DNA of 64,000 nucleotides from a virus. Taxonomy: Duplodnaviria; Caudoviricetes. The stretch is taken from IMG/VR virus record IMGVR_UViG_3300035390_000014, positions 1-64,000 of that record. One strand, given 5' to 3'. Below are positions 1 through 64,000 of this stretch, one piece after another. The position numbers were made by a program, and so were the translations under genes. How positions within the stretch are numbered: the stretch's first letter is position 1; the number at the start of each line of letters is the position of its first letter. Under the pieces are notes generated by a model. It was not told the DNA's origin. It was given only the letters and a program-made list of their open reading frames with translations, and searched no databases.

Positions 1-118
1 GTGCTAGTCTAACATCATCAGCACATAGCACTTGGTGATCATTCCTCAAAAACATATCAACATAAGTACTTTTTCCTGAACCAGCTAATCCCATCAAAAC
101 GATTAACTGTTTTTCCAT
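1..118 (-). CDS. Partial (5' end) P-loop kinase, AAA_33/polynucleotide-kinase-like; runs off the window
   Basis: Hand translation from ATG at 118 with an upstream AAGGAGAG RBS: MEKQLIVLMGLAGSGKSTYVDMFLRNDHQVLCADDVRLA. Contains Walker A GxxGxGKST and a DDxR motif typical of Pnk-like kinases. Not in the ORF track. Confidence 0.7.
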   Translation of the reverse strand, partial: MEKQLIVLMGLAGSGKSTYVDMFLRNDHQVLCADDVRLA

Positions 119-127
119 TTACTCTCC

Positions 128-3100
128 TTATCTTTTCAAACCTAATGCTGTAAGGTTTGCATTTAATAATTTAACAGACTCAGGAACAATTGAATCGACA
201 TGATCATCTTCTTCAAGTCTTCCTAAATCTGATTCCAATTGTTCTCTAATAAACTTGTTCTTAAGATCAATACAATCAGATTTAGTTGTTAGAAATTCTC
301 TTAAATTAAATTTGGCATTATGTCCAATCAATGCTGCTGTTTCCATTTCCCCACATCTTTGACCACCTTTATTTTTACGACCAGCTAAAGGTTGCAAAGT
401 CTTTCTTGCATATGATCCAATACCTCTTGCCGCTAACCTTGTCTCAGATATATGAACCATTTTAAAGAAATATCCATATCCACATGTTACTGAATTAACT
501 GGATAACTATTTGACTGAGGATCAAACACATGGTATGTAAATTGTGTATTTGTATAAGCTAATGCTTGTTTGGTCTTTTCCATATTAACTGATTCAAATG
601 GAGGTTGAATTATTGACATATTGTCTATCCATTCATCATCAATAATCAAGGGCATTTGCTCTTCAAACTGCTGATGATACCACCCAATTTCAGTATTATC
701 AATTATTTTTATATAACCAAGAACATAATCTTTCACAAGTATCTGAATTTGATCTTGAGATAATTCATGATTTATTACTGATTGATCTTCACCATGAATT
801 ATATGTTTCATTTGCTTCTTCAAATCAAATAAAGACATACCCATATGATATTCAAACAACTGACCTACATTCATTCGACCAATGGTTCCCAAAGGATTGA
901 CAATAATATCAGCATGTCTCCCATCAGGTAACATTGGCATTTTTTCATGAGGAATAATAGTAGAGATTACACCTTTGTTACCATGTCTGTTCCCAACTTT
1001 ATCCCCAATCTGAATTGGTCTAAAGAATATACCAAACATTTCAACTCTAATTCCTAATACCTCTTCACCTTTCTTTTTAAATTTTCCTGTATTACTGAAT
1101 AGATCAAGATTATTTGCCTTGATAAAAGGTTTAACCTGATCCTTCTCCAGATTTTCTTCGATGATAACTTTAATTTTTAATTCTTCATCCTGCTGTGAGT
1201 TGATAACACTTTCAACCCAATCATTATACTGAGGTATATCCACACACCATTGATTAACATATAGATTAACTTCTGTTATAATAACATCCTGTTTTGATAG
1301 AAGTTTTCTTTCTTCTTTAAATATATCAAAGAAGTCCATTTGATTATTCGGAAATTCTTTTAAAATTGCGTATGGAGTACCTTTAGCAATTCTATCTCCG
1401 ATTTTTGGTAAAGGTTTATAATCAGCATTTTTATCCAAAGATAATAACACTTTATTCATAGGGATATCAAAAGACATATCCTCAAAATGAACTGATGTAA
1501 ACAATCCTTCCTTCTGGACGCGGTCTGAGATGATAATTCCATCCTCATAATTGTATCCATAATAAACCATTACACAAGTTAAAAGGTTTTTGCCAATGTT
1601 TATACTTCCATCTTTACAAAAATTACTTTCTGCTAAGATTTCACCAGCTTTAAATTTATCACCTTGCTTCACATATATATTAAATACATCAAGATTTGAT
1701 ATATAAATTTTTCTATATGTGATATTAAATATTTCAATTGTCTTATCATCATATAAAGCTATTATATAATTACTATCAAGATGTATAACCTTTCCTGATT
1801 TTTTAGCAATTTTTACAAACTGAGTATACTTTGTATATAAATTTTCACAACCTGATTTAATCATAGGTTTGTCAAAATTTTGTAACATAATTGCCTGTCT
1901 CATTTGAGACGACGCCATTTGCAACCTAGTCTGATCATCATGTTCAAGGAATGGAACCATAGATACAGGAATTGAAATTGGTTGCTTTTCAAGAAATTCA
2001 TCAGTAAATCTTAAATTTTCATCCAGTGGAACATTTGGAATAAGATTTTGAAGAACTCCGCAGTTATCTCTATCTGGTGTATCAACAGGACATATTCTAC
2101 CAAACATACTTGGCATAATATCTCTTAAATGCTCAGGAACATTCTGTCTATTAAACCCACCAGGTCCAACCAAGCTTGTTCTGCTTAACTTAGTTGCTTC
2201 ATCAATAGGATTAATAGCAAAATCAAACTGAACAATATCTGATACATTACATTCGGATAATATTTGAGTTGAATTAACATTGAATTTTGGTTGTCTTGCT
2301 GTTCTATTGGACATACACATATCAAATACTGCTTTAGATATCTTTGCTAATACTACATATTCAAGACATCTAATTCTTTTATTCTTCAGATCAGTATCAT
2401 CAAGATCACCACCATTCAATGTATAAACAATTTCATCAATAATATTATCGGTTTGAAAGAATATTGTTGAAATAGGATCAACTTTCAATATTAAGTCAAG
2501 GGAATATATAATATCTTCACCCTTAACTCTAGCATTAAATTTTGAATAATTTCTTCCTATTTCTTTTATAATATCATCTTGAGTTAACCCTCTTGATTCA
2601 TCATAAAAACATTTTAAATCATAAATCAACTTTTCATACAAAGTTGATTCCGGTGTCATAATTGGCGCATCTACCATATCAGATAAACCAAATTTTTCAT
2701 TCATAACCTCAATCCCATAATAACCAAACATAATTAGAAATAATGGAACTTTTCTTCCTAAGATGCTAATATAAACATAAGGAGATTCTTTCTGAGGAAA
2801 TATCATAAGAGTTGCAACATTAGTTCTAATCTTGATACTCTTTCCTCTTGTAACAACAGGGATATCAAACAACTGAAATAGAGGTATTTTCTTCCTTCCA
2901 TTTATAACTATGTAATTGTCATCTACTAATGCCGGAATTTGCATAGATAAATCTATCTTTGCAGTTCCTTTTTGAAACCTGATTATCAAATTCTTTTTTA
3001 AGGTTTTACTTATCTCTCCGTTAGAAAATCTGGGTTCTTTTAATCTAAATTCCATCAATTCAAACCCTAATTCTTCTGCTGGGATCAGTATCTTTCTTAC

Positions 3101-3190
3101 GTTCTCCAAAAGAGCTGCATACTCTTGCTGTCGAATATTAAAGATATGATTATTTCCGCCAACTTTATATATCGGATTTTCTATAGCCAA
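128..3190 (-). CDS. rpoB: Multisubunit RNA polymerase beta-like subunit (RNAP-1, probably non-virion), unsplit
   Basis: Motifs GRICPVDTPDRDNCG, HDDQTRLQMASSQMRQA, GYNYEDGIIIS, GDKVGNRHGNKGVIS, GGQRCGEME. TTG start with an AAGGAG RBS. Confidence 0.95.
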   Translation of the reverse strand: MAIENPIYKVGGNNHIFNIRQQEYAALLENVRKILIPAEELGFELMEFRLKEPRFSNGEISKTLKKNLIIRFQKGTAKIDLSMQIPALVDDNYIVINGRKKIPLFQLFDIPVVTRGKSIKIRTNVATLMIFPQKESPYVYISILGRKVPLFLIMFGYYGIEVMNEKFGLSDMVDAPIMTPESTLYEKLIYDLKCFYDESRGLTQDDIIKEIGRNYSKFNARVKGEDIIYSLDLILKVDPISTIFFQTDNIIDEIVYTLNGGDLDDTDLKNKRIRCLEYVVLAKISKAVFDMCMSNRTARQPKFNVNSTQILSECNVSDIVQFDFAINPIDEATKLSRTSLVGPGGFNRQNVPEHLRDIMPSMFGRICPVDTPDRDNCGVLQNLIPNVPLDENLRFTDEFLEKQPISIPVSMVPFLEHDDQTRLQMASSQMRQAIMLQNFDKPMIKSGCENLYTKYTQFVKIAKKSGKVIHLDSNYIIALYDDKTIEIFNITYRKIYISNLDVFNIYVKQGDKFKAGEILAESNFCKDGSINIGKNLLTCVMVYYGYNYEDGIIISDRVQKEGLFTSVHFEDMSFDIPMNKVLLSLDKNADYKPLPKIGDRIAKGTPYAILKEFPNNQMDFFDIFKEERKLLSKQDVIITEVNLYVNQWCVDIPQYNDWVESVINSQQDEELKIKVIIEENLEKDQVKPFIKANNLDLFSNTGKFKKKGEEVLGIRVEMFGIFFRPIQIGDKVGNRHGNKGVISTIIPHEKMPMLPDGRHADIIVNPLGTIGRMNVGQLFEYHMGMSLFDLKKQMKHIIHGEDQSVINHELSQDQIQILVKDYVLGYIKIIDNTEIGWYHQQFEEQMPLIIDDEWIDNMSIIQPPFESVNMEKTKQALAYTNTQFTYHVFDPQSNSYPVNSVTCGYGYFFKMVHISETRLAARGIGSYARKTLQPLAGRKNKGGQRCGEMETAALIGHNAKFNLREFLTTKSDCIDLKNKFIREQLESDLGRLEEDDHVDSIVPESVKLLNANLTALGLKR

Positions 3191-3205
3191 AATGTTGTTC
3201 TCCTT

Positions 3206-5920
3206 TTAAATTTCTTCGCCGCATAAGATTTTATCCATAACTCCATGATATAAACCAGAATCAAGGACACCACGTATGATATGTTTCTTTGGATTTGAAA
3301 ATGCTAAACCCATCAACCAGCTTTCATTTGAGGGCACAGTTTGAACAGATAGGTATTTAGGAACTACATTTTCTCGACCCTCAACCAATCTCCATTTTTT
3401 ATTATTATACCACATCAATTGAGATACAACACATTCAAAATGTACATGATGAATTGTTCTACTAAGGTTATAACAAGTGTACAACTTGGCAACCAATTCT
3501 TCTGGTTTAGTTCCTTTAGGAAATTTATGCAAAAGTTTAGACACTGTTGATAAATCAGCAACAATATCATGCTGTTTCATATCCTCACCTTCACTTTCCT
3601 TATCCAAAACAGCAACACCAGATGTATGAAATGTACGTAAAACCAACTGAGTATTACATTCTCCAAGACTCTGAGCTGCAATAACTCCAACAAACTCAGA
3701 ATCCAACATCTCATACAATTCCCCATAACATTTGGTGCATATTTTAGGGTTCTTACAATATATTGGACTTCTAACTTCAACAATCTTTCCTACATAACCA
3801 AGATAGTTATACTCGGTCATTTTAATCAGAGTACCATCTTCTTTAAACCATTTTCCAATTAACATCTTTGCTTTCTTTTCATCATCAACAAATACAGAAA
3901 GTAAATCAGTTGTTCCACAATCCTCAGTGTCTTTATCAATTTGAAGATTAGCACAAGTGAATATTAATTTTCTTGAAAGGTATCCAGATGTTCCTGTGTT
4001 CAAAGCAACATCAAGTAACCCCTTTCTAGAACCATTGGTAGAATCAAAGAACTCTCTTGGTGTTAACCCATTGATAAAACTATGTTTAATGGGTCTTTCA
4101 ATAATCTCACCTCTAAAGTTTGAAATAAAACCTCTGGTTAAAACTATCTGTCTTACCTGATCCCAACTCCCTCTAGCACCAGATTCTATCATGTATGCGT
4201 ATTTAAAATGATCTCTAAGATACTGAGTTGTTTCTTCCTTAGATACCATATCAAGTTGTTCTCTAATATCATCGCCTTCATACAATGAATCTCTTTTCTC
4301 AAGTGACCCTTCAATGAAACAATCATCTAGTGCAAGAGTTGCCCCAAATAATGTTGAATATTTAAATCCAAGAAATTTAATTTTATCGAGAACAGCAGCA
4401 GTAATTTCATTTGAATATCTATTATTAACATCAGTTAAATAGTAATTAATTTCTTTACCACCAACTTCTTCATCAATTATATGATAGTCAGATGGAAAAC
4501 AATCATTCAATAACTTTCTATCAGCTTTAATTGTTGTCCCTTTATATTCAACATCATACTGTAGATCAGGAAATATTTTATGAGTAACAGCATAGATACC
4601 CAATATAACATCCTGACTTGGTGTAGTTGACAAACTTCCATTAGAAGGATTGGTAAGATTTCTTATAACCAACAATCTATCCAACACTTCTTGCTTTGCT
4701 TCTTCACTGATTGGAACATAAACAGCCATCTGATCCCCATCAAAATCTGCATTAAATGGAGGGCATGACAATGGATGTAGTTTAATAACTTTTTCTAAAG
4801 TAACTTTGGTTTTATATCCCAAAAGACTTAATCTATGTAATGAAGGCTGTCTGTTTAAAATACATACCTCATTTACAGCAATCTCTTCACATATATTAAA
4901 AAGAATTGGGTTGCCAACTTCAATACAATTATCAATAAAATCAATTGAATCATTAATTTTCTTAAATCTTCCAATCTCAATAATTTTCTTTGCGATTTTC
5001 AATTTAAATAATTCAAGAAACATCAAATAAGGTAATGCACAATATTCCATTTCTAATGTAGGATCAGGAACAATTACTGCTCTACCAGAAAAATCAATTC
5101 GTTTACCTAAAATATTACCACGAATCAATCCTTCTTTTTTAGACATTTTCTCAAGAATATAAGCATACAACTCTTGAATATCTTTTTGAAGCTGTCTGTA
5201 ATAATTGTAATATAAATTTCTATCAACTCTTATATCACATGGAGTTTCTCTCATTGCTTCTTTTTTAGTAAGTATTTGAGTATAGTATCTATTAATTTTA
5301 TCCGAAGATACTTGTCCTTTCTTACTAACTTTCTTTGATGCAGGCCTTAAATCAGGAGGTAATACAATAACCTGACCGATTATTAATTGATCTATATTTT
5401 CTTTAACAACTTCCCAAGAAGTATTTCCTATACCCAAACCATAATCAGCTAAATCTTCAATTAATATTTTAATTGCTTCAGTACCGACTAAAGCATTTCT
5501 ATCAATATTTTCAGGGTCTTGTTTTTCAACCCTCCATGATTCTTCTTCATCATCATATACTAAAATACTGTTTTCATCTTTCATCAATTGATCCAATGCA
5601 GTCTTTACTTGACGACCACCAAGATCAATTACAAGATCATAAAACAATGGGTTCACAACCGGGATTGGTAGAATAATTTTAGCAAATCTTTTTCTTCTCT
5701 CATTGCTATTAACAACATCAACTCCACAATCTGCACAGGTTCCACCAGAACCTGATATACCCCAATAGGTTCCACATTGACAAGTATAATTCTTTTCTGG
5801 ACCAAATATCTGCTCAGAAAATAATCCTGTCGCATGAGGCAACTTCTTGTCGTAGATCTTAGTTGTTGTGATTTCTTTTAAGTCTTCACAAAACTCGTCA
5901 AAATTTAATAATGTAGGCAT
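3206..5920 (-). CDS. rpoC: Multisubunit RNA polymerase beta'-like subunit (RNAP-1), unsplit
   Basis: Catalytic NADFDGDQMAV, N-terminal Zn finger (CQCG...CADCG), LGKRIDFSGRAVI, RQPSLHR, bridge helix TGTSGYLSRKL, trigger loop QLVLRTFHTSG. Confidence 0.95.
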   Translation of the reverse strand: MPTLLNFDEFCEDLKEITTTKIYDKKLPHATGLFSEQIFGPEKNYTCQCGTYWGISGSGGTCADCGVDVVNSNERRKRFAKIILPIPVVNPLFYDLVIDLGGRQVKTALDQLMKDENSILVYDDEEESWRVEKQDPENIDRNALVGTEAIKILIEDLADYGLGIGNTSWEVVKENIDQLIIGQVIVLPPDLRPASKKVSKKGQVSSDKINRYYTQILTKKEAMRETPCDIRVDRNLYYNYYRQLQKDIQELYAYILEKMSKKEGLIRGNILGKRIDFSGRAVIVPDPTLEMEYCALPYLMFLELFKLKIAKKIIEIGRFKKINDSIDFIDNCIEVGNPILFNICEEIAVNEVCILNRQPSLHRLSLLGYKTKVTLEKVIKLHPLSCPPFNADFDGDQMAVYVPISEEAKQEVLDRLLVIRNLTNPSNGSLSTTPSQDVILGIYAVTHKIFPDLQYDVEYKGTTIKADRKLLNDCFPSDYHIIDEEVGGKEINYYLTDVNNRYSNEITAAVLDKIKFLGFKYSTLFGATLALDDCFIEGSLEKRDSLYEGDDIREQLDMVSKEETTQYLRDHFKYAYMIESGARGSWDQVRQIVLTRGFISNFRGEIIERPIKHSFINGLTPREFFDSTNGSRKGLLDVALNTGTSGYLSRKLIFTCANLQIDKDTEDCGTTDLLSVFVDDEKKAKMLIGKWFKEDGTLIKMTEYNYLGYVGKIVEVRSPIYCKNPKICTKCYGELYEMLDSEFVGVIAAQSLGECNTQLVLRTFHTSGVAVLDKESEGEDMKQHDIVADLSTVSKLLHKFPKGTKPEELVAKLYTCYNLSRTIHHVHFECVVSQLMWYNNKKWRLVEGRENVVPKYLSVQTVPSNESWLMGLAFSNPKKHIIRGVLDSGLYHGVMDKILCGEEI

Positions 5921-5931
5921 TATTAATCCTT

Positions 5932-6291
5932 TTATTTAAAGGTTTTAATTACATACTCAGATATTGCAACTAAATGTGTCTTGATCTCCTTTGAAATTGA
6001 TAGTTTGAAATTAGGCATTAGCGCCAACATTGTTTGCCCAACTAGGTCTTTAAGGTCTTCTCCTTTAATAGATTCTTTAACTTCTTGGTTAAGTTCATGT
6101 ATATCATTTTCAAAAGTTTCTGTATTATCTTCAACATTAACTAGTCTATCATTTATGTCTTTAACATTTTTTTCTGTTTTAAGACACATATTTTTATAAG
6201 ATTCTATAGTTGGAAGAATTCTCATAATCTCCAATCTCTTATCAATCAATCCAATAAGTTCAATCTCCATCTCTTTACTAAATATAGCCAT
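5932..6291 (-). CDS. Hypothetical coiled-coil protein
   Basis: 119-aa ORF with heptad-like helical pattern, tightly packed in the operon. Confidence 0.6.
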   Translation of the reverse strand: MAIFSKEMEIELIGLIDKRLEIMRILPTIESYKNMCLKTEKNVKDINDRLVNVEDNTETFENDIHELNQEVKESIKGEDLKDLVGQTMLALMPNFKLSISKEIKTHLVAISEYVIKTFK

Positions 6292-6761
6292 TATATAATC
6301 TCCCTTGGTAATGGTGGCGATGTTTTTAAATGTTCACGTAATGGATAATGATGTGGATCATCCAATCCCCATTGAGATATCATATATTTTATATACTTAT
6401 TTGAATAAAATTTATAATTTGGCACACTGGAAGGATCATTCTGGTATTTTTCCATTAACTTATTGCTTATCAATTTTGTTCCTATAATACTATTTCCAGT
6501 ACAAAACCTAGAAAATTTAGGTGGGTTATTTATATCTATATTTTTTTCTCCTTCCCACCCCCAAGCATTTGGATGAAAACTATCTGCAATTATTATATCT
6601 TCTATAATATTATCCAATAAATTATTTACTATAACATAATACCTTTTTACATTATAGCTTGGATGATAATAAGTTATATCATAAGAGGTATGTTTAAATA
6701 TAATATTTTTTGGTATCACACCACCTTTTGATACATAATATTTTTTACCTTCTATCATCAC
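6291..6761 (-). CDS. Putative small E2/UBC-like (ubiquitin-conjugating-fold) protein
   Basis: FHPNA followed about 20 aa later by RFCTG resembles the UBC HPN...C signature with an inserted loop. Adjacent to E1, Ubl and JAB genes. Confidence 0.5.
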   Translation of the reverse strand: MMIEGKKYYVSKGGVIPKNIIFKHTSYDITYYHPSYNVKRYYVIVNNLLDNIIEDIIIADSFHPNAWGWEGEKNIDINNPPKFSRFCTGNSIIGTKLISNKLMEKYQNDPSSVPNYKFYSNKYIKYMISQWGLDDPHHYPLREHLKTSPPLPREII

Positions 6762-6769
6762 CCACTCCT

Positions 6770-7657
6770 TTATGCTGCTCCAGTATCAGGCAGTAATTCT
6801 AAATAAACTTGACTTGGATTTTCATCATTAACTTTAATTGTATAATATTCATTTAAAGGAACAATAGTACATACAATTTCAGATAATATTTTTACAGCAT
6901 TATTATAATGATCAATTTCATTTTTCTTTATGCATTGAATATTTCCTCCTACACATCCTTCTTGTCCAACAATAACTATCAAATCCTTAGTTTTATTAAG
7001 TTTAGTAATTTGAGGCAATGTTTCATGAAGATTTCTAATCTTATTATCACCTTTACAATATTCAAGAACCATATCAGGTTTATTATCAAATAATTCAATA
7101 GCTTTATTGGCTTGTTTCTTAACCAAATCAATTTCAGCTTGAAAAACTAATTGTCTTTCCATAAAATCAGTTAATATTTTTTTATCAATATATTGAGAAG
7201 CAATTGAAGATGCTATGGTTAATTCTGATAATGATAAATTATGTGAATATCTACCTGTTTGTTTAAATACAACTTTATGATATTTTTCACAGTCAATGAC
7301 TAATGTTTTATATGAAATATAAAATCTAACATCAATTTCACCACCACGACTGCAAATTTCATCTCTACAATCAACAATCAATTCACTTTCAGGAAGCCAA
7401 ATCTTTCCTTCTATATATTCAATAGGAAAGATTTTAGTTTTAATTAATGAGTTATTGTTATATATAATACGACTCATTGCCTCAACTTTAAACTTACCGA
7501 TATCATCTCTCTTATAAATAGAATTGCCAATATTTTTTGTTTCTATTATATCAGGGTCAATTAATATTAAATTTTCAATTCCTTTCATTTTAGAAATGTT
7601 ATCAGCAAAGAATCCTCCGAGTGATCCCAAACCAATTATTACGATGCTTTTATACAT
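6770..7657 (-). CDS. ThiF/MoeB/E1-like adenylation-fold protein, degenerate, with C-terminal extension
   Basis: IIGLGSLGG, LILIDPDIIETKNIGNS (the usual NxxRQ is replaced), DIGKFKVEAM, LIVDCRD. Confidence 0.8.
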   Translation of the reverse strand: MYKSIVIIGLGSLGGFFADNISKMKGIENLILIDPDIIETKNIGNSIYKRDDIGKFKVEAMSRIIYNNNSLIKTKIFPIEYIEGKIWLPESELIVDCRDEICSRGGEIDVRFYISYKTLVIDCEKYHKVVFKQTGRYSHNLSLSELTIASSIASQYIDKKILTDFMERQLVFQAEIDLVKKQANKAIELFDNKPDMVLEYCKGDNKIRNLHETLPQITKLNKTKDLIVIVGQEGCVGGNIQCIKKNEIDHYNNAVKILSEIVCTIVPLNEYYTIKVNDENPSQVYLELLPDTGAA

Positions 7658-7711
7658 TTCATTTTTAATCCTTTATGTTATAATAGTTTGTTTCTTAAAT
7701 CAATAATTACT

Positions 7712-8131
7712 TTATTCATTTATATATTCATTTATTTTTTGTAATGTATAATGCAACGAATGAATCTGTTTCATTATAGTTTGAGCTTTACCATAAATAG
7801 TTGGATCAGTTTCTTTGATAAGATTATGCATCAAATGAGAAAGTTTATGAGGTTTTAATTTATTATAAAGTTTATTCATCCCTGCAGTTAATTCACATGC
7901 AACAGTCTCATATTCAATAACATTTGGCGTATTTTGAATAAGTCTATGTGTCAAGAATAATAAATCATTAATATTATCCTCTTCCAAATGTGTAGAAGCT
8001 AAATATAAATCATTTTCATGTTTGTCTTGTAATTCTTTCAAATCAATTTTTATTAATTTAACTGGATTGCCCTCAATTTCAGCGATATAATAATCTTTTT
8101 CATCTTTTAATATTTTAATTTTCTGTTCCAT
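7712..8131 (-). CDS. Hypothetical protein
   Basis: 139-aa ORF with an AAGGAG RBS. Confidence 0.6.
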   Translation of the reverse strand: MEQKIKILKDEKDYYIAEIEGNPVKLIKIDLKELQDKHENDLYLASTHLEEDNINDLLFLTHRLIQNTPNVIEYETVACELTAGMNKLYNKLKPHKLSHLMHNLIKETDPTIYGKAQTIMKQIHSLHYTLQKINEYINE

Positions 8132-8144
8132 TATATCTCCTTTT

Positions 8145-8181
8145 AAATAAGGGGTAAGAATTAATCCCTACCCCTTATTTT
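8145..8181 (-). terminator. Intrinsic terminator-like hairpin downstream of the Ubl gene
   Basis: Minus strand reads GGGGTAGGGA-TTAA-TTCTTACCCC-TTATTT: a 10-bp stem with G-U wobbles plus a U-rich tail. Confidence 0.75.
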
Positions 8182-8196
8182 AATCAAATACTAATA

Positions 8197-8748
8197 CTAT
8201 CCTTTGGAACCAGCAGGTTTGATGAACTCAAGAACATCGCCTTCTTTAAGAACATAAGAAGAATCGATCTTGTTTCCAGAAACCTGACCCTCAGCAAGTC
8301 TATCAATATTCAGAACTTCCTTGAGGAATTCCTGAACTGCTCCAACTGTTTTACCCTGAACAGGAAAGTCAGCAGAGTTGGCACCACAAGAAACCTGAAT
8401 GGTTGTTGTGGTTTTGTCGCCTTTCTTTGCAGAAGGTTTAGTTAGAACACTTGACATTTTAAACTGAGCTGCAGTTACAGGTGCAGGAGGTTTAGAAGCC
8501 ACAGTTTGAGCAAGTTTCTGAGTATGGCTCATCCCAGGTTTAGTTGCAACAGGTTTAGTTGCAACAGGTTTAGACACAGATGCAGGACCATCAGCAGTAG
8601 CGGCAGAAGCAGCAAGAATTGCTTTAATTGTAATGTCTTTGGTCTTTTTGGAAAAACCAACAATTTTACGTGCTCTAACGATAGTTCTCAGTTCAGCAAC
8701 GGTCATGTCATTCAGAGTGTCATAAGTTTCGATTGTAGAATTAGTCAT
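8197..8748 (-). CDS. Ubiquitin-like (beta-grasp) protein with an N-terminal HEH/Rho-N-like domain and a low-complexity linker
   Basis: The C-terminal ~70 aa (TIQVSCGANSADFPVQGKTVGAVQEFLKEVLNI...YVLKEGDVLEFIKPAGSKG) fit a ThiS/MoaD/Ubl pattern ending in Gly. The N-terminal LNDMTVAELRTIVRARKIVGFSKKTKDITIKAIL resembles Rho-N/HEH/SAP motifs. Confidence 0.75.
   Translation of the reverse strand: MTNSTIETYDTLNDMTVAELRTIVRARKIVGFSKKTKDITIKAILAASAATADGPASVSKPVATKPVATKPGMSHTQKLAQTVASKPPAPVTAAQFKMSSVLTKPSAKKGDKTTTTIQVSCGANSADFPVQGKTVGAVQEFLKEVLNIDRLAEGQVSGNKIDSSYVLKEGDVLEFIKPAGSKG
8536..8574. repeat. 15-bp tandem repeat (aggtttagttgcaac, about 2.6 copies) encoding the KPVAT linker
   Basis: Visible directly; encodes KPVATKPVATKP in the Ubl linker. 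Confidence 0.85.
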
Positions 8749-8780
8749 TTTTAGTTCTCCTAATGTTTAATAAATTTAAT

Positions 8781-9458
8781 TTAGTTTTTAGAATTTCTTG
8801 TTTTCGCTAATGTAGCCATTGAAGTGATATCGAAATATACTTCGCCAAACCTTGTCACATCTTTTCCTTGATGAATTGCATAGAACATCCAACACATTAT
8901 TGTTGCAACAGTTAAATTTGTGAACAATAGCTGTGGCGCTGATTCAGATAGTTCTTCGCAACTCATATCTTCCGGAGATCGATCTTCTGGATATTCAATC
9001 TCTGGATGATATTCATCTAATGACGCTGTTACATTCTTCCCACCCTCCCTTTTATAAATCTGAGCGTTACCATCAGTGTATTCATTACCACCACTGATAA
9101 CAGTTATATCATTAAGTGTTGAACAATAATCAGAAATAACTTTTCTGGAAACATGATTGTCAACACATATAAAAACGATGGAATTTTCTGATATTAATGA
9201 TTTTATATTATCTTCATTAACAAATTCATTATAATCTTTAAAACCAACCTTTGAAAATTTGTGTTTAAGTTCTGTGCATTTAACAGTAGCCTTATCACCT
9301 AATCTTGCAAAAGTTTGTCTTTCACTATTTCGTGCTTCATAAAAATCTCCATCAACCAAACTAACAGATGCATTAATGTCTGAGTAGTTTAAATATCTGG
9401 ACAAATTATCACACAAAATAGATCCAACTCCACCTAACCCAATAATAACAATATTCAC
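8781..9458 (-). CDS. ThiF-family E1 (Ubl-activating) enzyme, PRTRC/Ub-system type
   Basis: IIGLGGVGS, LVDGDFYEARNSERQ, FICVDNHVSR, ISGGNE, and a C-terminal MSCEELSESAPQLLFTN carrying a candidate catalytic Cys. No CxxC Zn pairs. Confidence 0.88.
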   Translation of the reverse strand: MNIVIIGLGGVGSILCDNLSRYLNYSDINASVSLVDGDFYEARNSERQTFARLGDKATVKCTELKHKFSKVGFKDYNEFVNEDNIKSLISENSIVFICVDNHVSRKVISDYCSTLNDITVISGGNEYTDGNAQIYKREGGKNVTASLDEYHPEIEYPEDRSPEDMSCEELSESAPQLLFTNLTVATIMCWMFYAIHQGKDVTRFGEVYFDITSMATLAKTRNSKN

Positions 9459-9470
9459 AATAACAATCTC

Positions 9471-10520
9471 CTATTTCTTTGTTAGGTCGTCTTGATCCGG
9501 ATTTTCATCAACATGAAATGGATCACTTTCAGTTACTTCAAAACCCATCAGCTTTGCACTTTCATCATCCAATCCATCAATCAAATCTTTCATCATCAAA
9601 TCTGATTTATGATGTCTATATGGACATTGTGAACATGGATTCCATTCATCATCACTAACTTCATAAGAATCAAATAAACTTCTTTGTTGAGGAGTGCCAG
9701 GCATGAATGATGAATTTCTTTTATAAAATTCACTAATTGACCCACCAAATCCATATGATCCATGATTATATGTTGGTGTTGTATAAATAGGTCTATCAAT
9801 CTGTTTCATCCATTTCTTTGGAAACTCAAAATCCTTTTCAGGAGCAGTACAATCATAACCAAGTTTCTTCTCAGCTGGTACAGGTGTTTTTACACCTTTC
9901 AACCAGGTATATCTCTGGTATTGTTGAGTAACTTCATATTCAACTAATTGAACACCATCAATATAGTCCTCTGGGTTTACCATAAATCTTTCACCACCTG
10001 ACATAATAGAACAAGATATATCAAAATATTCATCAGCCATTTTACCAAGAGTGATATGCAATCCATCCCAATTTTCTTCGTCAGCATGATCTGTACCAGA
10101 ATGAAATGCTGACATATTAGCATGACTATGAATGGTTCCAATTCTTATATAATCCTTATAAGTATCTTCTCCATTGATATAATTAACACTTGCTCCAGTT
10201 ACACCTTGTTTTGGCACATCAATTCTATATCTTTTCCTTTTCTTATTATAATGCAGAATTACATTCGCTTCTGCCTTATACACTTTATATACTTCTCTAA
10301 ACAAAGAAAGTATTTGAGCAAATTGTCTTATTGAAATTTTAGCTATGTTCAAAGTTGCATATGTAGAACATTCACCTAAAATAGAAATTGAATCCACCTT
10401 GTTGAGTGTATTAAAATCACCCATGGTCTTTTTCAGATATATTCCATCTTTTGCTACTACATAGAATATAGGTTCGTCTGGCATTTCAGTTTTTCCATCA
10501 TTCACCCATACTGGAAACAT
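9471..10520 (-). CDS. JAB/JAMM metalloprotease (Ubl deconjugase), PRTRC protein A-like
   Basis: JAMM motif GTIHSHANMSAFHSGTDHADE (HxH-x7-S-x2-D), upstream Glu (KAEANVIL), N-terminal YVVAKDGIYL, C-terminal CSQCPY. Confidence 0.9.
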   Translation of the reverse strand: MFPVWVNDGKTEMPDEPIFYVVAKDGIYLKKTMGDFNTLNKVDSISILGECSTYATLNIAKISIRQFAQILSLFREVYKVYKAEANVILHYNKKRKRYRIDVPKQGVTGASVNYINGEDTYKDYIRIGTIHSHANMSAFHSGTDHADEENWDGLHITLGKMADEYFDISCSIMSGGERFMVNPEDYIDGVQLVEYEVTQQYQRYTWLKGVKTPVPAEKKLGYDCTAPEKDFEFPKKWMKQIDRPIYTTPTYNHGSYGFGGSISEFYKRNSSFMPGTPQQRSLFDSYEVSDDEWNPCSQCPYRHHKSDLMMKDLIDGLDDESAKLMGFEVTESDPFHVDENPDQDDLTKK

Positions 10521-13088
10521 TTAAAAATCCTCCTTAAATTGTTCACTTCTAAGAGATACTTTTGCATTAGTATTTAATATATAACCGCCTAACATATTCG
10601 GAAATCCTGTTTTGTTTTCTGCCATTCTAGGATTAGCAACAGAAATCCTTGGCATTGTAATACCATGTCTTACTACATATTTCAAATCATTTTTTGTAAT
10701 ACTAGTCCCCCATTCTAAATTTGCCCAGCTTGTGACGTAATGATATTCAAATGAATATCTAGTTCCATTTTTTCTTGCTAGAAATTTAATAGAATTTGAT
10801 CTACCATCTGTAAAATGATCACCATGTTGCCATTTAATTTTTTCTAAATCAAATTCTACTATTTCAGATTTCTTCCAGTCATCTGATTTAAATGGTATTC
10901 TTTTAAATTTAGATATAGTATCTTGATTCATCCACAATGTGCATAAATTAGAACATATTGCCAATGGATATTTAGTTGAACCATCATTAATAAAAGCTAT
11001 AATGGAATTAGTATCCTTCTTGGGAAAATTAATAATACCAGTAGTTGTTGCTTTGATTTTATCCCCAGACTTCCAATCACCACACTGTGATTCAACTTTT
11101 CTAACACACCCAATATTAACATTATCATTACCAAAATTAATATATGGAATTCTAAATTGAACTTTTTTATTTAATGAGGTACTGTTAATATACAATTTAT
11201 TATCTTTTTCATCATACTCAAAACTATCAATAGATGATACAAGTAACATATCCTCTGGGTTACTCCAATTGGCATACACTATTGGATCGCCAACTTTAAA
11301 ATCAATATCGCATTGAATACGAGGTATATATAGCCTTGTTCTATTTGCTAATAAAATTTTCTTTAAATACTCTTTTATATCATCAATACCACAATAATAT
11401 CTAACAGCTTGATTACTATCTATAAGAATTCCTTTGTTTCTCATAATATGAAATTTAGGTTTACTCTCTGATCCATTGCTATTGACTAATAGTTTATCAA
11501 AATGACATATAGTATCAGGTTCTATTAAATTATTTGTATCTATAAAATCATAATCATTATGACCATTTTCATAATCACTATGATTTAAATTTATACTATT
11601 TCCATTTTTTCCAACAGGAGGTAAAAACTTTATAATAATATGTCCAGATCCTGATATTGAAATATTTTTATATTTCATTTTTCTAATTTTATAACAATTA
11701 TTATATCCTTCATTGGAAGTAATGATATAATAATCTTTTTCTTTATCAAGAGATTCACCATTGATTTTAATATTACTAAAATTCATTATAGAAAAATCAA
11801 TATTTTCAATAAGATAATGATCATTTCCAATTAATGCCTCAATTTTTCCATCCTGTGCTACTCTAATTGATTTAATCCTTTTATTGACTATACATCCCCC
11901 AGATTTAAAAGTTATAATATCATCAGGTTTAATAACTTTACCATTAACTTCAACTTCCTCCAATTCAGTCTTAGTATATAAATCCCCAAGACCTTTTTCA
12001 AAATCTTGATATGGTACTGAAATTAATTCTCCTTTACTATTTTCTAACTCAACTTCTAAATATGATTCTTCATGATCATCAGTTGTGATAGAATATAAAT
12101 ATAAAATCTCATTGTTAAAAGAAATTTCATCACCAACCTGAATTGTCATTCCTTTTATTGCTAATGAATATGAGGTATTTCTAACATTTGATTTTTTAGT
12201 TACAGTTGACGAAGTTGTACCTCTAACAATATTTTGAAGTAATTCATATGATGAACCAGAATTTTTTGAATCATTTGAATATTCTCTCACAGAACTGATT
12301 ACTCTACCAATGTTTCTATGGAATTTTAACCAACTTACATTATAAATAAACATTGGATCAAGTTTACTAAAATACATCCATGAGAGATAATCTTGAACTT
12401 CATAAGCATTAGAGTTTTCATATGCTTTAATATTATCAGTATAATCTTTATTATAACGATTCAACCAAAATGTTTCAATAATATTTTCAGTAGTTTCTAA
12501 TACAGTTGAATAATTTATAATACTCCCAAGACATATTGTTTGACTATCTGGAATATTATAAAGAGGTGCCTTAAAAAGATAATCTGACAAACTTGTAATT
12601 GGATGCAATCTGAAAAATGGTTGCATTTGAAGCATTTGATTTTGTTTATTTAACACTATTATAAAAACAACATATGGAAAAGATAACTGAAATGAATATG
12701 GGCGACCTGAATTTTCATCCAAATAATTTTCATACCCATACTCTTTTAATTTTCCAGTTATTCTCAATTTTTCTATTGTTGCTTCCATCCCAATATCAGC
12801 TTTAATAGTTCTAATTCTCGGAGGTTCTTCAATAACTATAATTTTTCTACCATTCCCAAAAGTTTCAAAATACTTACAACCTACAGGTAAAATTTCATTG
12901 TTATTATTAAAATTTGTTTTCAAACCATTATAGAAATCTTTTGTTCTTATAGTTCTATTTCTACATATTGGTTTAAAAGGAACCTCTTTTGTTTCGCCGT
13001 GCACATAATTTTTGTCTAATTGGTAAATATCATCTTTAGTTCCAATTATACTAGTATATTGATTACCTATAACAATTTCTCTATTCAC
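10521..13088 (-). CDS. Prokaryotic E2-family (Prok-E2_D / PRTRC protein B-like) domain fused to ~550 aa of beta-rich accessory modules
   Basis: IVIEEPPRIRTI...LSFPYVVF...LFKAPLYNIPDSQTICLG...ETFWLNRYN fits the Prok-E2_D pattern with a candidate catalytic Cys in ICLG. Adjacent to JAB, E1 and Ubl. Confidence 0.72.
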   Translation of the reverse strand: MNREIVIGNQYTSIIGTKDDIYQLDKNYVHGETKEVPFKPICRNRTIRTKDFYNGLKTNFNNNNEILPVGCKYFETFGNGRKIIVIEEPPRIRTIKADIGMEATIEKLRITGKLKEYGYENYLDENSGRPYSFQLSFPYVVFIIVLNKQNQMLQMQPFFRLHPITSLSDYLFKAPLYNIPDSQTICLGSIINYSTVLETTENIIETFWLNRYNKDYTDNIKAYENSNAYEVQDYLSWMYFSKLDPMFIYNVSWLKFHRNIGRVISSVREYSNDSKNSGSSYELLQNIVRGTTSSTVTKKSNVRNTSYSLAIKGMTIQVGDEISFNNEILYLYSITTDDHEESYLEVELENSKGELISVPYQDFEKGLGDLYTKTELEEVEVNGKVIKPDDIITFKSGGCIVNKRIKSIRVAQDGKIEALIGNDHYLIENIDFSIMNFSNIKINGESLDKEKDYYIITSNEGYNNCYKIRKMKYKNISISGSGHIIIKFLPPVGKNGNSINLNHSDYENGHNDYDFIDTNNLIEPDTICHFDKLLVNSNGSESKPKFHIMRNKGILIDSNQAVRYYCGIDDIKEYLKKILLANRTRLYIPRIQCDIDFKVGDPIVYANWSNPEDMLLVSSIDSFEYDEKDNKLYINSTSLNKKVQFRIPYINFGNDNVNIGCVRKVESQCGDWKSGDKIKATTTGIINFPKKDTNSIIAFINDGSTKYPLAICSNLCTLWMNQDTISKFKRIPFKSDDWKKSEIVEFDLEKIKWQHGDHFTDGRSNSIKFLARKNGTRYSFEYHYVTSWANLEWGTSITKNDLKYVVRHGITMPRISVANPRMAENKTGFPNMLGGYILNTNAKVSLRSEQFKEDF

Positions 13089-13090
13089 AA

Positions 13091-13450
13091 TTATTCTCCT
13101 TTTAAGAATTGCATCCTTTCAACAAACTCTTTTAATATTTTCTTAGGATTATCATGTTTAACAACCCAAACCTTAGCTCTTTTAGGAGTTGATGTATTAA
13201 TATTCGCTAAACAATTCCAATGTGAAATAATATATTTATTTTGAGCTTCTCGTTCAATACAAATATAATTTTCATATTTTTTATTATTAGTGACAATAGG
13301 AAGAGACAAGAATATATTTGACCCAACAGGTCCTTCATAATCAATTGTATCGCCTAATTCTTCTTTTTCTATATGATCACAAAGAATCCTTAATTTTTCA
13401 TCTAATTCACTCTTCTTCCATGTTTCAAGAAGTTCATCAATAATTGTCAT
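13091..13450 (-). CDS. Hypothetical protein
   Basis: 119-aa ORF with RBS, operonic. Confidence 0.6.
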   Translation of the reverse strand: MTIIDELLETWKKSELDEKLRILCDHIEKEELGDTIDYEGPVGSNIFLSLPIVTNNKKYENYICIEREAQNKYIISHWNCLANINTSTPKRAKVWVVKHDNPKKILKEFVERMQFLKGE

Positions 13451-13461
13451 TTAATCTCCTT

Positions 13462-13773
13462 TTATTTTTTAATTCTAAATCTTACTCGATTAGGAGTTTC
13501 AACCCATTCACTTCTTTGAAATGGTACAGTTCTCCAATCTTTTTTATCCAAATCAAAAACATGAACCATACCCTGTTTCTGCACCAAAGAAAAGATTTTA
13601 CCCATATTTACATCTTTTGGTCTTTTTCCCTCAGGTATTTTTGAAAAATCCAGAGTGCATCTCATTGTTCTTTCAGTTCCATCAAGTTTTCTAAACCTAA
13701 TAGTAACTTCTTCCTCTGCTTTTATCTTTTGATAAAACTCTATTGCGTTTTGTAATACATTGTCATCAGCCAT
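13462..13773 (-). CDS. WYL_2 / SH3-fold phage protein
   Basis: VTIRFRKLDGTERTMRCTL...VFDLDKKDWRT pattern typical of phage WYL_2 proteins. Confidence 0.75.
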   Translation of the reverse strand: MADDNVLQNAIEFYQKIKAEEEVTIRFRKLDGTERTMRCTLDFSKIPEGKRPKDVNMGKIFSLVQKQGMVHVFDLDKKDWRTVPFQRSEWVETPNRVRFRIKK

Positions 13774-13782
13774 ATTAACTCC

Positions 13783-13956
13783 TTATAGATATCTAAAATC
13801 TTGGTTTTGTTTGGATTTAAGACTTTGAATTGCAACTAAGCCTTCATTCTTTTTAGAAACTTTAAAATGTTTTATAACTTTTTGTTTTGCATCCCAAAGA
13901 CTATCTGCTTCAACAACTGTTTTCTCTCTGTTAAAAAATCCTTCAAATTTGGCCAT
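13783..13956 (-). CDS. Small hypothetical protein (57 aa; below the ORF-track cutoff)
   Basis: GGAGG RBS. Hand translation MAKFEGFFNREKTVVEADSLWDAKQKVIKHFKVSKKNEGLVAIQSLKSKQNQDFRYL; fills the gap exactly. Confidence 0.7.
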   Translation of the reverse strand: MAKFEGFFNREKTVVEADSLWDAKQKVIKHFKVSKKNEGLVAIQSLKSKQNQDFRYL

Positions 13957-13979
13957 TTCTTACCTCCGTATGAATTAAG

Positions 13980-14561
13980 TTATCCCCAACATGTAATGCC
14001 AAACATTCTTCTATTTCTTTCTTTTATATTAGAAATAAATACATCTTTGTCTTTATCATGAAATGTATGTTTGTGCAGATACGTATGCTCAGTTGATAAC
14101 ATTAATCCTAAATTTTCTTTTCGATCATCCATATCATTCATATTAATGTGATGAACACACCATATTAAATTCCGCAACTTTGTAATATTGTATAGAAATT
14201 CTTGTTCCTCTTTAAATAAGATTGGATTTTGATTCTTATCAATTGTGCCTAAAATATCTATAAAAGGTGTTAATGGAAATTTAAAATCAAATTGTGAATA
14301 ATAAGAAAAGAAAAATGCATGATGTTTACCAATATTGCAAGACTTTTCTATATTAAATAATTTTTCAATTGTTGAAGTTATTCCTGTTCTTGATTTACGA
14401 CCTTTTGTTACAGCACTATTATAAATTATTGGACATTTATCACATTGTCCACCACTCTCACGAACATTTCTATAATCGCACATCATACAACCACCATCTT
14501 TTATAGAATCATGTTCTGTTAATAATTTCCATAATCCAGGAAAATCAATACTATTTGTCAT
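13980..14561 (-). CDS. HNH endonuclease-like protein with an N-terminal Cys cluster
   Basis: VHHINMNDMDDRKENLGLMLSTEHTYLH (HNH_3-like); N-terminal CMMC...CDKC. Confidence 0.7.
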   Translation of the reverse strand: MTNSIDFPGLWKLLTEHDSIKDGGCMMCDYRNVRESGGQCDKCPIIYNSAVTKGRKSRTGITSTIEKLFNIEKSCNIGKHHAFFFSYYSQFDFKFPLTPFIDILGTIDKNQNPILFKEEQEFLYNITKLRNLIWCVHHINMNDMDDRKENLGLMLSTEHTYLHKHTFHDKDKDVFISNIKERNRRMFGITCWG

Positions 14562-15594
14562 TATCTCGTCTCTCCTTATGAATTAAATTATCAACAACAT
14601 CTCCATCTTCTGATATCATTCGACTCATAAGCATACAGGTCCAACAACATCCTTTGCAATAATTCTTTTTATCAATTCTAATCATTTCTTTATATGTAGG
14701 ATGTAATCCTTCACCAAGAAAACAATCATATGCCTTCATAACTGGAGTCATAATTCCACGAATACGAAGGCAAAGTCTTACACTACCATCAGCATCAATT
14801 GTCATATTATGAACATTATCTTCTAACCCACAATCAAGATTTGCTGGTAATATATCCCAAATTTTCATCAACAATGTATCAGACATATGAACATCAAGCT
14901 TATCATCAATAATCTTTTGAAATATATCTTTAACTGTCTTATTCTTTTTAACTAAAAGATTCTCATCCTCAACATTTGAAAAGTCATAATAATTATTTTT
15001 TTTAATATCAACTGTTGTGATATCACTGTTTATACCCATGTCTGTTAACATTTTAACGAGGTTATACAAATGATATATATTGGTATTATCAACTGTGATT
15101 TCCGCTACTAAATCATTGATTTTACCCTTATACTTTTGCAACCTTTCAATACCAGCTACACATTTTTTATATCTGTCATCATCAGTTAATGATTTATCAT
15201 CCAATATCAATGGATCAACTGATGATGTTAGACCTTGAATATACTCAGTATCTTCCATCAACTTATCAATCATTGGTTGAACTGCATCTGAATTATTTGT
15301 AATAATTGTATAATGAATATCTTCTTTATTACAATAATTTATAATATCAGCAAGATCCTTTCTAAGCATTGGCTCGCCTCCATAAAAAAGCATAAAAGCA
15401 TCTGGATTATGTTTTTTAATTCTACCCAATGTTGCAATAACATATTCGGTTGACATTTCTTGTTTATGATAATGACTCATATTAGGATAACTTGATGGTT
15501 TCCCTTCATAGTCTTTCACAATAGCACAATAGGAACATTTCAAATTACACTGCCTTGTCAGTAACCATGAAATTATTTGTATCTTATTTTTCAT
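14551..15594 (-). CDS. Radical SAM enzyme with a C-terminal Cys cluster (SPASM/twitch-like)
   Basis: CNLKCSYC (CxxxCxxC), FYGGEPMLR, TIITN, TIDADGSVRLC, CKGCCWTC. Confidence 0.9.
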   Translation of the reverse strand: MKNKIQIISWLLTRQCNLKCSYCAIVKDYEGKPSSYPNMSHYHKQEMSTEYVIATLGRIKKHNPDAFMLFYGGEPMLRKDLADIINYCNKEDIHYTIITNNSDAVQPMIDKLMEDTEYIQGLTSSVDPLILDDKSLTDDDRYKKCVAGIERLQKYKGKINDLVAEITVDNTNIYHLYNLVKMLTDMGINSDITTVDIKKNNYYDFSNVEDENLLVKKNKTVKDIFQKIIDDKLDVHMSDTLLMKIWDILPANLDCGLEDNVHNMTIDADGSVRLCLRIRGIMTPVMKAYDCFLGEGLHPTYKEMIRIDKKNYCKGCCWTCMLMSRMISEDGDVVDNLIHKERRDNDK

Positions 15595-15772
15595 TATTTT
15601 TTTTCTCCAACATTTGTTTAAATTCTAATTCTTCTTTTTCAATAGCTTTTTGAAAAGAAATTGATTCACTATCATTGATGTGACTAATACAAATATCACA
15701 CATTGAAATAGATTTAGATTTCCCAGAAATAGGGGTCATTGTACCACATGTATCACAAATTTCTTCACCCAT
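15584..15772 (-). CDS. Small Zn-binding protein
   Basis: CDTC...CDIC, 62 aa. Confidence 0.55.
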   Translation of the reverse strand: MGEEICDTCGTMTPISGKSKSISMCDICISHINDSESISFQKAIEKEELEFKQMLEKKNNEK

Positions 15773-16028
15773 ATAATATACTCTCCTTTGCTATTACCTT
15801 AGTATCTTTTGTTGGATCAAATAAACCTTTTCCAAATATATTCACCGGTTTACCAATTATCTTTTTATCAATATATGAATCCAAAACAACTACTCTTGAC
15901 TCAGCAAATAAATGTAATCCACAATCCTGACAGATCAATAATGTATCACCATTATCATGAGTTCTTTTTAAAGCTTTTAACCCTCCACAATTTGGGCATG
16001 GTGCCTGACTTGTTACCATATATCCCAT
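15765..16028 (-). CDS. Small Zn-ribbon protein
   Basis: CPNCG...CQDCG. Confidence 0.6.
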   Translation of the reverse strand: MGYMVTSQAPCPNCGGLKALKRTHDNGDTLLICQDCGLHLFAESRVVVLDSYIDKKIIGKPVNIFGKGLFDPTKDTKVIAKESILYG

Positions 16029-16471
16029 TATCTATACTCCCCTAAAGGTACAGTTGATATTGTATGTTTATAAGAACCTTCAAATACTTTGGTTGAATAT
16101 GTAACATAAACCATTGTCTTGTTAGGTTCATCATAAAACCTTGCTAGTTTTAATGATTTCCATCCAATTGATTTTTTCAAATTTATTACTTGAGGATTCA
16201 TGGTTTTAATAATTCTACCAATCTTCCTAGTCAATCTAGTAGACACACAATTGTTAGAAGGATCAGCCATTGCTAATGGGTTACCAGATTTAATTGTTGA
16301 AAGATAAATTGTAATAAATGGCATATCAGGATCTTGCATTGTAAAAACTTGAATCTTATCTTTCATGAACATTCCACCAAGACTTATTTCAGCCATTTGT
16401 CTTGGGCCTGCAAAACATACTGATGTAAAGATAAACATAATTGCAATAATTAATGAGATTCTAATTTTCAT
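16028..16471 (-). CDS. creA: CreA-family protein with signal peptide
   Basis: DPDMPFITIYLS, DPSN, KSIGWKSLKLARFYDEPNKTMVYVTYSTK, GSYKHTISTVP; N-terminal signal peptide. Confidence 0.8.
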   Translation of the reverse strand: MKIRISLIIAIMFIFTSVCFAGPRQMAEISLGGMFMKDKIQVFTMQDPDMPFITIYLSTIKSGNPLAMADPSNNCVSTRLTRKIGRIIKTMNPQVINLKKSIGWKSLKLARFYDEPNKTMVYVTYSTKVFEGSYKHTISTVPLGEYR

Positions 16472-17093
16472 CCTTCACTCCTTTAATAGATAATTTATAA
16501 GTTCCATCTACTTCTTTTTTACACACTTCACTTTCTCCATAATATCCACACCATGGATCACCCCCGTCCCATCCATCTCCTTCAAAATCAACAACTCTTC
16601 TTTCACCTTTAATTGAAATGTTAGATATCCCTAACATTTCAATTAAATCTATAATCATTTGATTAATTGCCTTTTTAATTTCAGCAATTGACTGTGATGT
16701 TTTATAATGAAATCCTACATCAATACTTTTATCATTATAAATATTCATAGTAAAGTCTGGTTCACAAAGATAAACTTCTCTAGTAACCATTTCTTTAGGA
16801 TTTTCTGTGTCAGGTTCTTTATAATTAAAGAAATATTCAGTATAATCACCCTTCGTTGCCTCAAACCCCAATTGCAGATGATCTTCATTTTTTACAATAC
16901 AAAAATTTGGAACTGCTTGAAGTTGAGTTAATCCATAAATATAATCTATGAATTTTTTGGTTATATCTAATGATTCTGTTTCCACATTAAAATCCTGAGA
17001 AATTACAATATCACCAGATGTAACTTCCCAAGTATCAATTACTATAAAACTAGTAGATGAACTATTCGTTACAAAATCACTTTTCATTTTCAT
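16461..17093 (-). CDS. Hypothetical protein with the MKxxxDFVTNSSSTSF N-terminal motif
   Basis: Recurrent N-terminal motif of an uncharacterised family; acidic C-terminus GDGWDGGDPWCGYYGE. Confidence 0.6.
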   Translation of the reverse strand: MKMKSDFVTNSSSTSFIVIDTWEVTSGDIVISQDFNVETESLDITKKFIDYIYGLTQLQAVPNFCIVKNEDHLQLGFEATKGDYTEYFFNYKEPDTENPKEMVTREVYLCEPDFTMNIYNDKSIDVGFHYKTSQSIAEIKKAINQMIIDLIEMLGISNISIKGERRVVDFEGDGWDGGDPWCGYYGESEVCKKEVDGTYKLSIKGVKDEN

Positions 17094-17103
17094 TGTTTTT
17101 TCC

Positions 17104-19305
17104 TTATCTAAATTCTAATATATTATCAGATTCAATATCATCAATTTTTGTATGAGATATTATACCGACCCATTTTTCTTTTGCTGCTGTTCTTAACAAA
17201 TTAGATGCATGTCTAATATTCTCACTATCCAATGAATCAAAGATTTCATCAAATAAGATTATATTAACACTTGTATCCTGAACATTAGCCATTAAATCAG
17301 CTAAGGTTAATATAGTTCCAATATCAACTAACCTTGTCTGACCACCAGAAAATTTAACTCTTTTATCTGAATGAGTTAAAGTATCAAAAACATTTACAGA
17401 TATTTTATCTCTAAACTCTTTATTGTCTTTGGTAGCTTTTAATGTATCGAATGTTACTTTATAACGACCATTACAAAGCATATCCATATAATATGAGATT
17501 CTATCATTCATAAATGGTATAGCTTCATCAATCAACATACTTTGAATACCAGATGCTGAGAATCCAGTTTTCCAGAATTGGAGAATCAACATACGCTTAT
17601 CATGTTCAACCCTTGCAGCTAAAGATTCTTTAATAAGCTTTTTATAATTTTCAATCTCCACTTTGCAATTTGTTATAATGGTTTTATCAAATTCTAATTT
17701 TTCTGCTTCAACTAAATTCTTTTTATGACCATCAAGTAATGATTGTAAATCAGCCAACTCCTGGTTATATACATCTATTTGAGATTGAATTTTAACTAAA
17801 TTATTTATTTCTAATGTTAGTTGAGATAATTCTGCATTGATATCTTTAACTGTTTCTTCTTTTTCTTTCTCAATATTTAATGTACCTGTTTTAATCATTT
17901 CTTTGACTTTACCGATGGCAATATTCTTTCTTTCAGTAAATTGACTAATAGAAATACGATTAGCTTCTTGAAGTGCTTTTATATTTTCTTGACATTTATT
18001 ATAATCTTTTTGATTAATTGCATTCCAAGAAGTTTCTTTTATAGTTAAATCTTTACACTCTTTGCCAATCTCACCAATTTGAGTTCTTAAAGAACTAACC
18101 TCAGCTTGTTTTTCCTCAACCAATTCTTTGAGATGATTAATACAAAGACCATCAACTTCTCTTAAACAAGTAGGACAAATTGATACATCAGTCATATCAA
18201 GACCAATTATTTCTTTTTCAAGAAATGAAACATTTGTACTAAGTTTGGTTGACTCAGTCCCTAATATGTTTAATTTTGTTTTAATTAAATTTATTTGCTC
18301 TTCTGCTGCCTTAAATTTAATATCATATGCATCCTTCTCTTTCTGAATAGCATCTCTCATTTCCTCAGAACCTTTATTGGATAATTGAAGACTTTTATTA
18401 TTCAATTCAGATATTTTTAAATTAGCTTGGTTTTCCAAAGTACTGATGTTAGTATTATTAAGATCATCAATCTTACTAAGATCATTTCTCAATACACTCA
18501 TATGAGTTGTTTTTATTTGCTGCTGAGTTGAGGTATCTTCTGGGAGATTCTTTTGAGTTTCGAGATGGGCTAAGATTTTTTTCTCATGAATATTAATCTG
18601 AGTTTGACAATTAAGAATACTATCATCACGATTTTTCTTAAATGTTTTTTCTGTCTCCAAATTTTCTTTCAATCTATTTTCAGCAGACTCTAAAAGACCT
18701 TTGTTAATGCCAATAGATTGATTTAATTGTGCTATTATTTGCTCAATTTCTTTTAATTCAACTCCACATTCTTTTACATACAAAACAAAATCATCTAATG
18801 TCATAATTTTTCTAAAGATTTCTTTTTGATCTGCATCACCCAAATCTGTGAAGAATGATTTAACTTTTTGAGAAAACAATAGAGTATTCATAAAAAGTTT
18901 ATAAGGCATCAATAATTTTTCAACTTCTGGAACAACTTCTTTATGTCCTTTTAAATAAGGTTTAGTTGAATCACCTTTAGTTATGGTTACTGAATTTCCT
19001 AGTCTTGTATACTTAACAAATCTATCAACTCTATATTGAACGTCATTAATTTTAAAGATTGTCCATGTATGACAATTCTTTCCAGTCTTAGTATTTAAAA
19101 CATCATCACCACGACCTTTCTCACATTGACCATATAATGTAAATGGTATAGCTTGAAATATAGATGTTTTGCCGCTACCATTTGGACCTATAATCATTGT
19201 AGTAGAACCATTATCGAATTTAATGACCACTGGATCTATATGATTACAAAAGTTCTCCATCCCTTGCTCTATAAATTCAATTTTTTTCATTTCTTCAATC
19301 CCCAA
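17104..19305 (-). CDS. sbcC: SbcC/Rad50/gp46-like SMC ATPase (start probably at 19290)
   Basis: Walker A GPNGSGKT, long coiled coil with a CPTC Zn hook, signature FSGGQ, Walker B ILFDEIFDSLD. Confidence 0.92.
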   Translation of the reverse strand: MGIEEMKKIEFIEQGMENFCNHIDPVVIKFDNGSTTMIIGPNGSGKTSIFQAIPFTLYGQCEKGRGDDVLNTKTGKNCHTWTIFKINDVQYRVDRFVKYTRLGNSVTITKGDSTKPYLKGHKEVVPEVEKLLMPYKLFMNTLLFSQKVKSFFTDLGDADQKEIFRKIMTLDDFVLYVKECGVELKEIEQIIAQLNQSIGINKGLLESAENRLKENLETEKTFKKNRDDSILNCQTQINIHEKKILAHLETQKNLPEDTSTQQQIKTTHMSVLRNDLSKIDDLNNTNISTLENQANLKISELNNKSLQLSNKGSEEMRDAIQKEKDAYDIKFKAAEEQINLIKTKLNILGTESTKLSTNVSFLEKEIIGLDMTDVSICPTCLREVDGLCINHLKELVEEKQAEVSSLRTQIGEIGKECKDLTIKETSWNAINQKDYNKCQENIKALQEANRISISQFTERKNIAIGKVKEMIKTGTLNIEKEKEETVKDINAELSQLTLEINNLVKIQSQIDVYNQELADLQSLLDGHKKNLVEAEKLEFDKTIITNCKVEIENYKKLIKESLAARVEHDKRMLILQFWKTGFSASGIQSMLIDEAIPFMNDRISYYMDMLCNGRYKVTFDTLKATKDNKEFRDKISVNVFDTLTHSDKRVKFSGGQTRLVDIGTILTLADLMANVQDTSVNIILFDEIFDSLDSENIRHASNLLRTAAKEKWVGIISHTKIDDIESDNILEFR

Positions 19306-19592
19306 ATATCCCCAAATATCTCTGTCAACATCTTAAATTCATTTGGTTTTGTTTTACTAAATTTCTTATTAGTTTTAACCCCAAACATTCCACATAAAAT
19401 CTTTGAGAATTCCTTATTTGTTAAGGATTGTTTTATAGATGCAATTATTGGATCAGAATATTTTTTAATATTTTTAGAATCACCAAGTTCAACAATCATT
19501 GAAATTGCTGTTGGTATATTCAGATATATCATTTTTTGTTTCTCTTGTACCACATCACCAGCTGGTTTTCCACCTAAGCTTACATCACTCAT
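19287..19592 (-). CDS. Hypothetical protein (start reassigned to 19592)
   Basis: An AAGGAG RBS precedes ATG at 19592 (MSDVSLGG...). Confidence 0.55.
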   Translation of the reverse strand: MSDVSLGGKPAGDVVQEKQKMIYLNIPTAISMIVELGDSKNIKKYSDPIIASIKQSLTNKEFSKILCGMFGVKTNKKFSKTKPNEFKMLTEIFGDIWGLKK

Positions 19593-19602
19593 GTTATTCT
19601 CC

Positions 19603-20598
19603 TTATACAATTCTATCAATTATAGATTTAGCTTCTTGAATATATTCATCATGTTTATCTAATGGAATTTCTTTAATTAATAAATAAGCTTTTAATTTAT
19701 CTTCAAGAGACATTGAACTATCAATACCACGGTTAGTAATATCTCTAGTAGTTTTATCAACTATATTAAAACTCTTTTCAATAGTTGAAGTATCAACATT
19801 ATCAACTTTTAATAATTTAACAAAATCTCCATTTTCTCTTAAAAGTTTAGCTTGTTTTATAACTTCTAAAGCATTTTCACTATTTAATTCAAGCTCAATA
19901 TGCTTTTGATAACCAGTTATTTTAATTGAATCGCTTGTTCCAGTATCACTATCAAGAACTATAAACCTTTTTTCTTCACCTTTCTCACCCCAATCTAATT
20001 GAATAATGGATCCAGGGATTGTTACATTTCCAACTTCTTGAGGTAAATGATAATGTCCAATATAACAATGTTTAAAATGTTTTAAATCAGTCAATCCTAT
20101 ATCAGATACAATTGATATTCCAGAATTTAACATTGCTTCATTCAATCCAAAATGAGATACTAAATAATTTCCTTTAGGAGCTTTTTTAATATCATCTTTC
20201 ATTTTCTTTGGGTTCCATGGTACAAAAGAAACATTTTCTATATCTCTTGCTTCATGTAGCATTATAACATTAGGTTCATTATCAAGACCTTTTAAACCAG
20301 ATACACCATCACCAGATTTTGAAGACATATCGTGATTACCATCAATAATAATAAATGTTATTTCAGGATAACTTCTGAGAAAATCATATAGAATTGATAA
20401 AGCTATAGAATGAATAATACTTTTATTATGCAATGTGTCACCAGCAATTGTAAAATATTTAATACCATTTGCTTTAGCATATTCAGCTATTTGAATTAAT
20501 GTTTGTTTTAGATAATGTAGTCTCCTTGATACACCTGCCACAATTGTATCTTGAGAATATAAACTTAAATGAATATCAGCTACAATTATGCTTTTCAT
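19603..20598 (-). CDS. sbcD: SbcD/Mre11/gp47-like metallophosphoesterase nuclease
   Basis: ADIH, AGDTLH, DGNHD, SHFG, GHYH motifs; adjacent to SbcC. Confidence 0.92.
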   Translation of the reverse strand: MKSIIVADIHLSLYSQDTIVAGVSRRLHYLKQTLIQIAEYAKANGIKYFTIAGDTLHNKSIIHSIALSILYDFLRSYPEITFIIIDGNHDMSSKSGDGVSGLKGLDNEPNVIMLHEARDIENVSFVPWNPKKMKDDIKKAPKGNYLVSHFGLNEAMLNSGISIVSDIGLTDLKHFKHCYIGHYHLPQEVGNVTIPGSIIQLDWGEKGEEKRFIVLDSDTGTSDSIKITGYQKHIELELNSENALEVIKQAKLLRENGDFVKLLKVDNVDTSTIEKSFNIVDKTTRDITNRGIDSSMSLEDKLKAYLLIKEIPLDKHDEYIQEAKSIIDRIV

Positions 20599-20801
20599 TT
20601 CTTTATTTTTCTCCTTTTTCTCATACCAATTTTAATGGGTTTTTTCTTTGATTTTACATTTTTCATAAACCATCTCAATCTTGCATCACATATCTCTGAG
20701 CAACAAGATTTTACAAGACAAGTTAAACATGGGTCAAAACATGGTGTCTCACCAATTGAATAAGGACTTAGTTTTTTCTTAGTGTCTTTTATCATATTCA
20801 T
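20595..20801 (-). CDS. Small Cys-motif protein (DPCxxCLVKxxCxxxC)
   Basis: DPCLTCLVKSCCSEIC; the same motif occurs in 31490..31840. Confidence 0.55.
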   Translation of the reverse strand: MNMIKDTKKKLSPYSIGETPCFDPCLTCLVKSCCSEICDARLRWFMKNVKSKKKPIKIGMRKRRKIKK

Positions 20802-21048
20802 CCAAAATTAAAATTCCTATTCCTATAAGAGCTGCCCCTATTACAATCAACCCCATAAATCCAAGTACAATAGCAATAGGCAACCAATAAGCAGCAAAAC
20901 ACCAAAGCCAACTAATGTCAATATTATCAGTTGCCTTTAAAATTATTAATAGTATTGTAATTAATCCAGCTGTACTAATTACACTTTTATTAACTATAAC
21001 ATTACCAGCAGCAGTTCCAGCTTTTTTAGCAATCTCTTTTTGATCCAT
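20779..21048 (-). CDS. Small membrane protein (2 TM)
   Basis: Hydrophobic segments separated by DISWLWCFAAYWLP. Confidence 0.65.
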   Translation of the reverse strand: MDQKEIAKKAGTAAGNVIVNKSVISTAGLITILLIILKATDNIDISWLWCFAAYWLPIAIVLGFMGLIVIGAALIGIGILILDEYDKRH

Positions 21049-21049
21049 C

Positions 21050-22471
21050 TTAATCTCCTTTTACAATTGTAAATGCATCTTCTTCTTTTAATAAAAATTT
21101 TTCATATGTAAATTGATTAACAAATAAATATTTTATTTTCCAATCTTTACTTTTATAGTAATCAACTCTACTCCAAAACGAACCTTTAATATTTTTACAT
21201 CCTATATCAACCATATCCAATATTATTGGAGTTTTCTTATCATGACCAGGGTAAGTTCTAGTTATTCTACCAGCTAACTGTTCTATATTTTTAACTGGAG
21301 AGGTAATTAACAACGAGTCTTTCCATGGGACATCAATACCATCACGTATCTTACCAGGGGTAGAGAATGAAATTTGTTTTTCAAGTTCGTCTAACGAGGA
21401 TCCCGCTATAAACTTAGACTTATCTTCACATGGTAGCCAATCATATAAAGGAACTATCAATTTATCCACTCTCTCTGAAATGCACAGTAGGTGTCTATTC
21501 TCCTTAGTTAATTTTAATAATAATGCTTTAACCAAGTCCATGAATACTTTTGAATTTTTCATTATGCTTAGATAACGAGCTCGTTGAAAATTACCTTCCC
21601 AATTTAAATATTTCTCTCTTCTTGGTGTATCTATATCAAAATCTAATAATACAAATGTAACTTCCGCTGACATTGTATCATCATCACTATCAACAGTAAA
21701 TTCATCTCCTACATGATATTTTAGTATATCACTATTTCCATCATTTCTATATGGAGTTGCACTTAAACCATATGTAATTGCAGATGGTGTATGTAATGAA
21801 CAATTTGAAAATGTTGGAGCGCCTAATGTTGTGTGTATTTCATCTCCTATGAAAACACCTACATTAGCTTTATTTAAAGCCATTAGAAATTCCATTCTTT
21901 TTCTTTTTAAAAGAGATAAAATTGTTTGACATGTAGCTATAATAACAGAACTTTCCATTAATTGTTTTTCAAATTTAGCAGATTTTAATATAGATATTTT
22001 ACCATCTTCTAAATTAGTAAATTGTTTTAATCTATCTCTCCATTGTTTATCTAATGAATCTCTATGTACTAATACTAATGCCTTCTTTTTTCTTTCAGCT
22101 ATCATATAAATACTAACAACTGTTTTTCCCATACCTGGATTTAGTTTTATCATACCATTTGTATGATTCATCATATAATCTATTGTTAATTTTTGAGCTT
22201 CATTTCTTGGTGTTATACTGTGTTCAATTTCGATATCTTCCCCAACATGAGCATTATTAATAATTTTACAATCAACATACTCATGTATAGGGAAGAATCT
22301 AGGAATCATTAAGAACTTTTCGGATTCTGAGAAATATTTATTAGTTATAAAATCAGGTGAATTATATTGCTGTTGTTTCCTAAACAGTTTTGCTCGCACC
22401 AAATGATACCAACTTTCACCCTCATATTCTCTTGGAATTAATATTCCCGATCTCCTACTAAGTTCTATCAT
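21050..22471 (-). CDS. Superfamily 2 DNA helicase (UvsW/XPB-like)
   Basis: NPGMGKT, DEIH, GLSATPYRNDG, EQLAGRITR. Confidence 0.88.
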   Translation of the reverse strand: MIELSRRSGILIPREYEGESWYHLVRAKLFRKQQQYNSPDFITNKYFSESEKFLMIPRFFPIHEYVDCKIINNAHVGEDIEIEHSITPRNEAQKLTIDYMMNHTNGMIKLNPGMGKTVVSIYMIAERKKKALVLVHRDSLDKQWRDRLKQFTNLEDGKISILKSAKFEKQLMESSVIIATCQTILSLLKRKRMEFLMALNKANVGVFIGDEIHTTLGAPTFSNCSLHTPSAITYGLSATPYRNDGNSDILKYHVGDEFTVDSDDDTMSAEVTFVLLDFDIDTPRREKYLNWEGNFQRARYLSIMKNSKVFMDLVKALLLKLTKENRHLLCISERVDKLIVPLYDWLPCEDKSKFIAGSSLDELEKQISFSTPGKIRDGIDVPWKDSLLITSPVKNIEQLAGRITRTYPGHDKKTPIILDMVDIGCKNIKGSFWSRVDYYKSKDWKIKYLFVNQFTYEKFLLKEEDAFTIVKGD

Positions 22472-22477
22472 AATTAT

Positions 22478-23503
22478 TTACTCCGAATCAAGTTTAATTC
22501 TAAATACAGATAACATATCTTCTTTAGTTAATATTGCAGCACTATCACGACTTTCCCAAATAGTAATCTGTTCTATACCTTTAAGATGACCAACAAACAT
22601 TAACTGTTCCCAACACCAAACTAAAATATTTTCTGCAGTTGGAATTTCAATTAAGTCATTTAAAGAACTATGATCTAAAACATCTATAATACAGGTATTC
22701 ATTATTTCTTTTAACTCTTTATAATCCATTACCATCATAGTAGCAGGATCTATTCTTCTTCTAATTCTAACTTCAATATCCCATTCATGTCCATGCCAGT
22801 TTTCACATTTTCCTAAATGATGTGGAAGTTTATGAGCTGCAGCAAAACTTAATTTTTTACCAATGGTTACAAATGGCATAATCCTATTTGAAAGATGAAA
22901 TTCACTATGACATGGAACACATTCAGCTTCTAAATTTGAGATAAGAATATTTGAATGATCTTCATCTATATGATGAATATTAATATTTTCATCTGAATTA
23001 CATCTTTTACAATGAGAAATATCTTCGAAACTAGAAAGAAAATCTCTATAAAACTTTTCAGCTTCAACAGATTTAGTATGAATTTCAGGTTTGTAATTAT
23101 GGTGTTTATTTCCATATTTACCTAACATTCCATTTATTCTATCTTTATAAGTTCCTTTCAACCATTTATCAGTAACTGTTTTTGATATTTTATCTACAAC
23201 CCCTGAGTTATGAACAGGATTATTATATCCCATTCTTCTAGTTGACATGATTCTATTTTTTCTCAATGGCTCAATTTTTTTGATTCTTGTGCTAATATAA
23301 TATTTATTAATATATAAATCTTGTTTCTCAATTTCCTCAATAATTTCTTGAGTATATAAATCTGTTTTAATTATTAAATCATCTAAAACTTTATTTATTT
23401 TATTAAGATAATTTTTATGATCTTCATCATCCATTCTAACTAGATGTATCATCATATTACTGTATGTAAATTTACATACTGGACATATTCCTTTATTTGG
23501 CAT
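22478..23503 (-). CDS. queD: Zn-finger/HNH endonuclease fused in-frame to QueD (6-carboxytetrahydropterin synthase/PTPS)
   Basis: N-terminal CPVC...H...H; CKRC...IHHIDEDHSNILISNLEAECVPCHSEFH (HNH); C-terminal SFAAAH...CENWHGHEW...LDHSSLN...PTAEN...WES (QueD). Confidence 0.85.
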   Translation of the reverse strand: MPNKGICPVCKFTYSNMMIHLVRMDDEDHKNYLNKINKVLDDLIIKTDLYTQEIIEEIEKQDLYINKYYISTRIKKIEPLRKNRIMSTRRMGYNNPVHNSGVVDKISKTVTDKWLKGTYKDRINGMLGKYGNKHHNYKPEIHTKSVEAEKFYRDFLSSFEDISHCKRCNSDENINIHHIDEDHSNILISNLEAECVPCHSEFHLSNRIMPFVTIGKKLSFAAAHKLPHHLGKCENWHGHEWDIEVRIRRRIDPATMMVMDYKELKEIMNTCIIDVLDHSSLNDLIEIPTAENILVWCWEQLMFVGHLKGIEQITIWESRDSAAILTKEDMLSVFRIKLDSE

Positions 23504-23512
23504 ATGTTTCTC

Positions 23513-23830
23513 CTATTGGCAATCCACTGCTTCTAGATCGCCCCATGAATTTTTAATTTTACCTAAATGATAAACAACACCATCAATAGTGATAGTTTTC
23601 TTACCATCTAAGCAGTTAACCCCAGATCTATCAATTGTAACTGTTTCTGTTTCTACTCTTACTTCTGGGTCTACTTCCTGTTTAAACTCTCTAACAAATA
23701 CTCCAGCCTTACTTGCTAAATCCTCATCTCTAACAAATTCCATAGCTATAGGTATTGCTATAGATCCTACTACCATTATTATAACAATAGTAATAATTAA
23801 TTCAATTAATGTAAATCCTTTCTCCTTCAT
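23513..23830 (-). CDS. Type IV prepilin-like protein
   Basis: MKEKG|FTLIELIITIVIIMVVGSIAIP is a canonical class III signal peptide (G|FxxxE); C-terminal disulfide-capable Cys pair. Confidence 0.85.
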   Translation of the reverse strand: MKEKGFTLIELIITIVIIMVVGSIAIPIAMEFVRDEDLASKAGVFVREFKQEVDPEVRVETETVTIDRSGVNCLDGKKTITIDGVVYHLGKIKNSWGDLEAVDCQ

Positions 23831-23838
23831 AGTATCTC

Positions 23839-24120
23839 CTATTTAACAAAAGATAATCCTATCATAATAATTGCCACAATACCGAAAACTTTAGTCACAT
23901 CAATCATTTTTGAATAAAATGTTGGATGCACCCAGTCATTTAAAATTGTTTTAACAACCAATGCCTTACCTTTTTCATCAACTTTTGTAACATATCTTTC
24001 CGCTGTTAAATTTCTCATTTCACCATCAATCATTATATTATTTCTTACATCACTCATTTGTTTTCTCCTATTTACAAGTTCCACCAATAACATCACCCCA
24101 AGTATTGATAGTTCCTGCAT
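23839..24120 (-). CDS. Small membrane protein (start uncertain)
   Basis: C-terminal TM helix; likely start at MSDVRNN. Confidence 0.5.
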   Translation of the reverse strand: MQELSILGVMLLVELVNRRKQMSDVRNNIMIDGEMRNLTAERYVTKVDEKGKALVVKTILNDWVHPTFYSKMIDVTKVFGIVAIIMIGLSFVK

Positions 24121-24445
24121 AATATGTTACACCATCAATAATAATTACCATACGACCATTAATACATTGTGGGGTTGTTGTATTTTTAATGGTTGATTTT
24201 CTCTCTTTATATTCAACAATTGAATTTTTAAAATTAGATATAATAGTTTCTCTATTATTCATCATCTTTGCATTTCTCACACCCAAAACACCAATCACAA
24301 CTACAATTATAATAAAAGATATAATTATAAAACTTATATTTCTTATATATTGTCTTCTCTTAAGTCTGGCATATGTCATTCTATTATTATTTGAATAACT
24401 AAAATTAGATTCTCGTTGTGGTTTTAACCATGGATATTCTGACAT
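24068..24445 (-). CDS. Membrane-anchored paralog of the pilin-like globular domain
   Basis: TM helix, then QCINGRMVIIIDGVTYYAGTINTWGDVIGGTCK, which aligns with NCLDGKKTITIDGVVYHLGKIKNSWGDLEAVDCQ of 23513..23830. Confidence 0.7.
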   Translation of the reverse strand: MSEYPWLKPQRESNFSYSNNNRMTYARLKRRQYIRNISFIIISFIIIVVVIGVLGVRNAKMMNNRETIISNFKNSIVEYKERKSTIKNTTTPQCINGRMVIIIDGVTYYAGTINTWGDVIGGTCK

Positions 24446-24449
24446 ATAA

Positions 24450-25775
24450 TCACCTATATTGGTCTAAAACAAACTTATCCAATGTTGATAATTTAGTTTG
24501 TAATTCAACCATTTTATCATTCAAATCTTGAGTGTCAGTCTTAAATGTTAAAAGTTTTTGGATTCTATATTTTGTAACTAATTCTTTAACAACATTTTCT
24601 TCTACTTTACTTTCACTGGAGATTCGTTTAATAATTTTTGGTAATTCCTCTTTTGTTAATGAGGCACCTTTTTCAACCATAACTTTTACTAAAGGTCCTT
24701 TAATTTTTTCAAGACAGTTCATTTCAAGAACAAAATCATTGGTTTTATTAATCTCTGACACCAACATTCTTTTATTTGCCTGAGTATACATTGCATAAGT
24801 ATTCAGTAACATATCATCAATGGAAGTAACTTGAACTTGTCTCTGTCTATCAACTGTAATAGTTTCAAATGAAACAGAACCAACTAAAGCTTCTCTTACA
24901 TTTTTTACTAATTGATTAAAAATCTTTGTTCTGTTTCGTTGTTTTGAAATACTAAATATGATTGCAGTTCCATTTTTACCACTTGAAGAATCTATAAACC
25001 CTATGTCAAGATTCTCCAATTGCTTTTTTATTGGAGCTTTATTAAGAATTGATTCAAATCTTCTACCAGGAGGCCAAGATTTGATAACTACTTTGCATTG
25101 AGCAGTACTAACACTTGCAATCCCAGAAACATTAATCTTAGCTTTTCCGGTTGTTAATAGCTCTTGTAAATCTTCTTTTGTTGCTGTTATTTTACAACTT
25201 GTTTTTGGAGCAATTATTGGTTCTACTCCTTTTTTATCAGACAACAACCAAAACAATCTTGCTTTTAAATCTTCTCTTGAATAACATGGTATGTATGTTC
25301 TAAACCCAAAACCAATGCCTTGAGTATAATCATTACCCATTAAACAAAATGGAAATCTAGTTGGGATATATTCTGGTTCATCATCCAATTCACTTTCAGA
25401 CCACGGCACATGTTTAATTAAATCAAATGCCATATCAACCGTTTCTTTAGAAATTCTACATTCTGTATACCTAGAAGCTGCTGGTGGTGTTGGTTCTACA
25501 CCAAGATTATTTCCCCAGTTACCCTGACCTTCAATAAAGTCATGTTTAACCATCTGAAATAATGTTCCATATGCATCTGAATGTGGGTGAAATCTTGCCA
25601 TACATGTCCCGGTCACTCGGGCACTTTTAACAAATTTCTCCCTCGCTACCATATATGTTGTTAATAATATTCTTCTTTCAACTGGTTTTAAACCATCATC
25701 CTTTAAAGGAAAGGATCTAAAATTATTAACATACAAACCATATTTTCTATAAGCTTGCGGTACTAATCTATCCAT
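24450..25775 (-). CDS. Type IIA DNA topoisomerase, GyrA/ParC-like subunit (short, no C-terminal pinwheel)
   Basis: DGLKPVERRIL, FHPHSD, AASRYT catalytic Tyr; 441 aa. Confidence 0.92.
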   Translation of the reverse strand: MDRLVPQAYRKYGLYVNNFRSFPLKDDGLKPVERRILLTTYMVAREKFVKSARVTGTCMARFHPHSDAYGTLFQMVKHDFIEGQGNWGNNLGVEPTPPAASRYTECRISKETVDMAFDLIKHVPWSESELDDEPEYIPTRFPFCLMGNDYTQGIGFGFRTYIPCYSREDLKARLFWLLSDKKGVEPIIAPKTSCKITATKEDLQELLTTGKAKINVSGIASVSTAQCKVVIKSWPPGRRFESILNKAPIKKQLENLDIGFIDSSSGKNGTAIIFSISKQRNRTKIFNQLVKNVREALVGSVSFETITVDRQRQVQVTSIDDMLLNTYAMYTQANKRMLVSEINKTNDFVLEMNCLEKIKGPLVKVMVEKGASLTKEELPKIIKRISSESKVEENVVKELVTKYRIQKLLTFKTDTQDLNDKMVELQTKLSTLDKFVLDQYR

Positions 25776-26281
25776 ATCCCACCCTTTATTAATTTATGAT
25801 TTTGGAGAAACCAAAAGAACATTTTTAATTGAAATCTATCCTGAATTTCAATTGTGTATTTCCATTTGTTATCTGCATATGGTTTATATACCCATTCAGG
25901 TTTAAAACCTTCACAGTATACTTGATGAACCTGAGATTCAATATTATGAACAATTCCAAGTTTTTGCCAATCCATTTTATGAATTTCATGAGTTTCCACA
26001 GAAACTTTCCAGTCATGAAAATTACCTCTAATGATAAAAGTGTCACCATTAGCTTTAATACAATACACTGGTAGTTCAATACTTTTTGATGTATGGGTAC
26101 TGATTACTGTAATATTTTCTCTAATTGTTTGATATTCTTTATAGGTATTTACATTCCTATTAACAAGAAATGATGGAATTTTATCCCGAATAAAACAAAC
26201 CTGATCAGACCAGGCACTTTTATATATCATTTCGTCTGCTGGGTGATTAGCAGTTATCCATTGTTGTAATGGCTCATTCAT
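25763..26281 (-). CDS. Hypothetical protein
   Basis: 172-aa ORF between the topoisomerase subunits. Confidence 0.6.
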   Translation of the reverse strand: MNEPLQQWITANHPADEMIYKSAWSDQVCFIRDKIPSFLVNRNVNTYKEYQTIRENITVISTHTSKSIELPVYCIKANGDTFIIRGNFHDWKVSVETHEIHKMDWQKLGIVHNIESQVHQVYCEGFKPEWVYKPYADNKWKYTIEIQDRFQLKMFFWFLQNHKLIKGGIWID

Positions 26282-26531
26282 TTTTATTCCCCCTTGGACA
26301 CCACTTTGGGATTGGTGTTGTTTCTTCTCTAATTTTATATGGTCTGCATGATCGAGTTATACATTTATTAGGATTTTTGTCAGATAAGTATTTTGAATAT
26401 TCTTTTCTTTCATCATTCTGTTTTAATGTACAAACAACTGCACAATCATCATCACAAAACCAATCATTTGGATCAGGATCACTAATAACTTTATGATATT
26501 CACAATCAATACAACTTTTTATATCATCCAC
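26274..26531 (-). CDS. Small Cys-rich protein
   Basis: CIDC...C...C...C...IPKWCP. Confidence 0.6.
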   Translation of the reverse strand: MDDIKSCIDCEYHKVISDPDPNDWFCDDDCAVVCTLKQNDERKEYSKYLSDKNPNKCITRSCRPYKIREETTPIPKWCPRGNKNE

Positions 26532-28333
26532 GTCCCCTCCAAAAGTTTTCTTTTTTCTCCTGAATCGGAAAATAATTTAATCATCTTATTCATATCACTT
26601 GAATAAGTAACTGGTATTAATCTTCGAGTCTTCTCGTTAATCAACACAACTTTTAATTGATCTGGATTCATTTCGCCTAAACCCTTAACACGTAATAAAT
26701 GTTTCTTCTCATCCCGTGCTTTAGTTACTTCTGCTGTTGTCCATAATGGGATAAAATTATTCTTTTCATTAATCGCATATAAAGGAGTTTCAGCATAAAA
26801 GAAATGACCATTTTTAATAATCTCTGGAGTTAATATAGCCAATGCTAAAGTTAATAATGCAAAGATATGCAAACCATCATCATCAGCATCTGTTGCACAA
26901 ATAATTTTACTATATTTTAAATCATTAATATCAAAGTCAGGTCCAACTCCGGTTCCAAATGCCCCTATAAGTTCTCCTATCTCTTTATTCTTTAAAATAT
27001 CTTTAGCAGTTGCAGCGCTTGGTATTTTACCCTTCAATGGTAATATAGCATGCTTTCTTGGGTCTCTACAATCAACTAACCCACCAGCTGCAGATTCACC
27101 CTCAGCTACAAACAGCTCACCAAACTTACTTGAACAATCTCTTAATTTTGTAAATTTAGTTGAAACTCTTTTCCCAGTATTAACAGACTTAAATTTTTTA
27201 GAATCTAATTTCGCTCTATAAATTTGAAAATGAGATAATATTCTATCTAAATCACCTTCTCCATTCTTGTCCTGGTTTTTATTTTCATTGAAATGAGTTT
27301 CAAGCTGAGTTTTAATCTGAACGGCAAATCTTTCAAGTGAGGTTTTATTGTTGGTTAATCTATCTTTGGTTTGTCCAGCGAATTTTGGTTCTTTTAAACT
27401 TAACATGATATAAGCTTTTAACCCAACTAAACAATCTTGAGGTTCAAACTTATAACCCATTTTTTTACCTTTGGCCATGAAATAACTTTTGATTATTTCA
27501 AATAGATGATTGACATGAGTACCACCATTATCAACCGGAAGTAAATTAACAGATGACAGTACTTTAGGAGATATTGTACCACTCTTAACATATGTCATCA
27601 TTACATTATATGATTCTGGATTTATAGATGATTTAAATAAAACAGGTTGAGCTAAAATGTTATTTCCTTGCAGGCATCTTTGATCAAAATAATCAGCTAC
27701 TGTTAATTTAAAAATTTCTTTTGTTTCATCAATTATTAAAGCAAATGTAACTTTGGACATTTCAGCAGATGCTATTTGTAATCTTTTTTTAATTCTATTT
27801 AAATCAGGAATTAAACTATCAAATATTTTCTTCGAAGGTTTAAATTCAATTTTTGTTGAAAAAGGTGATTGTCCTTCATGTTTGGTTATTGATTTCTTTT
27901 TTAACTTACCAAGTTCAAAATTAAAGATTGCATGTTTATTATTTCTATAAATCTCGACTGTATAAAAATCACTTAAGGCATTTGCACATACTAACCCAAC
28001 CCCATGAAGACCACTTGCTATTTCATATGCTGATTTATTATCCTGAAATTTAGCACCAGAAAACAACTCAGTTGAAATAGTTATTGGTACATTTTTTGAA
28101 ATTGGAATTCCGCGTCCATTATCCATTATAGAACATATATGAGTTTTTGTATCAATTTTTATAGCTATAATACTTACATGACCACCTTGAGCTTCATCCA
28201 GAGCATTATCAAATGCTTCTTCAACTAAATGATGTGGGTCATCAGTTGGACCAATCCACATACCAGGTGAAATTTGAATCTGCTCCATTGGCTCTAATTT
28301 TCTTATATCTTCTGCAGTATATGATTTAGTCAT
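26519..28333 (-). CDS. Type IIA DNA topoisomerase, GyrB/ParE-like subunit
   Basis: GHKL motifs EAFDNALDE, DNGRGIP, GLHGVG; TOPRIM EGESA, PLKGK, ATDADDDG; KGLGEM. Confidence 0.95.
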   Translation of the reverse strand: MTKSYTAEDIRKLEPMEQIQISPGMWIGPTDDPHHLVEEAFDNALDEAQGGHVSIIAIKIDTKTHICSIMDNGRGIPISKNVPITISTELFSGAKFQDNKSAYEIASGLHGVGLVCANALSDFYTVEIYRNNKHAIFNFELGKLKKKSITKHEGQSPFSTKIEFKPSKKIFDSLIPDLNRIKKRLQIASAEMSKVTFALIIDETKEIFKLTVADYFDQRCLQGNNILAQPVLFKSSINPESYNVMMTYVKSGTISPKVLSSVNLLPVDNGGTHVNHLFEIIKSYFMAKGKKMGYKFEPQDCLVGLKAYIMLSLKEPKFAGQTKDRLTNNKTSLERFAVQIKTQLETHFNENKNQDKNGEGDLDRILSHFQIYRAKLDSKKFKSVNTGKRVSTKFTKLRDCSSKFGELFVAEGESAAGGLVDCRDPRKHAILPLKGKIPSAATAKDILKNKEIGELIGAFGTGVGPDFDINDLKYSKIICATDADDDGLHIFALLTLALAILTPEIIKNGHFFYAETPLYAINEKNNFIPLWTTAEVTKARDEKKHLLRVKGLGEMNPDQLKVVLINEKTRRLIPVTYSSDMNKMIKLFSDSGEKRKLLEGTWMI

Positions 28334-28351
28334 ATAAACCTCATTAGATTA

Positions 28352-28383
28352 ATGTGAGGATGCACTCTATTGCACCCTCACAT
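28352..28383 (-). terminator. Intergenic RNA hairpin (terminator or processing/stabilising stem)
   Basis: Minus strand ATGTGAGGGTGCA-ATAGAG-TGCATCCTCACAT: a 13-bp stem with one G-U and a weak U tail. Confidence 0.6.
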
Positions 28384-28391
28384 GATTAATA

Positions 28392-28694
28392 TTAAACAGA
28401 CTTTGGATCTCTTAGTAATTCAATTTCATATTCAGTAAGTTCCGGCATAAATTCACATTTTGCTTTTAAACTAGAGCCAAGATCAATTCTTCTTATTGGG
28501 CCGTATGTTTTCTCTTTTCTCAAAGCTTTAACCGCTCTGAGTGCAGAAAGCTCTCTTCCCTCAGTTTTGATAAACTGATCATTTGGATTACAAATAGAAA
28601 TTCCTCTTGCTACAAAACCTTCATTTTCAATAACAGTAATTGCCGCAAATGGGTGATTTCTTTCATCTCTCATGTAATAATTAACACTTTTCAT
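28392..28694 (-). CDS. Conserved-looking hypothetical phage protein
   Basis: RGISICNPNDQFIKTEGRELSALRA. Confidence 0.6.
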   Translation of the reverse strand: MKSVNYYMRDERNHPFAAITVIENEGFVARGISICNPNDQFIKTEGRELSALRAVKALRKEKTYGPIRRIDLGSSLKAKCEFMPELTEYEIELLRDPKSV

Positions 28695-28921
28695 TTTTTA
28701 AAATCCTCTTTTCTAGTTAATTCAATTCTCGCTTCACATTCATTTTTTTCATTCATTTTATAATGAATTATTTTATCAACAATATATCCTCGTATAATAT
28801 CCCCTCTTTTAGGAATAGTTTCTAAATACATTTCATCCTTTGTTCCATCAGGATAAATAATATCTACATCATAATCTACTATTGGATCTATATTTAATAA
28901 TTCATCATAAAATTCAGCCAT
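28691..28921 (-). CDS. Hypothetical protein
   Basis: 76-aa ORF overlapping its neighbours by a few nt. Confidence 0.55.
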   Translation of the reverse strand: MAEFYDELLNIDPIVDYDVDIIYPDGTKDEMYLETIPKRGDIIRGYIVDKIIHYKMNEKNECEARIELTRKEDFKK

Positions 28922-30288
28922 TAGTCAACCCTCACAATATATCCTGTTTTATCAAGAGTGCGAATAGTACCACCTTTTTTATCAGATTGAACTACCCAAA
29001 TAATTTTTCTTGGTAAACTTTTCCTTGGAAAATCATTAATATTTTCACAACCACCATCAGTAAAACATAATAATACATCAGGATTTATTTGCTTCGCTCT
29101 CTCAATACCTTCTCTTAAAACAGTTCCGCCTCGACCTTTAACATTAAATTGAATATCAGATACTCGTTTTAATTTATACTCTTTTTGTAAACAAGTGTCA
29201 ACTTCAAGAACTGTTACCTCACAATGTCGATCTTTTTCAATTATGTTCTTACACCCTGAAAGACCTTCTTTAACATCTTCATCATCCATACTTCCAGATG
29301 TATCAATCATGATTACAATTTTAAATGTAAAATCTCTAGTCCTACCGGGGAATGGTGAAATTGATGGTGCAGTTCCATCATCAATAACAAATGCATAAGT
29401 TCTTTTTCTATTTATTCTAGATAAAGATCTTTTAAATTTACTATACCTTGATCCCTTTATCAATTTTTGTATAAGCTGATAATAAGGAACTTTAGGTGGA
29501 GTCAATGCTTTATCAATTAAAGACTGAATATGTCCTGGTAACATACCTCGTCTAGTACTAAAATTCTTAACTGAATCTTTAATTATTTCTTGAATATGAC
29601 CATCTATCTTTCTTGAAAGAGAACTTAAATCAGCAACTTCTTTTTCAACATCACCCCATTTAGAATGATCTCCGATTGTATCATAATCTGATCCATTACC
29701 ACCATGTCCGTCACTAGGTGAACCTTCTCCAGGTTTTCCCTCGCCTTCGCCTTCGCCTTCACCTTCACCACTATCTTTAGATTTATCTTTAGCATCTTTA
29801 AGAAGCTTGTAATAATATTCTTCCGTTGGTCTATCATCTTCCATTTCATATAAATCTGGAAAACAACTTTCCCATGGCTTATCTTGTATAATACACTGTC
29901 TTGGCATATTAATAACTGGATTAACAGCACAATCAGCAGCAGTATTCCATATTCTGGCTTTAGCCATTTTCATTTTATCAATTGGTTCATTTGATAAAAT
30001 TCTAAGTAATCGAGGGATATGTTTATTTAGAACATGCATCCCTTCATGTTCAATTACTTTTTTTAAAACTTCATTAGTAGTACCTTCAAAATATGATGGG
30101 TTGAATAAAAGTTCTATTGTTCCATTTGGTCTTGGAGCAACACCCATTATAGATGGAATATTTGAATCAGAAACTCTTCTTATGCGACTAAAGATGTATC
30201 CAAAATAATTATAAGATATATTTTCATTACCAGGTTTAATCGTCATTTCTGCAATTAAATTTTTTAATCGTTCTCCTGTGCCATTCAA
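28921..30288 (-). CDS. DUF2201-type putative metallopeptidase plus VWA domain protein
   Basis: HEGMH (HExxH), WNTAADCAVN, acidic/Gly linker, MIDAS motif IDTSGSM, GRGGT, FTDG. Confidence 0.88.
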   Translation of the reverse strand: MNGTGERLKNLIAEMTIKPGNENISYNYFGYIFSRIRRVSDSNIPSIMGVAPRPNGTIELLFNPSYFEGTTNEVLKKVIEHEGMHVLNKHIPRLLRILSNEPIDKMKMAKARIWNTAADCAVNPVINMPRQCIIQDKPWESCFPDLYEMEDDRPTEEYYYKLLKDAKDKSKDSGEGEGEGEGEGKPGEGSPSDGHGGNGSDYDTIGDHSKWGDVEKEVADLSSLSRKIDGHIQEIIKDSVKNFSTRRGMLPGHIQSLIDKALTPPKVPYYQLIQKLIKGSRYSKFKRSLSRINRKRTYAFVIDDGTAPSISPFPGRTRDFTFKIVIMIDTSGSMDDEDVKEGLSGCKNIIEKDRHCEVTVLEVDTCLQKEYKLKRVSDIQFNVKGRGGTVLREGIERAKQINPDVLLCFTDGGCENINDFPRKSLPRKIIWVVQSDKKGGTIRTLDKTGYIVRVD

Positions 30289-30299
30289 TATACACCTCT

Positions 30300-31529
30300 T
30301 TAATTTTTATTAGATAATTTTACAATTGCCTCATAGAAATTTGCTTTATAATTAGGTTGCTTCATTAATTCAACATGCATGTTAGTCATGTATTTAAACT
30401 CTTTAGTATTTCTACCAAAAGTATCAATTGAAGTAACAAATATTGCAGAAGCATCTAAAGGTACCGTAGACAAATATTCACCTACATATTCTAATTCTTT
30501 TCCACCTTTTTCATATTTCGGACATTGAGTTGTAAGATAATTAATAAACCCAGTCATTATCTTTGAGATTCCAGCATTATCTTTCTGCTTAACTAATGCT
30601 GTCAATGCTGCTCTAACCTTTGGTAAGTTATAGAATATATCTTTTGGATTAATTTCTTTTCCTTCTCTTGCAAATTCAACAAACATTCTTGCTTTATTTA
30701 CATTTAAAAGTCCAGATGCCAAAGATTCAATTCTTAAAAATTGTTCATTTGTAAAATCACCCTTTCCACCTCTGTCAATTTTATGAAGATGGTGAGATAA
30801 TTTTTCATAACTAGCAGGGTTAGCAAATACAGATCCAATTTTCTGAGCACCAAAATCATATAGAAAATCAGGATTTGCTGAAATAAACTCAATGATTAAT
30901 GGATGAAAATTTGCTACAGCACCATAACTCAAAAAGTCTTTAACACTCACTTCTGTATAAATATGAAGTTGTCTTCTAAGACCGGCTGCATCTTCCATTG
31001 TATCCATTTGATATTCAGAATCATCTGGGTTATCAGTTGTTATAACAAACCAATTCTGAGGAAATGCCTTCAAATGAATTTGGTATTCATTCTGTACTTG
31101 CCAAAACATTTGCTGCAATGAATGATCACCCCTTGAACATTCATCAATAACAAATAGACCATAACTATCTTTATCCTTAGGAACAAAATCAGAATAAAGC
31201 ATTTCAAATTCTCTTTTGCCATTATCAACAACTGGAAATGGAATCATTATATCATCTCTTGATAAAACTGGAGATTTTAACATAATCATTGCAAAGTCTT
31301 TTCCAACAATTTCACTTAACTCATTTTTCAACTGATTACAAATTGCTGTTTTACCTACTCCGGCAGGACCAATTATATGAAAACATTGTCTCTCAATAAA
31401 ATCAAGACCTCTTCCCCAAGCGTCAATTGTATCTACAATGTCTTCTTTAATCAAATCTTTAATTGCACTGATTGATAATACCGGAATATTTAATCTTTCA
31501 AAGTATTTTTGTTCTTCATTATTAGACAT
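30300..31529 (-). CDS. MoxR-like AAA+ ATPase
   Basis: GPAGVGKT, FVIDECSR, TTDNP, LRRQLH; adjacent to the VWA gene. Confidence 0.85.
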   Translation of the reverse strand: MSNNEEQKYFERLNIPVLSISAIKDLIKEDIVDTIDAWGRGLDFIERQCFHIIGPAGVGKTAICNQLKNELSEIVGKDFAMIMLKSPVLSRDDIMIPFPVVDNGKREFEMLYSDFVPKDKDSYGLFVIDECSRGDHSLQQMFWQVQNEYQIHLKAFPQNWFVITTDNPDDSEYQMDTMEDAAGLRRQLHIYTEVSVKDFLSYGAVANFHPLIIEFISANPDFLYDFGAQKIGSVFANPASYEKLSHHLHKIDRGGKGDFTNEQFLRIESLASGLLNVNKARMFVEFAREGKEINPKDIFYNLPKVRAALTALVKQKDNAGISKIMTGFINYLTTQCPKYEKGGKELEYVGEYLSTVPLDASAIFVTSIDTFGRNTKEFKYMTNMHVELMKQPNYKANFYEAIVKLSNKN

Positions 31530-31840
31530 AACATTATTCCTTTCTTTATATAATTCATAAATTTTTCTATAATACCTACTTTTACTTTAAGAGGTATAAA
31601 TAATTTTTCTTTCTCTTCCCGATCTATTTGGTCATAGGCACAACCATAATGAGTAAATCCATTTTCATCATTATAGTCATCTTCCCAATAATATCCAGTT
31701 GCTGCTTCTACTTCTTGTTTTGATCTTTTTATAATTCTACTAGTATAATATTCAATAACTATTGGACACATTTGATCACATATTGGTTTAACTAAACATC
31801 CTTTACATGGATCTTCAAAAGGTAACATAACCCTCTCCAT
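31490..31840 (-). CDS. Cys-motif protein (DPCxxCLVKxxCxxxC)
   Basis: DPCKGCLVKPICDQMC. Confidence 0.55.
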   Translation of the reverse strand: MERVMLPFEDPCKGCLVKPICDQMCPIVIEYYTSRIIKRSKQEVEAATGYYWEDDYNDENGFTHYGCAYDQIDREEKEKLFIPLKVKVGIIEKFMNYIKKGIMLCLIMKNKNTLKD

Positions 31841-31845
31841 TCTAT

Positions 31846-31871
31846 TAGAAGAGGATTATATACCTCTTCTA
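31846..31871 (-). terminator. Hairpin immediately downstream of the putative SSB gene
   Basis: TAGAAGAGG-TATATAAT-CCTCTTCTA, a perfect 9-bp stem. Confidence 0.65.
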
Positions 31872-31872
31872 G

Positions 31873-32814
31873 TTAAAAATTAATATCTTCAAAGTTAAAT
31901 GTTGGTGCCTCTGCTGGAGCTGCTTTAAGTGGAGCTTGTTGAGTATTTCCACCTGCTGCTTGCTGTCCAACATTAGAATCAGGAATAACATTTCCATCTG
32001 GAACTGCCGGAGTTTGATCAGGAGTATATCCAGTAGCTGTATCAGTTCGAGTCCAATCAAATTTTTCATTGAATTTACCCAAAGACTTTTTAGCAATCTC
32101 TAAAACATTAAAGATTGACTGATTATCTAATGGAGCACCAGGGGTGAATGTAAATACATCCTTATCGCCATAAGCAGAAGGAGCTTTAGCCATTCCAACT
32201 GTTGTAACAAATCTTTTATTGTTAACAGCAATCTTTTCAAACTCAAGACTTTCTGGAGATGAAGGTTCAAATAATGGAGCTGTGATATCTTTCTTATAAC
32301 AATCAGCAAGATATTGAGATACATTATTATATTTCATTCCTTTACCTCTAAGGAATATAAATATTGGAGCACCTGTTTCTGCATGAGGAATTGGTTTTCC
32401 AGTTACATCAACATAAATACCTGCCATAATAATTTGCTCTCTACATTGGTTACAAAAAGCATTAGCAGCTCTTTCCGCTGAGTTGGTACCACAAACTCGA
32501 TTATTCCAACCATGCCAAGGAGGCTTTGGTTCTTTCTTAAAACTAAAACATGCAACCTTTGATTTACCTGCTTGATCTGTTTCGTTTTTAACAAGAATCT
32601 TTTTAACATGGGTTATAACCATATTAGCGGAATCTTGATTATATTCAACCCCTCTAATCTGAAGTTTACCACCTTGCTCTGTAACACCAATATGATTTGG
32701 TCTTGAATTACCAGCAATATATAATGAATGGAAAAATTCATCTTCTGGTTTCACTGGTTCTGTACTTTTATATCCTGTGGTTCCAAGGTCCGCATACTCA
32801 TTAAAATCTGCCAT
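31873..32814 (-). CDS. Probable single-stranded DNA-binding protein
   Basis: Beta-rich core with a Cys cluster, low-complexity linker and acidic/aromatic tail (FNFEDINF); replication-gene context. Inference only. Confidence 0.5.
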   Translation of the reverse strand: MADFNEYADLGTTGYKSTEPVKPEDEFFHSLYIAGNSRPNHIGVTEQGGKLQIRGVEYNQDSANMVITHVKKILVKNETDQAGKSKVACFSFKKEPKPPWHGWNNRVCGTNSAERAANAFCNQCREQIIMAGIYVDVTGKPIPHAETGAPIFIFLRGKGMKYNNVSQYLADCYKKDITAPLFEPSSPESLEFEKIAVNNKRFVTTVGMAKAPSAYGDKDVFTFTPGAPLDNQSIFNVLEIAKKSLGKFNEKFDWTRTDTATGYTPDQTPAVPDGNVIPDSNVGQQAAGGNTQQAPLKAAPAEAPTFNFEDINF

Positions 32815-32828
32815 TTTTTTCTCCTAAA

Positions 32829-33401
32829 TTAATTATTTGGTATTAAACAAAAATTTGAAAGATTTCTATCTTCTGGTAATGTAACCAAATTAAATTCTGA
32901 ATTAAACCAGCATTTCATATTTTGATCCAATAACTCTGTTGATAAAAACTTCCTTACGTTTTTATAATTTGGCAATGAAACCAAATTAGGGTCCTCAATT
33001 GTAATAGGAATAACTTTTCTAACTTTTTCATCAGTTATCTTCCCTACTATTAATTTAGGATGTGGGCAATATACAATTACTAATCTATTACCAACCATCC
33101 TAAAAATTTCGTTTTTGTAAAAGAAAACATTTGTATCTAAGTCAAATGCTACAGTATCTGCATTTAAAACTCTTTCAATTGAAGTATGCTGCCTGCATAA
33201 CATTCCAACTTTTTCTGAGCATATAGGACAATCCTTATAATCAATTTTATATTTTAATCCATTAATATGAAAATCGTCTTTCGCTGCTTTTGAAAAATAG
33301 CTTAATATTTTCCTTTTGTTTAATAGAAATTTAATTATTGTAATAGGATAAATATCACAATCTAACTTTTCTACAAACTTTTGTGTTGCAATTAATTTCA
33401 T
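32829..33401 (-). CDS. Hypothetical protein with CPIC...LC...H motif
   Basis: 190-aa ORF with an AAGGA RBS. Confidence 0.6.
   Translation of the reverse strand: MKLIATQKFVEKLDCDIYPITIIKFLLNKRKILSYFSKAAKDDFHINGLKYKIDYKDCPICSEKVGMLCRQHTSIERVLNADTVAFDLDTNVFFYKNEIFRMVGNRLVIVYCPHPKLIVGKITDEKVRKVIPITIEDPNLVSLPNYKNVRKFLSTELLDQNMKCWFNSEFNLVTLPEDRNLSNFCLIPNN
33371..33390. repeat. 20-bp direct repeat, copy 1 (ctacaaacttTtgtgttgca)
   Basis: 19/20 identical to 34109..34128. Confidence 0.8.
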
Positions 33402-33761
33402 ATTTCAATCCTTTTTTTTAAGCGACAAAAAACGACAAAAAGTTTTAGTGTCCATTTAAAACCCATGCAACTAGTCAATGCCCTAAGAATATAACATATA
33501 AATCATAATACAATAAAGTATTAGATAGATATGAAATAAACTTAAGACATCAACTAATTGCATTAGTTTTTGTAAAAGATTTATTTGACGTTAAGATAAT
33601 AATTAGAATATCAAAGACAAGTCTTTAACGTTTAATAAACTAATTACTAACATTGATAAGAATATTATTAATATAAATGATATTATCTATATTAAATTAT
33701 ATCCGATTTTAGACTTAAATTGCAGATAGGTGACAACTGACCTATTACGATTTAACCAAGT

Positions 33762-33929
33762 TCATTTTTTAATTTTTTCTTCTAATCTTTTTAAATCTGT
33801 ATCATTAATTCTAATGCCGATAAATTTACTAATTTCTAATAATTGCTTTAAATCGGCCACATGAAGATAATTTATAATCTTATTCTTTATCTTCGTCACC
33901 AATTGTTTTAATGAACTTTGATTTGCCAT
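33762..33929 (-). CDS. Small helical protein (55 aa; below the ORF-track cutoff)
   Basis: GGAAGGA RBS. Hand translation MANQSSLKQLVTKIKNKIINYLHVADLKQLLEISKFIGIRINDTDLKRLEEKIKK. Confidence 0.65.
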   Translation of the reverse strand: MANQSSLKQLVTKIKNKIINYLHVADLKQLLEISKFIGIRINDTDLKRLEEKIKK

Positions 33930-34060
33930 AGAGTCAGATCCTTCCTTTCCAAGATGAGCGCATTAATATAATCAATTTACCTCCTTTCCGACACAGGATA
34001 AGAATATAAAGAGTTTGTTAAAATCAGAATATGCTATTAACAAATTATATGTTATCCTTA

Positions 34061-34106
34061 TGTGAGTTAAAATTGTGAGTTAATATTGAGTTTTTTGAGA
34101 GTTTTT
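34061..34106. repeat. Four short GAGTT-core repeats at 11-13 bp spacing
   Basis: tgtgagttaa-aat-tgtgagttaa-tat-tgagtttttt-gagagtttttt. Confidence 0.5.
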
Positions 34107-34108
34107 TA

Positions 34109-34128
34109 CTACAAACTTATGTGTTGCA
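34109..34128. repeat. 20-bp direct repeat, copy 2 (ctacaaacttAtgtgttgca)
   Basis: 19/20 identical to 33371..33390; abuts the palindromic motif. Confidence 0.8.
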
Positions 34129-34149
34129 TTATGTATATTAATATATATA
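34129..34149 (-). promoter_or_regulatory. Palindromic AT motif class A (putative early promoter/operator)
   Basis: ttatgtatattaatatatata is identical over 21 bp to 47965..47985; both lie intergenic, upstream of minus-strand units. Confidence 0.6.
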
Positions 34150-34170
34150 GTTCTCTGTTTTAAATAATAA

Positions 34171-34431
34171 TTATGATGTAAGCATAACAGGATTTATATA
34201 ATCATTTAAATTGAATAATAGATTACCTTTCTTGAATCCAGTATCAGCCATAGCAACTCTTTGCTTAACATTTTGAGGCATGTGCATATCATCAATGGTT
34301 ACTATAACTCCACCTTGAAATTTAAAAGTTATGCCATCTGGTGTTTCATCTACAGCCATAATTTCTTTTCTGCTAATAGTAAATTCTACTTTACCTCGTT
34401 TAACAGTTACCATATAATCTTGTTCATCCAT
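34171..34431 (-). CDS. Hypothetical protein
   Basis: 86-aa ORF with a GAGGG RBS. Confidence 0.6.
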   Translation of the reverse strand: MDEQDYMVTVKRGKVEFTISRKEIMAVDETPDGITFKFQGGVIVTIDDMHMPQNVKQRVAMADTGFKKGNLLFNLNDYINPVMLTS

Positions 34432-35023
34432 TTAATTTCCCCTCCGCTATTCGTAAATAAATTAACATTTTCTGTTTTTCGGTTGATGTAATAAACCAAT
34501 CCATAAGATCGTCTTTTATATATGTTCTAAGGAATAAAGAAACCATCTCAGATAAATCACGAGACTTAAGTTGATCTTCTATCTCAATTATCACCTGATC
34601 AGAATTTTTTTCACAGAATTTTTTTACATCAACTTTCCTTAAATCTGTTTTTAAATATCTCCAAACATCTCCAAAAAATTCTATATAATCATAATTTAGA
34701 AATTTTATTAAATCATAAACATTATTCATAGCTAATTGATGATCTAAATCTGGAGCTGGCAAAAATTCAAAATTATACACTTCCAATACTTTATTCAAAA
34801 TATTTAAACATAATCTTCTTTGATCAACAATTTCTTGAGCCTTTATATCATTCTTAACCATTGTATATGTTTCTTTGAATGTAGACGTACCAATGGAACT
34901 AACAAGTTCCATTCCGTCATATTCAATGGAAGCTTCATAATTCAATTTATTTTGATTTGGATCATCTTGTTCTGGTAAAGGCAAAGATGATCCAGTTAAG
35001 ATTTCTAAATTATCTACCGCCAT
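34424..35023 (-). CDS. Hypothetical protein (start reassigned to 35023, MAVDNLEIL...)
   Basis: A GGAGA RBS precedes ATG at 35023. The upstream extension in the track overlaps the previous gene. Confidence 0.6.
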   Translation of the reverse strand: MAVDNLEILTGSSLPLPEQDDPNQNKLNYEASIEYDGMELVSSIGTSTFKETYTMVKNDIKAQEIVDQRRLCLNILNKVLEVYNFEFLPAPDLDHQLAMNNVYDLIKFLNYDYIEFFGDVWRYLKTDLRKVDVKKFCEKNSDQVIIEIEDQLKSRDLSEMVSLFLRTYIKDDLMDWFITSTEKQKMLIYLRIAEGKLNG

Positions 35024-35648
35024 ATTTATCTGTATCTCCACTATTAGCAGCAGATACATTTTTAGCACTAGTTCTATTAGCACCTGTATTAGCTCTAGTA
35101 TTAGTTCTAGTTCTTTCTCCTTGGTATTTATCATATTTATTTTTTAGTTGTTGACCTTTCTTTTTATAATATTGTCCTGCTACTTTTAGCGCTTTACCAC
35201 CTTCGTCCTTTACATATTTGCCAGATGTTTTTAAACTCTTATTGATATTCTTACCAACGGCATTACCCATAGCAGTTGCTTTTTTGTCAAATGCTTCACC
35301 TTTTTTAGCAATAGTTCTACCAGCTTTTTTAATTTTAGATTTAGTTTGATCCCAACCAACCTTAGCTTGTGACATAGGAGTGTTGTTTTTCTTATCAGCA
35401 GCATGCATAGCATCTAGTGCAGTTCTTCTTCGAGCAGTTGCTGTACTATGTTTTGCAGCTTTATTTTTGTCGTATACTTTTTTACCCTGATAAGCAGCAG
35501 CACCGGCAACACCGGCGGCAGCAGCAGCAGTGCCAGCAATGATTTTACCTTTATGATCTCTCCAAAGTTTTTTTGTTGCATCCCATATTTTACCTTCTTG
35601 TAATTCTTCGTCTTGTACCGATTCCAAATATATATCTACCATTTTCAT
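35010..35648 (-). CDS. Putative virion-internal protein: LxE propeptide, Gly/Ala hydrophobic helix, Lys-rich tail
   Basis: YLESVQDEELQE|GKIW; GKIIAGTAAAAAGVAGAAAYQGKK. Confidence 0.5.
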   Translation of the reverse strand: MKMVDIYLESVQDEELQEGKIWDATKKLWRDHKGKIIAGTAAAAAGVAGAAAYQGKKVYDKNKAAKHSTATARRRTALDAMHAADKKNNTPMSQAKVGWDQTKSKIKKAGRTIAKKGEAFDKKATAMGNAVGKNINKSLKTSGKYVKDEGGKALKVAGQYYKKKGQQLKNKYDKYQGERTRTNTRANTGANRTSAKNVSAANSGDTDKYGGR

Positions 35649-35689
35649 AATAAGTAACTCCTTTATTTTAATTAATTATATCATTTATA

Positions 35690-35699
35690 ATATGTTCTA
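35690..35699 (-). promoter_or_regulatory. Motif class B (sense TAGAACATAT), putative late promoter
   Basis: Recurs at 46383, 56890 and 60614, each 28-51 nt upstream of a start codon. Confidence 0.5.
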
Positions 35700-35707
35700 A
35701 TTTTTTT

Positions 35708-36034
35708 TTAATAAAAAATCTTTAATACAGCATTTCCTAAATCTGGGATTCTGTCCATACCCTCTGTTTTCATATCTAATTTATATATAGTATTTAATGT
35801 TTCAACTATACCAGTTTCTCTGTCCAGATTAATTATATAAGTTGACCTCATATGATACCCAGGAACCCACCTACCTGTTGGATCATCTACAACTGTTCCT
35901 GTAAACATAACTGGATAAATTTTATTATCTTTCAATTCAGGAAAATGTTCCCAAAATAAATCCATATGTTCTTCTGGTACTTCTATATGATGTAATTGCC
36001 AATTCTCAATTTTTCCGCCATCTTTCTTATCCAT
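35708..36034 (-). CDS. Hypothetical phage protein
   Basis: 108-aa ORF with an AGGAG RBS. Confidence 0.65.
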   Translation of the reverse strand: MDKKDGGKIENWQLHHIEVPEEHMDLFWEHFPELKDNKIYPVMFTGTVVDDPTGRWVPGYHMRSTYIINLDRETGIVETLNTIYKLDMKTEGMDRIPDLGNAVLKIFY

Positions 36035-36085
36035 TGTATTCTCCTATTCTATATATATTACTTACTAAGTTCCACTTTATGATTA

Positions 36086-36346
36086 TTACTTACTTTTATC
36101 TGATACTTGTTTATTTAATTTTGCTTTCCAATATCTTGAAATTGAATCCTGTTTAGTTGGATTTTTCATTCCTTTAGATTTCCAGTATGCAGCTTTTCCT
36201 GTCTCATGTCTTTTTTTAGCAGCTGGATTATTTTTCATTCTTTGCTTCCAATCGCTTACACTTCCAGTTCTTGCTCTTGCTGCTGCTGTTGCTATTGCTG
36301 ATATTCCCTCAACTACTTCTTTTTTTAGCAATAAATAAAATATCAA
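36086..36346 (-). CDS. Basic ORF with uncertain start (possible frameshift extension of 36309..36866)
   Basis: TTG start without an evident RBS; overlaps the upstream gene at an A7 run. Confidence 0.35.
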   Translation of the reverse strand: MIFYLLLKKEVVEGISAIATAAARARTGSVSDWKQRMKNNPAAKKRHETGKAAYWKSKGMKNPTKQDSISRYWKAKLNKQVSDKSK

Positions 36347-36866
36347 ATATATAAAAAATTAAATCAATCATAAGAAATAAAGCCATATAAACAACAAATG
36401 GAGTACCACCTGCTGCTGAAAAAAATGCAGCGATTACAATACTCAATAGCATATTTACCCATAAATTTTTATTTGCTCGGTCCCAATCTATAACAGTTTT
36501 ATTGATCTGTCTAGCAATAGATTTTATTTGCTTTTCATCTTTGGCTGCAATAGCTACAAGAGATTCTAATGGAGCTTTTATTTTAGCAGGCACATTTTTT
36601 AATTCTTTTGCAGCAAATTTTCTCTTTTTTTCATAATTAGGAATATTTTTTTTAGCCGCTTCATCAACTCTTTTAGGATCCATTTTAGGAACATGGGCTG
36701 TAATTTTTTTAAAACTTTCAATATCTTTTACACCTTTTAGTTTAGTAACTAAAGATTTAGCTTTATCACCAATATTTTTTTTAACAAAATCTCCAAATCC
36801 TTCTTGAATTAAATTTAAATCCTCTTGTAAGTAACTTTCCTGTAAATAACTTTGTGTATCAATCAT
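36309..36866 (-). CDS. Putative virion-internal protein: LxE propeptide, helical domain, C-terminal TM hairpin
   Basis: YLQESYLQEDLNLIQE|GFG; two C-terminal hydrophobic helices. Confidence 0.5.
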   Translation of the reverse strand: MIDTQSYLQESYLQEDLNLIQEGFGDFVKKNIGDKAKSLVTKLKGVKDIESFKKITAHVPKMDPKRVDEAAKKNIPNYEKKRKFAAKELKNVPAKIKAPLESLVAIAAKDEKQIKSIARQINKTVIDWDRANKNLWVNMLLSIVIAAFFSAAGGTPFVVYMALFLMIDLIFYIFDILFIAKKRSS

Positions 36867-36869
36867 AAT

Positions 36870-39800
36870 TTATCTCCATATCATTAAACTAATAAAATAA
36901 CTATTTAATAAATCTCTTACTGGTGATGCTTTGGGGTTTCTATATTTTGCACTACCTGTTTGTATAATATCTGATAATATTTCATTTTTTGTTTGAATGT
37001 CATCGCTTAGTGGTCCAAAAAATTCAGCAAGCAAATTTGGACAATTATATGATATAAAACTATAAGTATCAAGCTCACCCATTCTTTGTCCACCTTCACG
37101 TTTCTTACCAGCAGTAGGTTGAAATGTTTTGCTAGTCATTGGACCTGTTGATCGAGCATGAAGTTTATCCTTTGCAATATGTTCTAGTTTTAATATATAC
37201 ATGTACCCTATTGGCACTTTACTTTTTGTCTTAGTATTAAATTCTGGTAAAGACAAATTATAGCCTGATTTAAGGCCCAGTGATTTTAAACATGCTATTA
37301 TTTCTTTATAAGCAGGAGCTTTAAAAGGAGGAATTAAAATAGTCATACTACCTGAATCTTTAACTTGTTTCATAAATGTTTTAAATCGAACATCATTCAA
37401 TGCTTTAAATTTATTAATTAAATTTGTACTAAATTCTTTATTTTTTGTCATATCAAGATTTGGTAAAACTTTATGTAATAAAGCAATTACTTTAGGTTTA
37501 TCATTCAATTTAATTATTTGTCTACCTAATTCTTTTGAAATTAAACCGGTATATAATTCATATAGCTGACCAATATTCATACGACCAACTACACCGATAG
37601 GGTTTAAAATAATATCAACTTGATCTCCTGTTGGTGTTCTAGGCATAAGCTCATCCTTTTCGATAAGAGAAACAATACCCTTTGCTCCATGTCTATTGGT
37701 TAATTTATCACCAACTCCTACAGGCAATTCTTGCTCTAATTTAAACCTAATCATTACACCTGGAATAGTATCTCCTTTATGAGAAAACTTTTCATTATCT
37801 TTTAATCCATATCTTGTTCTTGTTCTTTTAGACAATTTATCTAATTCAGGAAATTTTCCTTCCTTTAGATTATTAAATACTTCTATATCAACTATTTTTC
37901 CACCAGGTGATTTTTTAATTAAATGGCCAGATACTATTTCAGTTCCTTCTTCATCTTCATCAAATCCAATTAATTGTTCAATTTCACCAATACTTTTTCT
38001 TAATAAAGGTTCGCCTTTTATAGTATCTTTTCCTAATTCATTTATAAAAACAACTCTATCTTCTTTGCCAATTTCAACTTCCTCTACTATACCATGTAAT
38101 GAATTAAGAACTCCCTCCCTTACAATTCTTTCAGATAATACAATACCATCCTCAAAATTAAATCCTTTGTATGGCATTAATGCAACACACATACTTCTAC
38201 CTAATGCAATCGCACCACCTGAAACACAAGACCCTTCTGCAATAATAGATTTTTCTTTTACAACTGATCCGGCCTTTACTGTAGGTTTAAAAACACTTAA
38301 TGTATCCTTTCCAGATCCAGATCTTAAATGAACAGGAGTTACTGGTATAACTTTATTGCCTCCAGTACTACATTGAATATATATAGCATCATCAGTTACT
38401 TTAGTTACTTTTCCATTACAAGGAGATTTTTTAATAAAGTCATCTGATAAAACACTTGTTAATATAGATTCATATCCTGATTGAATCATTGGTTGTTCTG
38501 GGTTTCTTAATGGAACCGCTTGTCTCATTTGACTACAACCAAACATTACTCTGTTCCCATCATCATTTTCAACAAATGGAATTTGAGCAGCTGTAGTTGA
38601 TAACATCCCAGAGTTCTCACCTTCTTTTTTCTCTTTGGATTGTATAATACCTCTTGCTGATGTTATAAAAGCATCAACAGTTAGCTGTTGTACAATACCA
38701 ACATTTTCACCTTCTGGTGTATCAAGTGTATCAATATTACCAAACATTGAGTCATGAACATTACGACCAGCATTTTGAATAGCTTGTTTATCAGGAATAC
38801 CACCAACGGCTTTACCTACTGGTGACACTCTTGTTTTAGTAGCCATTTCCTCAATAGGATTAGCATATTCCATATCAGCAACAATTTCTGAGTTAATAAA
38901 ATCGCTTAATACTTTGGTTTGAGAGATATCAAATATAGCTTTTTTATTACCAGATAGTACTTGTTCTTTATATTCAGTATGAGCTGCTAAAATTTGTTTT
39001 TGAGCAAGATGAACTATAACCTCAGAGTTTCTTATTCTCTGATTAGATACATCATTTCTTTTTTGTGTAAATCCTTCTACAACTTTAGTTGACATATATT
39101 TCATTATCAAATGTAATTCACTTGGTAATTGTTGATTAATTAATACTTGTTTTGCAACAGGATCAACTATATTTTCTAAATTGGATTGAATTAAGAATGT
39201 TGAATTAATACGGCCAGACATTTTAATAATTAAATTATTAAAATATTCATGAGATAAAAATTCTCCATTAATTTTTAATGAACTAATATCGACATGAATC
39301 AGTGATTGTACAATTTCTTCTTTTAGCTTCGTGTTAATATTTTCAAACAAAATCCATTGTTTATCATCAACTTTAACACTCCATTTGGTCTCTTTATCAG
39401 GTCTTTGGTCTGTTATCTTATACCTAATATCATATAATTGACATGACTCTTTAAAACCAAAACTGAAGCCTAAAAGGACTAATATTGGGACTTTATACGA
39501 TCCAATGTAAGCTTCTAAATATTCTTCCCTCTTAGTTCTTTTACTCCATATATGGAAAGTTGAATAAGAACTTTCAAATTTACTATCGTATAATTTAGGA
39601 AATGTTATTGGACATAAAACTAACTGATTAATAAGACATTTCTTTTTACCATTAATTTTAAAAGTTCCATCATTAGAAACATTAGGAACATCTAATAATA
39701 TTTCATGTTCTCTTTTAAATTTATCAACAACAACTACATGAATAGTACTAATATCAGATGGAGATAGATCGCCCGGTCTAATATGTTTCTTAACAACCTT

Positions 39801-40961
39801 AACACTTTTAAATGTTAATGGAACACCTTTTGTTTCCAAAACTTTAAATGAATTAACAATATCTTTCTTTAAATTTGTTTCAAAGTCAATTTTTCTTTTT
39901 TCAAAAATATGCTCAGGAGATTTATTTCCAACAGCTTTAGCTACATTGGATAATTGGATAACAATGTCTTCTGATGTGGATTCTGTTTTCTTAGGTTCCA
40001 ATAATTCATCTACATATTTTTTATCAATAACTTTCAATCCCATTGTTTTTTTAGAATCTGGAATACTAACTGCAGTTTGACGAGCTTTAATCATATCACC
40101 AGTTGATCTATATAATGCAGAAGCTATTGCTATATCTTTAGCATCATTATTTGTTAATTCATTGTTATGTGTTTTATCCAGTGATTTAGGATTTTTTTCA
40201 AAGAATTTTTGAATAGATTGTTTGAATTTAGATTTATTAGAAGGATCGATATCGCCTTCTATTTTTTTAATAATTATATTAGATGCTGTCTCTACTTTAC
40301 CATCAACTTCTTCTTCACCATCAATAACTTTGATATTTTTAAGATATAGATTAACTTTATTAAATTTTACATCTCTGTTTTTTATTAGTAGTCTATAACG
40401 GGAAGATGAATCACTAATAGTATTCATTATCAAATGATCATAATATAAATTATTTTTTTTAATTTCTAATATAAATGGGAACATTTTTCTATCAATATAT
40501 TTTGGAACATTTTTAGTTGCATCAACCGAGTATATAAATACTTTTTCATAACTATTTGGAAATGAACTAAAAATTTTATCAACTATATTTTTTAAAAGAA
40601 ACCCACCTCTTGCTCTATAGTTTTTCATTTTATATGATTCTTCCATTGATTGTAAAAACGGACTAAGATCATATATCAAATTCTGTCCTTGAGGTATTGC
40701 TTGAATCGAACTTGAGGCAACCAATCCATGAGCCTTATAAGTATTTTTAATTTCCGGAGTCATAGAACTAAATGGTATTTTAGTTTTTGGGATAATAACC
40801 TTTTTTGCATCAACTCGTAATAAATTCAATTTTGAATAATCATCTACAAATGTCGAATTTTCACTAAAGTAAACAATCAAAAAAGGATTCTTCTGAATTT
40901 GCGGAAATCTAATACCATTAACCACATGAGTAAATGGTTTCAGTGCTTTAAATTGAATCAT
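36870..40961 (-). CDS. rpoB: Multisubunit RNA polymerase beta-like subunit (RNAP-2, probably virion-packaged) with a ~345-aa N-terminal extension
   Basis: GNIDTLDTPEGENVG, ENDDGNRVMFGCSQMRQAVPL, GFNFEDGIVLS, GDKLTNRHGAKGIVS, GGQRMGELD. Confidence 0.95.
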   Translation of the reverse strand: MIQFKALKPFTHVVNGIRFPQIQKNPFLIVYFSENSTFVDDYSKLNLLRVDAKKVIIPKTKIPFSSMTPEIKNTYKAHGLVASSSIQAIPQGQNLIYDLSPFLQSMEESYKMKNYRARGGFLLKNIVDKIFSSFPNSYEKVFIYSVDATKNVPKYIDRKMFPFILEIKKNNLYYDHLIMNTISDSSSRYRLLIKNRDVKFNKVNLYLKNIKVIDGEEEVDGKVETASNIIIKKIEGDIDPSNKSKFKQSIQKFFEKNPKSLDKTHNNELTNNDAKDIAIASALYRSTGDMIKARQTAVSIPDSKKTMGLKVIDKKYVDELLEPKKTESTSEDIVIQLSNVAKAVGNKSPEHIFEKRKIDFETNLKKDIVNSFKVLETKGVPLTFKSVKVVKKHIRPGDLSPSDISTIHVVVVDKFKREHEILLDVPNVSNDGTFKINGKKKCLINQLVLCPITFPKLYDSKFESSYSTFHIWSKRTKREEYLEAYIGSYKVPILVLLGFSFGFKESCQLYDIRYKITDQRPDKETKWSVKVDDKQWILFENINTKLKEEIVQSLIHVDISSLKINGEFLSHEYFNNLIIKMSGRINSTFLIQSNLENIVDPVAKQVLINQQLPSELHLIMKYMSTKVVEGFTQKRNDVSNQRIRNSEVIVHLAQKQILAAHTEYKEQVLSGNKKAIFDISQTKVLSDFINSEIVADMEYANPIEEMATKTRVSPVGKAVGGIPDKQAIQNAGRNVHDSMFGNIDTLDTPEGENVGIVQQLTVDAFITSARGIIQSKEKKEGENSGMLSTTAAQIPFVENDDGNRVMFGCSQMRQAVPLRNPEQPMIQSGYESILTSVLSDDFIKKSPCNGKVTKVTDDAIYIQCSTGGNKVIPVTPVHLRSGSGKDTLSVFKPTVKAGSVVKEKSIIAEGSCVSGGAIALGRSMCVALMPYKGFNFEDGIVLSERIVREGVLNSLHGIVEEVEIGKEDRVVFINELGKDTIKGEPLLRKSIGEIEQLIGFDEDEEGTEIVSGHLIKKSPGGKIVDIEVFNNLKEGKFPELDKLSKRTRTRYGLKDNEKFSHKGDTIPGVMIRFKLEQELPVGVGDKLTNRHGAKGIVSLIEKDELMPRTPTGDQVDIILNPIGVVGRMNIGQLYELYTGLISKELGRQIIKLNDKPKVIALLHKVLPNLDMTKNKEFSTNLINKFKALNDVRFKTFMKQVKDSGSMTILIPPFKAPAYKEIIACLKSLGLKSGYNLSLPEFNTKTKSKVPIGYMYILKLEHIAKDKLHARSTGPMTSKTFQPTAGKKREGGQRMGELDTYSFISYNCPNLLAEFFGPLSDDIQTKNEILSDIIQTGSAKYRNPKASPVRDLLNSYFISLMIWR

Positions 40962-41304
40962 CTTTATCCTCGTAGTTGTCTAATTTTACTAAATCATTTT
41001 CTATTAATAATGTCCCTAAATCTGATCCATCTGATAGAGTGACATAAGCTTCATATCTACTATATACAGCTGATTTAACAGATGTTAAAGTAACTTCTTT
41101 ATTTAACAATAATGGTGTAACAAAATCTGTAGCTCTTTTACCATGTTCTCTTTCTGATTCTGTTTTTGGTCTCCATGTTTCAGGAGTATCAACATCTTTT
41201 AATCTGAATCTTTGTTTAGTTGTAATAGTAAATCCAAGATCGACAGTAGCATCAAAAGTATCACCATCAACAATATTAGTTACATATGCTTTATAATTAT
41301 ACAT
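40948..41304 (-). CDS. Staphylococcal-nuclease-like (SNase/thermonuclease) protein
   Basis: VTNIVDGDTFDATVDLGF...RFRLKDVDTPE...YSRYEA. Confidence 0.85.
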   Translation of the reverse strand: MYNYKAYVTNIVDGDTFDATVDLGFTITTKQRFRLKDVDTPETWRPKTESEREHGKRATDFVTPLLLNKEVTLTSVKSAVYSRYEAYVTLSDGSDLGTLLIENDLVKLDNYEDKDDSI

Positions 41305-41999
41305 TATTCACCTTCCTTCATTCTTCCTGGAGTTCCTAAGAATGTCCACATAAAAGATATTGTACTAAGAACTAATAATACTCCAGCTACTAATAAAAAA
41401 CCGCCAGTCATACCAAGAGCAACAACACTACCCCCAAACAATGCCCCTATTAAATATGTCATAAAACCTCCTATAAAAGATAATACTCCATATACAGTAA
41501 AATTTAAAGAAGAAGAATAAGGACCTTTTGTAGTAGATGTTATTGATTTTTCTATATCTTTTAGAACTTGCTCAGAAACTTGTTTAAAAGGTTGCTTTTT
41601 AATTTTAGAATTAATCATCATTACAATCAATATTGGTATTATAGCACCAGACATTGTCAAAACACTAGCCTGACCTAATGCTGCAAAAGCTCTTGAAATA
41701 TTAACGGATGCCTTCTTAACTGCTTTCAAATCAATATCCATGTCATTAGCTAATTTATATACTTTGCTATTTAATTCTTTTTCAGGTTTAACAAAGTTTT
41801 TATGTCTGCCAACAAAAGTTTCCATTTGTTTATCATTTTTAATAGAGCTAATTTTTTTTAACATATCTTTTAATTTATTAGCAGGCATGGTAGATTCATT
41901 TAATATATTATCAACACTATAATTATTATATATTTCTAACAACTCACTATATATATCATTATTAAATAAAGCGTTTAATTCATAATTGTAATTATTCAT
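41304..41999 (-). CDS. Putative virion-internal protein: LxE propeptide, helical domain, multiple TM helices
   Basis: DNILNE|STM; three hydrophobic segments. Confidence 0.5.
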   Translation of the reverse strand: MNNYNYELNALFNNDIYSELLEIYNNYSVDNILNESTMPANKLKDMLKKISSIKNDKQMETFVGRHKNFVKPEKELNSKVYKLANDMDIDLKAVKKASVNISRAFAALGQASVLTMSGAIIPILIVMMINSKIKKQPFKQVSEQVLKDIEKSITSTTKGPYSSSLNFTVYGVLSFIGGFMTYLIGALFGGSVVALGMTGGFLLVAGVLLVLSTISFMWTFLGTPGRMKEGE

Positions 42000-42020
42000 A
42001 CTACCACCCTCTTATATTAT

Positions 42021-42740
42021 TTAATTATTTTTATATCCTTTAGCACCAAGTCTTGAGGAACTTCTACGTTTATCATCAACTAGGCTTCCAGTCATAACCT
42101 TTTCAATGATACTCTGTTCACCTCTTTCTTCAGTTATAAGACCTGTTTTAATAGCATCATTGATATTTTCAAATGCTAATCCATTTACAAAACCCTCTGA
42201 GAAAATAACCTTTTTTAGATTAACTAATATTGGGTCCCAAGTTGATCCTAATCTAGCAGATATCTGAATGTTCTTTTTATCCCTTAATACTTGGGAACAC
42301 ATAATTTCCAAATGAACTGAATCCATATCTGATAGTTTTCCATAAACTGCGAATAATTTTCTATATAGATGCCCTGCATCTTTTAATATTTCTCTACCAC
42401 CAATCAATCTTTCAACATATGAAATTTGTACGGCTGATTCTCCAGCCTCAGTTGATACTTCTAATATTGGCGAATTGGCTTCAAATTTTAATTTAACATA
42501 ATCTTTTTCAATATTTTCTCTTTCATATACAAATAATTCAAGAGCATAATCTAATGTTATATCAAATATTTTGTCGCCATATTCAGCTTTAGCTAATAAT
42601 GATTTAACCCAAATTCTCTTACCTTCTTCTTTTTCTAAGAAATTTGTTTTATCATAATTACTCATATCAATAGATAATATCATCGCTTGAGTGGTGATTA
42701 ATTGTTGTTCATGTTGTTTTAAAAATTGAGTTATTTTCAT
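42021..42740 (-). CDS. C-terminal fragment of the RNAP-2 beta' subunit
   Basis: AVQISYVERLIGG (second trigger helix equivalent), HLEIMCSQVL and LKKVIFSEGFVNGLAFEN align with HFECVVSQLM and SWLMGLAFSN at the C-terminus of the RNAP-1 beta'. Confidence 0.8.
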   Translation of the reverse strand: MKITQFLKQHEQQLITTQAMILSIDMSNYDKTNFLEKEEGKRIWVKSLLAKAEYGDKIFDITLDYALELFVYERENIEKDYVKLKFEANSPILEVSTEAGESAVQISYVERLIGGREILKDAGHLYRKLFAVYGKLSDMDSVHLEIMCSQVLRDKKNIQISARLGSTWDPILVNLKKVIFSEGFVNGLAFENINDAIKTGLITEERGEQSIIEKVMTGSLVDDKRRSSSRLGAKGYKNN

Positions 42741-42743
42741 AAT

Positions 42744-43130
42744 TTACGCCCGTTGCATTTGTTTTTGTAAACGTTCTTTCTTTTGATCCAATATCTTCTT
42801 TTTATTCGCATCTTGTTTCATTTGATTTGCTTTAGCATTCATAGCATTCTTTTTAGATGGGTCTTGCTCCATTGAGGCAGCAGCTTTAGCTTTTTTATGT
42901 TTACGATATAAATAATATGCTCCCAAGGCTGCAACTTGAGCTCCAGGAACTACTGCCATTGCGCCACCAGCTGCTGTGGCAATACCATGGCCGGCTGCTG
43001 CTCCAGCAACTTGAACTGCGGCATATTTACCAGTTCTGCCCAACTTAGTCTCTTTATCATCTTGACCTGTTTTATCCATCAAGCCTTCACGTAAACAATA
43101 GAAGGTATATTCCTCAGATAAAGTTATCAT
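42744..43130 (-). CDS. Putative virion-internal protein (LxE, Gly/Ala helix, Lys-rich tail)
   Basis: YCLRE|GLM; AALGAYYLYRKHKKAK. Confidence 0.5.
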   Translation of the reverse strand: MITLSEEYTFYCLREGLMDKTGQDDKETKLGRTGKYAAVQVAGAAAGHGIATAAGGAMAVVPGAQVAALGAYYLYRKHKKAKAAASMEQDPSKKNAMNAKANQMKQDANKKKILDQKKERLQKQMQRA

Positions 43131-43135
43131 AATAT

Positions 43136-43408
43136 TTAACCCTTACAAGTTTTAGAGCATTTAGTTCCATACCCACTTTTATAACTTTTGAATTTTAATA
43201 TTTTACCGCATTTACATATTGGTCTATCACTTAATCCTTTAGATACATTATATGATCTTTCAGTTATAGTAGCAGACTTTGGTAAATAATCTGTATACTC
43301 ATATAATGCATTATAGATTCTTGGGTTATCTTTTTTTAATTTTTTAGTACTTGGTGCTTTTTCTCCATATGTATCTTGAATATAAATTGAAACTATTTGT
43401 TTATTCAT
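43136..43408 (-). CDS. Small Zn-module protein resembling the N-terminal module of phage homing endonucleases
   Basis: RPICKCGKILKFKSYKSGYGTKCSKTC; no nuclease domain. Confidence 0.5.
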   Translation of the reverse strand: MNKQIVSIYIQDTYGEKAPSTKKLKKDNPRIYNALYEYTDYLPKSATITERSYNVSKGLSDRPICKCGKILKFKSYKSGYGTKCSKTCKG

Positions 43409-43422
43409 AATAATTACCCCTT

Positions 43423-45765
43423 TTATTTTTCTAATCCAGACATTGGATCATTGTTAATTATATCTGCTAACATATCTCTTTTTATCAATGAAACAGCTCC
43501 ACCTGTATGGAATGTTTTCATGATAAGCTGTGTGCCTCTCTCTCCAATAATTTGAGCAGCAAGAATTCCAACATACGGGGTGTTATGTCTTTCTAATAAT
43601 TTACCATAACAAGTATGACAAATCTTTTGAGATTTACAGTATATAGGAGTTCTCAAACTTACAATATCTCCTAGTTTAAATTTGCCTTCATCAAATAACA
43701 TTAGCTTACCTTGTTTGATTACATAACGTCCTTTAAATCTTCCCATTAACATTTTATCTAACTTTACATCTAATGTTCTAGTTGTTCCGCAGTCTTTAGT
43801 AACCCTATCTAACTCAACTGTATTTAAAAGATATGCTAATTTACGAGACATATAGCCAGTATCAGCCGTATTGATAACCCTATCAATAATACCTTTACGT
43901 GCCCCTTGAGATGCGTCAAAGAATTCTCTATTAGACAAACCGTCTGCGAATGACCCTGATATAGGGTCTAAAACATTACCATCAGGATCAGCTATAACAC
44001 CCTTTGCAACCAATATCTGCATTGGTTGACCCCATCCTTTTGTTGATCCAGAATTAGCAAGATCACCAAACCCTGTATTATCTAAATGTTTTTCTAATAT
44101 TGTTTGAGCTTCTTCTAATAAAGTTTGAGCTTCTTCTGGGTTAGCGGTTTTTAATTTTTCTTTAATTTTTATAACAGAATCAGGTAATGCAAAATCATCT
44201 AAATTCATTGAAGGAGCCATAATTGTAGCCCATTTAAAACCAACATCTTTTAATTTATCAACAACTTGCTTTATTACTTCTCCACCGTGCTTTTCATAAG
44301 TTAATTCAATTCTAGCACCAATAGTTTTTTTAGTTGCTTGAGCTTCCATGAAACCAAGATCAGTAGGGAAACAACTATTAACAATTGCTTTACCCATTGT
44401 TGTGTTTACACCTCTATATTTAACAGCTATATATGGTTCTTTAGCATTAACTAAATCTTCATTTGATACTGCTAATGGAGAACCTGTGGCAGTTCTATCT
44501 TTTGTAATTGTGTATAAACCAGCCCAAATCTCTTTTGAAAGACCAAAAATAAATTCATTTGATGATGTACCACTTGTTAATTTCATCATTCTAGTTCTTG
44601 CTTCTTCCTGAGCTTCATTTGTTAGTGGATGATATATAGCCATTGTATCACCATCAAAATCGGCATTATGAACACCAACCTGAGTGGTTGACATAAGCAT
44701 TGTATCGCCTCTATGTAATACAGGGTTGTATGCTAAATAACTTTGAGTATGAAGAACTGGATCTCTTTTTACAACAACAATTCTACCCTTCATTGAAATT
44801 TCAGTTTGTTCAAAGAATAATTCATATAATTCTTCTGGCACTTTATCGCCTTCTTTAATACCTTTCATTACTCTTTTAACTGCTTCAACTGATAAATCCA
44901 TCCCGGTAAATTCTTTTACCCCATTTGATAAAACTTCTTTGTCAACTCTACCTGAATATAATAAACGGTGCATAATAAAAGGTTCAAATAAACCAATAGC
45001 TAATCTTAAAGGAACCCCACATTCATTTATAAGTAAATTAGGATCTGGTGTAATAACAGCACGCCCGGAAAAGTCAATACGCTTTCCAAGCATCTGTTCT
45101 CTAATAATTCCATGTTTTTTACCAATTTTAGATCTAATATAATTATCATGATCCATTACTGATTGGTGCATAGCATAATTTAATAAATCATATAATGGAC
45201 CTGAACCAGATGATCTTAGTTGTGATGCTCTTCTCATTAAAGCAAGATAAACATCATTTAAAGCATCTATCATCCAATTACCATCTTCCCCTTGTACAGC
45301 TGGTCTTAACTCAGGTGGTATAACAGGGATTTTATCAATAAAAATTGTATCATTTTTTGTTTCTCTTATAACAAATTTTATTAGTTTATCTCTTAATTCA
45401 GTCTCACCTCTCCATTTAATAGAGGGAAATAATTTAATAAACTCTTTTATACCAGTAACACCACCAGTTTCAACTATTTCTAACCTACCATCTTTATCTA
45501 ATATAAAAGATTCCTCAGTTGATATAAATTTTTCAATTTTTCTATCCAACTGAAGTAATACTCTATATACTGATGGATGAATAGCAAACCCATGTAATTC
45601 AATATATGAAAATAAAATTCTTCTATCTTTCGAACCATCTGGTCCAAATATTTCTTCGCTATATAAACCTTCCTCATGAAAATGACCAGTCTTAGTGGTA
45701 GTAATCATAGAGGTCACAGGTTTCAAATTCTGACTGAAATTAGATGGATTGAGTAATTTTAACAT
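43423..45765 (-). CDS. rpoC: RNAP-2 beta'-like subunit, N-terminal and catalytic part
   Basis: NADFDGDTMAIY, LGKRIDFSGRAVI, KRDPVLH, TADTGYMSRKL, QLIMKTFHTGG, then a stop 20 codons later. Confidence 0.93.
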   Translation of the reverse strand: MLKLLNPSNFSQNLKPVTSMITTTKTGHFHEEGLYSEEIFGPDGSKDRRILFSYIELHGFAIHPSVYRVLLQLDRKIEKFISTEESFILDKDGRLEIVETGGVTGIKEFIKLFPSIKWRGETELRDKLIKFVIRETKNDTIFIDKIPVIPPELRPAVQGEDGNWMIDALNDVYLALMRRASQLRSSGSGPLYDLLNYAMHQSVMDHDNYIRSKIGKKHGIIREQMLGKRIDFSGRAVITPDPNLLINECGVPLRLAIGLFEPFIMHRLLYSGRVDKEVLSNGVKEFTGMDLSVEAVKRVMKGIKEGDKVPEELYELFFEQTEISMKGRIVVVKRDPVLHTQSYLAYNPVLHRGDTMLMSTTQVGVHNADFDGDTMAIYHPLTNEAQEEARTRMMKLTSGTSSNEFIFGLSKEIWAGLYTITKDRTATGSPLAVSNEDLVNAKEPYIAVKYRGVNTTMGKAIVNSCFPTDLGFMEAQATKKTIGARIELTYEKHGGEVIKQVVDKLKDVGFKWATIMAPSMNLDDFALPDSVIKIKEKLKTANPEEAQTLLEEAQTILEKHLDNTGFGDLANSGSTKGWGQPMQILVAKGVIADPDGNVLDPISGSFADGLSNREFFDASQGARKGIIDRVINTADTGYMSRKLAYLLNTVELDRVTKDCGTTRTLDVKLDKMLMGRFKGRYVIKQGKLMLFDEGKFKLGDIVSLRTPIYCKSQKICHTCYGKLLERHNTPYVGILAAQIIGERGTQLIMKTFHTGGAVSLIKRDMLADIINNDPMSGLEK

Positions 45766-46355
45766 TATTTCTTAGCCTTAGCTTTTTCTATTTTTTGTTT
45801 TTGTTTAATCATTTTTTGTTTTAAAATTTCTTTCTGTTCAGGATCTTTTTCAGAACTATATTTTTTCTTTAAACCTTTATATGTAAAATATAATGCCAAA
45901 AGAACAGCAGATGCACCAACGGCATATCCTTCTTTTACCAATGTCGGCGGTTTCATTTTCTTATTAAATGTCTTAGTTGATTTAGTTTTTAACGCCGCCT
46001 GACTTACAGTATTAGGAATTGCTTTATTATATTTATTTAATAATTTTGTAAGTTTAATAACTACTCCTGGTAAATGTCCATCAGGTTGTTTTTCAGCCAT
46101 TCTCTTTGCAAGTTTTAATGAAAATTCAATCATCTTAGCATCTTTATAACCATATCTATTACAAATTGGAAACAAAGTATGTTCAGATCCCTGACCCAAT
46201 TTTAAATAACAACCAGGATTTTTTTCAGCATCAGATTTTACAAATTCTGGAGATAATCTTTTTAAATCATCATGATAAGTTATTGGTGATATTAGTTTAT
46301 AGGCTGTTCTTAATAACTCAGATAAATTTTGAAATTCTTCATTTAAATTTTCCAT
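45765..46355 (-). CDS. Putative virion-internal protein, two modules (second: hydrophobic helix plus Lys-rich tail)
   Basis: NLNEE; TLVKE|GYAVGASAVLLALYFTYKGLKKK. Confidence 0.5.
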   Translation of the reverse strand: MENLNEEFQNLSELLRTAYKLISPITYHDDLKRLSPEFVKSDAEKNPGCYLKLGQGSEHTLFPICNRYGYKDAKMIEFSLKLAKRMAEKQPDGHLPGVVIKLTKLLNKYNKAIPNTVSQAALKTKSTKTFNKKMKPPTLVKEGYAVGASAVLLALYFTYKGLKKKYSSEKDPEQKEILKQKMIKQKQKIEKAKAKK

Positions 46356-46382
46356 ATATAAAACTCCCTTTTAGTCTTTATT

Positions 46383-46392
46383 ATTTGTTCTA
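46383..46392 (-). promoter_or_regulatory. Motif class B (sense TAGAACAAAT)
   Basis: 28 nt upstream of the ATG at 46355, just downstream of a terminator. Confidence 0.55.
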
Positions 46393-46414
46393 AAAAAAGA
46401 GTAATAAAACCGAC

Positions 46415-46454
46415 AAAAAAAAGAGCATCCCAAATTAATGGAATGCTCTTTTTT
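46415..46454 (-). terminator. Intrinsic terminator
   Basis: AAAAAAGAGCATTCC-ATTAATTT-GGGATGCTCTTTTTTTT on the minus strand; stem with a G-U wobble plus a U8 tail. Confidence 0.85.
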
Positions 46455-46465
46455 ATTTACTTTAT

Positions 46466-47914
46466 TTAAAAGTCTAAATCGACCAATTTTGATAATTCTA
46501 TAATTTTATCATCCAATTGTCCAGAAAAGTATAATGTATAAAACTTAACCATATTACTTTCTATTTTGGAAAGAGGGATGCCTCCGTAAGGTTTACCATC
46601 AAAGATATTAAAGAAATTAACTCTTGAGGTTCGTCCAACAAAATAACTCATAATTTTATAAGGTAATATTTTGGTTTGAAAACCAAAGAAGTTATTAGTC
46701 TTGTCCTGAACATTAATAAAACCTGCTTCATTATTAACATTCTTTATTTTATAAGTAGTGGCAACTGCTGGAGAACTAGTAGGATAAAAATTCAACATTG
46801 AAAACATATCTGAATATTCATTGTGAAAAACTTGTTGTAATAGTTTTTGCAAATAAACAGACATGACTATTGAATGTTCCGGAGATAAGGTTTTGAAGTG
46901 AAAGTAAGGAATATTAGTGATTTTTGATAATAGTGGAAATACCAAACAATCGCTTAAAGGTGATATATATTCTATATCCTGAACTCTTTGTTGAAACTCA
47001 GCTAAATTTTTATCAGCAGCATCATTATTATCAACAGCCATTGGAGTTGTTTTATCAATTTCTTTATAGATATATTCATAGGCAATACCCTTCAATCTTC
47101 CAAGAGTATCATTATAACTATATGTTTTAAGATTATCAACATTCAATCCATGAATATCTTCAGTTGATACTGAATCATCATAAACTATTGTTTTCTTATA
47201 TACTGATCTAAGGAACCATTTAACTGATTCCTCAACAACTCCAACAAAGTAAGTAATTGGATTTTTATCCTCTTCACAGAGAATAAGAATTGAGTTCATA
47301 ATGAAATTGAATATTTCAACTGTATGAACATCAATTGATTTACATTGGATCATCTTGATATATTCCCACATATATCTATCAGTGAGGTTATATCTAAATG
47401 TTTTAGTTTTAACAATGTTGAATATTTTAAAAACAACATCTGTATTCATTATTTCTTCAACAAGCATATTATAAATTTTCTTATGGACTTGATTTGATAT
47501 CACAATGTCTTGTCTAATTGAGATCAATGAATATAGTTTCAAATAACCAGAAACCACCAAAATCTTTCTTATTTCAGCAGGTTCAAATAAAATTGTCCCT
47601 TTCTTAACTTTAGATCTATCAACAAATTTAGAATAATCCATATTTTGAATATCAAAATATTTATCAATGTATTCTTTTAAAATGTTGATGTTATTAGTTA
47701 TGTAATTTAAATCATCTTTGTCTTTATACTCTTCAATAAATTTAAAAAACCATTCTGAAAATTCATCACCACTTGCTTCATTTACACTTTTAATAAAATC
47801 AGTAACAATATGAAATTTGTTAGTGACTGAGGAAGATTTCAAATTAAGTTCAATAGTTTTTTCACCCAAAGACATTGACCACTTCTTCTGTTCTAATTTT
47901 TCAAACTCAAGCAT
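46466..47914 (-). CDS. Large helical hypothetical protein; candidate phage transcription/promoter-specificity factor
   Basis: 482-aa monocistronic unit with its own class A motif and terminator, next to the RNAP-2 genes. The functional call is contextual inference. Confidence 0.35.
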   Translation of the reverse strand: MLEFEKLEQKKWSMSLGEKTIELNLKSSSVTNKFHIVTDFIKSVNEASGDEFSEWFFKFIEEYKDKDDLNYITNNINILKEYIDKYFDIQNMDYSKFVDRSKVKKGTILFEPAEIRKILVVSGYLKLYSLISIRQDIVISNQVHKKIYNMLVEEIMNTDVVFKIFNIVKTKTFRYNLTDRYMWEYIKMIQCKSIDVHTVEIFNFIMNSILILCEEDKNPITYFVGVVEESVKWFLRSVYKKTIVYDDSVSTEDIHGLNVDNLKTYSYNDTLGRLKGIAYEYIYKEIDKTTPMAVDNNDAADKNLAEFQQRVQDIEYISPLSDCLVFPLLSKITNIPYFHFKTLSPEHSIVMSVYLQKLLQQVFHNEYSDMFSMLNFYPTSSPAVATTYKIKNVNNEAGFINVQDKTNNFFGFQTKILPYKIMSYFVGRTSRVNFFNIFDGKPYGGIPLSKIESNMVKFYTLYFSGQLDDKIIELSKLVDLDF

Positions 47915-47960
47915 TTAAACTCCTTTTTTTGTTATAAAAATTAAACAAACTATTCTATGT

Positions 47961-47990
47961 TATGTTATGTATATTAATATATATAACATA
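47961..47990 (-). promoter_or_regulatory. 30-bp near-perfect palindrome containing motif class A
   Basis: tatgttatgtatattaatatatataacata is self-complementary except for one G/T pair; about 47 nt upstream of the ATG at 47914. Confidence 0.65.
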
Positions 47991-48075
47991 GTGGTTTAAT
48001 TTATAATACATATAACATACTTATACGTAAATATATATATTTAACAAAAAATACTATATTGGAAACATACTTAAA

Positions 48076-48591
48076 TTATTTTATTACAAATCTTCTTACC
48101 ATTGAAATTACAACTTCTTTATCAATAAAGTCCCCAGGACAAGTTAATTCTTCATCAGATGATACTTCATTATGAAATTTAATTCGACTTGGATCTAATT
48201 TAAACATTTTCAACATAGGGTTTAATAACCTAAAAGCCAGTACTTCATACATACGTTTTTGTGGAACCTTAAAATCATAGTTACCTAATAAGGCAACATG
48301 AATAGCTCTGTTATTTATATTAGCATCAATATCATCCCATTCACACAAATAAACAAAAGGTCTACAAACAAAAGGATAATATTCTTCATCTATTTTTTCA
48401 ATTACATAATGATAATTAACATCTGAATGCTTCATTTCAAGTACACCCTTTGATAAACCTTGTACTTGAAACTTAGCATTATCTATCTTAGACGCTGGAT
48501 TTTTATATAATTCAGAGGTATGATGCAATATAATCCATTTAACTTTACCTCTTCTGATTTTCATCAAACTTGGTTTTAATGGGATTTTCAT
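48076..48591 (-). CDS. N-acetylmuramoyl-L-alanine amidase (Amidase_2), probable endolysin
   Basis: WIILHHTS, YHYVI, AIHVALLGNYD, FHNEV...TCPG. Confidence 0.85.
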   Translation of the reverse strand: MKIPLKPSLMKIRRGKVKWIILHHTSELYKNPASKIDNAKFQVQGLSKGVLEMKHSDVNYHYVIEKIDEEYYPFVCRPFVYLCEWDDIDANINNRAIHVALLGNYDFKVPQKRMYEVLAFRLLNPMLKMFKLDPSRIKFHNEVSSDEELTCPGDFIDKEVVISMVRRFVIK

Positions 48592-48596
48592 ATTTT

Positions 48597-49016
48597 TTAA
48601 GCCTTTTTAGCTTTTAATTTTTGAGATCTATTTTTAGCTGAAGCAGCTTTCTTTCTAAATAATTCTTTCTCTTCTGGTGTATCAGCTTCTTTCTCTTTAT
48701 TTTTCCATTTTTTATAAAGTTTATAAGCTAAATAGGCAGCGCCAGCTAAACCAGCAGCGCCAGCAGCGCCAGCTGCCTGACCAACATGTTTACCCATTGC
48801 ACCAGATCTATTAATTTTTTTATTTGTAGAATCTACGTCATTATTCCAAGTCTTGATACGATCTTTAGACCCTAACATTTTTCCAACTGTTTTTCCTATT
48901 TCTTTATTTTTTCTTTTTATAGCCCATTCTTTACCACGTTCTTCGTTTGGTTTATATAAATCTTTTAATCCAAATTTAGCTTCATCTATCATATATTGCT
49001 CAGTTAAAGTTAACAT
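48597..49016 (-). CDS. Putative virion-internal protein (IxE, Gly/Ala helix, Lys-rich tail)
   Basis: LTEQYMIDE|AKF; AAGLAGAAYLAYKLYKKWK. Confidence 0.5.
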   Translation of the reverse strand: MLTLTEQYMIDEAKFGLKDLYKPNEERGKEWAIKRKNKEIGKTVGKMLGSKDRIKTWNNDVDSTNKKINRSGAMGKHVGQAAGAAGAAGLAGAAYLAYKLYKKWKNKEKEADTPEEKELFRKKAASAKNRSQKLKAKKA

Positions 49017-49031
49017 ATTTGGTACTCCTTA

Positions 49032-50414
49032 TTATGCGAAATATCCTGGTTCATTTGTTTGTATTATTGGTGGATTTATAACTGATTCTAAAACGGTTGC
49101 TAATCCTTCTGAGGATTCTTCTATAGCTACATCAGCTTCTGCTAATTGAGTCTCCACTGTTTCAGAAAGAGAAGTTATATTTTCTTTAATATCATTAGGT
49201 ACATTTGATTCATCTAATAATGTGGCCACATCAAATGTACCATCGTCAGTAAGATACATATTTTTCAATGTAGCATTAACATATTTAATACTATCATCTA
49301 AATATTCTATATATGGGTCTTGGGAATCTTGAGCTAATGGTTTAGCTTCTTCATATGCAACTGCAAAAGCTGGAGTTTCTAACATAACTGGAATATCAGG
49401 ATAACCTGGAACATTTTCAATTCCTGGAAATTCATCAGTTTTAACAATAGGTAAAAGATCTTCAACTAATATCCCAGTACTAAGAGATGTTTTAATTTTA
49501 GTTAATGCACTAGAAAATGTTGAGTCTTTAACCATGTCAGTTATATATGGGTATCCAGGAATATCAGAAACATCTGCAAACTCTGGAAATTCAAATATCT
49601 CAAAACTAGTAACATCTGGTAATTTTTTTGTTGTTAAATCTTCAAATTTATCATAAATTTTTTTAAAATCTTCATCAGCAGTCATTGCTGATAAGTCTGG
49701 ATATCCAGCAAGATCTTTTAAAGATTCATAACCTGCTACAGTTGGGAAAGAAGAACTATTAAGGTCCGGGATACTTGGTACATCAAAATTTCTACCGCAA
49801 ATAGCTTCTATACAATTAAACAAACCATCAAAATTAGATAACAAATCTGCAATTCCAAGACTTTTTAAAATAGAATTAATTTCATTAATTAAAAAAGCTA
49901 TCGGTCCTTCTATTAAAGCTGATAATCCATCTAAAATACCATTCAATGCCTTACCTAATAAATCAGTTATAACATTTATAAAATCACTAACTAATTCTTC
50001 TATACTCATTAAACCATCAAGTAAATTACTTTTTAACAAACCACAATTTTGTAATATATTATCAATATCACTTGTATCAGGCACTGGAGGTATAGAACTT
50101 GACATTGTATCTTCAATTAAATTTGTGGCATCATCAATTTCATTAATTGGAGTAGCTGCCTCATTTTCTAAATTGCCCAATCCTGATTTTAATAAACCAA
50201 GAGGACCATTAACAGCAGCTTCGGCTCCTGATAATCCAGTAGAAATTTTATCAAGTTGATTGGTAAAATCTGTGCATACACTATTTGTCATTCCAGATAC
50301 TCCAGGTATGCCCAGCGCACCTAATCCATCTGACGATGGAAATTTTTCATTTATTGTGGCTCCAGTGGTTATAATGCTACTAATAGGAGTTGTTTCTAAT
50401 AATATATTAGTCAT
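49032..50414 (-). CDS. Acidic, probably structural (baseplate-region) protein with internal FP...GYP repeats
   Basis: Follows gp5-like and gp53-like genes; repeats FPTVAGYESLKDLAGYPDL / FPEFADVSDIPGYPYI / FPGIENVPGYPDI. Confidence 0.5.
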   Translation of the reverse strand: MTNILLETTPISSIITTGATINEKFPSSDGLGALGIPGVSGMTNSVCTDFTNQLDKISTGLSGAEAAVNGPLGLLKSGLGNLENEAATPINEIDDATNLIEDTMSSSIPPVPDTSDIDNILQNCGLLKSNLLDGLMSIEELVSDFINVITDLLGKALNGILDGLSALIEGPIAFLINEINSILKSLGIADLLSNFDGLFNCIEAICGRNFDVPSIPDLNSSSFPTVAGYESLKDLAGYPDLSAMTADEDFKKIYDKFEDLTTKKLPDVTSFEIFEFPEFADVSDIPGYPYITDMVKDSTFSSALTKIKTSLSTGILVEDLLPIVKTDEFPGIENVPGYPDIPVMLETPAFAVAYEEAKPLAQDSQDPYIEYLDDSIKYVNATLKNMYLTDDGTFDVATLLDESNVPNDIKENITSLSETVETQLAEADVAIEESSEGLATVLESVINPPIIQTNEPGYFA

Positions 50415-51298
50415 TATGTATCCCTCTTACCTGCAGGCACTGTTGGGTTTGCTTTTTCTACTGATGATGATGATCCTGTATTATCATTAATAACACCAGC
50501 ATCTCTCGCTATTATAGACCCAGCTTTAGTATGATGGCCTACACCTGCACCATCAATTATTGAAAGACCCGCTTTTCTATTATTTGATAAAACTGCTTCA
50601 GTATTAATATTTTGACCTTTAATATGAATATCTTTTTTAACATTTAAACTAAATTTTCCACCGCAATTAATATTTATATCATTTTTAAAATCAATTTGAA
50701 GGTTTTGTTGATCAATATCAATATGAATATAATCACCTTTATAGGTTCTTATTAAGATTTTTTCTCTTTTTTCTCTTTCATCTAATAATATAGTAGTTTG
50801 ATTATCATCAATCTTAGTTACAGATGTTACATCGCCAGAAGGAGGTTCTTTAATTAATCTTTTTTTCCCTGTTATTTCAACTCGAGCATCATCTGGATCA
50901 TCAGACATCATAATTGTTCGACCTTGATGACTTTTTAATATAACCCATTTATCTTCTGGGTTTGATCCTGTTTTACATTCTGGCAATACTGTAGTATTTT
51001 CTAAATCACATGATCCAAAATAATAAGGATTACTGGGATTACCTGCTTCAAAAAATACAAAAACCCAACTACCTTTTTTAGGAATAAATGATGACCCCAT
51101 ATAATGATGTTCTTCATCACCTTCCATATTTCTTCCACCAACTGGATTATTCGCCGGACTTGCTAACAATCCTCTGGTCGGTTCAACTTCTGGCATTATT
51201 TGAGGAATCCATACTGTTATACGACCATAGAATTTAGGGTCTCTATTCCCTACAACTAATGCTCTATAAAATCCATAAAGTTCATTTGATATATCCAT
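50414..51298 (-). CDS. Baseplate hub/spike protein, T4 gp5/VgrG OB-fold type (no lysozyme domain)
   Basis: YRALVVGNRDPKFYGRITVWIPQI, FIPKKGSWVFVFFEAGNPSNPYYFG, beta-helix-like C-terminus. Confidence 0.85.
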   Translation of the reverse strand: MDISNELYGFYRALVVGNRDPKFYGRITVWIPQIMPEVEPTRGLLASPANNPVGGRNMEGDEEHHYMGSSFIPKKGSWVFVFFEAGNPSNPYYFGSCDLENTTVLPECKTGSNPEDKWVILKSHQGRTIMMSDDPDDARVEITGKKRLIKEPPSGDVTSVTKIDDNQTTILLDEREKREKILIRTYKGDYIHIDIDQQNLQIDFKNDININCGGKFSLNVKKDIHIKGQNINTEAVLSNNRKAGLSIIDGAGVGHHTKAGSIIARDAGVINDNTGSSSSVEKANPTVPAGKRDT

Positions 51299-51306
51299 GA
51301 CTATCC

Positions 51307-52197
51307 TTATTTAAAAATTCTTTTTGATATTTGCAAGATAGTAGCAAATTCAGTTTCATTATATCTATAATAAAACGCAGGAGATAGAGTTGGAGTTATA
51401 CCTGGAACATCACTGGTTGTTAATACTGCTATAAATCTAACACAATCTTCAACAGCAGGAATAAAATGTATAGTTAACATTCTTAATATTTTTGAAACAA
51501 AGTTATATTTACCAACACCAGGAAAAACTTTTAATTTATCTAAAGCTTTTATAAAATCATTTACATTACTAAAATCAAATGATCTTAATAAATCTATATC
51601 AGCTTTGTAATTATAAGCAGTTGCTATTGATGCATTTTGAAATAATCTATCACCTTTTATATTAAAAAATGCAGCATAAACATAACAAGAAATCATAAAT
51701 TTTAATTTTGGAATTTGAGTTGAATAAATACCAATTAACCCATATTCTTTGCCAAAGATTCTAATAAAAACAGATAATAAATAAGCAGTTATATGACCTG
51801 CAAATCTATCAGGAATAGCTTGTTTTGTTACCAATTCTTTTAAACATATACCATATACTAAACAACCATATAAATCTCTTGATGTTGGATTCATAGTTGA
51901 AATTTCTTTAGTGTTAAAAGAACTTAAATTTATAATAACTTGTTTAGTAGGTTTATTATAAGTAACTGGTAATGGATAATTAGGCATATAAACTATTTCA
52001 ATTTCATTTTTACCAGAATTTAAAAGTTGATAAACTTTAGTTTTTGTATAATGGTTAACCCTCTTTTCCAGTAAACTTAAAATTGAATGTAATGTTTCTA
52101 TTCCATCATCAACTATAAATGCTTGCAAACTAGATGAGGAAACATTAAGAATATTTGGTATATCTTTTAATAGAGTGAATTTATCTATAATTACCAA
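51307..52197 (-). CDS. Hypothetical protein
   Basis: 296-aa ORF in the structural cluster. Confidence 0.6.
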   Translation of the reverse strand: MVIIDKFTLLKDIPNILNVSSSSLQAFIVDDGIETLHSILSLLEKRVNHYTKTKVYQLLNSGKNEIEIVYMPNYPLPVTYNKPTKQVIINLSSFNTKEISTMNPTSRDLYGCLVYGICLKELVTKQAIPDRFAGHITAYLLSVFIRIFGKEYGLIGIYSTQIPKLKFMISCYVYAAFFNIKGDRLFQNASIATAYNYKADIDLLRSFDFSNVNDFIKALDKLKVFPGVGKYNFVSKILRMLTIHFIPAVEDCVRFIAVLTTSDVPGITPTLSPAFYYRYNETEFATILQISKRIFK

Positions 52198-52580
52198 TTT
52201 ACTGCCTCCAAGTCATCTGGTGAAAGTTCAGGAAATTTATCAATTAATATATCTGAAATATAAGACATTTTTGGAATTATTATTTCATTTAAATTAAATT
52301 GCTCAACACAAAAAACTCCATTCACATACATTAATAATGGAGCCAATACAACTGTTCCATATTCATCAAATGATAAATAATCAGGTCTCATATTATATTT
52401 TAATTCAAATTTCTTTTTAGTAGAATTTGCTGTAAGAAAAAATAAATGTTTTTCCAACATCCAAAATAATGGAGACGGAAACGTCACACTCCCTTTAACA
52501 TTTTTATATGAAGTACCCATATAATCTAAACTAGTTGGCATTAGTTTATTTTTGCTAGCTTCCTGATCTATAGTAAACAT
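52191..52580 (-). CDS. Baseplate wedge protein, T4 gp53/LysM-like
   Basis: RPDYLSFDEYGTVVLAPLLMYVNGV...IIIPK pattern. Confidence 0.7.
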   Translation of the reverse strand: MFTIDQEASKNKLMPTSLDYMGTSYKNVKGSVTFPSPLFWMLEKHLFFLTANSTKKKFELKYNMRPDYLSFDEYGTVVLAPLLMYVNGVFCVEQFNLNEIIIPKMSYISDILIDKFPELSPDDLEAVNW

Positions 52581-52584
52581 TTAT

Positions 52585-53229
52585 TTATCCCTCGTTAATT
52601 GCTTGATCATTATGACCAGGATAATCATCTCTCGTCCACCCACAATTAGATTCAGTTACTGATAGTCTTTGCATGATAACATCTAAATCTTCATCATCCA
52701 TAGATTTTGAGTATTCGTCGAGAAATGCTTTGTAGTTTCCTTTGATTACACTAACTGGAACTCCTAAAAAACCATTATGAAATTTTTCATGAATAGATTT
52801 AATTAATGTAACATATCCAACTTTATTTTGAAAATGATACTTTATTGCTTCTAATGAAACATCAAATGTAGAAAACTCTTTTTCTTCATCCATCATTTTA
52901 TTTGCGATAGATTTAACTAAAACAAATAAACTCGGAATATGATGATGTACCTCTATTGTACATTGATCCATTCTTTCATTGGTAATCATACAAGTCTGGA
53001 CCCCTAACACATCAATTATATAGTTTCTCCATTGTTTATATTCAATACTACTTCTAATATTTCTTTCACAATTTCTTATAAATTTTACATACTCCGCTTC
53101 ATTCTCAAAACTTCCAATTCGTAGAGGTAGTCTAAATGGGTATTGGTCACTATATAATTCTAAACCTTCTACCTCAGCATCAATTTCAATATTATCTGTC
53201 TCTAGTTTATTTAAATCAATCCCCGTCAT
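52585..53229 (-). CDS. Hypothetical protein with an HNH-like motif
   Basis: CMIT...IEVHHH...LIKSIHEKFH. Confidence 0.5.
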   Translation of the reverse strand: MTGIDLNKLETDNIEIDAEVEGLELYSDQYPFRLPLRIGSFENEAEYVKFIRNCERNIRSSIEYKQWRNYIIDVLGVQTCMITNERMDQCTIEVHHHIPSLFVLVKSIANKMMDEEKEFSTFDVSLEAIKYHFQNKVGYVTLIKSIHEKFHNGFLGVPVSVIKGNYKAFLDEYSKSMDDEDLDVIMQRLSVTESNCGWTRDDYPGHNDQAINEG

Positions 53230-55072
53230 CTCCTTTACCTCCTTCCATTGCTTTAGCCATAATATTCAGAGCAAGAAAAATTGATCCAACAATTACAATA
53301 ACTGGCCAAGCAGAATAAATAGCACCACCAACAACTGGAGCGGCTTGTGCTAGAAAATATAAAACAATTGTAACCCCACCACCCATAAAGAATAAACCAA
53401 GTATTGCAAATATAAATGCAACTTTTAAGTCATTAGCAAAAGCATCATTATCTTCTTCTAATGTTTTAGTTTTTGATCTAGTATCCATTACAACTTTTTT
53501 CAAGTCATTTTTAAAATTATAATTTTTATTTTTATTCATTGTAGCCATACTTGCTAATAACCCAGACCCAATTTTTAAAATAGAATCATCTAGTTGAGGT
53601 AATGAATTTTTGAATACTCTAAACGCTAAATCATAATTCTTTTTATATTGTTTATCTACTACTTTTGCTTTATCAATAGCTTTATTTAAATCAATTCTTT
53701 TATTAGATGGATTAAATTTTTTAACAATCATGCTTGCTTTTTTATAATCTTTTCTTTTAAATGCACTAGTGATACTTTTGAAATCTGAAATCATTGTTTT
53801 AGGATTTTCTTTTAATTTATTAAGAATATCTGGTAAAACACTTTCATTTAAAGCTGATTCAGAGATTAAAATATCCTGAGAATATTTATCTAATTTTTGA
53901 CGTGCTAAGCTATCTGTAATCATTGATTCTTTTCTCCTTGTCATTCTAAATAAAGGTCCTGCTGATTTTCTTACATCTTCAATATCTTGATATACTTGAG
54001 ATTGGGATCTTGCATCAGAATATAGAAAACCATAGTTTACCATAGAACACATACCTCTATAGTCCTTCATACAAAAATGAACTACTTTATTAATATCATC
54101 CGCTATAATAAACGAAGTCCAACCAAGTGAAAATAACTTTTTAACACCAGAAGCACTATGAGTGAAATCTTCTTCCAAATCCATTTTATTTAATAATACA
54201 AACATATTATTTTTAAATGCTGTGTTCTGTAGTATTATATCATTTTTCCAATTTTTACTAACTGTACCCTTTTCTAAATCTTTATCAACAAATCCAGTCC
54301 ATGAAAACATAAGACCAATTGTTCTCTTCCAAGTTGAATTAGCTAATCTGTGCATAAAACGTAATACTTTTCTTGCTTGAACATGAACATTTTTACTCAG
54401 TTTACTTCTATATCTATCAATGGTCATTAATTTAACTAAGGATTGTTCATTATCAATAACAAAAGGTATAACCTTAACACCTATTGCTTTAGTATTGCCT
54501 TGTTGATCTGTTACAGTATTCCAAGTAGGAGATGTATTTATAGAATCAGCATCCAGTCTACCAATACTAGGCGGCTCATTTACAACCTGACCTTTTTTGG
54601 CATCATACTCACCTTTAGTTTTTTGAACAGCATCCTTATATGGATCTCTCTTTTCTGGTCTGGGTGGAGCTGGAGATCTTGTTTTTCTATATCCAGTTTC
54701 CATACCAGTTGCATCATAATCAGTAGTACTTGTGGTATTCATTACTTGTGTTTGATTTTTAGATTTTGGAGCTTCTGTAAGAAATTCATCATCAGAATAC
54801 CAATTTTCCAATGACCAATCTTCAGCAATATAATCATCTATGCTTTCACCAGGGTCTAAGTTTTCTAACCTTAGTTGCATTTTATTACCAATATTTTTCA
54901 TTGAAATATATACAGAATCTTTTAAATTCTGATTTTTAATATTTTGATTAGCTGCTTCTATTACATTATCTATATCATTAATATATACATATTTTTCAAG
55001 AGCTTTACATACACCAGGCAAAATATTTGGATTAACTGTTTTTGATACTATTAATGGATATGTAACGATCAT
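53216..55072 (-). CDS. Large putative virion protein with internal xxE sites and a C-terminal TM module
   Basis: YIAE|DW, FLTE|APK, LISESALNE|SVL; the C-terminal helical plus 2-TM module resembles 36309..36866 and 41304..41999. Confidence 0.5.
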   Translation of the reverse strand: MIVTYPLIVSKTVNPNILPGVCKALEKYVYINDIDNVIEAANQNIKNQNLKDSVYISMKNIGNKMQLRLENLDPGESIDDYIAEDWSLENWYSDDEFLTEAPKSKNQTQVMNTTSTTDYDATGMETGYRKTRSPAPPRPEKRDPYKDAVQKTKGEYDAKKGQVVNEPPSIGRLDADSINTSPTWNTVTDQQGNTKAIGVKVIPFVIDNEQSLVKLMTIDRYRSKLSKNVHVQARKVLRFMHRLANSTWKRTIGLMFSWTGFVDKDLEKGTVSKNWKNDIILQNTAFKNNMFVLLNKMDLEEDFTHSASGVKKLFSLGWTSFIIADDINKVVHFCMKDYRGMCSMVNYGFLYSDARSQSQVYQDIEDVRKSAGPLFRMTRRKESMITDSLARQKLDKYSQDILISESALNESVLPDILNKLKENPKTMISDFKSITSAFKRKDYKKASMIVKKFNPSNKRIDLNKAIDKAKVVDKQYKKNYDLAFRVFKNSLPQLDDSILKIGSGLLASMATMNKNKNYNFKNDLKKVVMDTRSKTKTLEEDNDAFANDLKVAFIFAILGLFFMGGGVTIVLYFLAQAAPVVGGAIYSAWPVIVIVGSIFLALNIMAKAMEGGKGDDGD

Positions 55073-55086
55073 ATTTTCATCCTTTA

Positions 55087-55989
55087 TTACAATAGAAATA
55101 CAGATTTAACATCTTTTTCTTTTGGATCTTTTTTAGCTGAATCTTTTTTGCAATATTTTTTATATTGGCACCAATGACATTGCTCTTTATCTGAATTTAT
55201 AGTATCTGGTACAATATCATTTTTTAAACAATCAATCAACATTGGTCCATAACTTAAATATTTTATAGCTGTTTTATCATCTAAAGGTAAATCAAATGGT
55301 ATAATTCTTTTTAAATTTCTAATTATATAAACTATGGTTATTGTATCAATTTTATAATTATATTCAGAATTTAAAAGATAGGCATATATTAACCCTTGTA
55401 AATAATGAGCTAAAAGATATTCACCTTTAAATTTAGAATCATCTATAGTTTTATATTCAATTAAAAAATTATCTCTTATGCCATCAACACGACCTTTAAC
55501 TTTATATTTTTCAGAAATAAGAGTTTTTTCAACTTCAGTGTGGTCGTACAATTCCTGAATTAAATCATGAACTGTATTACCAACTTTATTTATCATATAT
55601 AAATAAGAAAAATTATATTCTTTAGATATATCAATTTCATATTTTTTTCTTACATAATAAGTTTTTCTTAAACAATTAAATAATTCGGTAACAGAAATGT
55701 ACGGTCTGTTATAACTTTGCATCTTTTTATGGTTGTCTATCAATTTTGCTCTCATAAGAGACTCAAAATTGTTTACAACAAACCCCCTTGAAGTCTGTAT
55801 CGGTTTGTTATTAAATTTAACATCCGAATAAACACCTTCAAGGGAGTCTTTTATTAGTTGCTTTGTATTTACAGAAGCCTTTTCTTTTTCAATTTTGATA
55901 TTACTACTTTTTTTAATTGAAGAAGTTTTATCTGTTTCATCGTCAAGATATTTTAATAAAGTTTCATATTGATTACTTTGTAAGCTCAT
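55087..55989 (-). CDS. Cas4/AddB-like PD-(D/E)xK exonuclease with Fe-S Cys motif
   Basis: CLRKTYY, GNTVHDLIQ, EVE...GRVDG...EYKT, CHWCQYKKYC. Confidence 0.85.
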   Translation of the reverse strand: MSLQSNQYETLLKYLDDETDKTSSIKKSSNIKIEKEKASVNTKQLIKDSLEGVYSDVKFNNKPIQTSRGFVVNNFESLMRAKLIDNHKKMQSYNRPYISVTELFNCLRKTYYVRKKYEIDISKEYNFSYLYMINKVGNTVHDLIQELYDHTEVEKTLISEKYKVKGRVDGIRDNFLIEYKTIDDSKFKGEYLLAHYLQGLIYAYLLNSEYNYKIDTITIVYIIRNLKRIIPFDLPLDDKTAIKYLSYGPMLIDCLKNDIVPDTINSDKEQCHWCQYKKYCKKDSAKKDPKEKDVKSVFLL

Positions 55990-56536
55990 GAGCCTCTAAA
56001 ATAAATAAAGCTGATTCAACCAAATTATCACGAAGAACCTTATAAGCATCTTCAATAATTTGACCATCCCACTCATTTAATTTTTCAGTTTGTGTTGATT
56101 CCCCTAACGCTCGTCCAACAAGAAGATTATCTACTGCTAAACCAAAAGCTTTCTTTCTAATAGCTTCTCTTACTTCATCTTGAATGTTTAGATCTGCATT
56201 TTCTTCAAGAGCTTCTTTTAGAGATGCCTTTACAGCATTACGACCTTGATCAGTTTCAACAAGTGCCTGAGCATTAGATCTAGCAATTTTAGCTGATTCT
56301 CTTGCTTGAAATCTAAGATCGTTTGTATTTATTTTATCCATGGTGGCAACAGGATTATGATCAATGATACCATACATTTCAATCATCAGTGACATAAAGG
56401 CACCTTTAACTGTCATATAATCTTCTGCTAATGCCTCGCAACATGCTTTCATTTTTTGGACTGGTTTTCCAAAGAAAACATTATCAAGTGCATAAAAATT
56501 TTCAAGAACTCTTATTTTACTTTCTTTTTGTAACAT
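55973..56536 (-). CDS. Hypothetical helical protein (possibly head-assembly related)
   Basis: 187-aa helical ORF with several LxE motifs. Confidence 0.5.
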   Translation of the reverse strand: MLQKESKIRVLENFYALDNVFFGKPVQKMKACCEALAEDYMTVKGAFMSLMIEMYGIIDHNPVATMDKINTNDLRFQARESAKIARSNAQALVETDQGRNAVKASLKEALEENADLNIQDEVREAIRKKAFGLAVDNLLVGRALGESTQTEKLNEWDGQIIEDAYKVLRDNLVESALFILEAHELTK

Positions 56537-56552
56537 ATTAAACTCCTCCTTA

Positions 56553-56840
56553 TTATAGATCTAGAAAACTAGAATCTTCATCCTCAATAATCTCAAGTAC
56601 AACTCGTCTTGTATCTTTTGGAAATTGAGTATTTTTTATTGCTAAAGTTAAGACTTTCAACGACTCAATGGTTCTACCTTTTTTTCCAATAATCTTTCCT
56701 AAATCTTCTTGATCACTTTTAATTTGTACAATAACAGATTTTGTAGAAACAGTTGTAGTAATCTTCACGTTTTCTGGATTGTCAACTATTTTTTTAATTG
56801 TAGATTCAACATAATCTTGTAGAATTTCAGACATATTCAT
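56553..56840 (-). CDS. khpA: KH-domain RNA-binding protein, KhpA/YlqC family
   Basis: IVDNPENVKI...DLGKIIGKKGRTIESLK (GxxG loop)...RVVLEI. Confidence 0.88.
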   Translation of the reverse strand: MNMSEILQDYVESTIKKIVDNPENVKITTTVSTKSVIVQIKSDQEDLGKIIGKKGRTIESLKVLTLAIKNTQFPKDTRRVVLEIIEDEDSSFLDL

Positions 56841-56889
56841 AATTTTTCCCCTTTTTAAAATAACATAAATAATATAGCATTCATTTTAA

Positions 56890-56899
56890 ATTTGTTCTA
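56890..56899 (-). promoter_or_regulatory. Motif class B (sense TAGAACAAAT)
   Basis: 50 nt upstream of the khpA start. Confidence 0.5.
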
Positions 56900-56930
56900 A
56901 AAATATACTACCTTCAGAAGCTAACTTACA

Positions 56931-58166
56931 TTATGATACAGGTTCTACTAAAGTAGGGTCAATTATTTCAGTTTGTATACATTCTTTAACTGCTATATCA
57001 AATTTTTCTTTGAAAATGGGATCTTCTTTACATAGGGTTTCTAAATCTTTTGTTCGGAATTTTTTTTCTGGATATGATACTAGATAATTCCACGCGCCAC
57101 TTGTTAATCTTTTATGTTTTACCAAAAAATGGAAGTTAGTTCTAATATTATTAAATCCACGAACAAAGTCTCCAATCAATTCAACAGTCATGTTAGGAGG
57201 CATCAATTTATTCTTAACAGATGTTACACTAACAAGAATACCATCAAATCCATATTTAGCAGGATCTAACACACCTTTAGCTTTCATTTCAAGTAATACA
57301 AAAGCATTAAACTTTAATGACTGTCCGCCAGGTAATGATTTACCAGCACTAAGGAATCTCAATTCTTTAGCAGGAGCAAATTGACCCATTGCTAACTGTT
57401 CTCTCATTTGGTTAACAGCTAAGAAAGCAATGTTATATTTTGAACATTTAGCAATATATTTTGGAATTAAGAATGATAAAAGTCTTGCTTTAAAACCAAT
57501 AGCTTGGTTTAAATCCTCAACTTCTCTTTCTCTTTGAGATGAGGTATTAGCAATTGAGTCCCAACATAATATTGAAGGAATATCTGTAATACCTTTTTTC
57601 TCTTTGAATAAACACATCACTTCTAAATGTTTAAATACTTTTTCAACAGTGATATCTGTATACGGATTAATTTTGGGTTTATTAACTCCTAAGTTAGCCA
57701 ATCTTTGACTAGTAGTAGCTTCCTCAGAATCAAGAAAGGAAGTTAAACAACCTTTATGTTCTCTTTGAGCTGCACCCATAGTTTGAATTGTAAGCATTGA
57801 TTTACCAGATCCTGGATTACCAACAACAATTGACAACGCTCCAACGGGAAACCCACCACCTAACATAGCATCTAAAACATCAATCCCAGTTGATACAGTC
57901 ATTTTCTTTCCAACTTCAGCTTTCATTTCACCTTTAACTTCAATGAAATCATTGAACTCAGCATATAGATCAGCTAACTCATTAGCATCTTCTAGTTTTT
58001 TCTTATCAACTTTTGTTAAAATAATATCACTAGCATCAACTTTAATACTACTCAATGCCTCAGACATTTTAGCTGAATCTTCTGCCTTTAATTTTTCATC
58101 AGCTTCTATCGCTTCCTCAGAAATTATTACTTCCTCTGTATCTTCACTCTTCTTTTTATCAACCAT
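56931..58166 (-). CDS. recA: RecA/UvsX-family recombinase with an acidic N-terminal extension
   Basis: STGIDVLDAMLGGGFP, GNPGSGKS, FLDSEEA, WDSIA, VNQMRE, GGQSLKF, VKNK. Confidence 0.9.
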   Translation of the reverse strand: MVDKKKSEDTEEVIISEEAIEADEKLKAEDSAKMSEALSSIKVDASDIILTKVDKKKLEDANELADLYAEFNDFIEVKGEMKAEVGKKMTVSTGIDVLDAMLGGGFPVGALSIVVGNPGSGKSMLTIQTMGAAQREHKGCLTSFLDSEEATTSQRLANLGVNKPKINPYTDITVEKVFKHLEVMCLFKEKKGITDIPSILCWDSIANTSSQREREVEDLNQAIGFKARLLSFLIPKYIAKCSKYNIAFLAVNQMREQLAMGQFAPAKELRFLSAGKSLPGGQSLKFNAFVLLEMKAKGVLDPAKYGFDGILVSVTSVKNKLMPPNMTVELIGDFVRGFNNIRTNFHFLVKHKRLTSGAWNYLVSYPEKKFRTKDLETLCKEDPIFKEKFDIAVKECIQTEIIDPTLVEPVS

Positions 58167-58620
58167 TAAGAACTTCCTCCATTAATAATTCTGGGTTTGG
58201 ACCAGATTTTAATTTAGCTTTTTTCTTTGTGAGTTTATCTTTTTTAGATTCAAAATTTTCAATTTTTGAGGCAAGTTTTCGTACATCAATTAATTCATTT
58301 AAATCACCTTTACCAGTGACTTTTCTTCTAATATCAATTTCGTCTTTAGTAGTTTTAAGTAGCTCTTTTCTAATATCTAATAAAACATTAAACATAGCAA
58401 CTGCTGTTTTAATTTTATCCTCAAAAAATTTAGCATATCTAGCATTTAATTTTTCAGGAAATAATTTATCAATATCATTTTTAAGTATTTCTACATCCTC
58501 AACCATTTGTAATAATGCTTGTCTTTGTGTAGCAAAATCCTCTAACAAATTTTGAATTATTAATTCACCGTCAGAATTATCAGATTTAATTGATGTTATA
58601 TCATTCATTGCTTTTGCCAT
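58159..58620 (-). CDS. Hypothetical coiled-coil protein
   Basis: 153-aa helical ORF. Confidence 0.6.
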   Translation of the reverse strand: MAKAMNDITSIKSDNSDGELIIQNLLEDFATQRQALLQMVEDVEILKNDIDKLFPEKLNARYAKFFEDKIKTAVAMFNVLLDIRKELLKTTKDEIDIRRKVTGKGDLNELIDVRKLASKIENFESKKDKLTKKKAKLKSGPNPELLMEEVLNG

Positions 58621-58622
58621 AG

Positions 58623-58823
58623 TTACTCCATGATAATTTTCATTTGACCTGTTTGATCAAGTTTATTTCTTTGTTGACCATTTTCAACAAAGACTCCATT
58701 TGTTACATAGTCACATTTAAATGAGACTAATCTATCTTGATCTGATCCAGCACATTCATTGAATGTATTATATGGACATGATGTACTATGTGGACATACC
58801 TGATTTGCTTCTAGTAATAACAT
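58623..58823 (-). CDS. Small Cys-containing protein
   Basis: CPHSTSCPY...C...C. Confidence 0.55.
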   Translation of the reverse strand: MLLLEANQVCPHSTSCPYNTFNECAGSDQDRLVSFKCDYVTNGVFVENGQQRNKLDQTGQMKIIME

Positions 58824-58835
58824 ATTTTTACTCCT

Positions 58836-60563
58836 TTATAAATCACATGTTCCGCTAACACATGCAACATCTAACATTTCTAAATCATGTTTAGCAGAAC
58901 CGGTTTTAAGATAATTAATTGCTTGATTTTTAGTTATCTTATTTAAAGGTTGTTCTCCCCTACACCCATCTTTATATACTGTAACTCCTTTTAAGTCATG
59001 TACATATTCAAGTAAGAGTCTACTTAAATCCTCTGATGTTGATTCTTTTGGAAGGTTAATTGTCTTTGATACAGATGCATCAACATACTTTTGAACAGTA
59101 CATTGAATATTAAAATGATCTTCTGGTTTAAGATCAAATGAATCTACAAACCATTCTGGTATTTCTTCGTTATTAGTAAGCATTTTTTCATACATTGGGT
59201 GAACATAAATTCTATTACCAACTCGATCTCTTCTTTCATATGCTTTAGCAAATAAAGGTTCACTTGAACTTGTATATGGGGTAAGAAGACTAATTGTACC
59301 TGTTGGTGCAATAGCTTGTATTGTACAATTTCTTATGCCATACTTCTTAATATCGAGTCTCATTGAGGCAGGGAGTTTCCTTATAAATGATGCCTTACCA
59401 TATAGAATCGGGTCAAAAGCAGGGAATGCACCCTTCTCAGCCGCTAATTCAATAGACGCCTCATAACATTTATTTCTAATAAATTGCATCAATCGTTCAA
59501 GTTCCATTATAGATTTTTCACTACCATAACGAACTTTTTTAGCAAATAAATATTCAGCTACACCAAGAACGCCAATGCCAATTCGTCTTGATTTATTAGC
59601 ATTAACCTCAATTTGTTTAAGTACATATTTATTACATTGAATTACATTATCAAGAAATCTTACAGCCAGTTTAATTGTTTGCTCTAATTTAACCCAGTTG
59701 GTATTAACAGAGCCAGTAATAAAATTAGGTAATACAAGGGATCCGAGATCACATACACCATAAGGTCCAAGAGTAGTTTCTCCACAAGGGTTAGTACCCA
59801 ATACTGGTTCAAAATAATAAGAATTATTTTTTGAAAAGTTTGTCCAATTGATAAGTCCGGGTTCTGCCGATGTCATCATATTTTCAACAATTTTATCCCA
59901 CACAACTTTAGCTTTAACTGTACCATATTTCTTTTGGTTAAATTTAAATGTCCAATCATCATTAGATTCAACTGCTTCTAAAAATTCATCATTAACATTT
60001 ACTGAAATATTAAAATGTGATAATCTTCCATGTACTAATTTAGCATCAATAAAGTCCATTACTTCTGGATGGCTAACGTCCACGTGTGCTATAGCAGCAG
60101 CTCTTCTTGCTCCACCACTTTCTATAGTATTAGCAACTCCATCAGCAGCTTCAACAAAACTAACTAGTCCAGATGAAATCCCACCTTTACCTAAAATTAC
60201 ATCACCTCTTGGTCTAAGTGATGAAAAATTACAACCAACTCCACCACCTTCTGACCAAAGAATAAGAGAATCTTTCATAAATTGCCCAATTTCTTCAATG
60301 CTATCACCTATTGGCAAATGGTAACAGTTAAATAAAGATCCTCTAGTTCTTGCAGCATTTCTTAGGATTCTACCACCTGGGAGAAAATCCATTGTTCCTA
60401 TCATCTCATGAAATGCATCTTTATATTTTGTTCTATTTGCCGTTTCTGGCGTAGCCATTGTATCAGCAACTCTTAGAGCACATGCATCCCAATCTTCACC
60501 TTTCATTAAATATCTACTAGTTGCTACTTCAAGTGCATTTCCAGTTAATTTAACTGATTTCAT
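58836..60563 (-). CDS. nrdJ: Ribonucleotide reductase, probably class II (adenosylcobalamin-dependent), no ATP cone
   Basis: FLPGGRIL, LFNC, GGGVG, FNISV, TNPCGE, AIAPTGTIS, VSKTIN, C-terminal CVSGTC; no beta-subunit gene in the window. Confidence 0.8.
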   Translation of the reverse strand: MKSVKLTGNALEVATSRYLMKGEDWDACALRVADTMATPETANRTKYKDAFHEMIGTMDFLPGGRILRNAARTRGSLFNCYHLPIGDSIEEIGQFMKDSLILWSEGGGVGCNFSSLRPRGDVILGKGGISSGLVSFVEAADGVANTIESGGARRAAAIAHVDVSHPEVMDFIDAKLVHGRLSHFNISVNVNDEFLEAVESNDDWTFKFNQKKYGTVKAKVVWDKIVENMMTSAEPGLINWTNFSKNNSYYFEPVLGTNPCGETTLGPYGVCDLGSLVLPNFITGSVNTNWVKLEQTIKLAVRFLDNVIQCNKYVLKQIEVNANKSRRIGIGVLGVAEYLFAKKVRYGSEKSIMELERLMQFIRNKCYEASIELAAEKGAFPAFDPILYGKASFIRKLPASMRLDIKKYGIRNCTIQAIAPTGTISLLTPYTSSSEPLFAKAYERRDRVGNRIYVHPMYEKMLTNNEEIPEWFVDSFDLKPEDHFNIQCTVQKYVDASVSKTINLPKESTSEDLSRLLLEYVHDLKGVTVYKDGCRGEQPLNKITKNQAINYLKTGSAKHDLEMLDVACVSGTCDL

Positions 60564-60613
60564 AAATGTTCCTCTCTATTTTAATTTTTGTATTTGTATC
60601 AGTTTTAGTATTA

Positions 60614-60623
60614 ATTTGTTCTT
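60614..60623 (-). promoter_or_regulatory. Motif class B variant (sense AAGAACAAAT)
   Basis: 51 nt upstream of the RNR start, downstream of a terminator. Confidence 0.45.
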
Positions 60624-60671
60624 ATTTTTTTAAATTGTTTCTAAAAACATGGAGTTTGATTCTAAAATTGG

Positions 60672-60715
60672 AAAAAAAATAGAAACAAACCCAGAGTGAG
60701 AATGTTTCTATTTTT
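60672..60715 (-). terminator. Intrinsic terminator
   Basis: AAAAATAGAAACA...TGTTTCTATTTTTTTT inverted repeat with a U8 tail on the minus strand. Confidence 0.7.
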
Positions 60716-60721
60716 CTATAC

Positions 60722-61219
60722 TTATAGTTTTTTTAGAATTTTATTAAATTTGGCAATTTGTCTTTGGTAGAATGTTTCTTCTTTAGGAGTAATTCTTAAT
60801 GGGGATGTTATATTTACTTTTGATTTAAATAAGATATAATTTTGCTGTTTAAATTTTTCATCACTTATATTACCAAGTGAAATTAAATGATATAACCCAT
60901 TAACTTTTCTCCCTTGCATAACTATAATAATATGAGATGATGTAAATTTATTTAATTGAGCTATACCTTGATCAAATAATTCTATATTACCACCACCATA
61001 TTCACCAGCAGGAATATCTCCTTTGAATAATGCTTCTTTTTCTGAATGAATATGTGTTTTAATTGCTAGTACTTTTTGATTTGGAACTAAAGGAACTGTT
61101 TTTGGAACAGCAAAAGAGTGCCAATGATCGCTTTTATTAGGATCTTCGAACCGAAGGTCTTGATGAAATCCGGCACGACGCGCCTTGTGATTATGAATTA
61201 CAAATCTTACTTTTTTCAT
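60722..61219 (-). CDS. Stand-alone LigD 3'-phosphoesterase (PE) domain protein
   Basis: FVIHNHKARRAGFHQDLRFE, HSFAVPK, LAIKTHIH, GDIPAGEYGGG. Confidence 0.85.
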   Translation of the reverse strand: MKKVRFVIHNHKARRAGFHQDLRFEDPNKSDHWHSFAVPKTVPLVPNQKVLAIKTHIHSEKEALFKGDIPAGEYGGGNIELFDQGIAQLNKFTSSHIIIVMQGRKVNGLYHLISLGNISDEKFKQQNYILFKSKVNITSPLRITPKEETFYQRQIAKFNKILKKL

Positions 61220-61221
61220 AT

Positions 61222-61761
61222 TTACCTCACAGCGTTTTTAACTCTAAATGCTAAAGTATTCCACCATTTTTCCCAACCTGGTTGTCCATACCATGATTTA
61301 GAAGCCACAATAAATCTAGGTCTTCCTTGTTGTCCTATTTTATAATCACATTTAGTAACACCATGATTTAAAGAATTTTTAATTTTATCCAAATATTTTG
61401 TATCACTATCTTTATTTGGCATAACTCTAAATACTATAAAAGAAACCCAATCCTTATCATGACCTTCACAAGATGCTCGCATTTCAATTTCTTTAATAGA
61501 ACTTAGATCATTTAACCATTTATTTTCTATGTGGATATCTATACTTAAACCTTTCCAGGATTTATGTTCAATATTTCCTGGGTATTGTCCTCTCATACCA
61601 GTAGGAGCTTTTTTTCCATAAACCATTTCATAAGCTGCCACAGGAGAAGGCACTCTGTCAGACCCACCTCTTTGACCCATACCTCTACCTTGACCACTAC
61701 CAGATCTATATAAGTCTGGAAATTCATTTAAATGAGTTAAATATTTATTTATCAATGTCAT
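61222..61761 (-). CDS. Putative virion-internal protein (LxE propeptide)
   Basis: YLTHLNE|FPD, followed by a Gly-rich linker and a globular domain. Confidence 0.45.
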   Translation of the reverse strand: MTLINKYLTHLNEFPDLYRSGSGQGRGMGQRGGSDRVPSPVAAYEMVYGKKAPTGMRGQYPGNIEHKSWKGLSIDIHIENKWLNDLSSIKEIEMRASCEGHDKDWVSFIVFRVMPNKDSDTKYLDKIKNSLNHGVTKCDYKIGQQGRPRFIVASKSWYGQPGWEKWWNTLAFRVKNAVR

Positions 61762-61763
61762 GT

Positions 61764-62036
61764 TTAATCCTCAACCCCGGCGTCTTTTTCCATTTTTGCC
61801 AATCTAGTGTAATAGTCAGAAATTTCAGCTAAATGATCTTTCGCAATACGCTCTGCTATTTTAGGATTATTAGTATGCTCTTTTTCAACTTCTATACCCA
61901 TTTTTAATTGTTCTGAATCATAAGAACCATTGAAATTAGTGGATTTGCCTGGGCCTAAAAATTTTTCAATTTCATCTGGTATACCATTAGATTCATGTAA
62001 GTGATTTAAATAGGTTTTTATTTTTTTATTTAACAT
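61764..62036 (-). CDS. DUF5661-like protein with an LxE propeptide
   Basis: QLKMGIEVEKEHT...IAKDHLAEISDYYTRL; YLNHLHE|SNG. Confidence 0.7.
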   Translation of the reverse strand: MLNKKIKTYLNHLHESNGIPDEIEKFLGPGKSTNFNGSYDSEQLKMGIEVEKEHTNNPKIAERIAKDHLAEISDYYTRLAKMEKDAGVED

Positions 62037-62038
62037 AA

Positions 62039-62587
62039 CTAACCTCTTTTAATATTATTTTTATAATCCTCCAATGCTAACATAGCAAGACAATATGCAT
62101 CACAAATATTATCATCCTTAAAATCAATACCATATTTACATTTTGCTACACGCATCATCAAAGCTTTATCAGCATGTCCATCAGTTGTGTGCCATTTTTT
62201 TAATTGAGTTGGTGGTATTACTGCATAATAGGTATCTGATTTTATAAGTTTATTTAAAATTAAATACAATAAACCACATCTTTCAAATAACGTTGGACTA
62301 TTTGAACTATAAGCTAATCCTTCTATATATACGGATTGTAATCTAGCAACTTCATCTATATATCCTAATTGATCAAAAATATCAGATACTCTTTGTTCTC
62401 CACTCATATAACATTCTTTATCAGTTGAAATTAAATGCTCGTATTCAATTTCAGCTTTGTCATTAATTATAACAACCGCATTTCCTTTTAATGATGGATC
62501 AATACCAACAAAATGTTTTTCTAGGTTGTGCCAATCTTCGCCTTTTTCCATCTCTTCAAACATTTTACTTATATTAGCTTTACTCAT
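62039..62587 (-). CDS. ruvC: RuvC-like Holliday junction resolvase
   Basis: VGIDPS, VYIEG, IPPTQLKK, DDNICDAYCLA. Confidence 0.85.
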   Translation of the reverse strand: MSKANISKMFEEMEKGEDWHNLEKHFVGIDPSLKGNAVVIINDKAEIEYEHLISTDKECYMSGEQRVSDIFDQLGYIDEVARLQSVYIEGLAYSSNSPTLFERCGLLYLILNKLIKSDTYYAVIPPTQLKKWHTTDGHADKALMMRVAKCKYGIDFKDDNICDAYCLAMLALEDYKNNIKRG

Positions 62588-62856
62588 ATTATCATAATCC
62601 CAGGGTTATTAATTAATTCGATTAATACATCACCATGACATGCCTTAGGTTTACACCAACAACCAAGTACCTTACCTTTTAACTTTGGCAATGACTCCAT
62701 TATTTCTTTATTTTTTAAAGCATATATTCTATATTTCGCAATAACTTCTGATCTAGATCCATCTTTCCCTATAATAAATGGATTGCCCCATATTGTTCCA
62801 TGGCCAATATAAATATCATAATTAGATTTTTCGCAATGAACTATTTTAGTAGTCAT
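62584..62856 (-). CDS. DUF4326-family protein
   Basis: DIYIGHGTIWGNPF...LKGKVLGCWCKPKACHGDVL. Confidence 0.85.
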   Translation of the reverse strand: MTTKIVHCEKSNYDIYIGHGTIWGNPFIIGKDGSRSEVIAKYRIYALKNKEIMESLPKLKGKVLGCWCKPKACHGDVLIELINNPGIMII

Positions 62857-63053
62857 TATTTATTTCTATTTCTACCCCCAGGAAATCCTGGACTTTGATT
62901 TTGACCATCACCACGTTTATTTCCTTGGTTGCCCCATTTACCCAATCCACCACCACTACCATCTTTTCTTCTTTCTCTTCTTGGTGTTGGAGTTCCTTGA
63001 CCATCTGTTTTGGGTCCATTGCCGTCAGGACCAGTTCCATCTTTATAAGGCAT
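62856..63053 (-). CDS. Gly-rich small protein, DUF5320-like
   Basis: MPYKDGTGPDGNGP...RKDGSGGG. Confidence 0.55.
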   Translation of the reverse strand: MPYKDGTGPDGNGPKTDGQGTPTPRRERRKDGSGGGLGKWGNQGNKRGDGQNQSPGFPGGRNRNK

Positions 63054-63072
63054 AATAATCTCCTTTATATTA

Positions 63073-63294
63073 TTATAGTGACCATTCTGGATTTCTTGTT
63101 ATTGAAGCATTTGACCACATATTAGATTCTTCTATTTTTGTAATTGCATTAGATTTTTCTTTACTATCAGGACATAATTCATTTACTAGTTCACAATACT
63201 CTTTAGCCATATTTCTTAATCTTTCATATTTTATAAGATCATGTGGCATTGGTTTATGATATGTAAAATTATTTTCAATTTCTGTCTTTTTCAT
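63073..63294 (-). CDS. Acb2/Tad1-hairpin-like small protein (candidate immune-signal sponge); start reassigned to 63294
   Basis: GGAG RBS; IENNFTYHKP...YERLRNMAKE...CPDSKEKSNAITKIEESNMWSNASI. Confidence 0.6.
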   Translation of the reverse strand: MKKTEIENNFTYHKPMPHDLIKYERLRNMAKEYCELVNELCPDSKEKSNAITKIEESNMWSNASITRNPEWSL

Positions 63295-63601
63295 TAGGTT
63301 CTCCTTGTTCATAAAAATATGGATTATTATCTTCATCATATTCTTCTTCTGACCAATACAATTTATCACAATGTGGACATATTGGATTTAAAACCCCATG
63401 TTGTACAGTTCCACACCTTGGACAAGCAATCTCTCCAACTGGAACTTTATATTTTAATGCTGGATCTCTTGGCCAATCTTGATCTTTTAATTCTTTATCA
63501 TGAGCTTTAGCACATTCTTCACAACAAAATAATTGAAATATAGTATCTTTATCATTTTTCCATACATAATATTCTTTTTGACAATATAAGCATATAGCCA
63601 T
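63275..63601 (-). CDS. Zn-finger protein
   Basis: CLYC...CCEEC, CPRC...CPHC. Confidence 0.6.
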   Translation of the reverse strand: MAICLYCQKEYYVWKNDKDTIFQLFCCEECAKAHDKELKDQDWPRDPALKYKVPVGEIACPRCGTVQHGVLNPICPHCDKLYWSEEEYDEDNNPYFYEQGEPNEKDRN

Positions 63602-63765
63602 TAGTATTCCTTTAATTGATTTCTAATATATTTTTTAGCTTCTTGTCTTGCTTTTTTCTTTCCGCAAGTACCCATATCTTCCCACCAATTTTTTAAACCA
63701 TGTAAAAGTTTATATGGATGATTTCTATAATTATATCTTATTTTTTTATTTCCATATGGTTGCAT
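63601..63765 (-). CDS. Small basic protein (start reassigned to 63765)
   Basis: MQPYGNKK...KARQEAKKYI; the track's longer start overlaps the upstream gene. Confidence 0.5.
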   Translation of the reverse strand: MQPYGNKKIRYNYRNHPYKLLHGLKNWWEDMGTCGKKKARQEAKKYIRNQLKEY

Positions 63766-63769
63766 AATA

Positions 63770-64000
63770 TTATCCAAAATCAATTGAAACGTTTGGTAAG
63801 TATAATCTTTCACATTTTTCAATACATTGTTCTTTTAACTCTTTACCTTCATCACCAACTTCTTCATTTAAAGGAATTTCTCCAAATGGTGTTCTGATTT
63901 GTCCACCATATTTTTTTCTTATTCTACCAATTTGAATCATGATATCAGCTAATGCAAATTTACAAAATAAAATTTGATGTTCATTTGGAATATCTCTTAG
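63770..64000 (-). CDS. Partial (3' end) CDS, possibly a neck/head-completion protein (T4 gp13-like)
   Basis: Open frame from the window edge: ...ALADIMIQIGRIRKKYGGQIRTPFGEIPLNEEVGDEGKELKEQCIEKCERLYLPNVSIDFG*. Confidence 0.4.
   Translation of the reverse strand, partial: LRDIPNEHQILFCKFALADIMIQIGRIRKKYGGQIRTPFGEIPLNEEVGDEGKELKEQCIEKCERLYLPNVSIDFG

What the first reader, a model, noticed from the sequence alone, without database searches (positions are those of the whole stretch)
6291..13088. Complete phage-encoded ubiquitin-like conjugation cassette (E2, JAB, E1, Ubl, E1-like, E2-like) feeding into the RNA polymerase operon
Seen in sequence: six co-oriented, tightly packed genes carry motifs of a large Prok-E2_D-type E2 (ICLG), a JAMM protease (HSH-x7-S-x2-D), an intact ThiF E1 (GxGGxG, NxERQ, SC), a Ubl ending in Gly, a second degenerate ThiF and a small HPN...C protein. 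They sit immediately upstream of the RNAP-1 beta'/beta genes. Established: E1-E2-JAB-Ubl operons exist in bacteria (PRTRC-type on mobile elements; antiphage Bil/Bub systems; CBASS Cap2/Cap3), where they usually serve the host. Inference: the phage carries its own protein-tagging system, possibly to modify its RNAP or replication proteins, mark host defence proteins, or counter host Ubl-based defence. The duplicated E1/E2 architecture and the link to RNAP are what I cannot match to a described system.
Basis: partly seen in the sequence, partly recalled or inferred. Interest (0 to 1): 0.92.

Follow-up and report, generated by a model that had tools for sequence, protein, structure and literature searches.

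The report
Jumbo-phage ubiquitin-like protein-tagging cassette
A large uncultured sediment phage, and at least 73 related phage contigs, carry a conserved kit for ubiquitin-like protein tagging (tag, activating enzyme, two carrier-type enzymes, trimming protease, second activating-like protein) fixed next to a phage RNA polymerase; no kit of this type has been tested experimentally.

Summary
On the minus strand, 13088-6291 encodes:
- an 855-aa protein with an N-terminal Prok-E2_D/UBC-like domain (invariant Cys186) and about 560 aa of SH3/KOW/Tudor-like barrels
- a JAMM/JAB peptidase
- an intact 225-aa ThiF-type E1 (invariant RQ, Asp and Cys167)
- a tag made of a Rho-N-type helix-extended-helix domain plus a beta-grasp ending ...AGSKG
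- a second E1-like protein, homologous only in its first ~110 aa
- a mini E2-like protein with invariant H-P-N...C

Gene order, including the RNAP beta'/beta genes, is the same in 73 IMG/VR loci.

In relatives the tag's Gly is followed by 1-5 extra residues. It also occurs as a tandem di-tag, and as a penta-tag in cultured Bacillus jumbo phages. These forms imply processing after the Gly.

The four-gene core (E2-JAB-E1-Ubl) is a distant relative of the untested PRTRC / "operon type 6d" cassette and also occurs in many MAGs. The E1-like/mini-E2 pair was seen only where the RNAP is adjacent.

Targets and biological role are unknown. This scan has noted the four-gene core on other DNA (63 notes, at least 59 genomes).

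The parts
13462..13773 (-). WYL_2 (Sm-like SH3 barrel) small protein, a conserved upstream neighbour
   Evidence: Pfam WYL_2 4e-10. Present in the same position in 68 related loci.
13091..13450 (-). 119-aa conserved protein of unknown fold, directly upstream of the E2 gene
   Evidence: No family hit. Homologue in 65 loci in the same position.
10521..13088 (-). 855-aa E2/E3-hybrid-like protein. Its UBC-like Prok-E2_D domain is aa 62-266 (nt 12291-12905), with the active-site stretch LYN-x7-C186 at nt 12525-12563. About 560 aa of tandem SH3/KOW/Tudor-like barrels follow (nt 10524-12221).
   Evidence: C186, N178, E87, P90 and R93 are invariant. The N-terminal domain aligns to UBC E2s at Z 5.0-5.2 and to AFDB PRTRC protein B at E 4e-7. 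The C-terminal part matches Spt5 KOW arrays (E 2e-6), UBE2O (1e-3) and CarD, Mfd, UvrD-CTD and Tudor barrels (Z about 5-6).
9471..10520 (-). JAMM/JAB metallopeptidase with a PRTRC_A-like N-terminal part. The JAMM motif HSH-x7-S-x2-D is at nt 10089-10130 and the upstream Glu at aa 84.
   Evidence: Pfam Prok-JAB 0.0018 and NCBIfam PRTRC_A 3.9e-6. The motif is conserved in 69 sequences.
8781..9458 (-). 225-aa ThiF-type E1 (adenylating enzyme) with an invariant Cys167
   Evidence: Pfam ThiF 6.8e-19. Invariant GxGGxG, D36, R47-Q48, K56, D100 and C167. The profile matches MoeB, ThiF, Uba4 and UBA5.
8197..8748 (-). Ubl tag: an N-terminal Rho-N/SAP-like helix-extended-helix domain (nt 8608-8706), a Pro/Ala/Lys linker, and a C-terminal beta-grasp (nt 8200-8427) ending AGSKG
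   Evidence: Profile versus PDB finds the Rho N-terminal domain at 6e-4. The Atlas structure matches ThiS/MoaD/SAMP2 clusters at TM 0.66-0.84. K182 and G183 are invariant. Of 64 distinct homologues, 43 end at G and 21 carry a 1-5 aa tail. L017 encodes a tandem di-tag.
8145..8181 (-). Perfect 16-bp hairpin just after the Ubl stop codon: a candidate partial terminator or 3' stabiliser
   Evidence: Folding gives -23.2 kcal/mol, z -4.24, with 0 of 200 shuffles as stable. The simple terminator scan did not call it.
7712..8131 (-). 139-aa accessory ORF of unknown function
   Evidence: No family hit. A homologue is present in only 15 related loci.
6770..7657 (-). 295-aa second E1-like protein. It has a Rossmann/ThiF N-terminal half (aa 1-110) lacking the Arg-Gln of the N-x-x-RQ motif, a divergent C-terminal half, and an invariant extreme C-terminus ...ELxPETG(A/G/S)A.
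   Evidence: Pfam ThiF 3.7e-13 over aa 4-104 only. PADLOC Cap2-type 'E1-E2' 4.7e-15 over aa 3-78. hhalign to E1 covers only the first ~110 aa. The tail is conserved without extension in about 62 homologues.
6291..6761 (-). 156-aa mini E2-like protein with invariant His63-Pro64-Asn65 (nt 6567-6575) and Cys87 (within nt 6495-6509)
   Evidence: Alignment of 60 sequences. Profile versus PDB returns only E2 enzymes, best 0.061. The pLDDT-92 model's best VIA matches are nearly all UBC E2s but at Z 3-4.1. hhalign lines HPN..C up with LYN..C of the big E2. The family has 372 representative clusters.
5932..6291 (-). 119-aa coiled-coil-like protein between the mini-E2 and rpoC
   Evidence: Only weak coiled-coil family hits. 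A homologue sits in the same position in 63 loci.
128..5920 (-). RNAP-1 beta' (3206-5920, 904 aa, NADFDGD) and beta (128-3190, 1020 aa), directly downstream
   Evidence: RpoC and RpoB follow the cassette in 71 of the related loci. A second RNAP set lies at 36870-40961 and 43423-45765.

Best explanation
This is a working ubiquitin-like protein-conjugation system encoded in the core genome of a clade of jumbo phages.

Proposed mechanism (inferred from the families, not assayed):
1. The tag is a beta-grasp domain with an N-terminal Rho-N-type nucleic-acid-binding domain. It is made either ready to use, ending in Gly183 as in this phage, or as a precursor with extra C-terminal residues or tandem units.
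2. The JAB peptidase trims precursors after the conserved Lys-Gly. It probably also removes the tag from targets.
3. The 225-aa ThiF-type E1 adenylates Gly183 with ATP and probably forms a thioester on Cys167.
4. The tag is passed to an E2 cysteine: Cys186 of the 855-aa protein and/or Cys87 of the HPN mini-E2.
5. The tag is then attached to lysines of targets. The ~560-aa SH3/KOW/Tudor-like array of the large E2 probably selects them, acting as a built-in substrate receptor like that of UBE2O.

The second E1-like protein and the mini-E2 form an add-on pair found only where the cassette abuts RNAP-1. They may extend the cascade or form a parallel branch.

The most likely targets are DNA- or RNAP-associated proteins made in the early or middle phase. 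This step is a weak inference.
For: All catalytic hallmarks are invariant across 60-70 homologues that share only 25-60% identity:
- E1: GxGGxG, D36, R47-Q48, K56, D100, C167.
- JAMM motif of the peptidase.
- E2 Cys186 and Asn178 at UBC-like spacing.
- Mini-E2 H-P-N and Cys.
- Tag Lys-Gly terminus.

Folds: the large protein's residues 62-266 align to solved E2s at Z 5.0-5.2 and to PRTRC protein B. The tag's C-terminal domain matches ThiS/MoaD/SAMP2 beta-grasps at TM 0.66-0.84.

Precursor forms show that the Gly is exposed by cleavage:
- 21 of 64 tags carry 1-5 extra residues after the Gly.
- L017 encodes a head-to-tail di-tag.
- Bacillus phage vB_BceM_WH1 gp211 has five near-identical 57-aa units, each ending AGTKG, plus a 15-aa cap. 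It lies three genes upstream of an E2-JAB-E1 triad.
- A conserved Gly followed by up to nine residues is also reported for Type II Bil Ubls (PMC10557695).

Gene order is conserved in 73 IMG/VR loci and 3 phage-like MAG contigs.

The transcription or DNA lead rests on three points: the Rho-N-type domain on the tag, Spt5/NusG/CarD/Mfd-like barrels on the E2, and the E1-like/mini-E2 pair being present only where RNAP-1 is adjacent.
Against: - No biochemical data exist for this cassette or for its closest known relatives (PRTRC/6d).
- No target is identified.
- The window copy of the large E2 is below Pfam's cut-off (18.7 vs 25 bits).
- All structural Z-scores for E2-like domains are modest (at most 5.2). 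For the mini-E2 they are below significance.
- The E1 is a short MoeB/ThiF-like enzyme without a separate Cys domain or UFD, so thioester transfer is assumed.
- SH3, KOW and Tudor barrels are generic. Their resemblance to RNAP-binding domains carries no specificity.
- The whole SbcCD-to-RNAP region is syntenic, so the RNAP link may be inherited gene order.
- Co-occurrence of the add-on pair with RNAP is confounded by phylogeny.
Confidence: 0.6

Rival explanations
1. The cassette is a real conjugation system, but its position next to RNAP is only inherited gene order. Its targets lie elsewhere, for example virion proteins that are tagged or cross-linked during assembly.
For: The entire region (topoisomerase, helicase, SbcCD, radical SAM, WYL_2, cassette, RNAP) is collinear in distant relatives. 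The four-gene core occurs without any RNAP in Bacillus jumbo phages, in two divergent IMG/VR records and in about 75 MAG loci. The depositor of the WH1 record names the penta-tag gp211 'virion structural protein'.
Against: The basis of the WH1 annotation could not be checked, since no paper was found. In this clade the tag has acquired a Rho-N-type domain, and the E1-like/mini-E2 pair is seen only beside RNAP.
Confidence: 0.35
2. The cassette contains two independent modules. One is a PRTRC/6d-like core (E2-JAB-E1-Ubl). The other is a Cap2-like split E1/E2 pair (295-aa E1-like protein plus HPN mini-E2) that activates a different C-terminus. That C-terminus could be the E1-like protein's own invariant ...ETGAA tail, by analogy with CD-NTase conjugation in type II CBASS.
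For: The core exists alone in many genomes, and the pair was never seen without RNAP adjacency. The E1-like protein scores best against Cap2-type models (PADLOC 4.7e-15; PDB Cap2 3e-10). Its C-terminus ...EL(I/L)xETG(A/G/S)A is invariant and never extended in about 62 homologues. That tail resembles the tag's ...LEF(I/L)KPAGxKG.
Against: The E1-like protein lacks the Arg-Gln of the ATP site and the whole C-terminal half of the adenylation domain, so it may be inactive. hhalign found no similarity between its C-terminal part and the tag. Its fold could not be predicted here.
Confidence: 0.25
3. The system serves host takeover or counter-defence. It would tag or remove tags from host proteins, for example by neutralising host Ubl-based defences such as Bil or CBASS, rather than acting on phage proteins.
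For: Related bacterial E1/E2/JAB systems act in phage-host conflict (PMC10557695). Cellular copies of this same core sit next to a retron-type reverse transcriptase in a Victivallales chromosome, which looks like a defence-island context.
Against: The cassette is a fixed, collinear core module across a deep phage clade. It is not a patchy accessory gene set as counter-defence genes usually are. Nothing in the sequences points to a host target.
Confidence: 0.2
4. The beta-grasp protein is a sulfur carrier of the ThiS/MoaD/CysO/QbsE type. The E1 would make a thiocarboxylate for a thio-modification, and the JAB would only expose the Gly.
For: The E1 is closest to MoeB, ThiF and Uba4. The beta-grasp is closest to ThiS/MoaD clusters. 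JAB plus ThiS-like plus E1 sulfur pathways, and tails beginning with Cys, are known (Iyer et al. 2006, PMC1779556). QueD and radical SAM genes lie upstream.
Against: Sulfur transfer has no use for two E2-like proteins with invariant cysteines that are always co-encoded. No rhodanese, ThiG/MoaE-type acceptor or cysteine desulfurase was seen in the cassette. The terminus is Lys-Gly, not Gly-Gly. Poly-tag precursors and a nucleic-acid-binding fusion fit a protein modifier.
Confidence: 0.07

Closest known systems
Operon type 6d of Iyer, Burroughs & Aravind 2006 (PMC1779556), equivalent to the PRTRC cassette (NCBIfam TIGR03734-03742; Pfam Prok-E2_D, Prok-JAB)
   Same: A four-gene set of a Ubl with a C-terminal Gly, a JAB with an N-terminal extra domain, a short ThiF-type E1, and an E2-like protein lacking the classical His. 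Weak but specific hits to PRTRC_A (3.9e-6), PRTRC_ThiF (6.5e-9) and Prok-E2_D, and a structural match to PRTRC protein B. Both are untested experimentally as far as the searchable literature shows.
   Different: All scores are far below the family cut-offs. No ParB is present. There is no invariant His after the catalytic Cys. The cassette sits in a lytic-type jumbo phage core genome rather than on a plasmid or ICE. The E2 carries a 560-aa barrel array, the tag carries a Rho-N-type domain, and there is an extra E1-like protein plus an HPN mini-E2.
E2-JAB-E1 triads with a poly-Ubl gene in cultured Bacillus jumbo phages (vB_BceM_WH1 gp211/214/215/216, Edson, vB_BauM_KLEB27-3 gp199/196/195/194)
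   Same: Homologous E2 (N...C motif aligned), JAB and ThiF in the same order. The tag has the same AG-x-KG terminus.
   Different: The E2 is the domain alone (241-255 aa). The tag is a penta-repeat without a Rho-N domain. There is no second E1-like protein or mini-E2, and no RpoC homologue was found in WH1. E1 identity is only about 27-29%.
Bil systems (Type I and II BilABCD; operon types 6e and 6c) and Bub systems of bacterial antiphage defence
   Same: An E1, an E2, a peptidase and a Ubl in one operon. Ubls have a conserved Gly followed by a removable tail, and some have tandem beta-grasp domains (PMC10557695). The BubCD-BubB chain appears among the weak structural matches of the mini-E2.
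   Different: The Bil E1 is a single chain of about 450 aa with inactive and active adenylation domains. Here the E1 is 225 aa, with a separate E1-like gene. PADLOC BilD scores only E 0.0011 and there is no BilA, BilB or BilC hit. The system is encoded by the phage, not the host.
Type II CBASS Cap2 (E2-E1 fusion) and Cap3 (JAB)
   Same: The second E1-like protein's Rossmann half scores best on Cap2 models. The analogy is conjugation of a protein through its own C-terminus.
   Different: E1-like and E2-like are separate genes in the order E1 then E2. The similarity covers only about 75-100 residues. No CD-NTase was looked for or seen in the cassette.
UBE2O, the eukaryotic E2/E3 hybrid
   Same: One polypeptide combines a UBC domain with SH3-like barrels that bind substrates. 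UBE2O chains appear among the Foldseek matches (E about 1e-3).
   Different: The domain order is reversed, with the barrels C-terminal here. There is no detectable sequence relationship, so this is an analogy only.
Eukaryotic heterodimeric E1s (Aos1-Uba2, APPBP1-Uba3)
   Same: One intact and one degenerate adenylation-type protein are encoded together.
   Different: Heterodimer formation is not shown: complex prediction gave no verdict. The degenerate partner here keeps only the first ~110 residues of the fold.

Membership tests
PRTRC cassette / operon type 6d | Small Ub-like protein with a highly conserved C-terminal glycine | tested here: met
   K182-G183 are invariant in 65 sequences. The beta-grasp is supported by Atlas structure matches. 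There is no hit to NCBIfam PRTRC_C.
PRTRC cassette / operon type 6d | JAB peptidase with an N-terminal JAB-N domain (PRTRC_A) | tested here: inconclusive
   PRTRC_A E 3.9e-6 and 26.6 bits against a cut-off of 101.8. The match covers residues 20-169, including the part before the JAMM motif. The JAMM motif itself is invariant.
PRTRC cassette / operon type 6d | E2-like protein lacking the classical His but with an absolutely conserved His C-terminal to the Cys (PMC1779556, Table 1 row 6d) | tested here: not met
   The classical His is absent (LYN instead of HPN), as in 6d. However, no His is among the invariant or nearly invariant columns of alignment A1. Prok-E2_D is hit by 19 of 31 members, and the window copy is below the cut-off.
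PRTRC cassette / operon type 6d | ParB-family protein in the cassette (the 'PR' of PRTRC) | tested here: not met
   PF02195 finds nothing in the 202.7-kb record, which is estimated 65% complete. The control genomes matched.
PRTRC cassette / operon type 6d | PRTRC-type ThiF at equivalog level | tested here: not met
   PRTRC_ThiF scores 35.5 bits against a cut-off of 144.75.
Canonical UBC E2 (for the 156-aa protein) | HPN motif followed about 8 residues later by the catalytic Cys | tested here: met
   H63, N65 and C87 are invariant and P64 is nearly so. The Asn-to-Cys spacing is 9 in most of 60 homologues, and 22 in the window copy because of a 13-aa insert.
Canonical UBC E2 (for the 156-aa protein) | UBC fold | tested here: inconclusive
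   The model has pLDDT 91.9. VIA-align's top rows are almost all E2, UEV or RWD chains, but Z is only 3.0-4.1. Foldseek on PDB, AFDB clusters and Atlas gave nothing significant. Profile versus PDB returned only E2s, best E 0.061.
Bil (BilABCD) | Single-chain E1 with inactive plus active adenylation domains; BilB-type E2 | tested here: not met
   The E1 is 225 aa with one adenylation domain. PADLOC BilD scores E 0.0011 over about 110 residues, and there is no BilA, BilB or BilC hit.
Type II CBASS Cap2/Cap3 | E2-E1 fusion protein acting on a CD-NTase | tested here: not met
   There is no fusion. The Cap2-model matches cover only the Rossmann segment, residues 3-78/99. The presence of a CD-NTase was not tested.
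ThiS/MoaD sulfur-carrier pathways | Beta-grasp ending Gly-Gly, with a sulfurtransferase or acceptor enzyme (ThiG, MoaE, rhodanese) in the neighbourhood | tested here: not met
   The terminus is Lys-Gly. None of the ten cassette proteins hits such families. The rest of the genome was not searched for them.
Heterodimeric E1 | Physical complex of an active and a degenerate adenylation subunit | tested here: inconclusive
   Complex prediction on E1 plus the E1-like protein scored 0.00 and gave 'no answer'.

The most novel reading that the evidence does not exclude
A transcription-coupled, multi-tier ubiquitin-like cascade in a bacterial virus. An E1, possibly paired with the degenerate E1-like protein, would charge a classical HPN mini-E2. 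The mini-E2 would hand the tag to the Cys of the large E2, which would act like an E3 or E2/E3 hybrid. This enzyme would covalently attach a Rho-N-type nucleic-acid-binding tag to the phage's own RNA polymerase or to DNA-bound proteins, switching transcription or replication during infection.
Probability: 0.15. Interest if true: 0.92.

Novelty: new variant of a known kind. Interest (0 to 1): 0.78.

Why it matters
Ubiquitin-like conjugation in bacteria has recently been shown to work as antiviral defence (CBASS Cap2, Bil, Bub). The PRTRC/6d branch, predicted in 2006, has never been assayed.

Here that branch appears as a fixed core module of a large clade of jumbo phages, elaborated in ways that recall eukaryotic systems:
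- an intact and a degenerate E1-type protein
- a classical HPN E2 beside a Cys-only E2 that carries its own substrate-binding array
- poly-tag precursors
- a tag fused to a nucleic-acid-binding domain

If active, it would be virus-encoded ubiquitin-like tagging in prokaryotes. It could show what such systems did before, or alongside, their use in immunity.

The proteins are small and could be expressed. Cultured Bacillus jumbo phages (WH1, Edson, KLEB27-3) carry a simpler version with a penta-tag, which gives a genetic system in which to test it.

Tried and rejected
- **Close relatives in cultured phages.** megablast of the cassette against INPHARED found nothing. A single-protein scan of IMG/VR also found nothing; the alignment-based scan worked.
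- **E1 / E1-like heterodimer.** Complex prediction scored 0.00 and returned 'no answer'. This is not evidence for or against binding.
- **Mini-E2 fold.** Foldseek on PDB, AFDB clusters and the ESM Atlas shape search gave no significant match.
- **C-terminal half of the E1-like protein.** The Atlas holds no model. hhalign against the tag family found nothing.
- **The 119-aa upstream protein.** No family, and no Atlas model.
- **Literature.** Searches for a phage-encoded E1/E2/JAB/Ubl system, for jumbo phages with ubiquitin, for PRTRC and for phage WH1 found no description of this cassette. The 2021 jumbo-phage survey mentions no Ubl, JAB or ThiF.
- **Other searches.** The word-indexed protein search with the mini-E2 profile found only 5 hits; the exhaustive search found 372. 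No RNA run holds the sequence, so expression could not be checked. The promoter and terminator scan was uninformative.
- **Rejected reading.** That the HPN...C in the small protein is a chance motif. It is invariant in 60 homologues.

Full report
**Anatomy.** The window is 30% G+C, and all long ORFs lie on the minus strand. It is bases 1-64000 of a 202.7-kb linear virus record found in sediment metagenomes. Between 13088 and 6291, seven tightly packed genes are read in this order:
- an 855-aa protein
- a 349-aa protein
- a 225-aa protein
- a 183-aa protein
- a 295-aa protein
- a 156-aa protein

A 119-aa ORF and the RNAP beta' (904 aa) and beta (1020 aa) genes follow. A second multisubunit RNAP set lies further along the window.

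**Component identities.** Single-sequence family scans gave the following:

| Protein | Best hits |
|---|---|
| 855 aa | Prok-E2_D 0.0015, over residues 170-230 |
| 349 aa | Prok-JAB 0.0018; PRTRC_A 3.9e-6 |
| 225 aa | ThiF 6.8e-19 |
| 183 aa | weak ThiS, TGS and SAP hits |
| 295 aa | ThiF 3.7e-13, over residues 4-104 only; Cap2-type 'E1-E2' models up to 4.7e-15 |
| 156 aa | nothing |

**The family and its conservation.** The 855-aa protein has 49 full-length homologues in metagenomes. An alignment-based scan of IMG/VR returned 73 distinct loci on contigs of up to 277 kb.

An iterated HMM survey of those loci gave 49 loci with one identical order: WYL_2, 119-aa protein, large E2, JAB, E1, Ubl, E1-like, mini-E2, 119-aa protein, RpoC, RpoB. 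Nearly all the rest differ only where the locus is cut at a contig end or by the optional 139-aa ORF. Two NCBI-sourced contigs whose large E2 is 28-35% identical to this one show the same order.

**Catalytic residues.**
- Large E2: C186, N178, E87, P90 and R93 are invariant. N178 lies 8 residues before the Cys, the spacing of HPN-to-Cys in UBC enzymes.
- E1: G7, G9, G10, G12, D36, R47, Q48, K56, D100 and C167 are invariant.
- JAB: the Glu and HSH-x7-S-x2-D are conserved.
- Mini-E2: H63, N65 and C87 are invariant and P64 is nearly so. The consensus is HPNxxPxTxEFCLP. The window copy has a 13-residue insert between the motif and the Cys.
- hhalign's only alignment between the two E2-like families lines HPN...C up with LYN...C (E 0.098).

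**Folds.**
- The large protein's model (pLDDT 86) aligns over residues 62-266 to solved E2s: UBE2S, UbcH5, UbcH7 and Ubc8, at Z 5.0-5.2 with 117-129 residues aligned.
- Its first 288 residues match AFDB 'PRTRC system protein B' (E 4e-7) and an unnamed 274-aa protein (E 7e-15, TM 0.71).
- 19 of 31 homologues hit Prok-E2_D.
- Residues ~290-850 are tandem SH3/KOW/Tudor-type barrels. The best PDB matches are Spt5 KOW arrays, then UBE2O, CarD, Mfd, UvrD-CTD and Tudor domains. These folds are generic, so I treat the RNAP-binding flavour only as a lead.
- The mini-E2 model (pLDDT 92) places the HPN directly after a five-strand meander, followed by two helices. Its VIA-align list is almost entirely E2, UEV or RWD chains, but at Z of 4.1 or less. 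Three other searches were not significant. A profile search of PDB sequences returned only three hits, all E2s. I rate it E2-like at moderate confidence, mainly on the invariant motif.

**The tag.**
- Its N-terminal ~45 residues match the Rho N-terminal helix-extended-helix domain (E 6e-4).
- Residues 108-183 match ThiS, MoaD, SAMP2, RnfH and TGS beta-grasp clusters at TM 0.66-0.84.
- The C-terminus LEF(L/I)KPAGxKG is conserved. Of 64 distinct homologues, 43 end at the Gly and 21 carry 1-5 more residues, 14 of them a single Cys.
- One relative (L017; its large E2 is 48% identical to this one) encodes two complete HeH-Ubl units head to tail, joined directly after KG.
- In Bacillus phage vB_BceM_WH1, gp211 consists of five near-identical 57-aa units, each ending AGTKG, plus a 15-aa cap. 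It lies three genes upstream of an E2-only protein (gp214, N...C motif aligned), a JAB (gp215) and a ThiF (gp216).
- Phages Edson and KLEB27-3 share this arrangement, and the KLEB27-3 depositor already noted a PRTRC_A domain.

These precursor forms are the strongest evidence that the Gly is exposed by proteolysis and used chemically. Type II Bil Ubls show the same pattern (PMC10557695).

**The second E1-like protein.**
- Only its first ~110 residues are homologous to E1s.
- It keeps GxGxxG, D34, K57 and D96 but has Asn-Ser where the E1 has Arg-Gln.
- Its extreme C-terminus ...EL(I/L)xETG(A/G/S)A is invariant and never extended in about 62 homologues. That tail resembles the tag's own. I could not fold this protein.
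- Complex prediction of E1 with the E1-like protein gave no verdict.

**Modularity.** Two divergent IMG/VR records (fragments, estimated 13% and 27% complete) and the complete WH1 genome have the core but no E1-like protein, no mini-E2 and no RpoC homologue.

A scan of species-representative genomes with the E1 profile found 122 relatives at 39-57% identity. They come from MAGs of Patescibacteria, Methylomirabilota, Desulfobacterota, Gammaproteobacteria, Lentisphaerota and DPANN or other archaea. Most carry E2-JAB-E1-Ubl in that order, with tags ending (A/S)GxKG. Only three phage-like contigs have the E1-like gene and RNAP.

Neighbours of the cellular copies vary:
- a retron-type reverse transcriptase in a 5.6-Mb Victivallales contig, present twice
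- a classical AAA ATPase in Methylomirabilota

So the four-gene core is an old, mobile module. The E1-like/mini-E2 pair is an addition specific to the RNAP-adjacent phage lineage. The mini-E2 family itself has 372 representative clusters in the exhaustive search.

**Comparison with known systems.** Iyer, Burroughs and Aravind (2006) defined operon type 6d as a Ub-like protein, a JAB with a JAB-N domain, an E1-like protein, an E2-like protein lacking the classical His but with a conserved His after the Cys, and a helical protein (PMC1779556). TIGRFAM calls the same set PRTRC.

This cassette is a distant relative of that set:
- its hits to PRTRC_A, PRTRC_ThiF and Prok-E2_D are specific but far below the cut-offs
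- there is no ParB
- there is no invariant His after the Cys

It is not a Bil, Bub or CBASS member. I found no paper describing this phage cassette or testing PRTRC/6d.

This scan has noted the phage-borne four-gene core before, on other genomes (63 notes). Those notes agree on PRTRC/6d as the nearest relative. I checked that against the paper itself.

What is shown:
- gene content
- invariant catalytic residues
- the folds of the large E2 and of the tag
- precursor forms of the tag
- deep conservation of gene order
- the modular distribution of the core and of the add-on pair

What is inferred:
- the thioester relay
- the division of labour between the two E2-like proteins
- the role of the E1-like protein
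- the targets and the benefit to the phage

The link to RNAP is positional and co-occurrence-based only.

Noticed in passing
L001:2637-3563 (Bacillus phage vB_BceM_WH1 gp211, LC597490.1 178788-179687): A penta-Ubl precursor: five near-identical 57-aa units, each ending AGTKG, plus a 15-aa cap. The record annotates it as 'virion structural protein'. Homologues exist in phages Edson and KLEB27-3. If the annotation rests on virion proteomics, the tag may end up in virions.
   Followed up: partly
L017:14416-15372: In a 207-kb relative the tag gene encodes two complete Rho-N-plus-beta-grasp units head to tail, joined directly after ...KPAGRKG. L058 and L049 instead have two Rho-N domains before a single beta-grasp.
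   Followed up: partly
window 6773-6793 (C-terminus of the 295-aa E1-like protein): The extreme C-terminus ...EL(I/L)xETG(A/G/S)A is invariant and never extended in about 62 homologues. It resembles the tag's own tail, so it could be a second, cis-encoded substrate for adenylation or a plug for an active site.
   Followed up: partly
window 8145-8181: A perfect 16-bp hairpin lies right after the tag gene's stop codon (z -4.24). It may raise tag expression relative to the downstream genes.
   Followed up: partly
L157:4930-5766 and L158:4980-5819 (Victivallales MAG, 5.6-Mb contig): Two chromosomal copies of the E2-JAB-E1-Ubl core are each preceded by a retron-type reverse transcriptase (Ec67/St85 family, E 1e-64 to 1e-68) and a small protein. 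A third copy is in a Lentisphaeria MAG (L153).
   Followed up: partly
L087:4652-6400, L095:5088-7058 and 14 other Methylomirabilota loci: A classical AAA ATPase (PF00004) of 580-660 aa sits directly upstream of the E2-JAB-E1-Ubl core. The pairing recalls a Cdc48- or proteasome-ATPase-type partner for a Ubl system.
   Followed up: no
window 36870-40961 and 43423-45765: A second multisubunit RNAP set: beta 1363 aa and beta' 780 aa. The phage therefore has two RNAPs, like phiKZ/AR9-type jumbo phages. Which one is packaged in the virion is unknown.
   Followed up: no
window 28921-31529: A DUF2201 putative metallopeptidase/VWA-like protein (455 aa) next to a 409-aa protein with only a marginal AAA_22 hit (E 6e-4, below the cut-off), in the replication arm. 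This could be a MoxR/VWA-like pair.
   Followed up: no
L135 (Woesearchaeota-labelled MAG contig, 211 kb): A divergent phage-like contig keeps WYL_2, E2, JAB, E1, Ubl, E1-like, RpoC and RpoB, but its E2 is only 233 aa (no barrel array) and no mini-E2 was detected. Several phage-type contigs are binned into archaeal MAGs, probably a binning artefact.
   Followed up: no

Follow-up and report, generated by a model that had tools for sequence, protein, structure and literature searches.

Three ubiquitination-like pathways, Cap2, Bil and Bub, have been characterised in bacteria; two of them act in anti-phage defence and such a role has been suggested for the third (PMC11601603). Cap2 adenylates a whole enzyme and conjugates it via its extreme C-terminus (bioRxiv 10.1101/2022.03.31.486616). 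The E1s of the Bub systems are without Cys, and the sole invariant residue of their crossover loop is a Tyr, to which the Ubl becomes linked as a Ubl~Tyr oxyester (PMC11601596). A single E1 is present (PMC1779556) in the 6d operons of Iyer, Burroughs and Aravind (2006), equivalent to the PRTRC cassette (TIGR03735-03742). The heterodimeric eukaryotic E1s NAE1-UBA3 and SAE1-UBA2, and bacterial BilD with IAD and AAD in one chain, resemble the locus described here in combining active and divergent adenylation domains (PMC10557695).

The window, i.e. the whole stretch of 64,000 nucleotides analysed here, is the start of a 203-kb jumbo-phage record from IMG/VR (IMGVR_UViG_3300035390_000014). Its ThiF genes lie in a cassette whose order (radical-SAM, WYL-like, 855-aa E2-like, JAB, ThiF225, Ubl, ThiF295, u156 and RNAP beta') is conserved in ~75 related loci on contigs of up to 312 kb. 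It is a core cassette of an uncultured jumbo-phage clade and is located directly upstream of the RNA polymerase genes. Canonical ThiF225 and divergent ThiF295 co-occur in every locus examined. The two genes had originally been suggested as a possible eukaryote-like heterodimeric E1 of one active and one degenerate subunit or, alternatively, a second Ubl was thought of as the client of the divergent copy. Both proved to be real minus-strand ORFs scoring above the Pfam ThiF cut-off of 28.1 bits (68.4 bits for ThiF225 and 49.6 bits for ThiF295, where the profile covers residues 4-104 only). We propose to group E2L855, JAB, ThiF225 and Ubl183 as a module A resembling the bacterial 6d/PRTRC type, and ThiF295 and u156 as a module B. 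Neither module was seen without the other in the loci examined, which counts against claiming their independence. The slot between Ubl183 and ThiF295, filled in the window by u139, contains an unrelated ORF or is empty in other loci, and profile searches gave no family match for u139. The two gene sets are parted by a terminator- or attenuator-like hairpin (fold -21.1 kcal/mol, z -3.5). A pattern scan had missed this hairpin. Positions of the features are presented in Table 1.

Table 1. Features of the ThiF cassette in the window, with the evidence on which each assignment is based.
Feature	Position	Strand	Basis
u156, small UBC/E2-like protein, 156 aa	6291..6761	-	iterated HMM, HPN...Cys motif
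ThiF295, E1-like adenylation domain with C-terminal beta-grasp-like domain, 295 aa	6770..7657 (stop included)	-	PF00899 3.7e-13
ThiF295 conserved tail E-L-[LI]-P-E-T-G-[AGS]-A, here ELLPDTGAA	6773..6799	-	65 distinct sequences
ThiF295 residues 223-290, beta-beta-alpha-beta-beta domain	6788..6991	-	domain model, pLDDT 80
ThiF295 residues 183-222, helical linker	6992..7111	-	DSSP of model, conservation
ThiF295 residues 1-182, full E1 adenylation fold	7112..7657	-	VIA-align of model, conservation
u139, variable ORF between Ubl and ThiF295	7712..8131	-	BLAST match in only 21 loci
16-bp hairpin just 3' of the Ubl stop codon	8145..8180	-	sequence, fold
Ubl183, stand-alone modifier	8197..8748	-	weak ThiS, TGS and SAP matches
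ThiF225, canonical minimal E1, 225 aa	8781..9458	-	PF00899 6.8e-19
JAB/JAMM metallopeptidase with extra N-terminal domain	9471..10520	-	Prok-JAB 0.0018, PRTRC_A 3.9e-6
E2L855, large E2-like protein	10521..13088	-	Prok-E2_D 0.0015, residues 170-230

ThiF225 retains the RQ motif and the candidate catalytic Cys assigned to it in the original prediction. The former is present as N44-x-x-R47-Q48 (9315-9329) and the latter as S166-C167 (C167 at 8958-8960). All 57 distinct homologues share R47, Q48 and C167, and G7/G9/G10/G12, D36, N44, K56, D100, N101 and R105 are likewise invariant among them, so that the catalytic-type Cys of the crossover loop is present in 57/57 sequences. Its match to PRTRC_ThiF (6.5e-9, 35.5 bits) falls below the cut-off of 144.75. 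Ubl183 has a head of Rho_N/SAP type, followed by a low-complexity linker and then by a MoaD/ThiS-like beta-grasp with ...KPAGxKG at its end; it has 63 homologues, some of them recorded with PF07498 or PF02037, and its family is Gly-terminated in 55/55 members. In the JAB protein E84, H131, H133, S141 and D144 are invariant, the Prok-JAB match being below cut-off and that to PRTRC_A reaching 26.6 bits against a cut-off of 101.8. E2L855 carries an N-terminal Prok-E2_D-like region (18.7 bits, below the cut-off of 25) with invariant N178 and C186, followed by a C-terminal part of ~550 aa. Module A has the full gene set of 6d operons (PMC1779556): its Ubl ends in Gly, its JAB bears an N-terminal domain, its E1 is small, and its E2-like protein contains a conserved Cys. 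However, PRTRC_ThiF and PRTRC_A, its best specific NCBIfam matches, as well as Prok-E2_D of Pfam, all remain far below their cut-offs, and so module A is 6d-like by its parts list but no member by score. It further differs from 6d in the length of its E2 (855 aa), in the Rho_N/SAP head of its Ubl, in being part of a core phage module beside RNAP genes and in the presence of a second E1-like/E2-like pair which is absent from 6d.

ThiF295, for which 44 homologues with 28-80% identity were found, was modelled at full length by AF2 with a pLDDT of 89. Among the matches of its predicted adenylation fold in VIA-align, the Cap2 E1 domain (Z 19.3, rmsd 2.8, 169 aligned) and MccB (Z 17.8) are at the top, and both adenylate the C-terminus of a protein or peptide; MoeB, ThiF, UBA3, APPBP1, SAE1/2 and BubCD have Z values of 16-17. 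The best PADLOC matches are likewise the E1-E2 (Cap2) models (4.7e-15). Residues conserved among 65 sequences are G9/G11/G14 of the G-loop, D34, D36, N42, K57, D96-C97-R98-D99, R104 and Tyr137 (7247-7249). Most of the N-domain residues conserved in at least 90% of these sequences fall on the canonical ATP/Mg motif positions, which according to the MoeB alignment are G9, G11, G14, D34, D36, N42, K57, D96, D99 and R104; the ribose Asp, the phosphate Lys, the Mg Asp and the next Arg are all kept (D34, K57, D96, D99 and R104 being invariant or nearly so). With invariant residues on these motif positions, ThiF295, called degenerate in the original prediction, does not look dead. In the window copy N-x-x-R-Q is replaced by N42-I-G-N-S46, an outlier within its own family, where the motif reads N-[LIV]-[KR]-N-S-[IV]-Y. 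A K/R immediately precedes the canonical Arg position in 35 of the 53 scored sequences, and 4 of them have an Arg at that position itself. Since Arg-Gln is gone and the window copy (NIGNS) has no neighbouring basic residue, adenylation by ThiF295 itself is uncertain.

No conserved crossover-loop Cys was found in the ThiF295 family, in line with the absence of an SC equivalent noted in the original prediction; its sole conserved Cys is C97 in the D-C-x-D motif. The loop (residues 123-142) contains K125, G135 and the invariant Tyr137, which follows the second strand of the hairpin. A loop Tyr without a conserved loop Cys would be a likeness to the Bub (6E) E1 BubCD/BubBD, provided that Tyr137 corresponds to BubCD Y370, and BubCD matches ThiF295 in both sequence (1.4e-5) and fold (Z 16.1). 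In contrast, the Bub E2 uses Ser where u156 has an invariant Cys with HPN, and the Gly-ended Ubl of the Bub systems exists as a protein of its own or is pre-cleaved.

Beyond the E1 fold ThiF295 extends for ~110 aa, slightly longer than the ~100 aa originally estimated and ending in YLELLPDTGAA as noted there. The extension is composed of a helical linker (helices spanning 178-191 and 210-221; D195, I217 and N221 conserved), a domain of ~68 aa and a tail of five residues. The beta-beta-alpha-beta-beta topology of the model would fit a beta-grasp, whereas similarity to known structures is slight: domains of the Ubl, PB1, SUMO, UBX or RBD type make up over half of the best 50 VIA rows but at Z <= 4.0, a TGS domain is the top match in the ESM Atlas (TM 0.54/0.60), and a Foldseek search of the PDB gave no significant match (none below 0.1). 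Comparison of the domain profile with Ubl183 and with solved Ubls revealed no sequence similarity. We read the domain as a putative beta-grasp (Ubl or UFD) with weak fold similarity. The tail is strongly conserved, with G(-3) in 64, A(-1) in 63, L(-8) in 63, T(-4) in 57 and E(-5) in 55 of the 65 distinct sequences, and all 65 proteins stop exactly two residues past the Gly. In the model the last five residues have a pLDDT of 65, as for a flexible tail. Its sequence resembles the end of MoaD (...PPVTGG). A G-[AGS]-A end of fixed length differs from a classical GG and would fit either a mature terminus at Ala or a cleavage site under constraint. Trimming by JAB after the Gly is doubtful because exactly two residues follow it, the last being Ala in 63/65, while the extensions of Ubl precursors vary.

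Directly 3' of ThiF295, in 72/72 loci, an iterated HMM detects u156. The stop codon of ThiF295 and the start of u156 overlap or abut in most loci; in the window the start lies 8 nt past the stop, at which a Shine-Dalgarno-like AGGAG is present. A UBC/E2 signature, taken as H-P-N followed by the catalytic Cys ~8-10 residues on, can be recognised in u156 as H63-P64-N65 (6567-6575) and C87 (6501-6503). Besides P17, the residues H63, N65 and C87 are invariant, with P64 conserved in at least 90%, in the 38 aligned and 72 found members. The motif has the form HPN-x(8-22)-C, with a spacing of 8 in most members and of 21 in the window copy. A search of the PDB with the u156 profile gave E < 10 for only two sequences, both eukaryotic E2s aligned at HPN...C (E 0.44 and 0.64). 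None of the 38 members has a Pfam match, and the ESM Atlas model (pLDDT 0.33) is too poor for fold comparison. The motif and these two E-values of ~0.5 suggest that u156 is a putative E2. Covariation of the cassette genes, estimated as a partial rank correlation of pairwise distances with rpoC removed, which is a soft measure, is highest among all pairs for ThiF295 and u156 (0.64). For ThiF295 and ThiF225 it is 0.31 (permutation p 0.002 against shuffles), other within-cassette pairs giving 0.23-0.39 and control genes 0.01-0.26. The value of the two ThiF genes is the general level of the cassette and contains no specific pairing signal.

The gene content, conservation, predicted folds and covariation observed here are the basis of a scheme to which we would give slightly less than an even chance, namely that each ThiF gene is part of its own Ubl conjugation module, a compact E1-Ubl-E2 module lying beside a 6d/PRTRC-like one. 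ThiF295 is better read as an E1 fused to its own Ubl and working with u156 than as the dead partner of ThiF225. The secondary option of the original prediction, a divergent copy serving a second Ubl with its own tail Ubl-like, is thereby favoured by the near-invariant tail, the beta-grasp model and the HPN...Cys neighbour in every locus. In module A, activation would start with adenylation of Ubl183 at its terminal Gly by ThiF225, whose Cys167 would accept Ubl183 and hand it on to E2L855 (Cys186); JAB would reverse the conjugation. In module B, ThiF295 would still bind nucleotide, with its beta-grasp joined by the helical linker, and the activated group would be its own ...E-T-G-x-A carboxy terminus. 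In a dimeric E1, one chain would insert its tail into an adenylation site, where the tail would become adenylated before being transferred to Cys87 of u156, possibly via loop Tyr137 as in Bub E1s; finally, the entire ThiF295 would be attached to a target, as Cap2 does with the whole CD-NTase. We infer all of the chemistry in this scheme, and likewise its dimer state and targets. To our knowledge, a permanent fusion of a modifier to its own E1 is without precedent, which counts against the scheme. The module would be like type II CBASS Cap2 and its JAB, Cap3, in that E1 and E2 would work at the extreme C-terminus of an entire protein other than a free small Ubl, in a locus with a JAB. However, in place of the Cap2 E2-E1 fusion there is here one gene for the E1 followed by another for the E2, the tail to be activated would be that of the E1 itself via the fused beta-grasp, and ThiF295 is phage-encoded, has no conserved E1 Cys and is not accompanied by a CD-NTase or effector. 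It seems somewhat unlikely, taking both forms together, that ThiF295 and u156 are a self-contained unit whose E1 adenylates its own tail and is stapled to a target, possibly the neighbouring transcription machinery of the phage or that of the host, or else a viral E1 heterodimer from two genes, the first of its kind, in which a UFD-like domain recruits the E2.

We regard as unlikely that ThiF295 is the inactive-type subunit of ThiF225 in a heterodimeric E1, its beta-grasp being either an E2-recruiting UFD or a fused Ubl presented to the ThiF225 site and Cys167. One canonical and one divergent ThiF in all loci examined, the absence of Arg-Gln and the loop Cys from ThiF295 and a fold that matches inactive subunits too (APPBP1 with Z 17.1 and SAE1 with Z 16.2) would agree with such a pairing. 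A putative C-terminal beta-grasp on an E1-type protein with an HPN-type E2-like gene nearby is likewise reminiscent of eukaryotic E1s and BilD; eukaryotic E1s have a C-terminal beta-grasp UFD that binds E2 (PMC10557695), and the gene adjoining ThiF295 is E2-like u156. However, the eukaryotic UFD sits on the active subunit, whereas here it is the divergent ThiF295, not active ThiF225, that carries the beta-grasp. ThiF295 also keeps residues on the ATP/Mg motifs, unexpected for a purely structural subunit. A tail conserved in this way is not what a UFD shows, and such a role would leave the invariant, fixed-length T-G-x-A end unexplained. In MoeB and eukaryotic E1s an N-terminal segment supplies an arginine finger in trans, but both ThiF225 and ThiF295 begin at the first Rossmann strand and have no N-terminal helix for it. 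The covariation of the pair, although above shuffles, is no higher than that of cassette pairs and near that of controls (0.22-0.26), as against the value for u156, and one E1 suffices in 6d operons (PMC1779556). The headline claim of the original prediction, a ThiF225:ThiF295 heterodimer, thus found no specific support.

Less still speaks for an adenylation by ThiF295 outside protein tagging, which we think improbable. ThiF295 would then be a fused MoeB/MoaD-like sulfur carrier with a thiocarboxylate on its tail, or a peptide or nucleotide modifier like MccB or PaaA, with u156 as an accessory. MccB, PaaA, AclA, MoeB and ThiF are indeed among its best structure or sequence matches, its tail is like those of sulfur carriers, and a radical SAM gene, counted as a nucleotide-modification gene, is located nearby. 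With MoeB-MoaD and ThiF-ThiS the locus shares the E1 fold, the order of motifs and a putative beta-grasp with a flexible tail of small residues, and with MoeB also an E1 that lacks a conserved Cys. Yet the partner is here fused to the E1 and its tail ends in G-x-A, a search of the cassette genes for rhodanese, cysteine desulfurase and sulfur-acceptor enzyme found none of these, strictly linked u156 has the HPN...Cys signature of an E2, and a JAB and a second E1/E2/Ubl set share the cassette. It is very improbable, in our view, that ThiF295 is a non-catalytic decoy or regulator, e.g. a counter-defence sponge whose tail is a pseudo-substrate of ThiF225, JAB or a host E1/Cap2-type defence enzyme. 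Phages do counter CBASS/Cap2-type systems, the nearest relatives of ThiF295 are CBASS Cap2 E1 domains, and the tail has been kept while Arg-Gln was lost; but a decoy would hardly be expected to preserve an invariant ATP site, it would give no role to the linked E2-like u156 with its invariant Cys, and ThiF295 is a core gene of the phage clade beside RNAP genes rather than a variable accessory.

The phage side thus carries ubiquitination-like machinery of its own, as a conserved core module beside the RNA polymerase genes and in two versions. Module B, with just two proteins of 295 and 156 aa plus ATP, is small enough for direct testing. Should the fusion of E1 and beta-grasp indeed activate its own tail for an E2 of canonical appearance, this would represent a new way of building a conjugation system; and, whether as a self-tagging unit or as a two-gene heterodimer, it would be an E1 architecture so far undescribed in bacteria, phages and eukaryotes.

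The window covers the opening 64 kb of an IMG/VR virus record that is 202,719 bp long and rated about 65% complete. The window has a GC content of about 0.29, its long ORFs all lie on the minus strand, and its RNAP beta' and beta subunits share at best about 28% identity with any record of the phage collection. The Ubl-type genes are located upstream of these RNAP genes and follow the transcription order E2L855 (a large E2-like protein), JAB peptidase, ThiF225 (a canonical minimal E1), Ubl183 (a stand-alone modifier), a 139-aa ORF, ThiF295 (a divergent ThiF protein with a C-terminal extension) and u156 (a small E2-like candidate).

Features of the Ubl-type cassette and its neighbourhood in the window
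Feature	Position	Strand	Basis or remark
RNAP beta (bacterial-type)	128-3190	-	
RNAP beta' (bacterial-type)	3206-5920	-	
u156, 156 aa	6291-6761	-	no family match
ThiF295, 295 aa	6770-7657	-	ThiF
139-aa ORF	7712-8131	-	no family; between Ubl183 and ThiF295
16-bp hairpin	8145-8180	-	
Ubl183, 183 aa	8197-8748	-	Ubl
ThiF225, 225 aa	8781-9458	-	ThiF
JAB peptidase, 349 aa	9471-10520	-	
E2L855, 855 aa	10521-13088	-	weak Prok-E2_D match
Radical-SAM gene, WYL_2-like 103-aa gene, ~120-aa ORF	13091-15594		

Both ThiF ORFs of the original prediction are real and score above the Pfam cut-off, and the motifs described for them are confirmed. The RQ motif (R47, Q48) and the candidate catalytic Cys (loop Cys167) of ThiF225 are invariant in 57 distinct homologues, as are the G-loop, D36, N44, K56, D100, N101 and R105. 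The ThiF profile covers only residues 4-104 of ThiF295, where N-I-G-N-S is found instead of NxxRQ and aligns with N-L-Q-R-Q of MoeB; this protein has no conserved loop Cys and ends in ELLPDTGAA. The consensus of its family is N-[LIV]-[KR]-N-S-[IV]-Y (65 distinct members); in most members the residue just ahead of the canonical Arg position is basic, and NIGNS of the window is an outlier. The sole conserved Cys of the family is C97, in a common D-C-x-D motif.

ThiF295 had been called degenerate, which is correct for the absent canonical Arg-Gln and loop Cys, but its ATP/Mg-site motif positions are conserved and the full E1 fold is predicted. The model of residues 1-182 is most similar to the E1 domain of Cap2 (VIA-align Z 19.3, rmsd 2.8 A, 169 residues aligned), also the top PADLOC match of ThiF295, followed by MccB (Z 17.8) and by MoeB, ThiF, UBA3, APPBP1, SAE1, SAE2, Atg7, UBA5 and BubCD (Z 16-17). 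As modelled, these residues form a complete E1 adenylation domain and no half-domain. N-domain residues conserved in at least 90% of the 65 sequences are mostly at canonical nucleotide-site motif positions (G9, G11, G14, D34, D36, N42, K57, D96, D99 and R104). These align with the MoeB motifs, and R98 is invariant too. Such a pattern is that expected from purifying selection on an ATP/Mg site and would be unexpected for a purely structural subunit. Eukaryotic inactive E1 subunits retain remnants of the nucleotide-site motifs. In the model, the loop that joins the strand hairpin (110-122) to helix 143-158 takes the position of the ThiF225 crossover loop bearing C167; no Cys is conserved there and Tyr137 is invariant. 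The E1 of the Bub pathway is likewise without Cys, and the sole invariant residue of its crossover loop is a Tyr that bears the Ubl as an oxyester (PMC11601596). ThiF295 may parallel the Bub E1 in the use of its loop.

Beyond the E1 domain, the full-length AF2 model of ThiF295 (pLDDT 89) contains two linker helices, after which come two strands (226-231, 237-243), a helix (251-264) and two further strands (272-277, 284-290), and the topology is unchanged when the C-terminal domain is modelled alone (pLDDT 80). Exhaustive structural comparison of this domain (model residues 27-100) is dominated by ubiquitin-type domains, namely the Ubl domains of USP7 and USP11, PB1, SUMO1, Smt3, UBX, Get5, TBCB and Raf RBD, at a Z of only 3-4, which is weak by the tool's own calibration. 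In the ESM Atlas, a TGS domain, itself of the beta-grasp type, ranks first (TM 0.54/0.60). Foldseek against the PDB gave no match below E 0.19, the domain profile found among PDB sequences solely a chance Rab match and no similarity to solved Ubls, and profile-profile comparison with the beta-grasp of Ubl183 gave a probability of 0.1%. Fold prediction of this region had been proposed as a check, and the predicted arrangement of two strands, a helix and two strands is read as a beta-grasp with moderate confidence.

When 1.84 billion representatives were searched with the domain profile, all matches were C-terminal domains of 280-320-aa proteins sharing the ThiF295 architecture, besides fragments of these and one spurious match, a Calx-beta protein. 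The tail is conserved across the 65 distinct sequences at Leu(-8) (63/65), Glu(-5) (55/65), Thr(-4) (57/65), Gly(-3) (64/65) and Ala(-1) (63/65), and every protein ends exactly two residues past the Gly; the last five residues have the lowest confidence of the AF2 model. A conserved free end of this kind is typical of groups entering an E1 active site, and a domain that simply docks an E2 would not account for it. The likeness to a Ubl end proposed earlier is favoured. Trimming of a disposable propeptide by JAB is doubtful because the number of residues past the Gly is fixed and the last one is nearly always Ala. The reactive group may be the carboxylate of this terminal Ala. A sortase signal was rejected for the LPxTG-like tail: the motif is followed by neither a hydrophobic segment nor a charged tail, and the Pro is Glu, Ala or Phe in about one third of the members.

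Three apparent short stand-alone versions of the beta-grasp were discarded, since the gene of P0174 is cut by the contig end, P0151 carries a frameshift on a contig of 1.2x coverage, and L079 is a contig of 598 nt whose assembly is doubtful. On a 1,965-nt metagenome contig (L080:726-1377), a beta-grasp domain alone ends in ETGGS and has a u156 homologue behind it; the gene in front of it is unrelated, and an E1 domain is absent there. Either the split is natural or the assembly is chimeric, and the contig was given no weight.

An iterated HMM identified the u156 family at 72 loci, each time directly after ThiF295, with a start that mostly overlaps or abuts the ThiF295 stop; in the window a Shine-Dalgarno-like AGGAG is present at this stop codon. 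The family is very divergent (mean column identity 18%), and within it P17, H63, N65 and C87 are invariant and P64 is at least 90% conserved (consensus HPNxDPxTxxFC). H-P-N...Cys reads as the signature of UBC-type E2 enzymes, and u156 is probably an E2. The sole two matches of its profile at E < 10 among all PDB sequences are eukaryotic E2s, HPNVNFKTGEIC and HPNVDPHTGQPC, aligned on the HPN...Cys motif with E-values of 0.44 and 0.64 that are not significant alone. No family was found in Pfam, PHROG, NCBIfam or PADLOC, the ESM Atlas model is too poor to use, and profile-profile comparison with the N-terminus of E2L855 gave a probability of 1.3%, the aligned portion being the HP...C segments. 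Complex prediction for ThiF295 and u156 scored 0.00 twice, without controls, and weighs neither way.

The other four components, E2L855, JAB, ThiF225 and Ubl183, correspond to the parts list of operon type 6d of Iyer et al., i.e. the PRTRC cassette (PMC1779556), and their most specific NCBIfam matches are PRTRC_ThiF and PRTRC_A, with all scores far under the family cut-offs. Because operon type 6d has a single E1 (PMC1779556), ThiF225 plausibly needs no second subunit. In proteins of the Ubl183 family a low-complexity linker joins a Rho_N/SAP-like, nucleic-acid-binding-like head to a MoaD-like beta-grasp; the end is K-G in 55/55 sequences, a few of which have one or two residues more. JAB has conserved E84, H131, H133, S141 and D144; across related phages (window and L005-L077) the protein measures 297-622 aa around an invariant catalytic core, and its choice of substrate may depend on a variable C-terminal region. 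E2L855 keeps N178 and C186 inside its weak Prok-E2_D match, and its profile found nothing useful in the PDB. Further blocks at least 90% conserved, e.g. G600-D601, N714 and G756-D757, are present beyond its E2-like part of about 290 aa and may form a built-in substrate-binding region.

Covariation of ten proteins, cassette members and controls, was measured from the distances between pairs of 32 non-identical loci, with the component shared with RNAP beta' removed and ranks used to blunt saturation; it is a soft measure, the distance pairs not being independent. The maximum of the matrix is the ThiF295-u156 pair (0.64). ThiF295-ThiF225 (0.31) is within the range of the remaining cassette pairs (0.23-0.39), the values for neighbouring control genes are 0.01-0.26, and E2L855-u156 reaches only 0.11 though E2L855 evolves as fast as u156. 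These values fit two modules, E2L855, JAB, ThiF225 and Ubl183 on one side and ThiF295 and u156 on the other. The two gene sets are also separated by a perfect hairpin (-21.1 kcal/mol, z -3.5), which directly follows the Ubl183 stop and precedes the next gene. The element resembles a terminator or attenuator and in that role would allow an excess of the Ubl over downstream gene products.

The original prediction envisaged a heterodimeric E1. Since known bacterial E1s are homodimers or, in BilD, a single-chain pseudo-dimer without UFD, the E2-binding beta-grasp domain of eukaryotic E1s (PMC10557695), a ThiF225:ThiF295 heterodimer with the beta-grasp as UFD or as presented Ubl is the most eukaryote-like reading. 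The two genes are never separate in the sampled loci, so their co-occurrence is uninformative on whether they cooperate; their covariation is unexceptional, the tail is conserved and ThiF225 plausibly acts alone, and we regard such a heterodimer as unlikely. That ThiF295 is a sulfur-carrier or peptide-modifying adenylase is improbable; its fold is also close to MccB, MoeB and ThiF, and its constant neighbour is the E2-like u156. A role as decoy or regulator seems very improbable.

A tentative case, a little short of even, can be made for ThiF295 and u156 as a compact second conjugation unit, with the fused beta-grasp tail activated and passed to u156. The observations concern gene content, conservation, fold and covariation. 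In the chemistry that we infer, the E1 domain of ThiF295 would dimerise as other small E1s do, bind ATP and adenylate the carboxylate at the end of the fused beta-grasp, either its own or that of the partner chain. Cys87 of u156 would then receive the acyl group, possibly via Tyr137, and hand it on to a target, and the attached moiety would be ThiF295 itself. The nearest worked example for this scheme is provided by Cap2: a whole CD-NTase is adenylated at its extreme C-terminus and conjugated through it, and a JAB peptidase reverses this (bioRxiv 10.1101/2022.03.31.486616).

Homologues of ThiF295 number 44 in the metagenome protein set (28-80% identity), and 71 loci are present in IMG/VR. No match to ThiF295 or u156 was obtained by tblastn against 50,697 phage records, where ThiF225 has weak matches only, in Bacillus jumbo phages; the one gene context checked was uninformative. 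No published description of the cassette, or of an E1-beta-grasp fusion with a conserved reactive-looking end, was found in full text; subscription titles, including the 2009 and 2011 E1-like/E2-like surveys, fall mostly outside this search and may hold an earlier mention. What lies between the Ubl and ThiF295 varies: the 139-aa ORF in the window, and unrelated ORFs of 138-215 aa or nothing elsewhere. The three genes upstream of E2L855 are kept in nearly all related loci, and the conserved block therefore extends beyond the Ubl genes. Wherever the flank is long enough, the 71 + 4 loci have the order radical-SAM, WYL_2-like, ~120-aa ORF, E2L855, JAB, ThiF225, Ubl, optional variable ORF, ThiF295, u156, small ORFs and RNAP beta'. 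Since this order is constant across related loci on contigs of up to 312 kb, the cassette is a core module of an uncultured jumbo-phage clade and not an accessory island.

Follow-up and report, generated by a model that had tools for sequence, protein, structure and literature searches.

The β′ subunit of RNAP-2, an RNA polymerase of an uncultured sediment jumbo phage, is encoded as two separate proteins, and the break lies at the hinge between trigger helix 1 (TH1) and the trigger-loop insertion, N-terminal to the SBHM domain of this insertion. According to structure models, TH1 is located on a protein of 780 aa, and trigger helix 2 (TH2) together with the SBHM on a protein of 239 aa. In all cellular-type RNA polymerases, the trigger loop is mobile and closes on every nucleotide that enters; where bacteria possess SI3, this inserted domain has to move along with the loop. 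Very probably, homing endonucleases drove the fission of the gene, which recurred at this permissive hinge, and the two halves assemble in trans. The window, i.e., the whole stretch of DNA analyzed, comprises 64,000 nucleotides; the features of the locus are listed in Table 1.

Table 1. Position of RNAP-2 genes, β′ elements and insert ORFs in the window
Feature	Coordinates	Strand	Basis or content
RNAP-2 β′ N-terminal polypeptide P0001, 780 aa	43423..45765	-	clamp/DPBB, NADFDGD, bridge helix, TH1, 24-residue tail; translation
Mg-binding catalytic motif NADFDGD, residues 367-373 (N367-D373) of P0001	44647..44667	-	D369-D373 columns invariant in alignment A3
Bridge helix region, about residues 612-648 of P0001	43822..43932	-	profile alignment to bacterial β′ bridge helix
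TH1, about residues 732-756 of P0001, ends GERGTQLIMKTFHTGG	43498..43572	-	PDB profile search
Tail after TH1, residues 757-780 of P0001	43426..43497	-	short helix KRDMLADIINND, PMSGLEK, stop; colinear with unsplit relatives
Insert ORF 1, P0004, 90 aa	43136..43408	-	Zn-finger-like CxC...CxxxC module
Insert ORF 2, P0003, 128 aa	42744..43130	-	Gly/Ala-rich hydrophobic segment and Lys-rich tail
RNAP-2 β′ C-terminal polypeptide P0002, 239 aa	42021..42740	-	ATG 3 nt past stop of preceding ORF
SBHM-type trigger-loop insertion domain, about residues 7-95 of P0002	42456..42722	-	AF2 model, structural alignment
TH2, residues 98-114 of P0002, ends AVQISYVERLIGG	42399..42449	-	helix directly after SBHM in model
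β′ C-terminal module, residues 115-220 of P0002 (HLEIMCSQVL, GLAFEN, IIEKVMTG)	42081..42398	-	BLASTP, weak profile alignment
RNAP-2 β subunit, 1363 aa, same operon	36870..40961	-	Pfam Rpb2 domains 3, 6 and 7

P0001 matched the Pfam Rpb1 domains 1, 2, 3, and 5 (Rpb1_2, E 4.8e-26; Rpb1_5, E 3.8e-21), showed 25-28% identity to unsplit phage and bacterial β′ subunits, and had 1998 homologs at E ≤ 1e-30. It contains the bridge helix followed by TH1 with the M-(R/K)-x-F-H motif; this region was aligned by profile to residues 758-944 of bacterial β′, and a PDB profile search aligned TH1 to 'GEPGTQLTMRTFHTGG' of the bacterial subunit. In the model of an unsplit relative, helices 13-33 and 39-48 correspond to the bridge helix region and helix 133-154 to TH1. 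The original prediction had placed a stop 20 codons after the first trigger helix; the stop was confirmed, but it is located 24 codons past the GG of FHTGG (F752-H753-T754-G755-G756). The tail formed by these codons is the N-side stump of the linker to the trigger-loop insertion.

TH2 and the β′ C-terminus had been assigned to the ORF of P0002, and this assignment was borne out by the models, by BLASTP against the C-terminus of RNAP-1 β′ of the same window (E 9e-6), and by 46% identity to the C-terminal 220 residues of unsplit β′ (~1007 aa). The motif AVQISYVERLIGG occupies residues 103-115 of P0002, with HLEIMCSQVL and GLAFEN further on, and a weak profile alignment connected the C-terminal module with bacterial β′ 1284-1358. 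RNAP-1 is a second, unsplit RNA polymerase encoded by the same genome. The two trigger-loop elements of its β′ (3206..5920) are close together as predicted, with a spacing of ~20 rather than about 15 residues from FHTSG to IVADLSTVSKLLH; hence, RNAP-1 β′ has no trigger-loop insertion.

The two halves of RNAP-2 β′ lie in different frames at a distance of 683 nt and are separated by two ORFs of 90 and 128 aa, with gaps of 14, 5, and 3 nt. No terminator-like site was found on the minus strand between them, and no RNA run was found to contain this DNA. The Shine-Dalgarno sequence preceding the β′C gene in the window is weak (GGGCG); expression of β′C would therefore require coupling to the small ORF that precedes it. 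In the related loci L005, L008, L009, and L010, the β gene directly follows β′C or β′.

The window is a single metagenomic contig, and the split could thus be an artefact of assembly or gene calling. However, contigs of two further sediment runs showed exactly the same letters at the junction, and the same split was present in L004, L005, L008, and L009 as well as in many standalone proteins of 220-244 aa. The break is not an assembly error, because it appears in two other sediment samples and in dozens of contigs. Recoding by readthrough, frameshift, or bypass might also yield one chain. In L008, the last sense codon is separated from the ATG by 50 nt that open with a stop and then a hairpin, an arrangement that superficially resembles T4 gene 60. 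Yet this hairpin was not better than shuffles (z -1.1), no take-off/landing codon pair restoring the frame was found when the letters were read by eye, and in the window the halves differ in frame and are separated by the distance given above. Artefact and recoding taken together are extremely improbable.

The tail of the N half and the head of the C half lined up with unsplit relatives (about 1000-1010 aa) to a precision of 1-2 residues, nothing being missing or extra, and each diverged C half began with ATG at the colinear residue. This bears on a further alternative, namely, a split intein that joins the chains by protein trans-splicing. Inteins do occur in the same gene of relatives: P0219, P0236, and P0320 gave Pfam LAGLIDADG_3, Intein_splicing, or Hom_end matches, L004 has a broken intein located after DFDGD, and the starts of P0069 and P0092 resemble the C-intein-like ORF of L004. 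At the trigger-loop break, however, neither the tail ...NDPMSGLEK nor the head MKITQFLKQ contains extra residues: both have homologous counterparts in the continuous sequence of unsplit proteins and therefore leave no room for intein halves; furthermore, the flanks of the junction show no Cys/Ser/Thr nucleophile pattern. We give almost no credence to this alternative.

In dozens of lineages, with identities ranging from 93% to <40%, both halves were intact ORFs of full length, and their catalytic and trigger-helix residues were invariant and identical to those of unsplit forms; both halves appear to be under purifying selection. These findings speak against inactivation of RNAP-2 β′ by the split, in which case the pieces would be pseudogenes undergoing decay, with transcription left to RNAP-1 or the host enzyme. 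A second, unsplit polymerase is indeed encoded, and the N half of L004 looks further damaged near DFDGD. Nevertheless, both halves are retained even in the L008 group of five clusters, where only a scar separates them, and the halves are predicted to form a complex (see below). Decay is a highly unlikely explanation.

Conservation of the split was examined among the 125 best relatives; 36 were split at the same spot and 89 unsplit. In a tree restricted to the sequence up to TH1, the state changed between split and unsplit at least 10 times, and a single clade of split forms was rejected (AU test: dlnL 1828, p-AU 6.5e-10). Unsplit relatives occurred at all levels of divergence: P0227 (1020 aa, 68% identity) falls inside the clade of the window, P0248 is the sister of the split P0246, and L010 that of L009. 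The split is distributed in a patchy, non-clonal manner, with close relatives carrying unsplit alleles, as is expected of genes-in-pieces created by homing endonucleases. The state changes may be due to recombination among phages rather than to repeated de novo insertion; the data are compatible with both.

The presence of two ORFs between the halves had been predicted correctly. They had been called unrelated, a description to be refined: they are probably the residue of mobile endonuclease cassettes that repeatedly make and erase the split in this phage family. The content of the insert varied by lineage from a 339-aa endonuclease-like gene through what seem to be decayed remnants, as in the window, to nothing. 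The 339-aa ORF of L009 (P0335) combines a C2H2 finger with a PD-(D/E)xK-like C-terminus; its nearest Atlas clusters were viral DUF559, NUMOD3, and zf-C2H2 proteins, with scores of 0.92-0.94, below the Atlas 170-feature comfort mark. Its start overlaps the new stop of β′N, and its 3′ end holds AAGGAG and the ATG of β′C. ORFs of 338 and 347 aa are located at the equivalent site beside P0246 and P0322, and the insert ORFs of 338-347 aa in relatives had no significant Pfam, PHROG, or NCBIfam match. In L008, the spacer between the stop and the ATG measures just 47 nt and includes AGGA.

In the window, neither P0004 nor P0003 matched a Pfam, PHROG, or NCBIfam family. Residues 5-90 of the Atlas structure of P0004 matched viral DUF7487, DUF559/Vsr, and T5orf172 proteins in their N-terminal parts (TM 0.67-0.75), and P0004 is probably what remains of a DUF7487-type homing endonuclease, namely, its N-terminal module. 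Thus, P0335 and P0004 are endonuclease-like by motif, language-model, and fold similarity, without a significant sequence-family match. L004 contains a homolog of P0004 at the equivalent place (62% identity) and one of P0003 (37% identical); P0336, similar in build to P0003, occupies the insert site of L005.

The 683-nt insert might instead be a self-splicing group I or II intron with ORFs in its loops, and splicing would then restore one β′ mRNA and polypeptide. Group I introns that carry homing endonucleases are frequent in jumbo phage genes, and some measure only ~200 nt (PMC12880540); a presence/absence polymorphism at one site among close relatives is also expected of a mobile intron. However, a search of five loci with the described Rfam classes revealed no family at E ≤ 1 in window positions 40500-47000 nor at E ≤ 0.1 in L004, L005, L008, and L009. 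Additionally, the two ORFs fill the insert and leave no non-coding space for an intron, the endonuclease ORF of L009 overlaps both halves, L008 has merely its 47 nt, and the exon residues are complete, with an ATG at the colinear residue in every diverged C half. Hence, an intron is very improbable. The original prediction had named splicing or recoding, a C half not aligning to the β′ C-terminus, and an assembly error as contrary outcomes; each was checked and none was observed.

The AF2 model of P0002 had a pLDDT of 80-90 over residues 1-95. By VIA-align, its SBHM corresponded to AR9 gp154 407-506 (residues 1-96 of P0002, Z 6.1-7.1), E. coli SI3 946-1023 (Z 6.5), and cyanobacterial and plastid SI3 351-430 (Z 6.5-6.8); residues 10-98 aligned to the SI3 domains of E. 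coli and cyanobacteria/plastids with Z 6.2-6.8 and an rmsd of 2.7-3.1 over 70-79 residues. The top 20 structural matches of residues 10-100 were all SI3 SBHMs or the AR9 TLID, with the Thermus β′ SBHM and biotinyl domains ranking lower. Since Z is only 5.4-7.1, the fold was assigned more by position and by the consistency of the matches than by score. In the model of the unsplit relative, which spans E. coli β′ 483-1339 (Z about 16), a beta domain (189-275) lies between TH1 and TH2 (283-294). An SI3-like trigger-loop insertion as break point was therefore predicted correctly, except that the cut is located at the N-terminal hinge before the SBHM and not within it.

A complex of β′N and β′C was predicted with an ipSAE of 0.74 (three runs, 0.74-0.75) as compared to 0.00 for the best control. 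This is a model score on halves of a protein family with solved structures; it was obtained with analyst-built alignments and may in part stem from RNAP structures that the model had memorized. Of 80 solved complexes, 58 scored this high, as did 2 of 110 mismatched pairs. At least 87% of the contacts were common to the runs, and the partner pLDDT was ≥75. The predicted contacts connect TH1 (residues 731-748) with P0002 95-113 and 133-152, and the tail (758-780) with P0002 1-14 and 59-65. Structure models and complex prediction thus support the proposal that the trigger helices are on different polypeptides and would form a hairpin in trans.

Recurrent fission by homing endonucleases probably proceeded as follows. 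The ancestor would have been one protein of ~1000-1010 aa with a single SBHM at the trigger-loop tip, as in E. coli SI3 or the AR9 TLID. A mobile endonuclease cassette would insert into the linker between TH1 and SBHM, creating a stop after ...NDPxxxLEK as well as a new ribosome-binding site and ATG for the remaining gene. The four tightly packed cistrons (β′N, two insert ORFs, and β′C) are probably co-transcribed and translationally coupled, and the two β′ proteins would then associate non-covalently. TH1 with the catalytic Met/Lys/His would be anchored in β′N and TH2 in β′C; the 24-residue tail of β′N would dock on the SBHM, and the trigger hairpin would therefore form in trans. In the window, the endonuclease seems to have decayed, leaving the 90-aa remnant and a small passenger gene; other lineages would either possess it intact (339 aa) or have lost it (47-nt scar).

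We see even chances for a more far-reaching proposal: free-standing endonuclease cassettes home into an essential RNAP subunit gene without intron or intein, each bringing a stop, ribosome-binding site, and ATG, so that the split allele spreads horizontally among jumbo phages; the enzyme with a two-chain trigger hairpin and SI3-like domain is fully active, and the split outlasts loss of the endonuclease. If this cassette homing is true, these phages provide a natural matched series of split and unsplit polymerases for testing the role of covalent continuity between TH1 and the insertion in catalysis and pausing; in any case, closely related split and unsplit versions exist for biochemical comparison. 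In related phages, selfish nuclease genes appear to have introduced and removed the same cut many times, which suggests that a polymerase can work with a trigger loop built from two chains. Likewise, the natural two-chain arrangement suggests that covalent continuity is dispensable at the hairpin tip and in the N-side SI3 linker. Selfish endonuclease genes may thus colonize the coding region of an essential gene via a permissive surface hinge and without a detectable splicing element, and in the RNAP-2 β′ family this would have happened, or spread, many times.

As the original prediction had supposed, no description of a natural split at the trigger-loop position between TH1 and the insertion was found in the literature. 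SI3 of E. coli, cyanobacterial, and plastid β′ shares the insertion point between TH1 and TH2 and the fold class; RNAP-2 β′ has one SBHM as compared to two in E. coli SI3, and cyanobacterial SI3 consists of many. SI3 is covalently tied to both trigger helices, whereas in RNAP-2 β′ the N-side linker is cut. Large subunits in pieces that assemble without splicing are likewise present in cyanobacteria and plastids (gamma/β′), phiKZ, AR9, and archaea (A′/A″). The archaeal break lies between bridge helix and trigger loop, so that both trigger helices are on A″; in RNAP-2, bridge helix and TH1 share one chain. The β′ split site of the phiKZ, AR9, and cyanobacterial type is located directly after the DPBB domain and upstream of the bridge helix (PMC7598289), but P0001 is uninterrupted from its N-terminus through DPBB, bridge helix, and TH1. 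β′C of the AR9 non-virion RNAP (gp154; PDB 7S00/7S01) was the best structural match of the C-terminal half of the unsplit relative (Z 20.4, rmsd 2.6, 199 aligned) and resembles it in having a single beta-rich domain inserted in the trigger loop, the TLID (residues 400-508 of gp154; PMC9209446). Sequence identity is about 9-21%, and AR9 differs in that both trigger helices and the TLID are on one polypeptide, its β′ being split after the DPBB. The apicoplast gene rpoC2A/rpoC2B, of the β″ type, is annotated as two CDSs owing to a proposed frameshift (PMC3627918), as opposed to an inserted gene in RNAP-2; SNP coordinates would put rpoC2A at ~540 aa or less (PMC3627918), and its break might then fall after TH1, within the SI3 region.

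In the splits of the cyanobacterial/plastid, phiKZ/AR9, and archaeal types, both trigger helices are on one chain and the split is fixed, whereas RNAP-2 carries bridge helix and TH1 on one chain and TH2 on the other, and its split is polymorphic among close relatives. Genes-in-pieces made by free-standing homing endonucleases include nrdA of Aeromonas phage Aeh1 (mobE), the split gp43 DNA polymerases of T4-like phages, and 'fractured genes' with split inteins. In such systems, as is proposed for RNAP-2 β′, an endonuclease gene lies between two halves of an essential enzyme that are translated separately and reassemble, and relatives carry unsplit alleles. RNAP-2 differs from them in that the target is the catalytic trigger loop of a multisubunit RNA polymerase; in addition, its split has arisen anew or spread at least 10 times within a single family and seems to persist where the endonuclease has been lost.

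The IMG/VR record comprises 202,719 bp in total, with the window as its first 64 kb. GC content of the window is about 30%, and the minus strand carries nearly all genes; the DNA originates from a sediment metagenome, and a search of sequencing runs located it in three DNA sediment runs and in no RNA run. Two multisubunit RNA polymerase (RNAP) sets are encoded in the window. In RNAP-1 beta', only about 20 residues separate the trigger-helix motifs FHTSG and IVADLSTVSKLLH, and there is no trigger-loop insertion; therefore, the two polymerases differ in the presence of a domain resembling SI3, the bacterial trigger-loop insertion. Comparison with the GenBank phage collection gave no match to positions 41500-46500 (megablast) or to P0002, the C-terminal part of RNAP-2 beta' (tblastn); only P0001, the N-terminal part, found distant (~25%) unsplit beta' genes of cultured phages.

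Polymerase genes and selected neighboring ORFs in the window
Feature	Position	Strand	Description
RNAP-1 beta	128..3190		1020 aa
RNAP-1 beta'	3206..5920	-	unsplit, 904 aa
RNAP-2 beta	36870..40961	-	1363 aa
SNase-like ORF	40948-41304	-	118 aa; Pfam SNase, E 5.6e-9; between beta'C and beta
231-aa ORF	41304-41999	-	between beta'C and beta
RNAP-2 beta'C (P0002)	42021..42740	-	239 aa
P0003	42744-43130	-	128 aa; between the beta' halves
RNAP-2 beta'N (P0001)	43423..45765	-	780 aa

P0001 contains NADFDGD at residues 367-373, the Pfam Rpb1 domains 1, 2, 3, and 5, and the bridge helix, followed by ...GERGTQLIMKTFHTGG; its stop comes 24 residues past this motif. Translation, relatives, and comparison with RNAP-1 bore out the original prediction of a beta' split inside the trigger loop, with trigger helices 1 and 2 (TH1 and TH2) on different polypeptides, except that the tail had been counted as 20 codons. 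Searches of P0002 against Pfam, PHROG, and NCBIfam revealed no significant match. P0002 is 46% identical to residues 787-1006 of P0071, an unsplit beta' of 1007 aa, it matches many further proteins of 1000-1013 aa end-to-end, and it matches the C-terminus of the window's RNAP-1 beta' with E 9e-6; judged by sequence, it clearly represents the missing beta' C-terminus. The four cistrons beta'N, P0004 (90 aa), P0003, and beta'C are packed with spacers of 14, 5, and 3 nt, and no terminator-like site was found on the coding strand between the beta' halves.

The position of the cut was analyzed using a fold model of the natural unsplit relative P0071 (residues 600-1007, 32-row alignment, mean pLDDT 79.9). 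In the model, the bridge helix comes first and is followed by TH1 (helix 133-154). Next are two short helices (166-173, 181-187) and a beta domain (189-275), then TH2 (283-294) and the C-terminal helices. The model could be superposed on AR9 nvRNAP gp154 (Z 20.4), phiKZ gp74 (Z 18.8), and residues 483-1339 of E. coli beta' (Z about 16). In this model, the break falls in the loop joining the two short helices. In a model of P0002, a beta domain (residues 7-95, pLDDT 80-90) is followed by helix 98-114. This domain aligns to residues 407-506 of the AR9 trigger-loop insertion domain (TLID) and also to the first sandwich-barrel hybrid motif (SBHM) domain of SI3 from E. coli (946-1023) and from cyanobacteria/plastids (351-430); the scores are moderate (Z 6.1-7.1, rmsd 2.7-4.2, 70-150 residues aligned), and all top structural matches are SBHMs at the same trigger-loop position. 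Taken together, the break mapped in the P0071 model and the SBHM matches of P0002 place the modeled cut at the hinge on the N side of an SI3-like insertion. TH1 with a 24-residue stump is thereby predicted on beta'N, and the SBHM, TH2, and the remainder on beta'C.

The beta' family comprises at least 1998 proteins at E ≤ 1e-30. Among the best 125 of these matches, 89 are unsplit (998-1020 aa) and 32 are split (770-781 aa); the remaining four are longer (P0219, P0236, P0285, and P0320; 1143-1165 aa) and also end at the split tail. All split forms are broken at roughly the same position, but the tail wording varies by lineage (LEK, ELE, VKK, MEK...). On a FastTree phylogeny covering all 125 sequences, 11 changes were needed for the split label and 11 for the unsplit label. 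A tree of 72 sequences was calculated with IQ-TREE using only residues up to TH1, which excluded the trait's own columns; it required 10 state changes, all forced by branches with SH-aLRT ≥95. A single clade of split forms was rejected by the AU test (dlnL 1828, p 6.5e-10). Furthermore, sisters that are very close can have opposite states, as with split P0246 and unsplit P0248 (branch lengths 0.077 and 0.056), and unsplit P0227 is nested within the clade of the window, which is otherwise all split. The split is polymorphic and recurrent in this family. A possible recombination signal between P0227 and the window, whose identity falls only across the SBHM, was discarded because the SBHM is variable in general and the drop is not diagnostic.

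Nothing in the sequences supported restoration of a single beta' polypeptide. That the insert is an intron yielding one polypeptide after splicing has a very low probability: in the window the insert consists almost wholly of ORF, in the related locus L009 the intervening ORF overlaps both beta' halves, and in L008 the stop and an AGGA-preceded ATG are only 47 nt apart. Rfam gave no family match at E ≤ 1 in window positions 40500-47000 and no relevant match at E ≤ 0.1 in four related loci (L004, L005, L008, and L009). A split intein joining the halves is even less probable. The N tail (...NDPMSGLEK) and the C head (MKITQFLKQ...) both have homologous counterparts in the uninterrupted sequence of unsplit proteins, and the summed length of the halves is within 1-2 residues of that of unsplit proteins, so that no hidden intein fragments are possible at the break. 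Just as improbable is a single chain obtained by recoding or concealed by an artefact. The halves lie in different frames with 683 nt and two ORFs between them, which argues against recoding; against an artefact, the junction letters showed no difference in contigs of two other sediment runs, and the arrangement recurs in L004, L005, L008, and L009 as well as in gene maps around the split relatives P0246 and P0322. A single 'joint' among the run contigs had sides of 22 nt from unrelated contigs and was disregarded. In L008 (5841-5890), exactly 50 nt extend from the last sense codon of beta'N to the beta'C ATG, starting with TAA and a 10-bp hairpin. A bypass like that of T4 gene 60 was rejected here, as the hairpin was no better than shuffles (z -1.1) and no frame-restoring pair of take-off and landing codons was found.

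The contents of the gap vary by lineage; contigs of P0246, P0322, and P0311 were compared by gene maps only. An ORF of 338-347 aa occupies the gap in L009 and, according to the gene maps, also next to P0246 and P0322. The L009 protein, P0335 (339 aa; L009:5828-6847), combines a C2H2-type finger at its N-terminus with basic repeats and a D...E-x-D pattern at its C-terminus. Among Atlas clusters, those of viral DUF559/REase, NUMOD3, and zf-C2H2 proteins lie closest to it (0.92-0.94); this is suggestive but no proof. The P0335 ATG overlaps the newly made beta'N stop, and its last codons hold AAGGAG and the beta'C ATG; therefore, the cassette supplies the translation signals of the downstream half. 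The L005 gap harbors one 100-aa ORF (P0336, 5684-5986), the L008 gap no ORF, and homologs of P0004 and P0003 are common to the window and L004. The Atlas model of P0004 resembles the N-terminal portions of larger viral proteins of the DUF7487, DUF559/Vsr, and T5orf172 types (TM 0.67-0.75), and by this model P0004 is probably a stump left by an endonuclease that decayed. A word search of P0004 against longer proteins gave no match, BLASTP did not relate it significantly to P0337, the HNH endonuclease of L004 (E 0.23), and P0003, P0004, P0335, and P0336 gave nothing significant in Pfam, PHROG, and NCBIfam. The gap contents across lineages fit the pattern of a homing-endonuclease life cycle, which would comprise invasion, decay, and loss at a position where interruption is tolerated by the host protein.

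P0003 and P0336 are alike in build, with a Gly/Ala-rich hydrophobic segment and a long Lys-rich tail; sequence similarity between them was not detectable. Outside the window, an intact DUF7487 protein of 357 aa (G000:C1:175280-176353; L013:1120-2193) with a PD-(D/E)xK-like C-terminus (...IAIEYDGSYWHD) is encoded in the same genome, just downstream of another gene. This protein is a candidate for an active homing endonuclease, belonging to the same class as the putative stump in the beta' gap.

Other insertions in the same beta' gene are inteins in some relatives and an HNH endonuclease ORF past DFDGD in L004. In this 79%-identical relative (L004:1-2807), beta'N is broken a second time directly past the catalytic motif. 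The contig starts with FDGD, then Cys and a 134-aa intein-like N fragment; it further contains a 363-aa HNH/DUF7487 homing endonuclease ORF (409-1500; PHROG 3339, E 1.6e-15) and, in a different frame, a C-intein-like ORF ending with ...GIFVQDTN and a stop in place of ...HN. The extein restarts at residue 396, and about 22 conserved residues (TMAIYHPL...) are absent. Two explanations are considered for this second interruption: a decayed 'fractured gene', or an artefact of the contig end. P0069 (683 aa) and P0092 (673 aa) open with sequences resembling the L004 C-intein-like ORF (...NNIELIPISD..., ...YDFTVEDF) and run on into the unsplit C-terminus; these sequences suggest split-intein ('fractured') arrangements in some lineages, the fracture site probably being the DFDGD site interrupted in L004. 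The four long proteins P0219, P0236, P0285, and P0320 exceed the usual beta'N length by about 380 aa, and three of them have intein-type Pfam matches (LAGLIDADG_3, Intein_splicing, and Hom_end). As such matches occur in proteins ending at the split tail, the gene hosts several kinds of selfish elements at once. The operon has a second variable insertion point, the interval between beta'C and beta. The SNase-like and 231-aa ORFs of this interval are missing from L005, L008, L009, and L010, where beta comes directly next; the SNase ORF is also found in L011, and L004 carries an HNH-like ORF and two more genes in this interval.

Both halves are intact ORFs across 93% to under 40% identity and retain the invariant residues of unsplit forms, which argues against pseudogenes; a dead RNAP-2 beta' gene is considered very unlikely. 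The complex of P0001 (residues 25-780) and P0002 was predicted with own alignments of both and reached an ipSAE of 0.74 (runs 0.74-0.75; best control 0.00), a score that indicates likeness rather than binding; as solved RNAP structures exist, the prediction may in part reflect a remembered fold. Of 80 solved complexes, 58 reached the same mark, as did 2 of 110 mismatched pairs. Contact agreement between runs was at least 87%, and partner pLDDT at least 75. In the predicted interface, TH1 (731-748) touches residues 95-113 and 133-152 of the C half, and the tail of beta'N (758-780) touches C-half residues 1-14 and 59-65. We regard it as highly probable that the two chains are made separately and assemble, and that the split had an endonuclease-driven origin.

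The archaeal split is located between the bridge helix and the trigger loop. In phiKZ, AR9, and cyanobacteria, beta' is split after the DPBB domain (PMC7598289); the AR9 split lies near the beta'-alpha interface, and the TLID (residues 400-508) is unsplit (PMC9209446). Unlike the break in RNAP-2 beta', none of the phiKZ, AR9, cyanobacterial, and archaeal splits parts the two trigger helices. Splits go unmentioned in a paper on RNAP-encoding Caudovirales from metagenomes. Apicoplast rpoC2A/rpoC2B is annotated as a two-part gene and was put down to a frameshift (PMC3627918). By our own arithmetic, this break may lie inside SI3. In vitro, E. coli RNAP is tolerant of engineered beta' splits. Free-standing endonucleases are already known in principle to cause gene fission, as exemplified by Aeh1 nrdA/mobE, split gp43, and fractured genes. 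As far as we could find, neither the position of the cut within the trigger loop nor the endonuclease-linked, recurrent polymorphism has been described in the literature.
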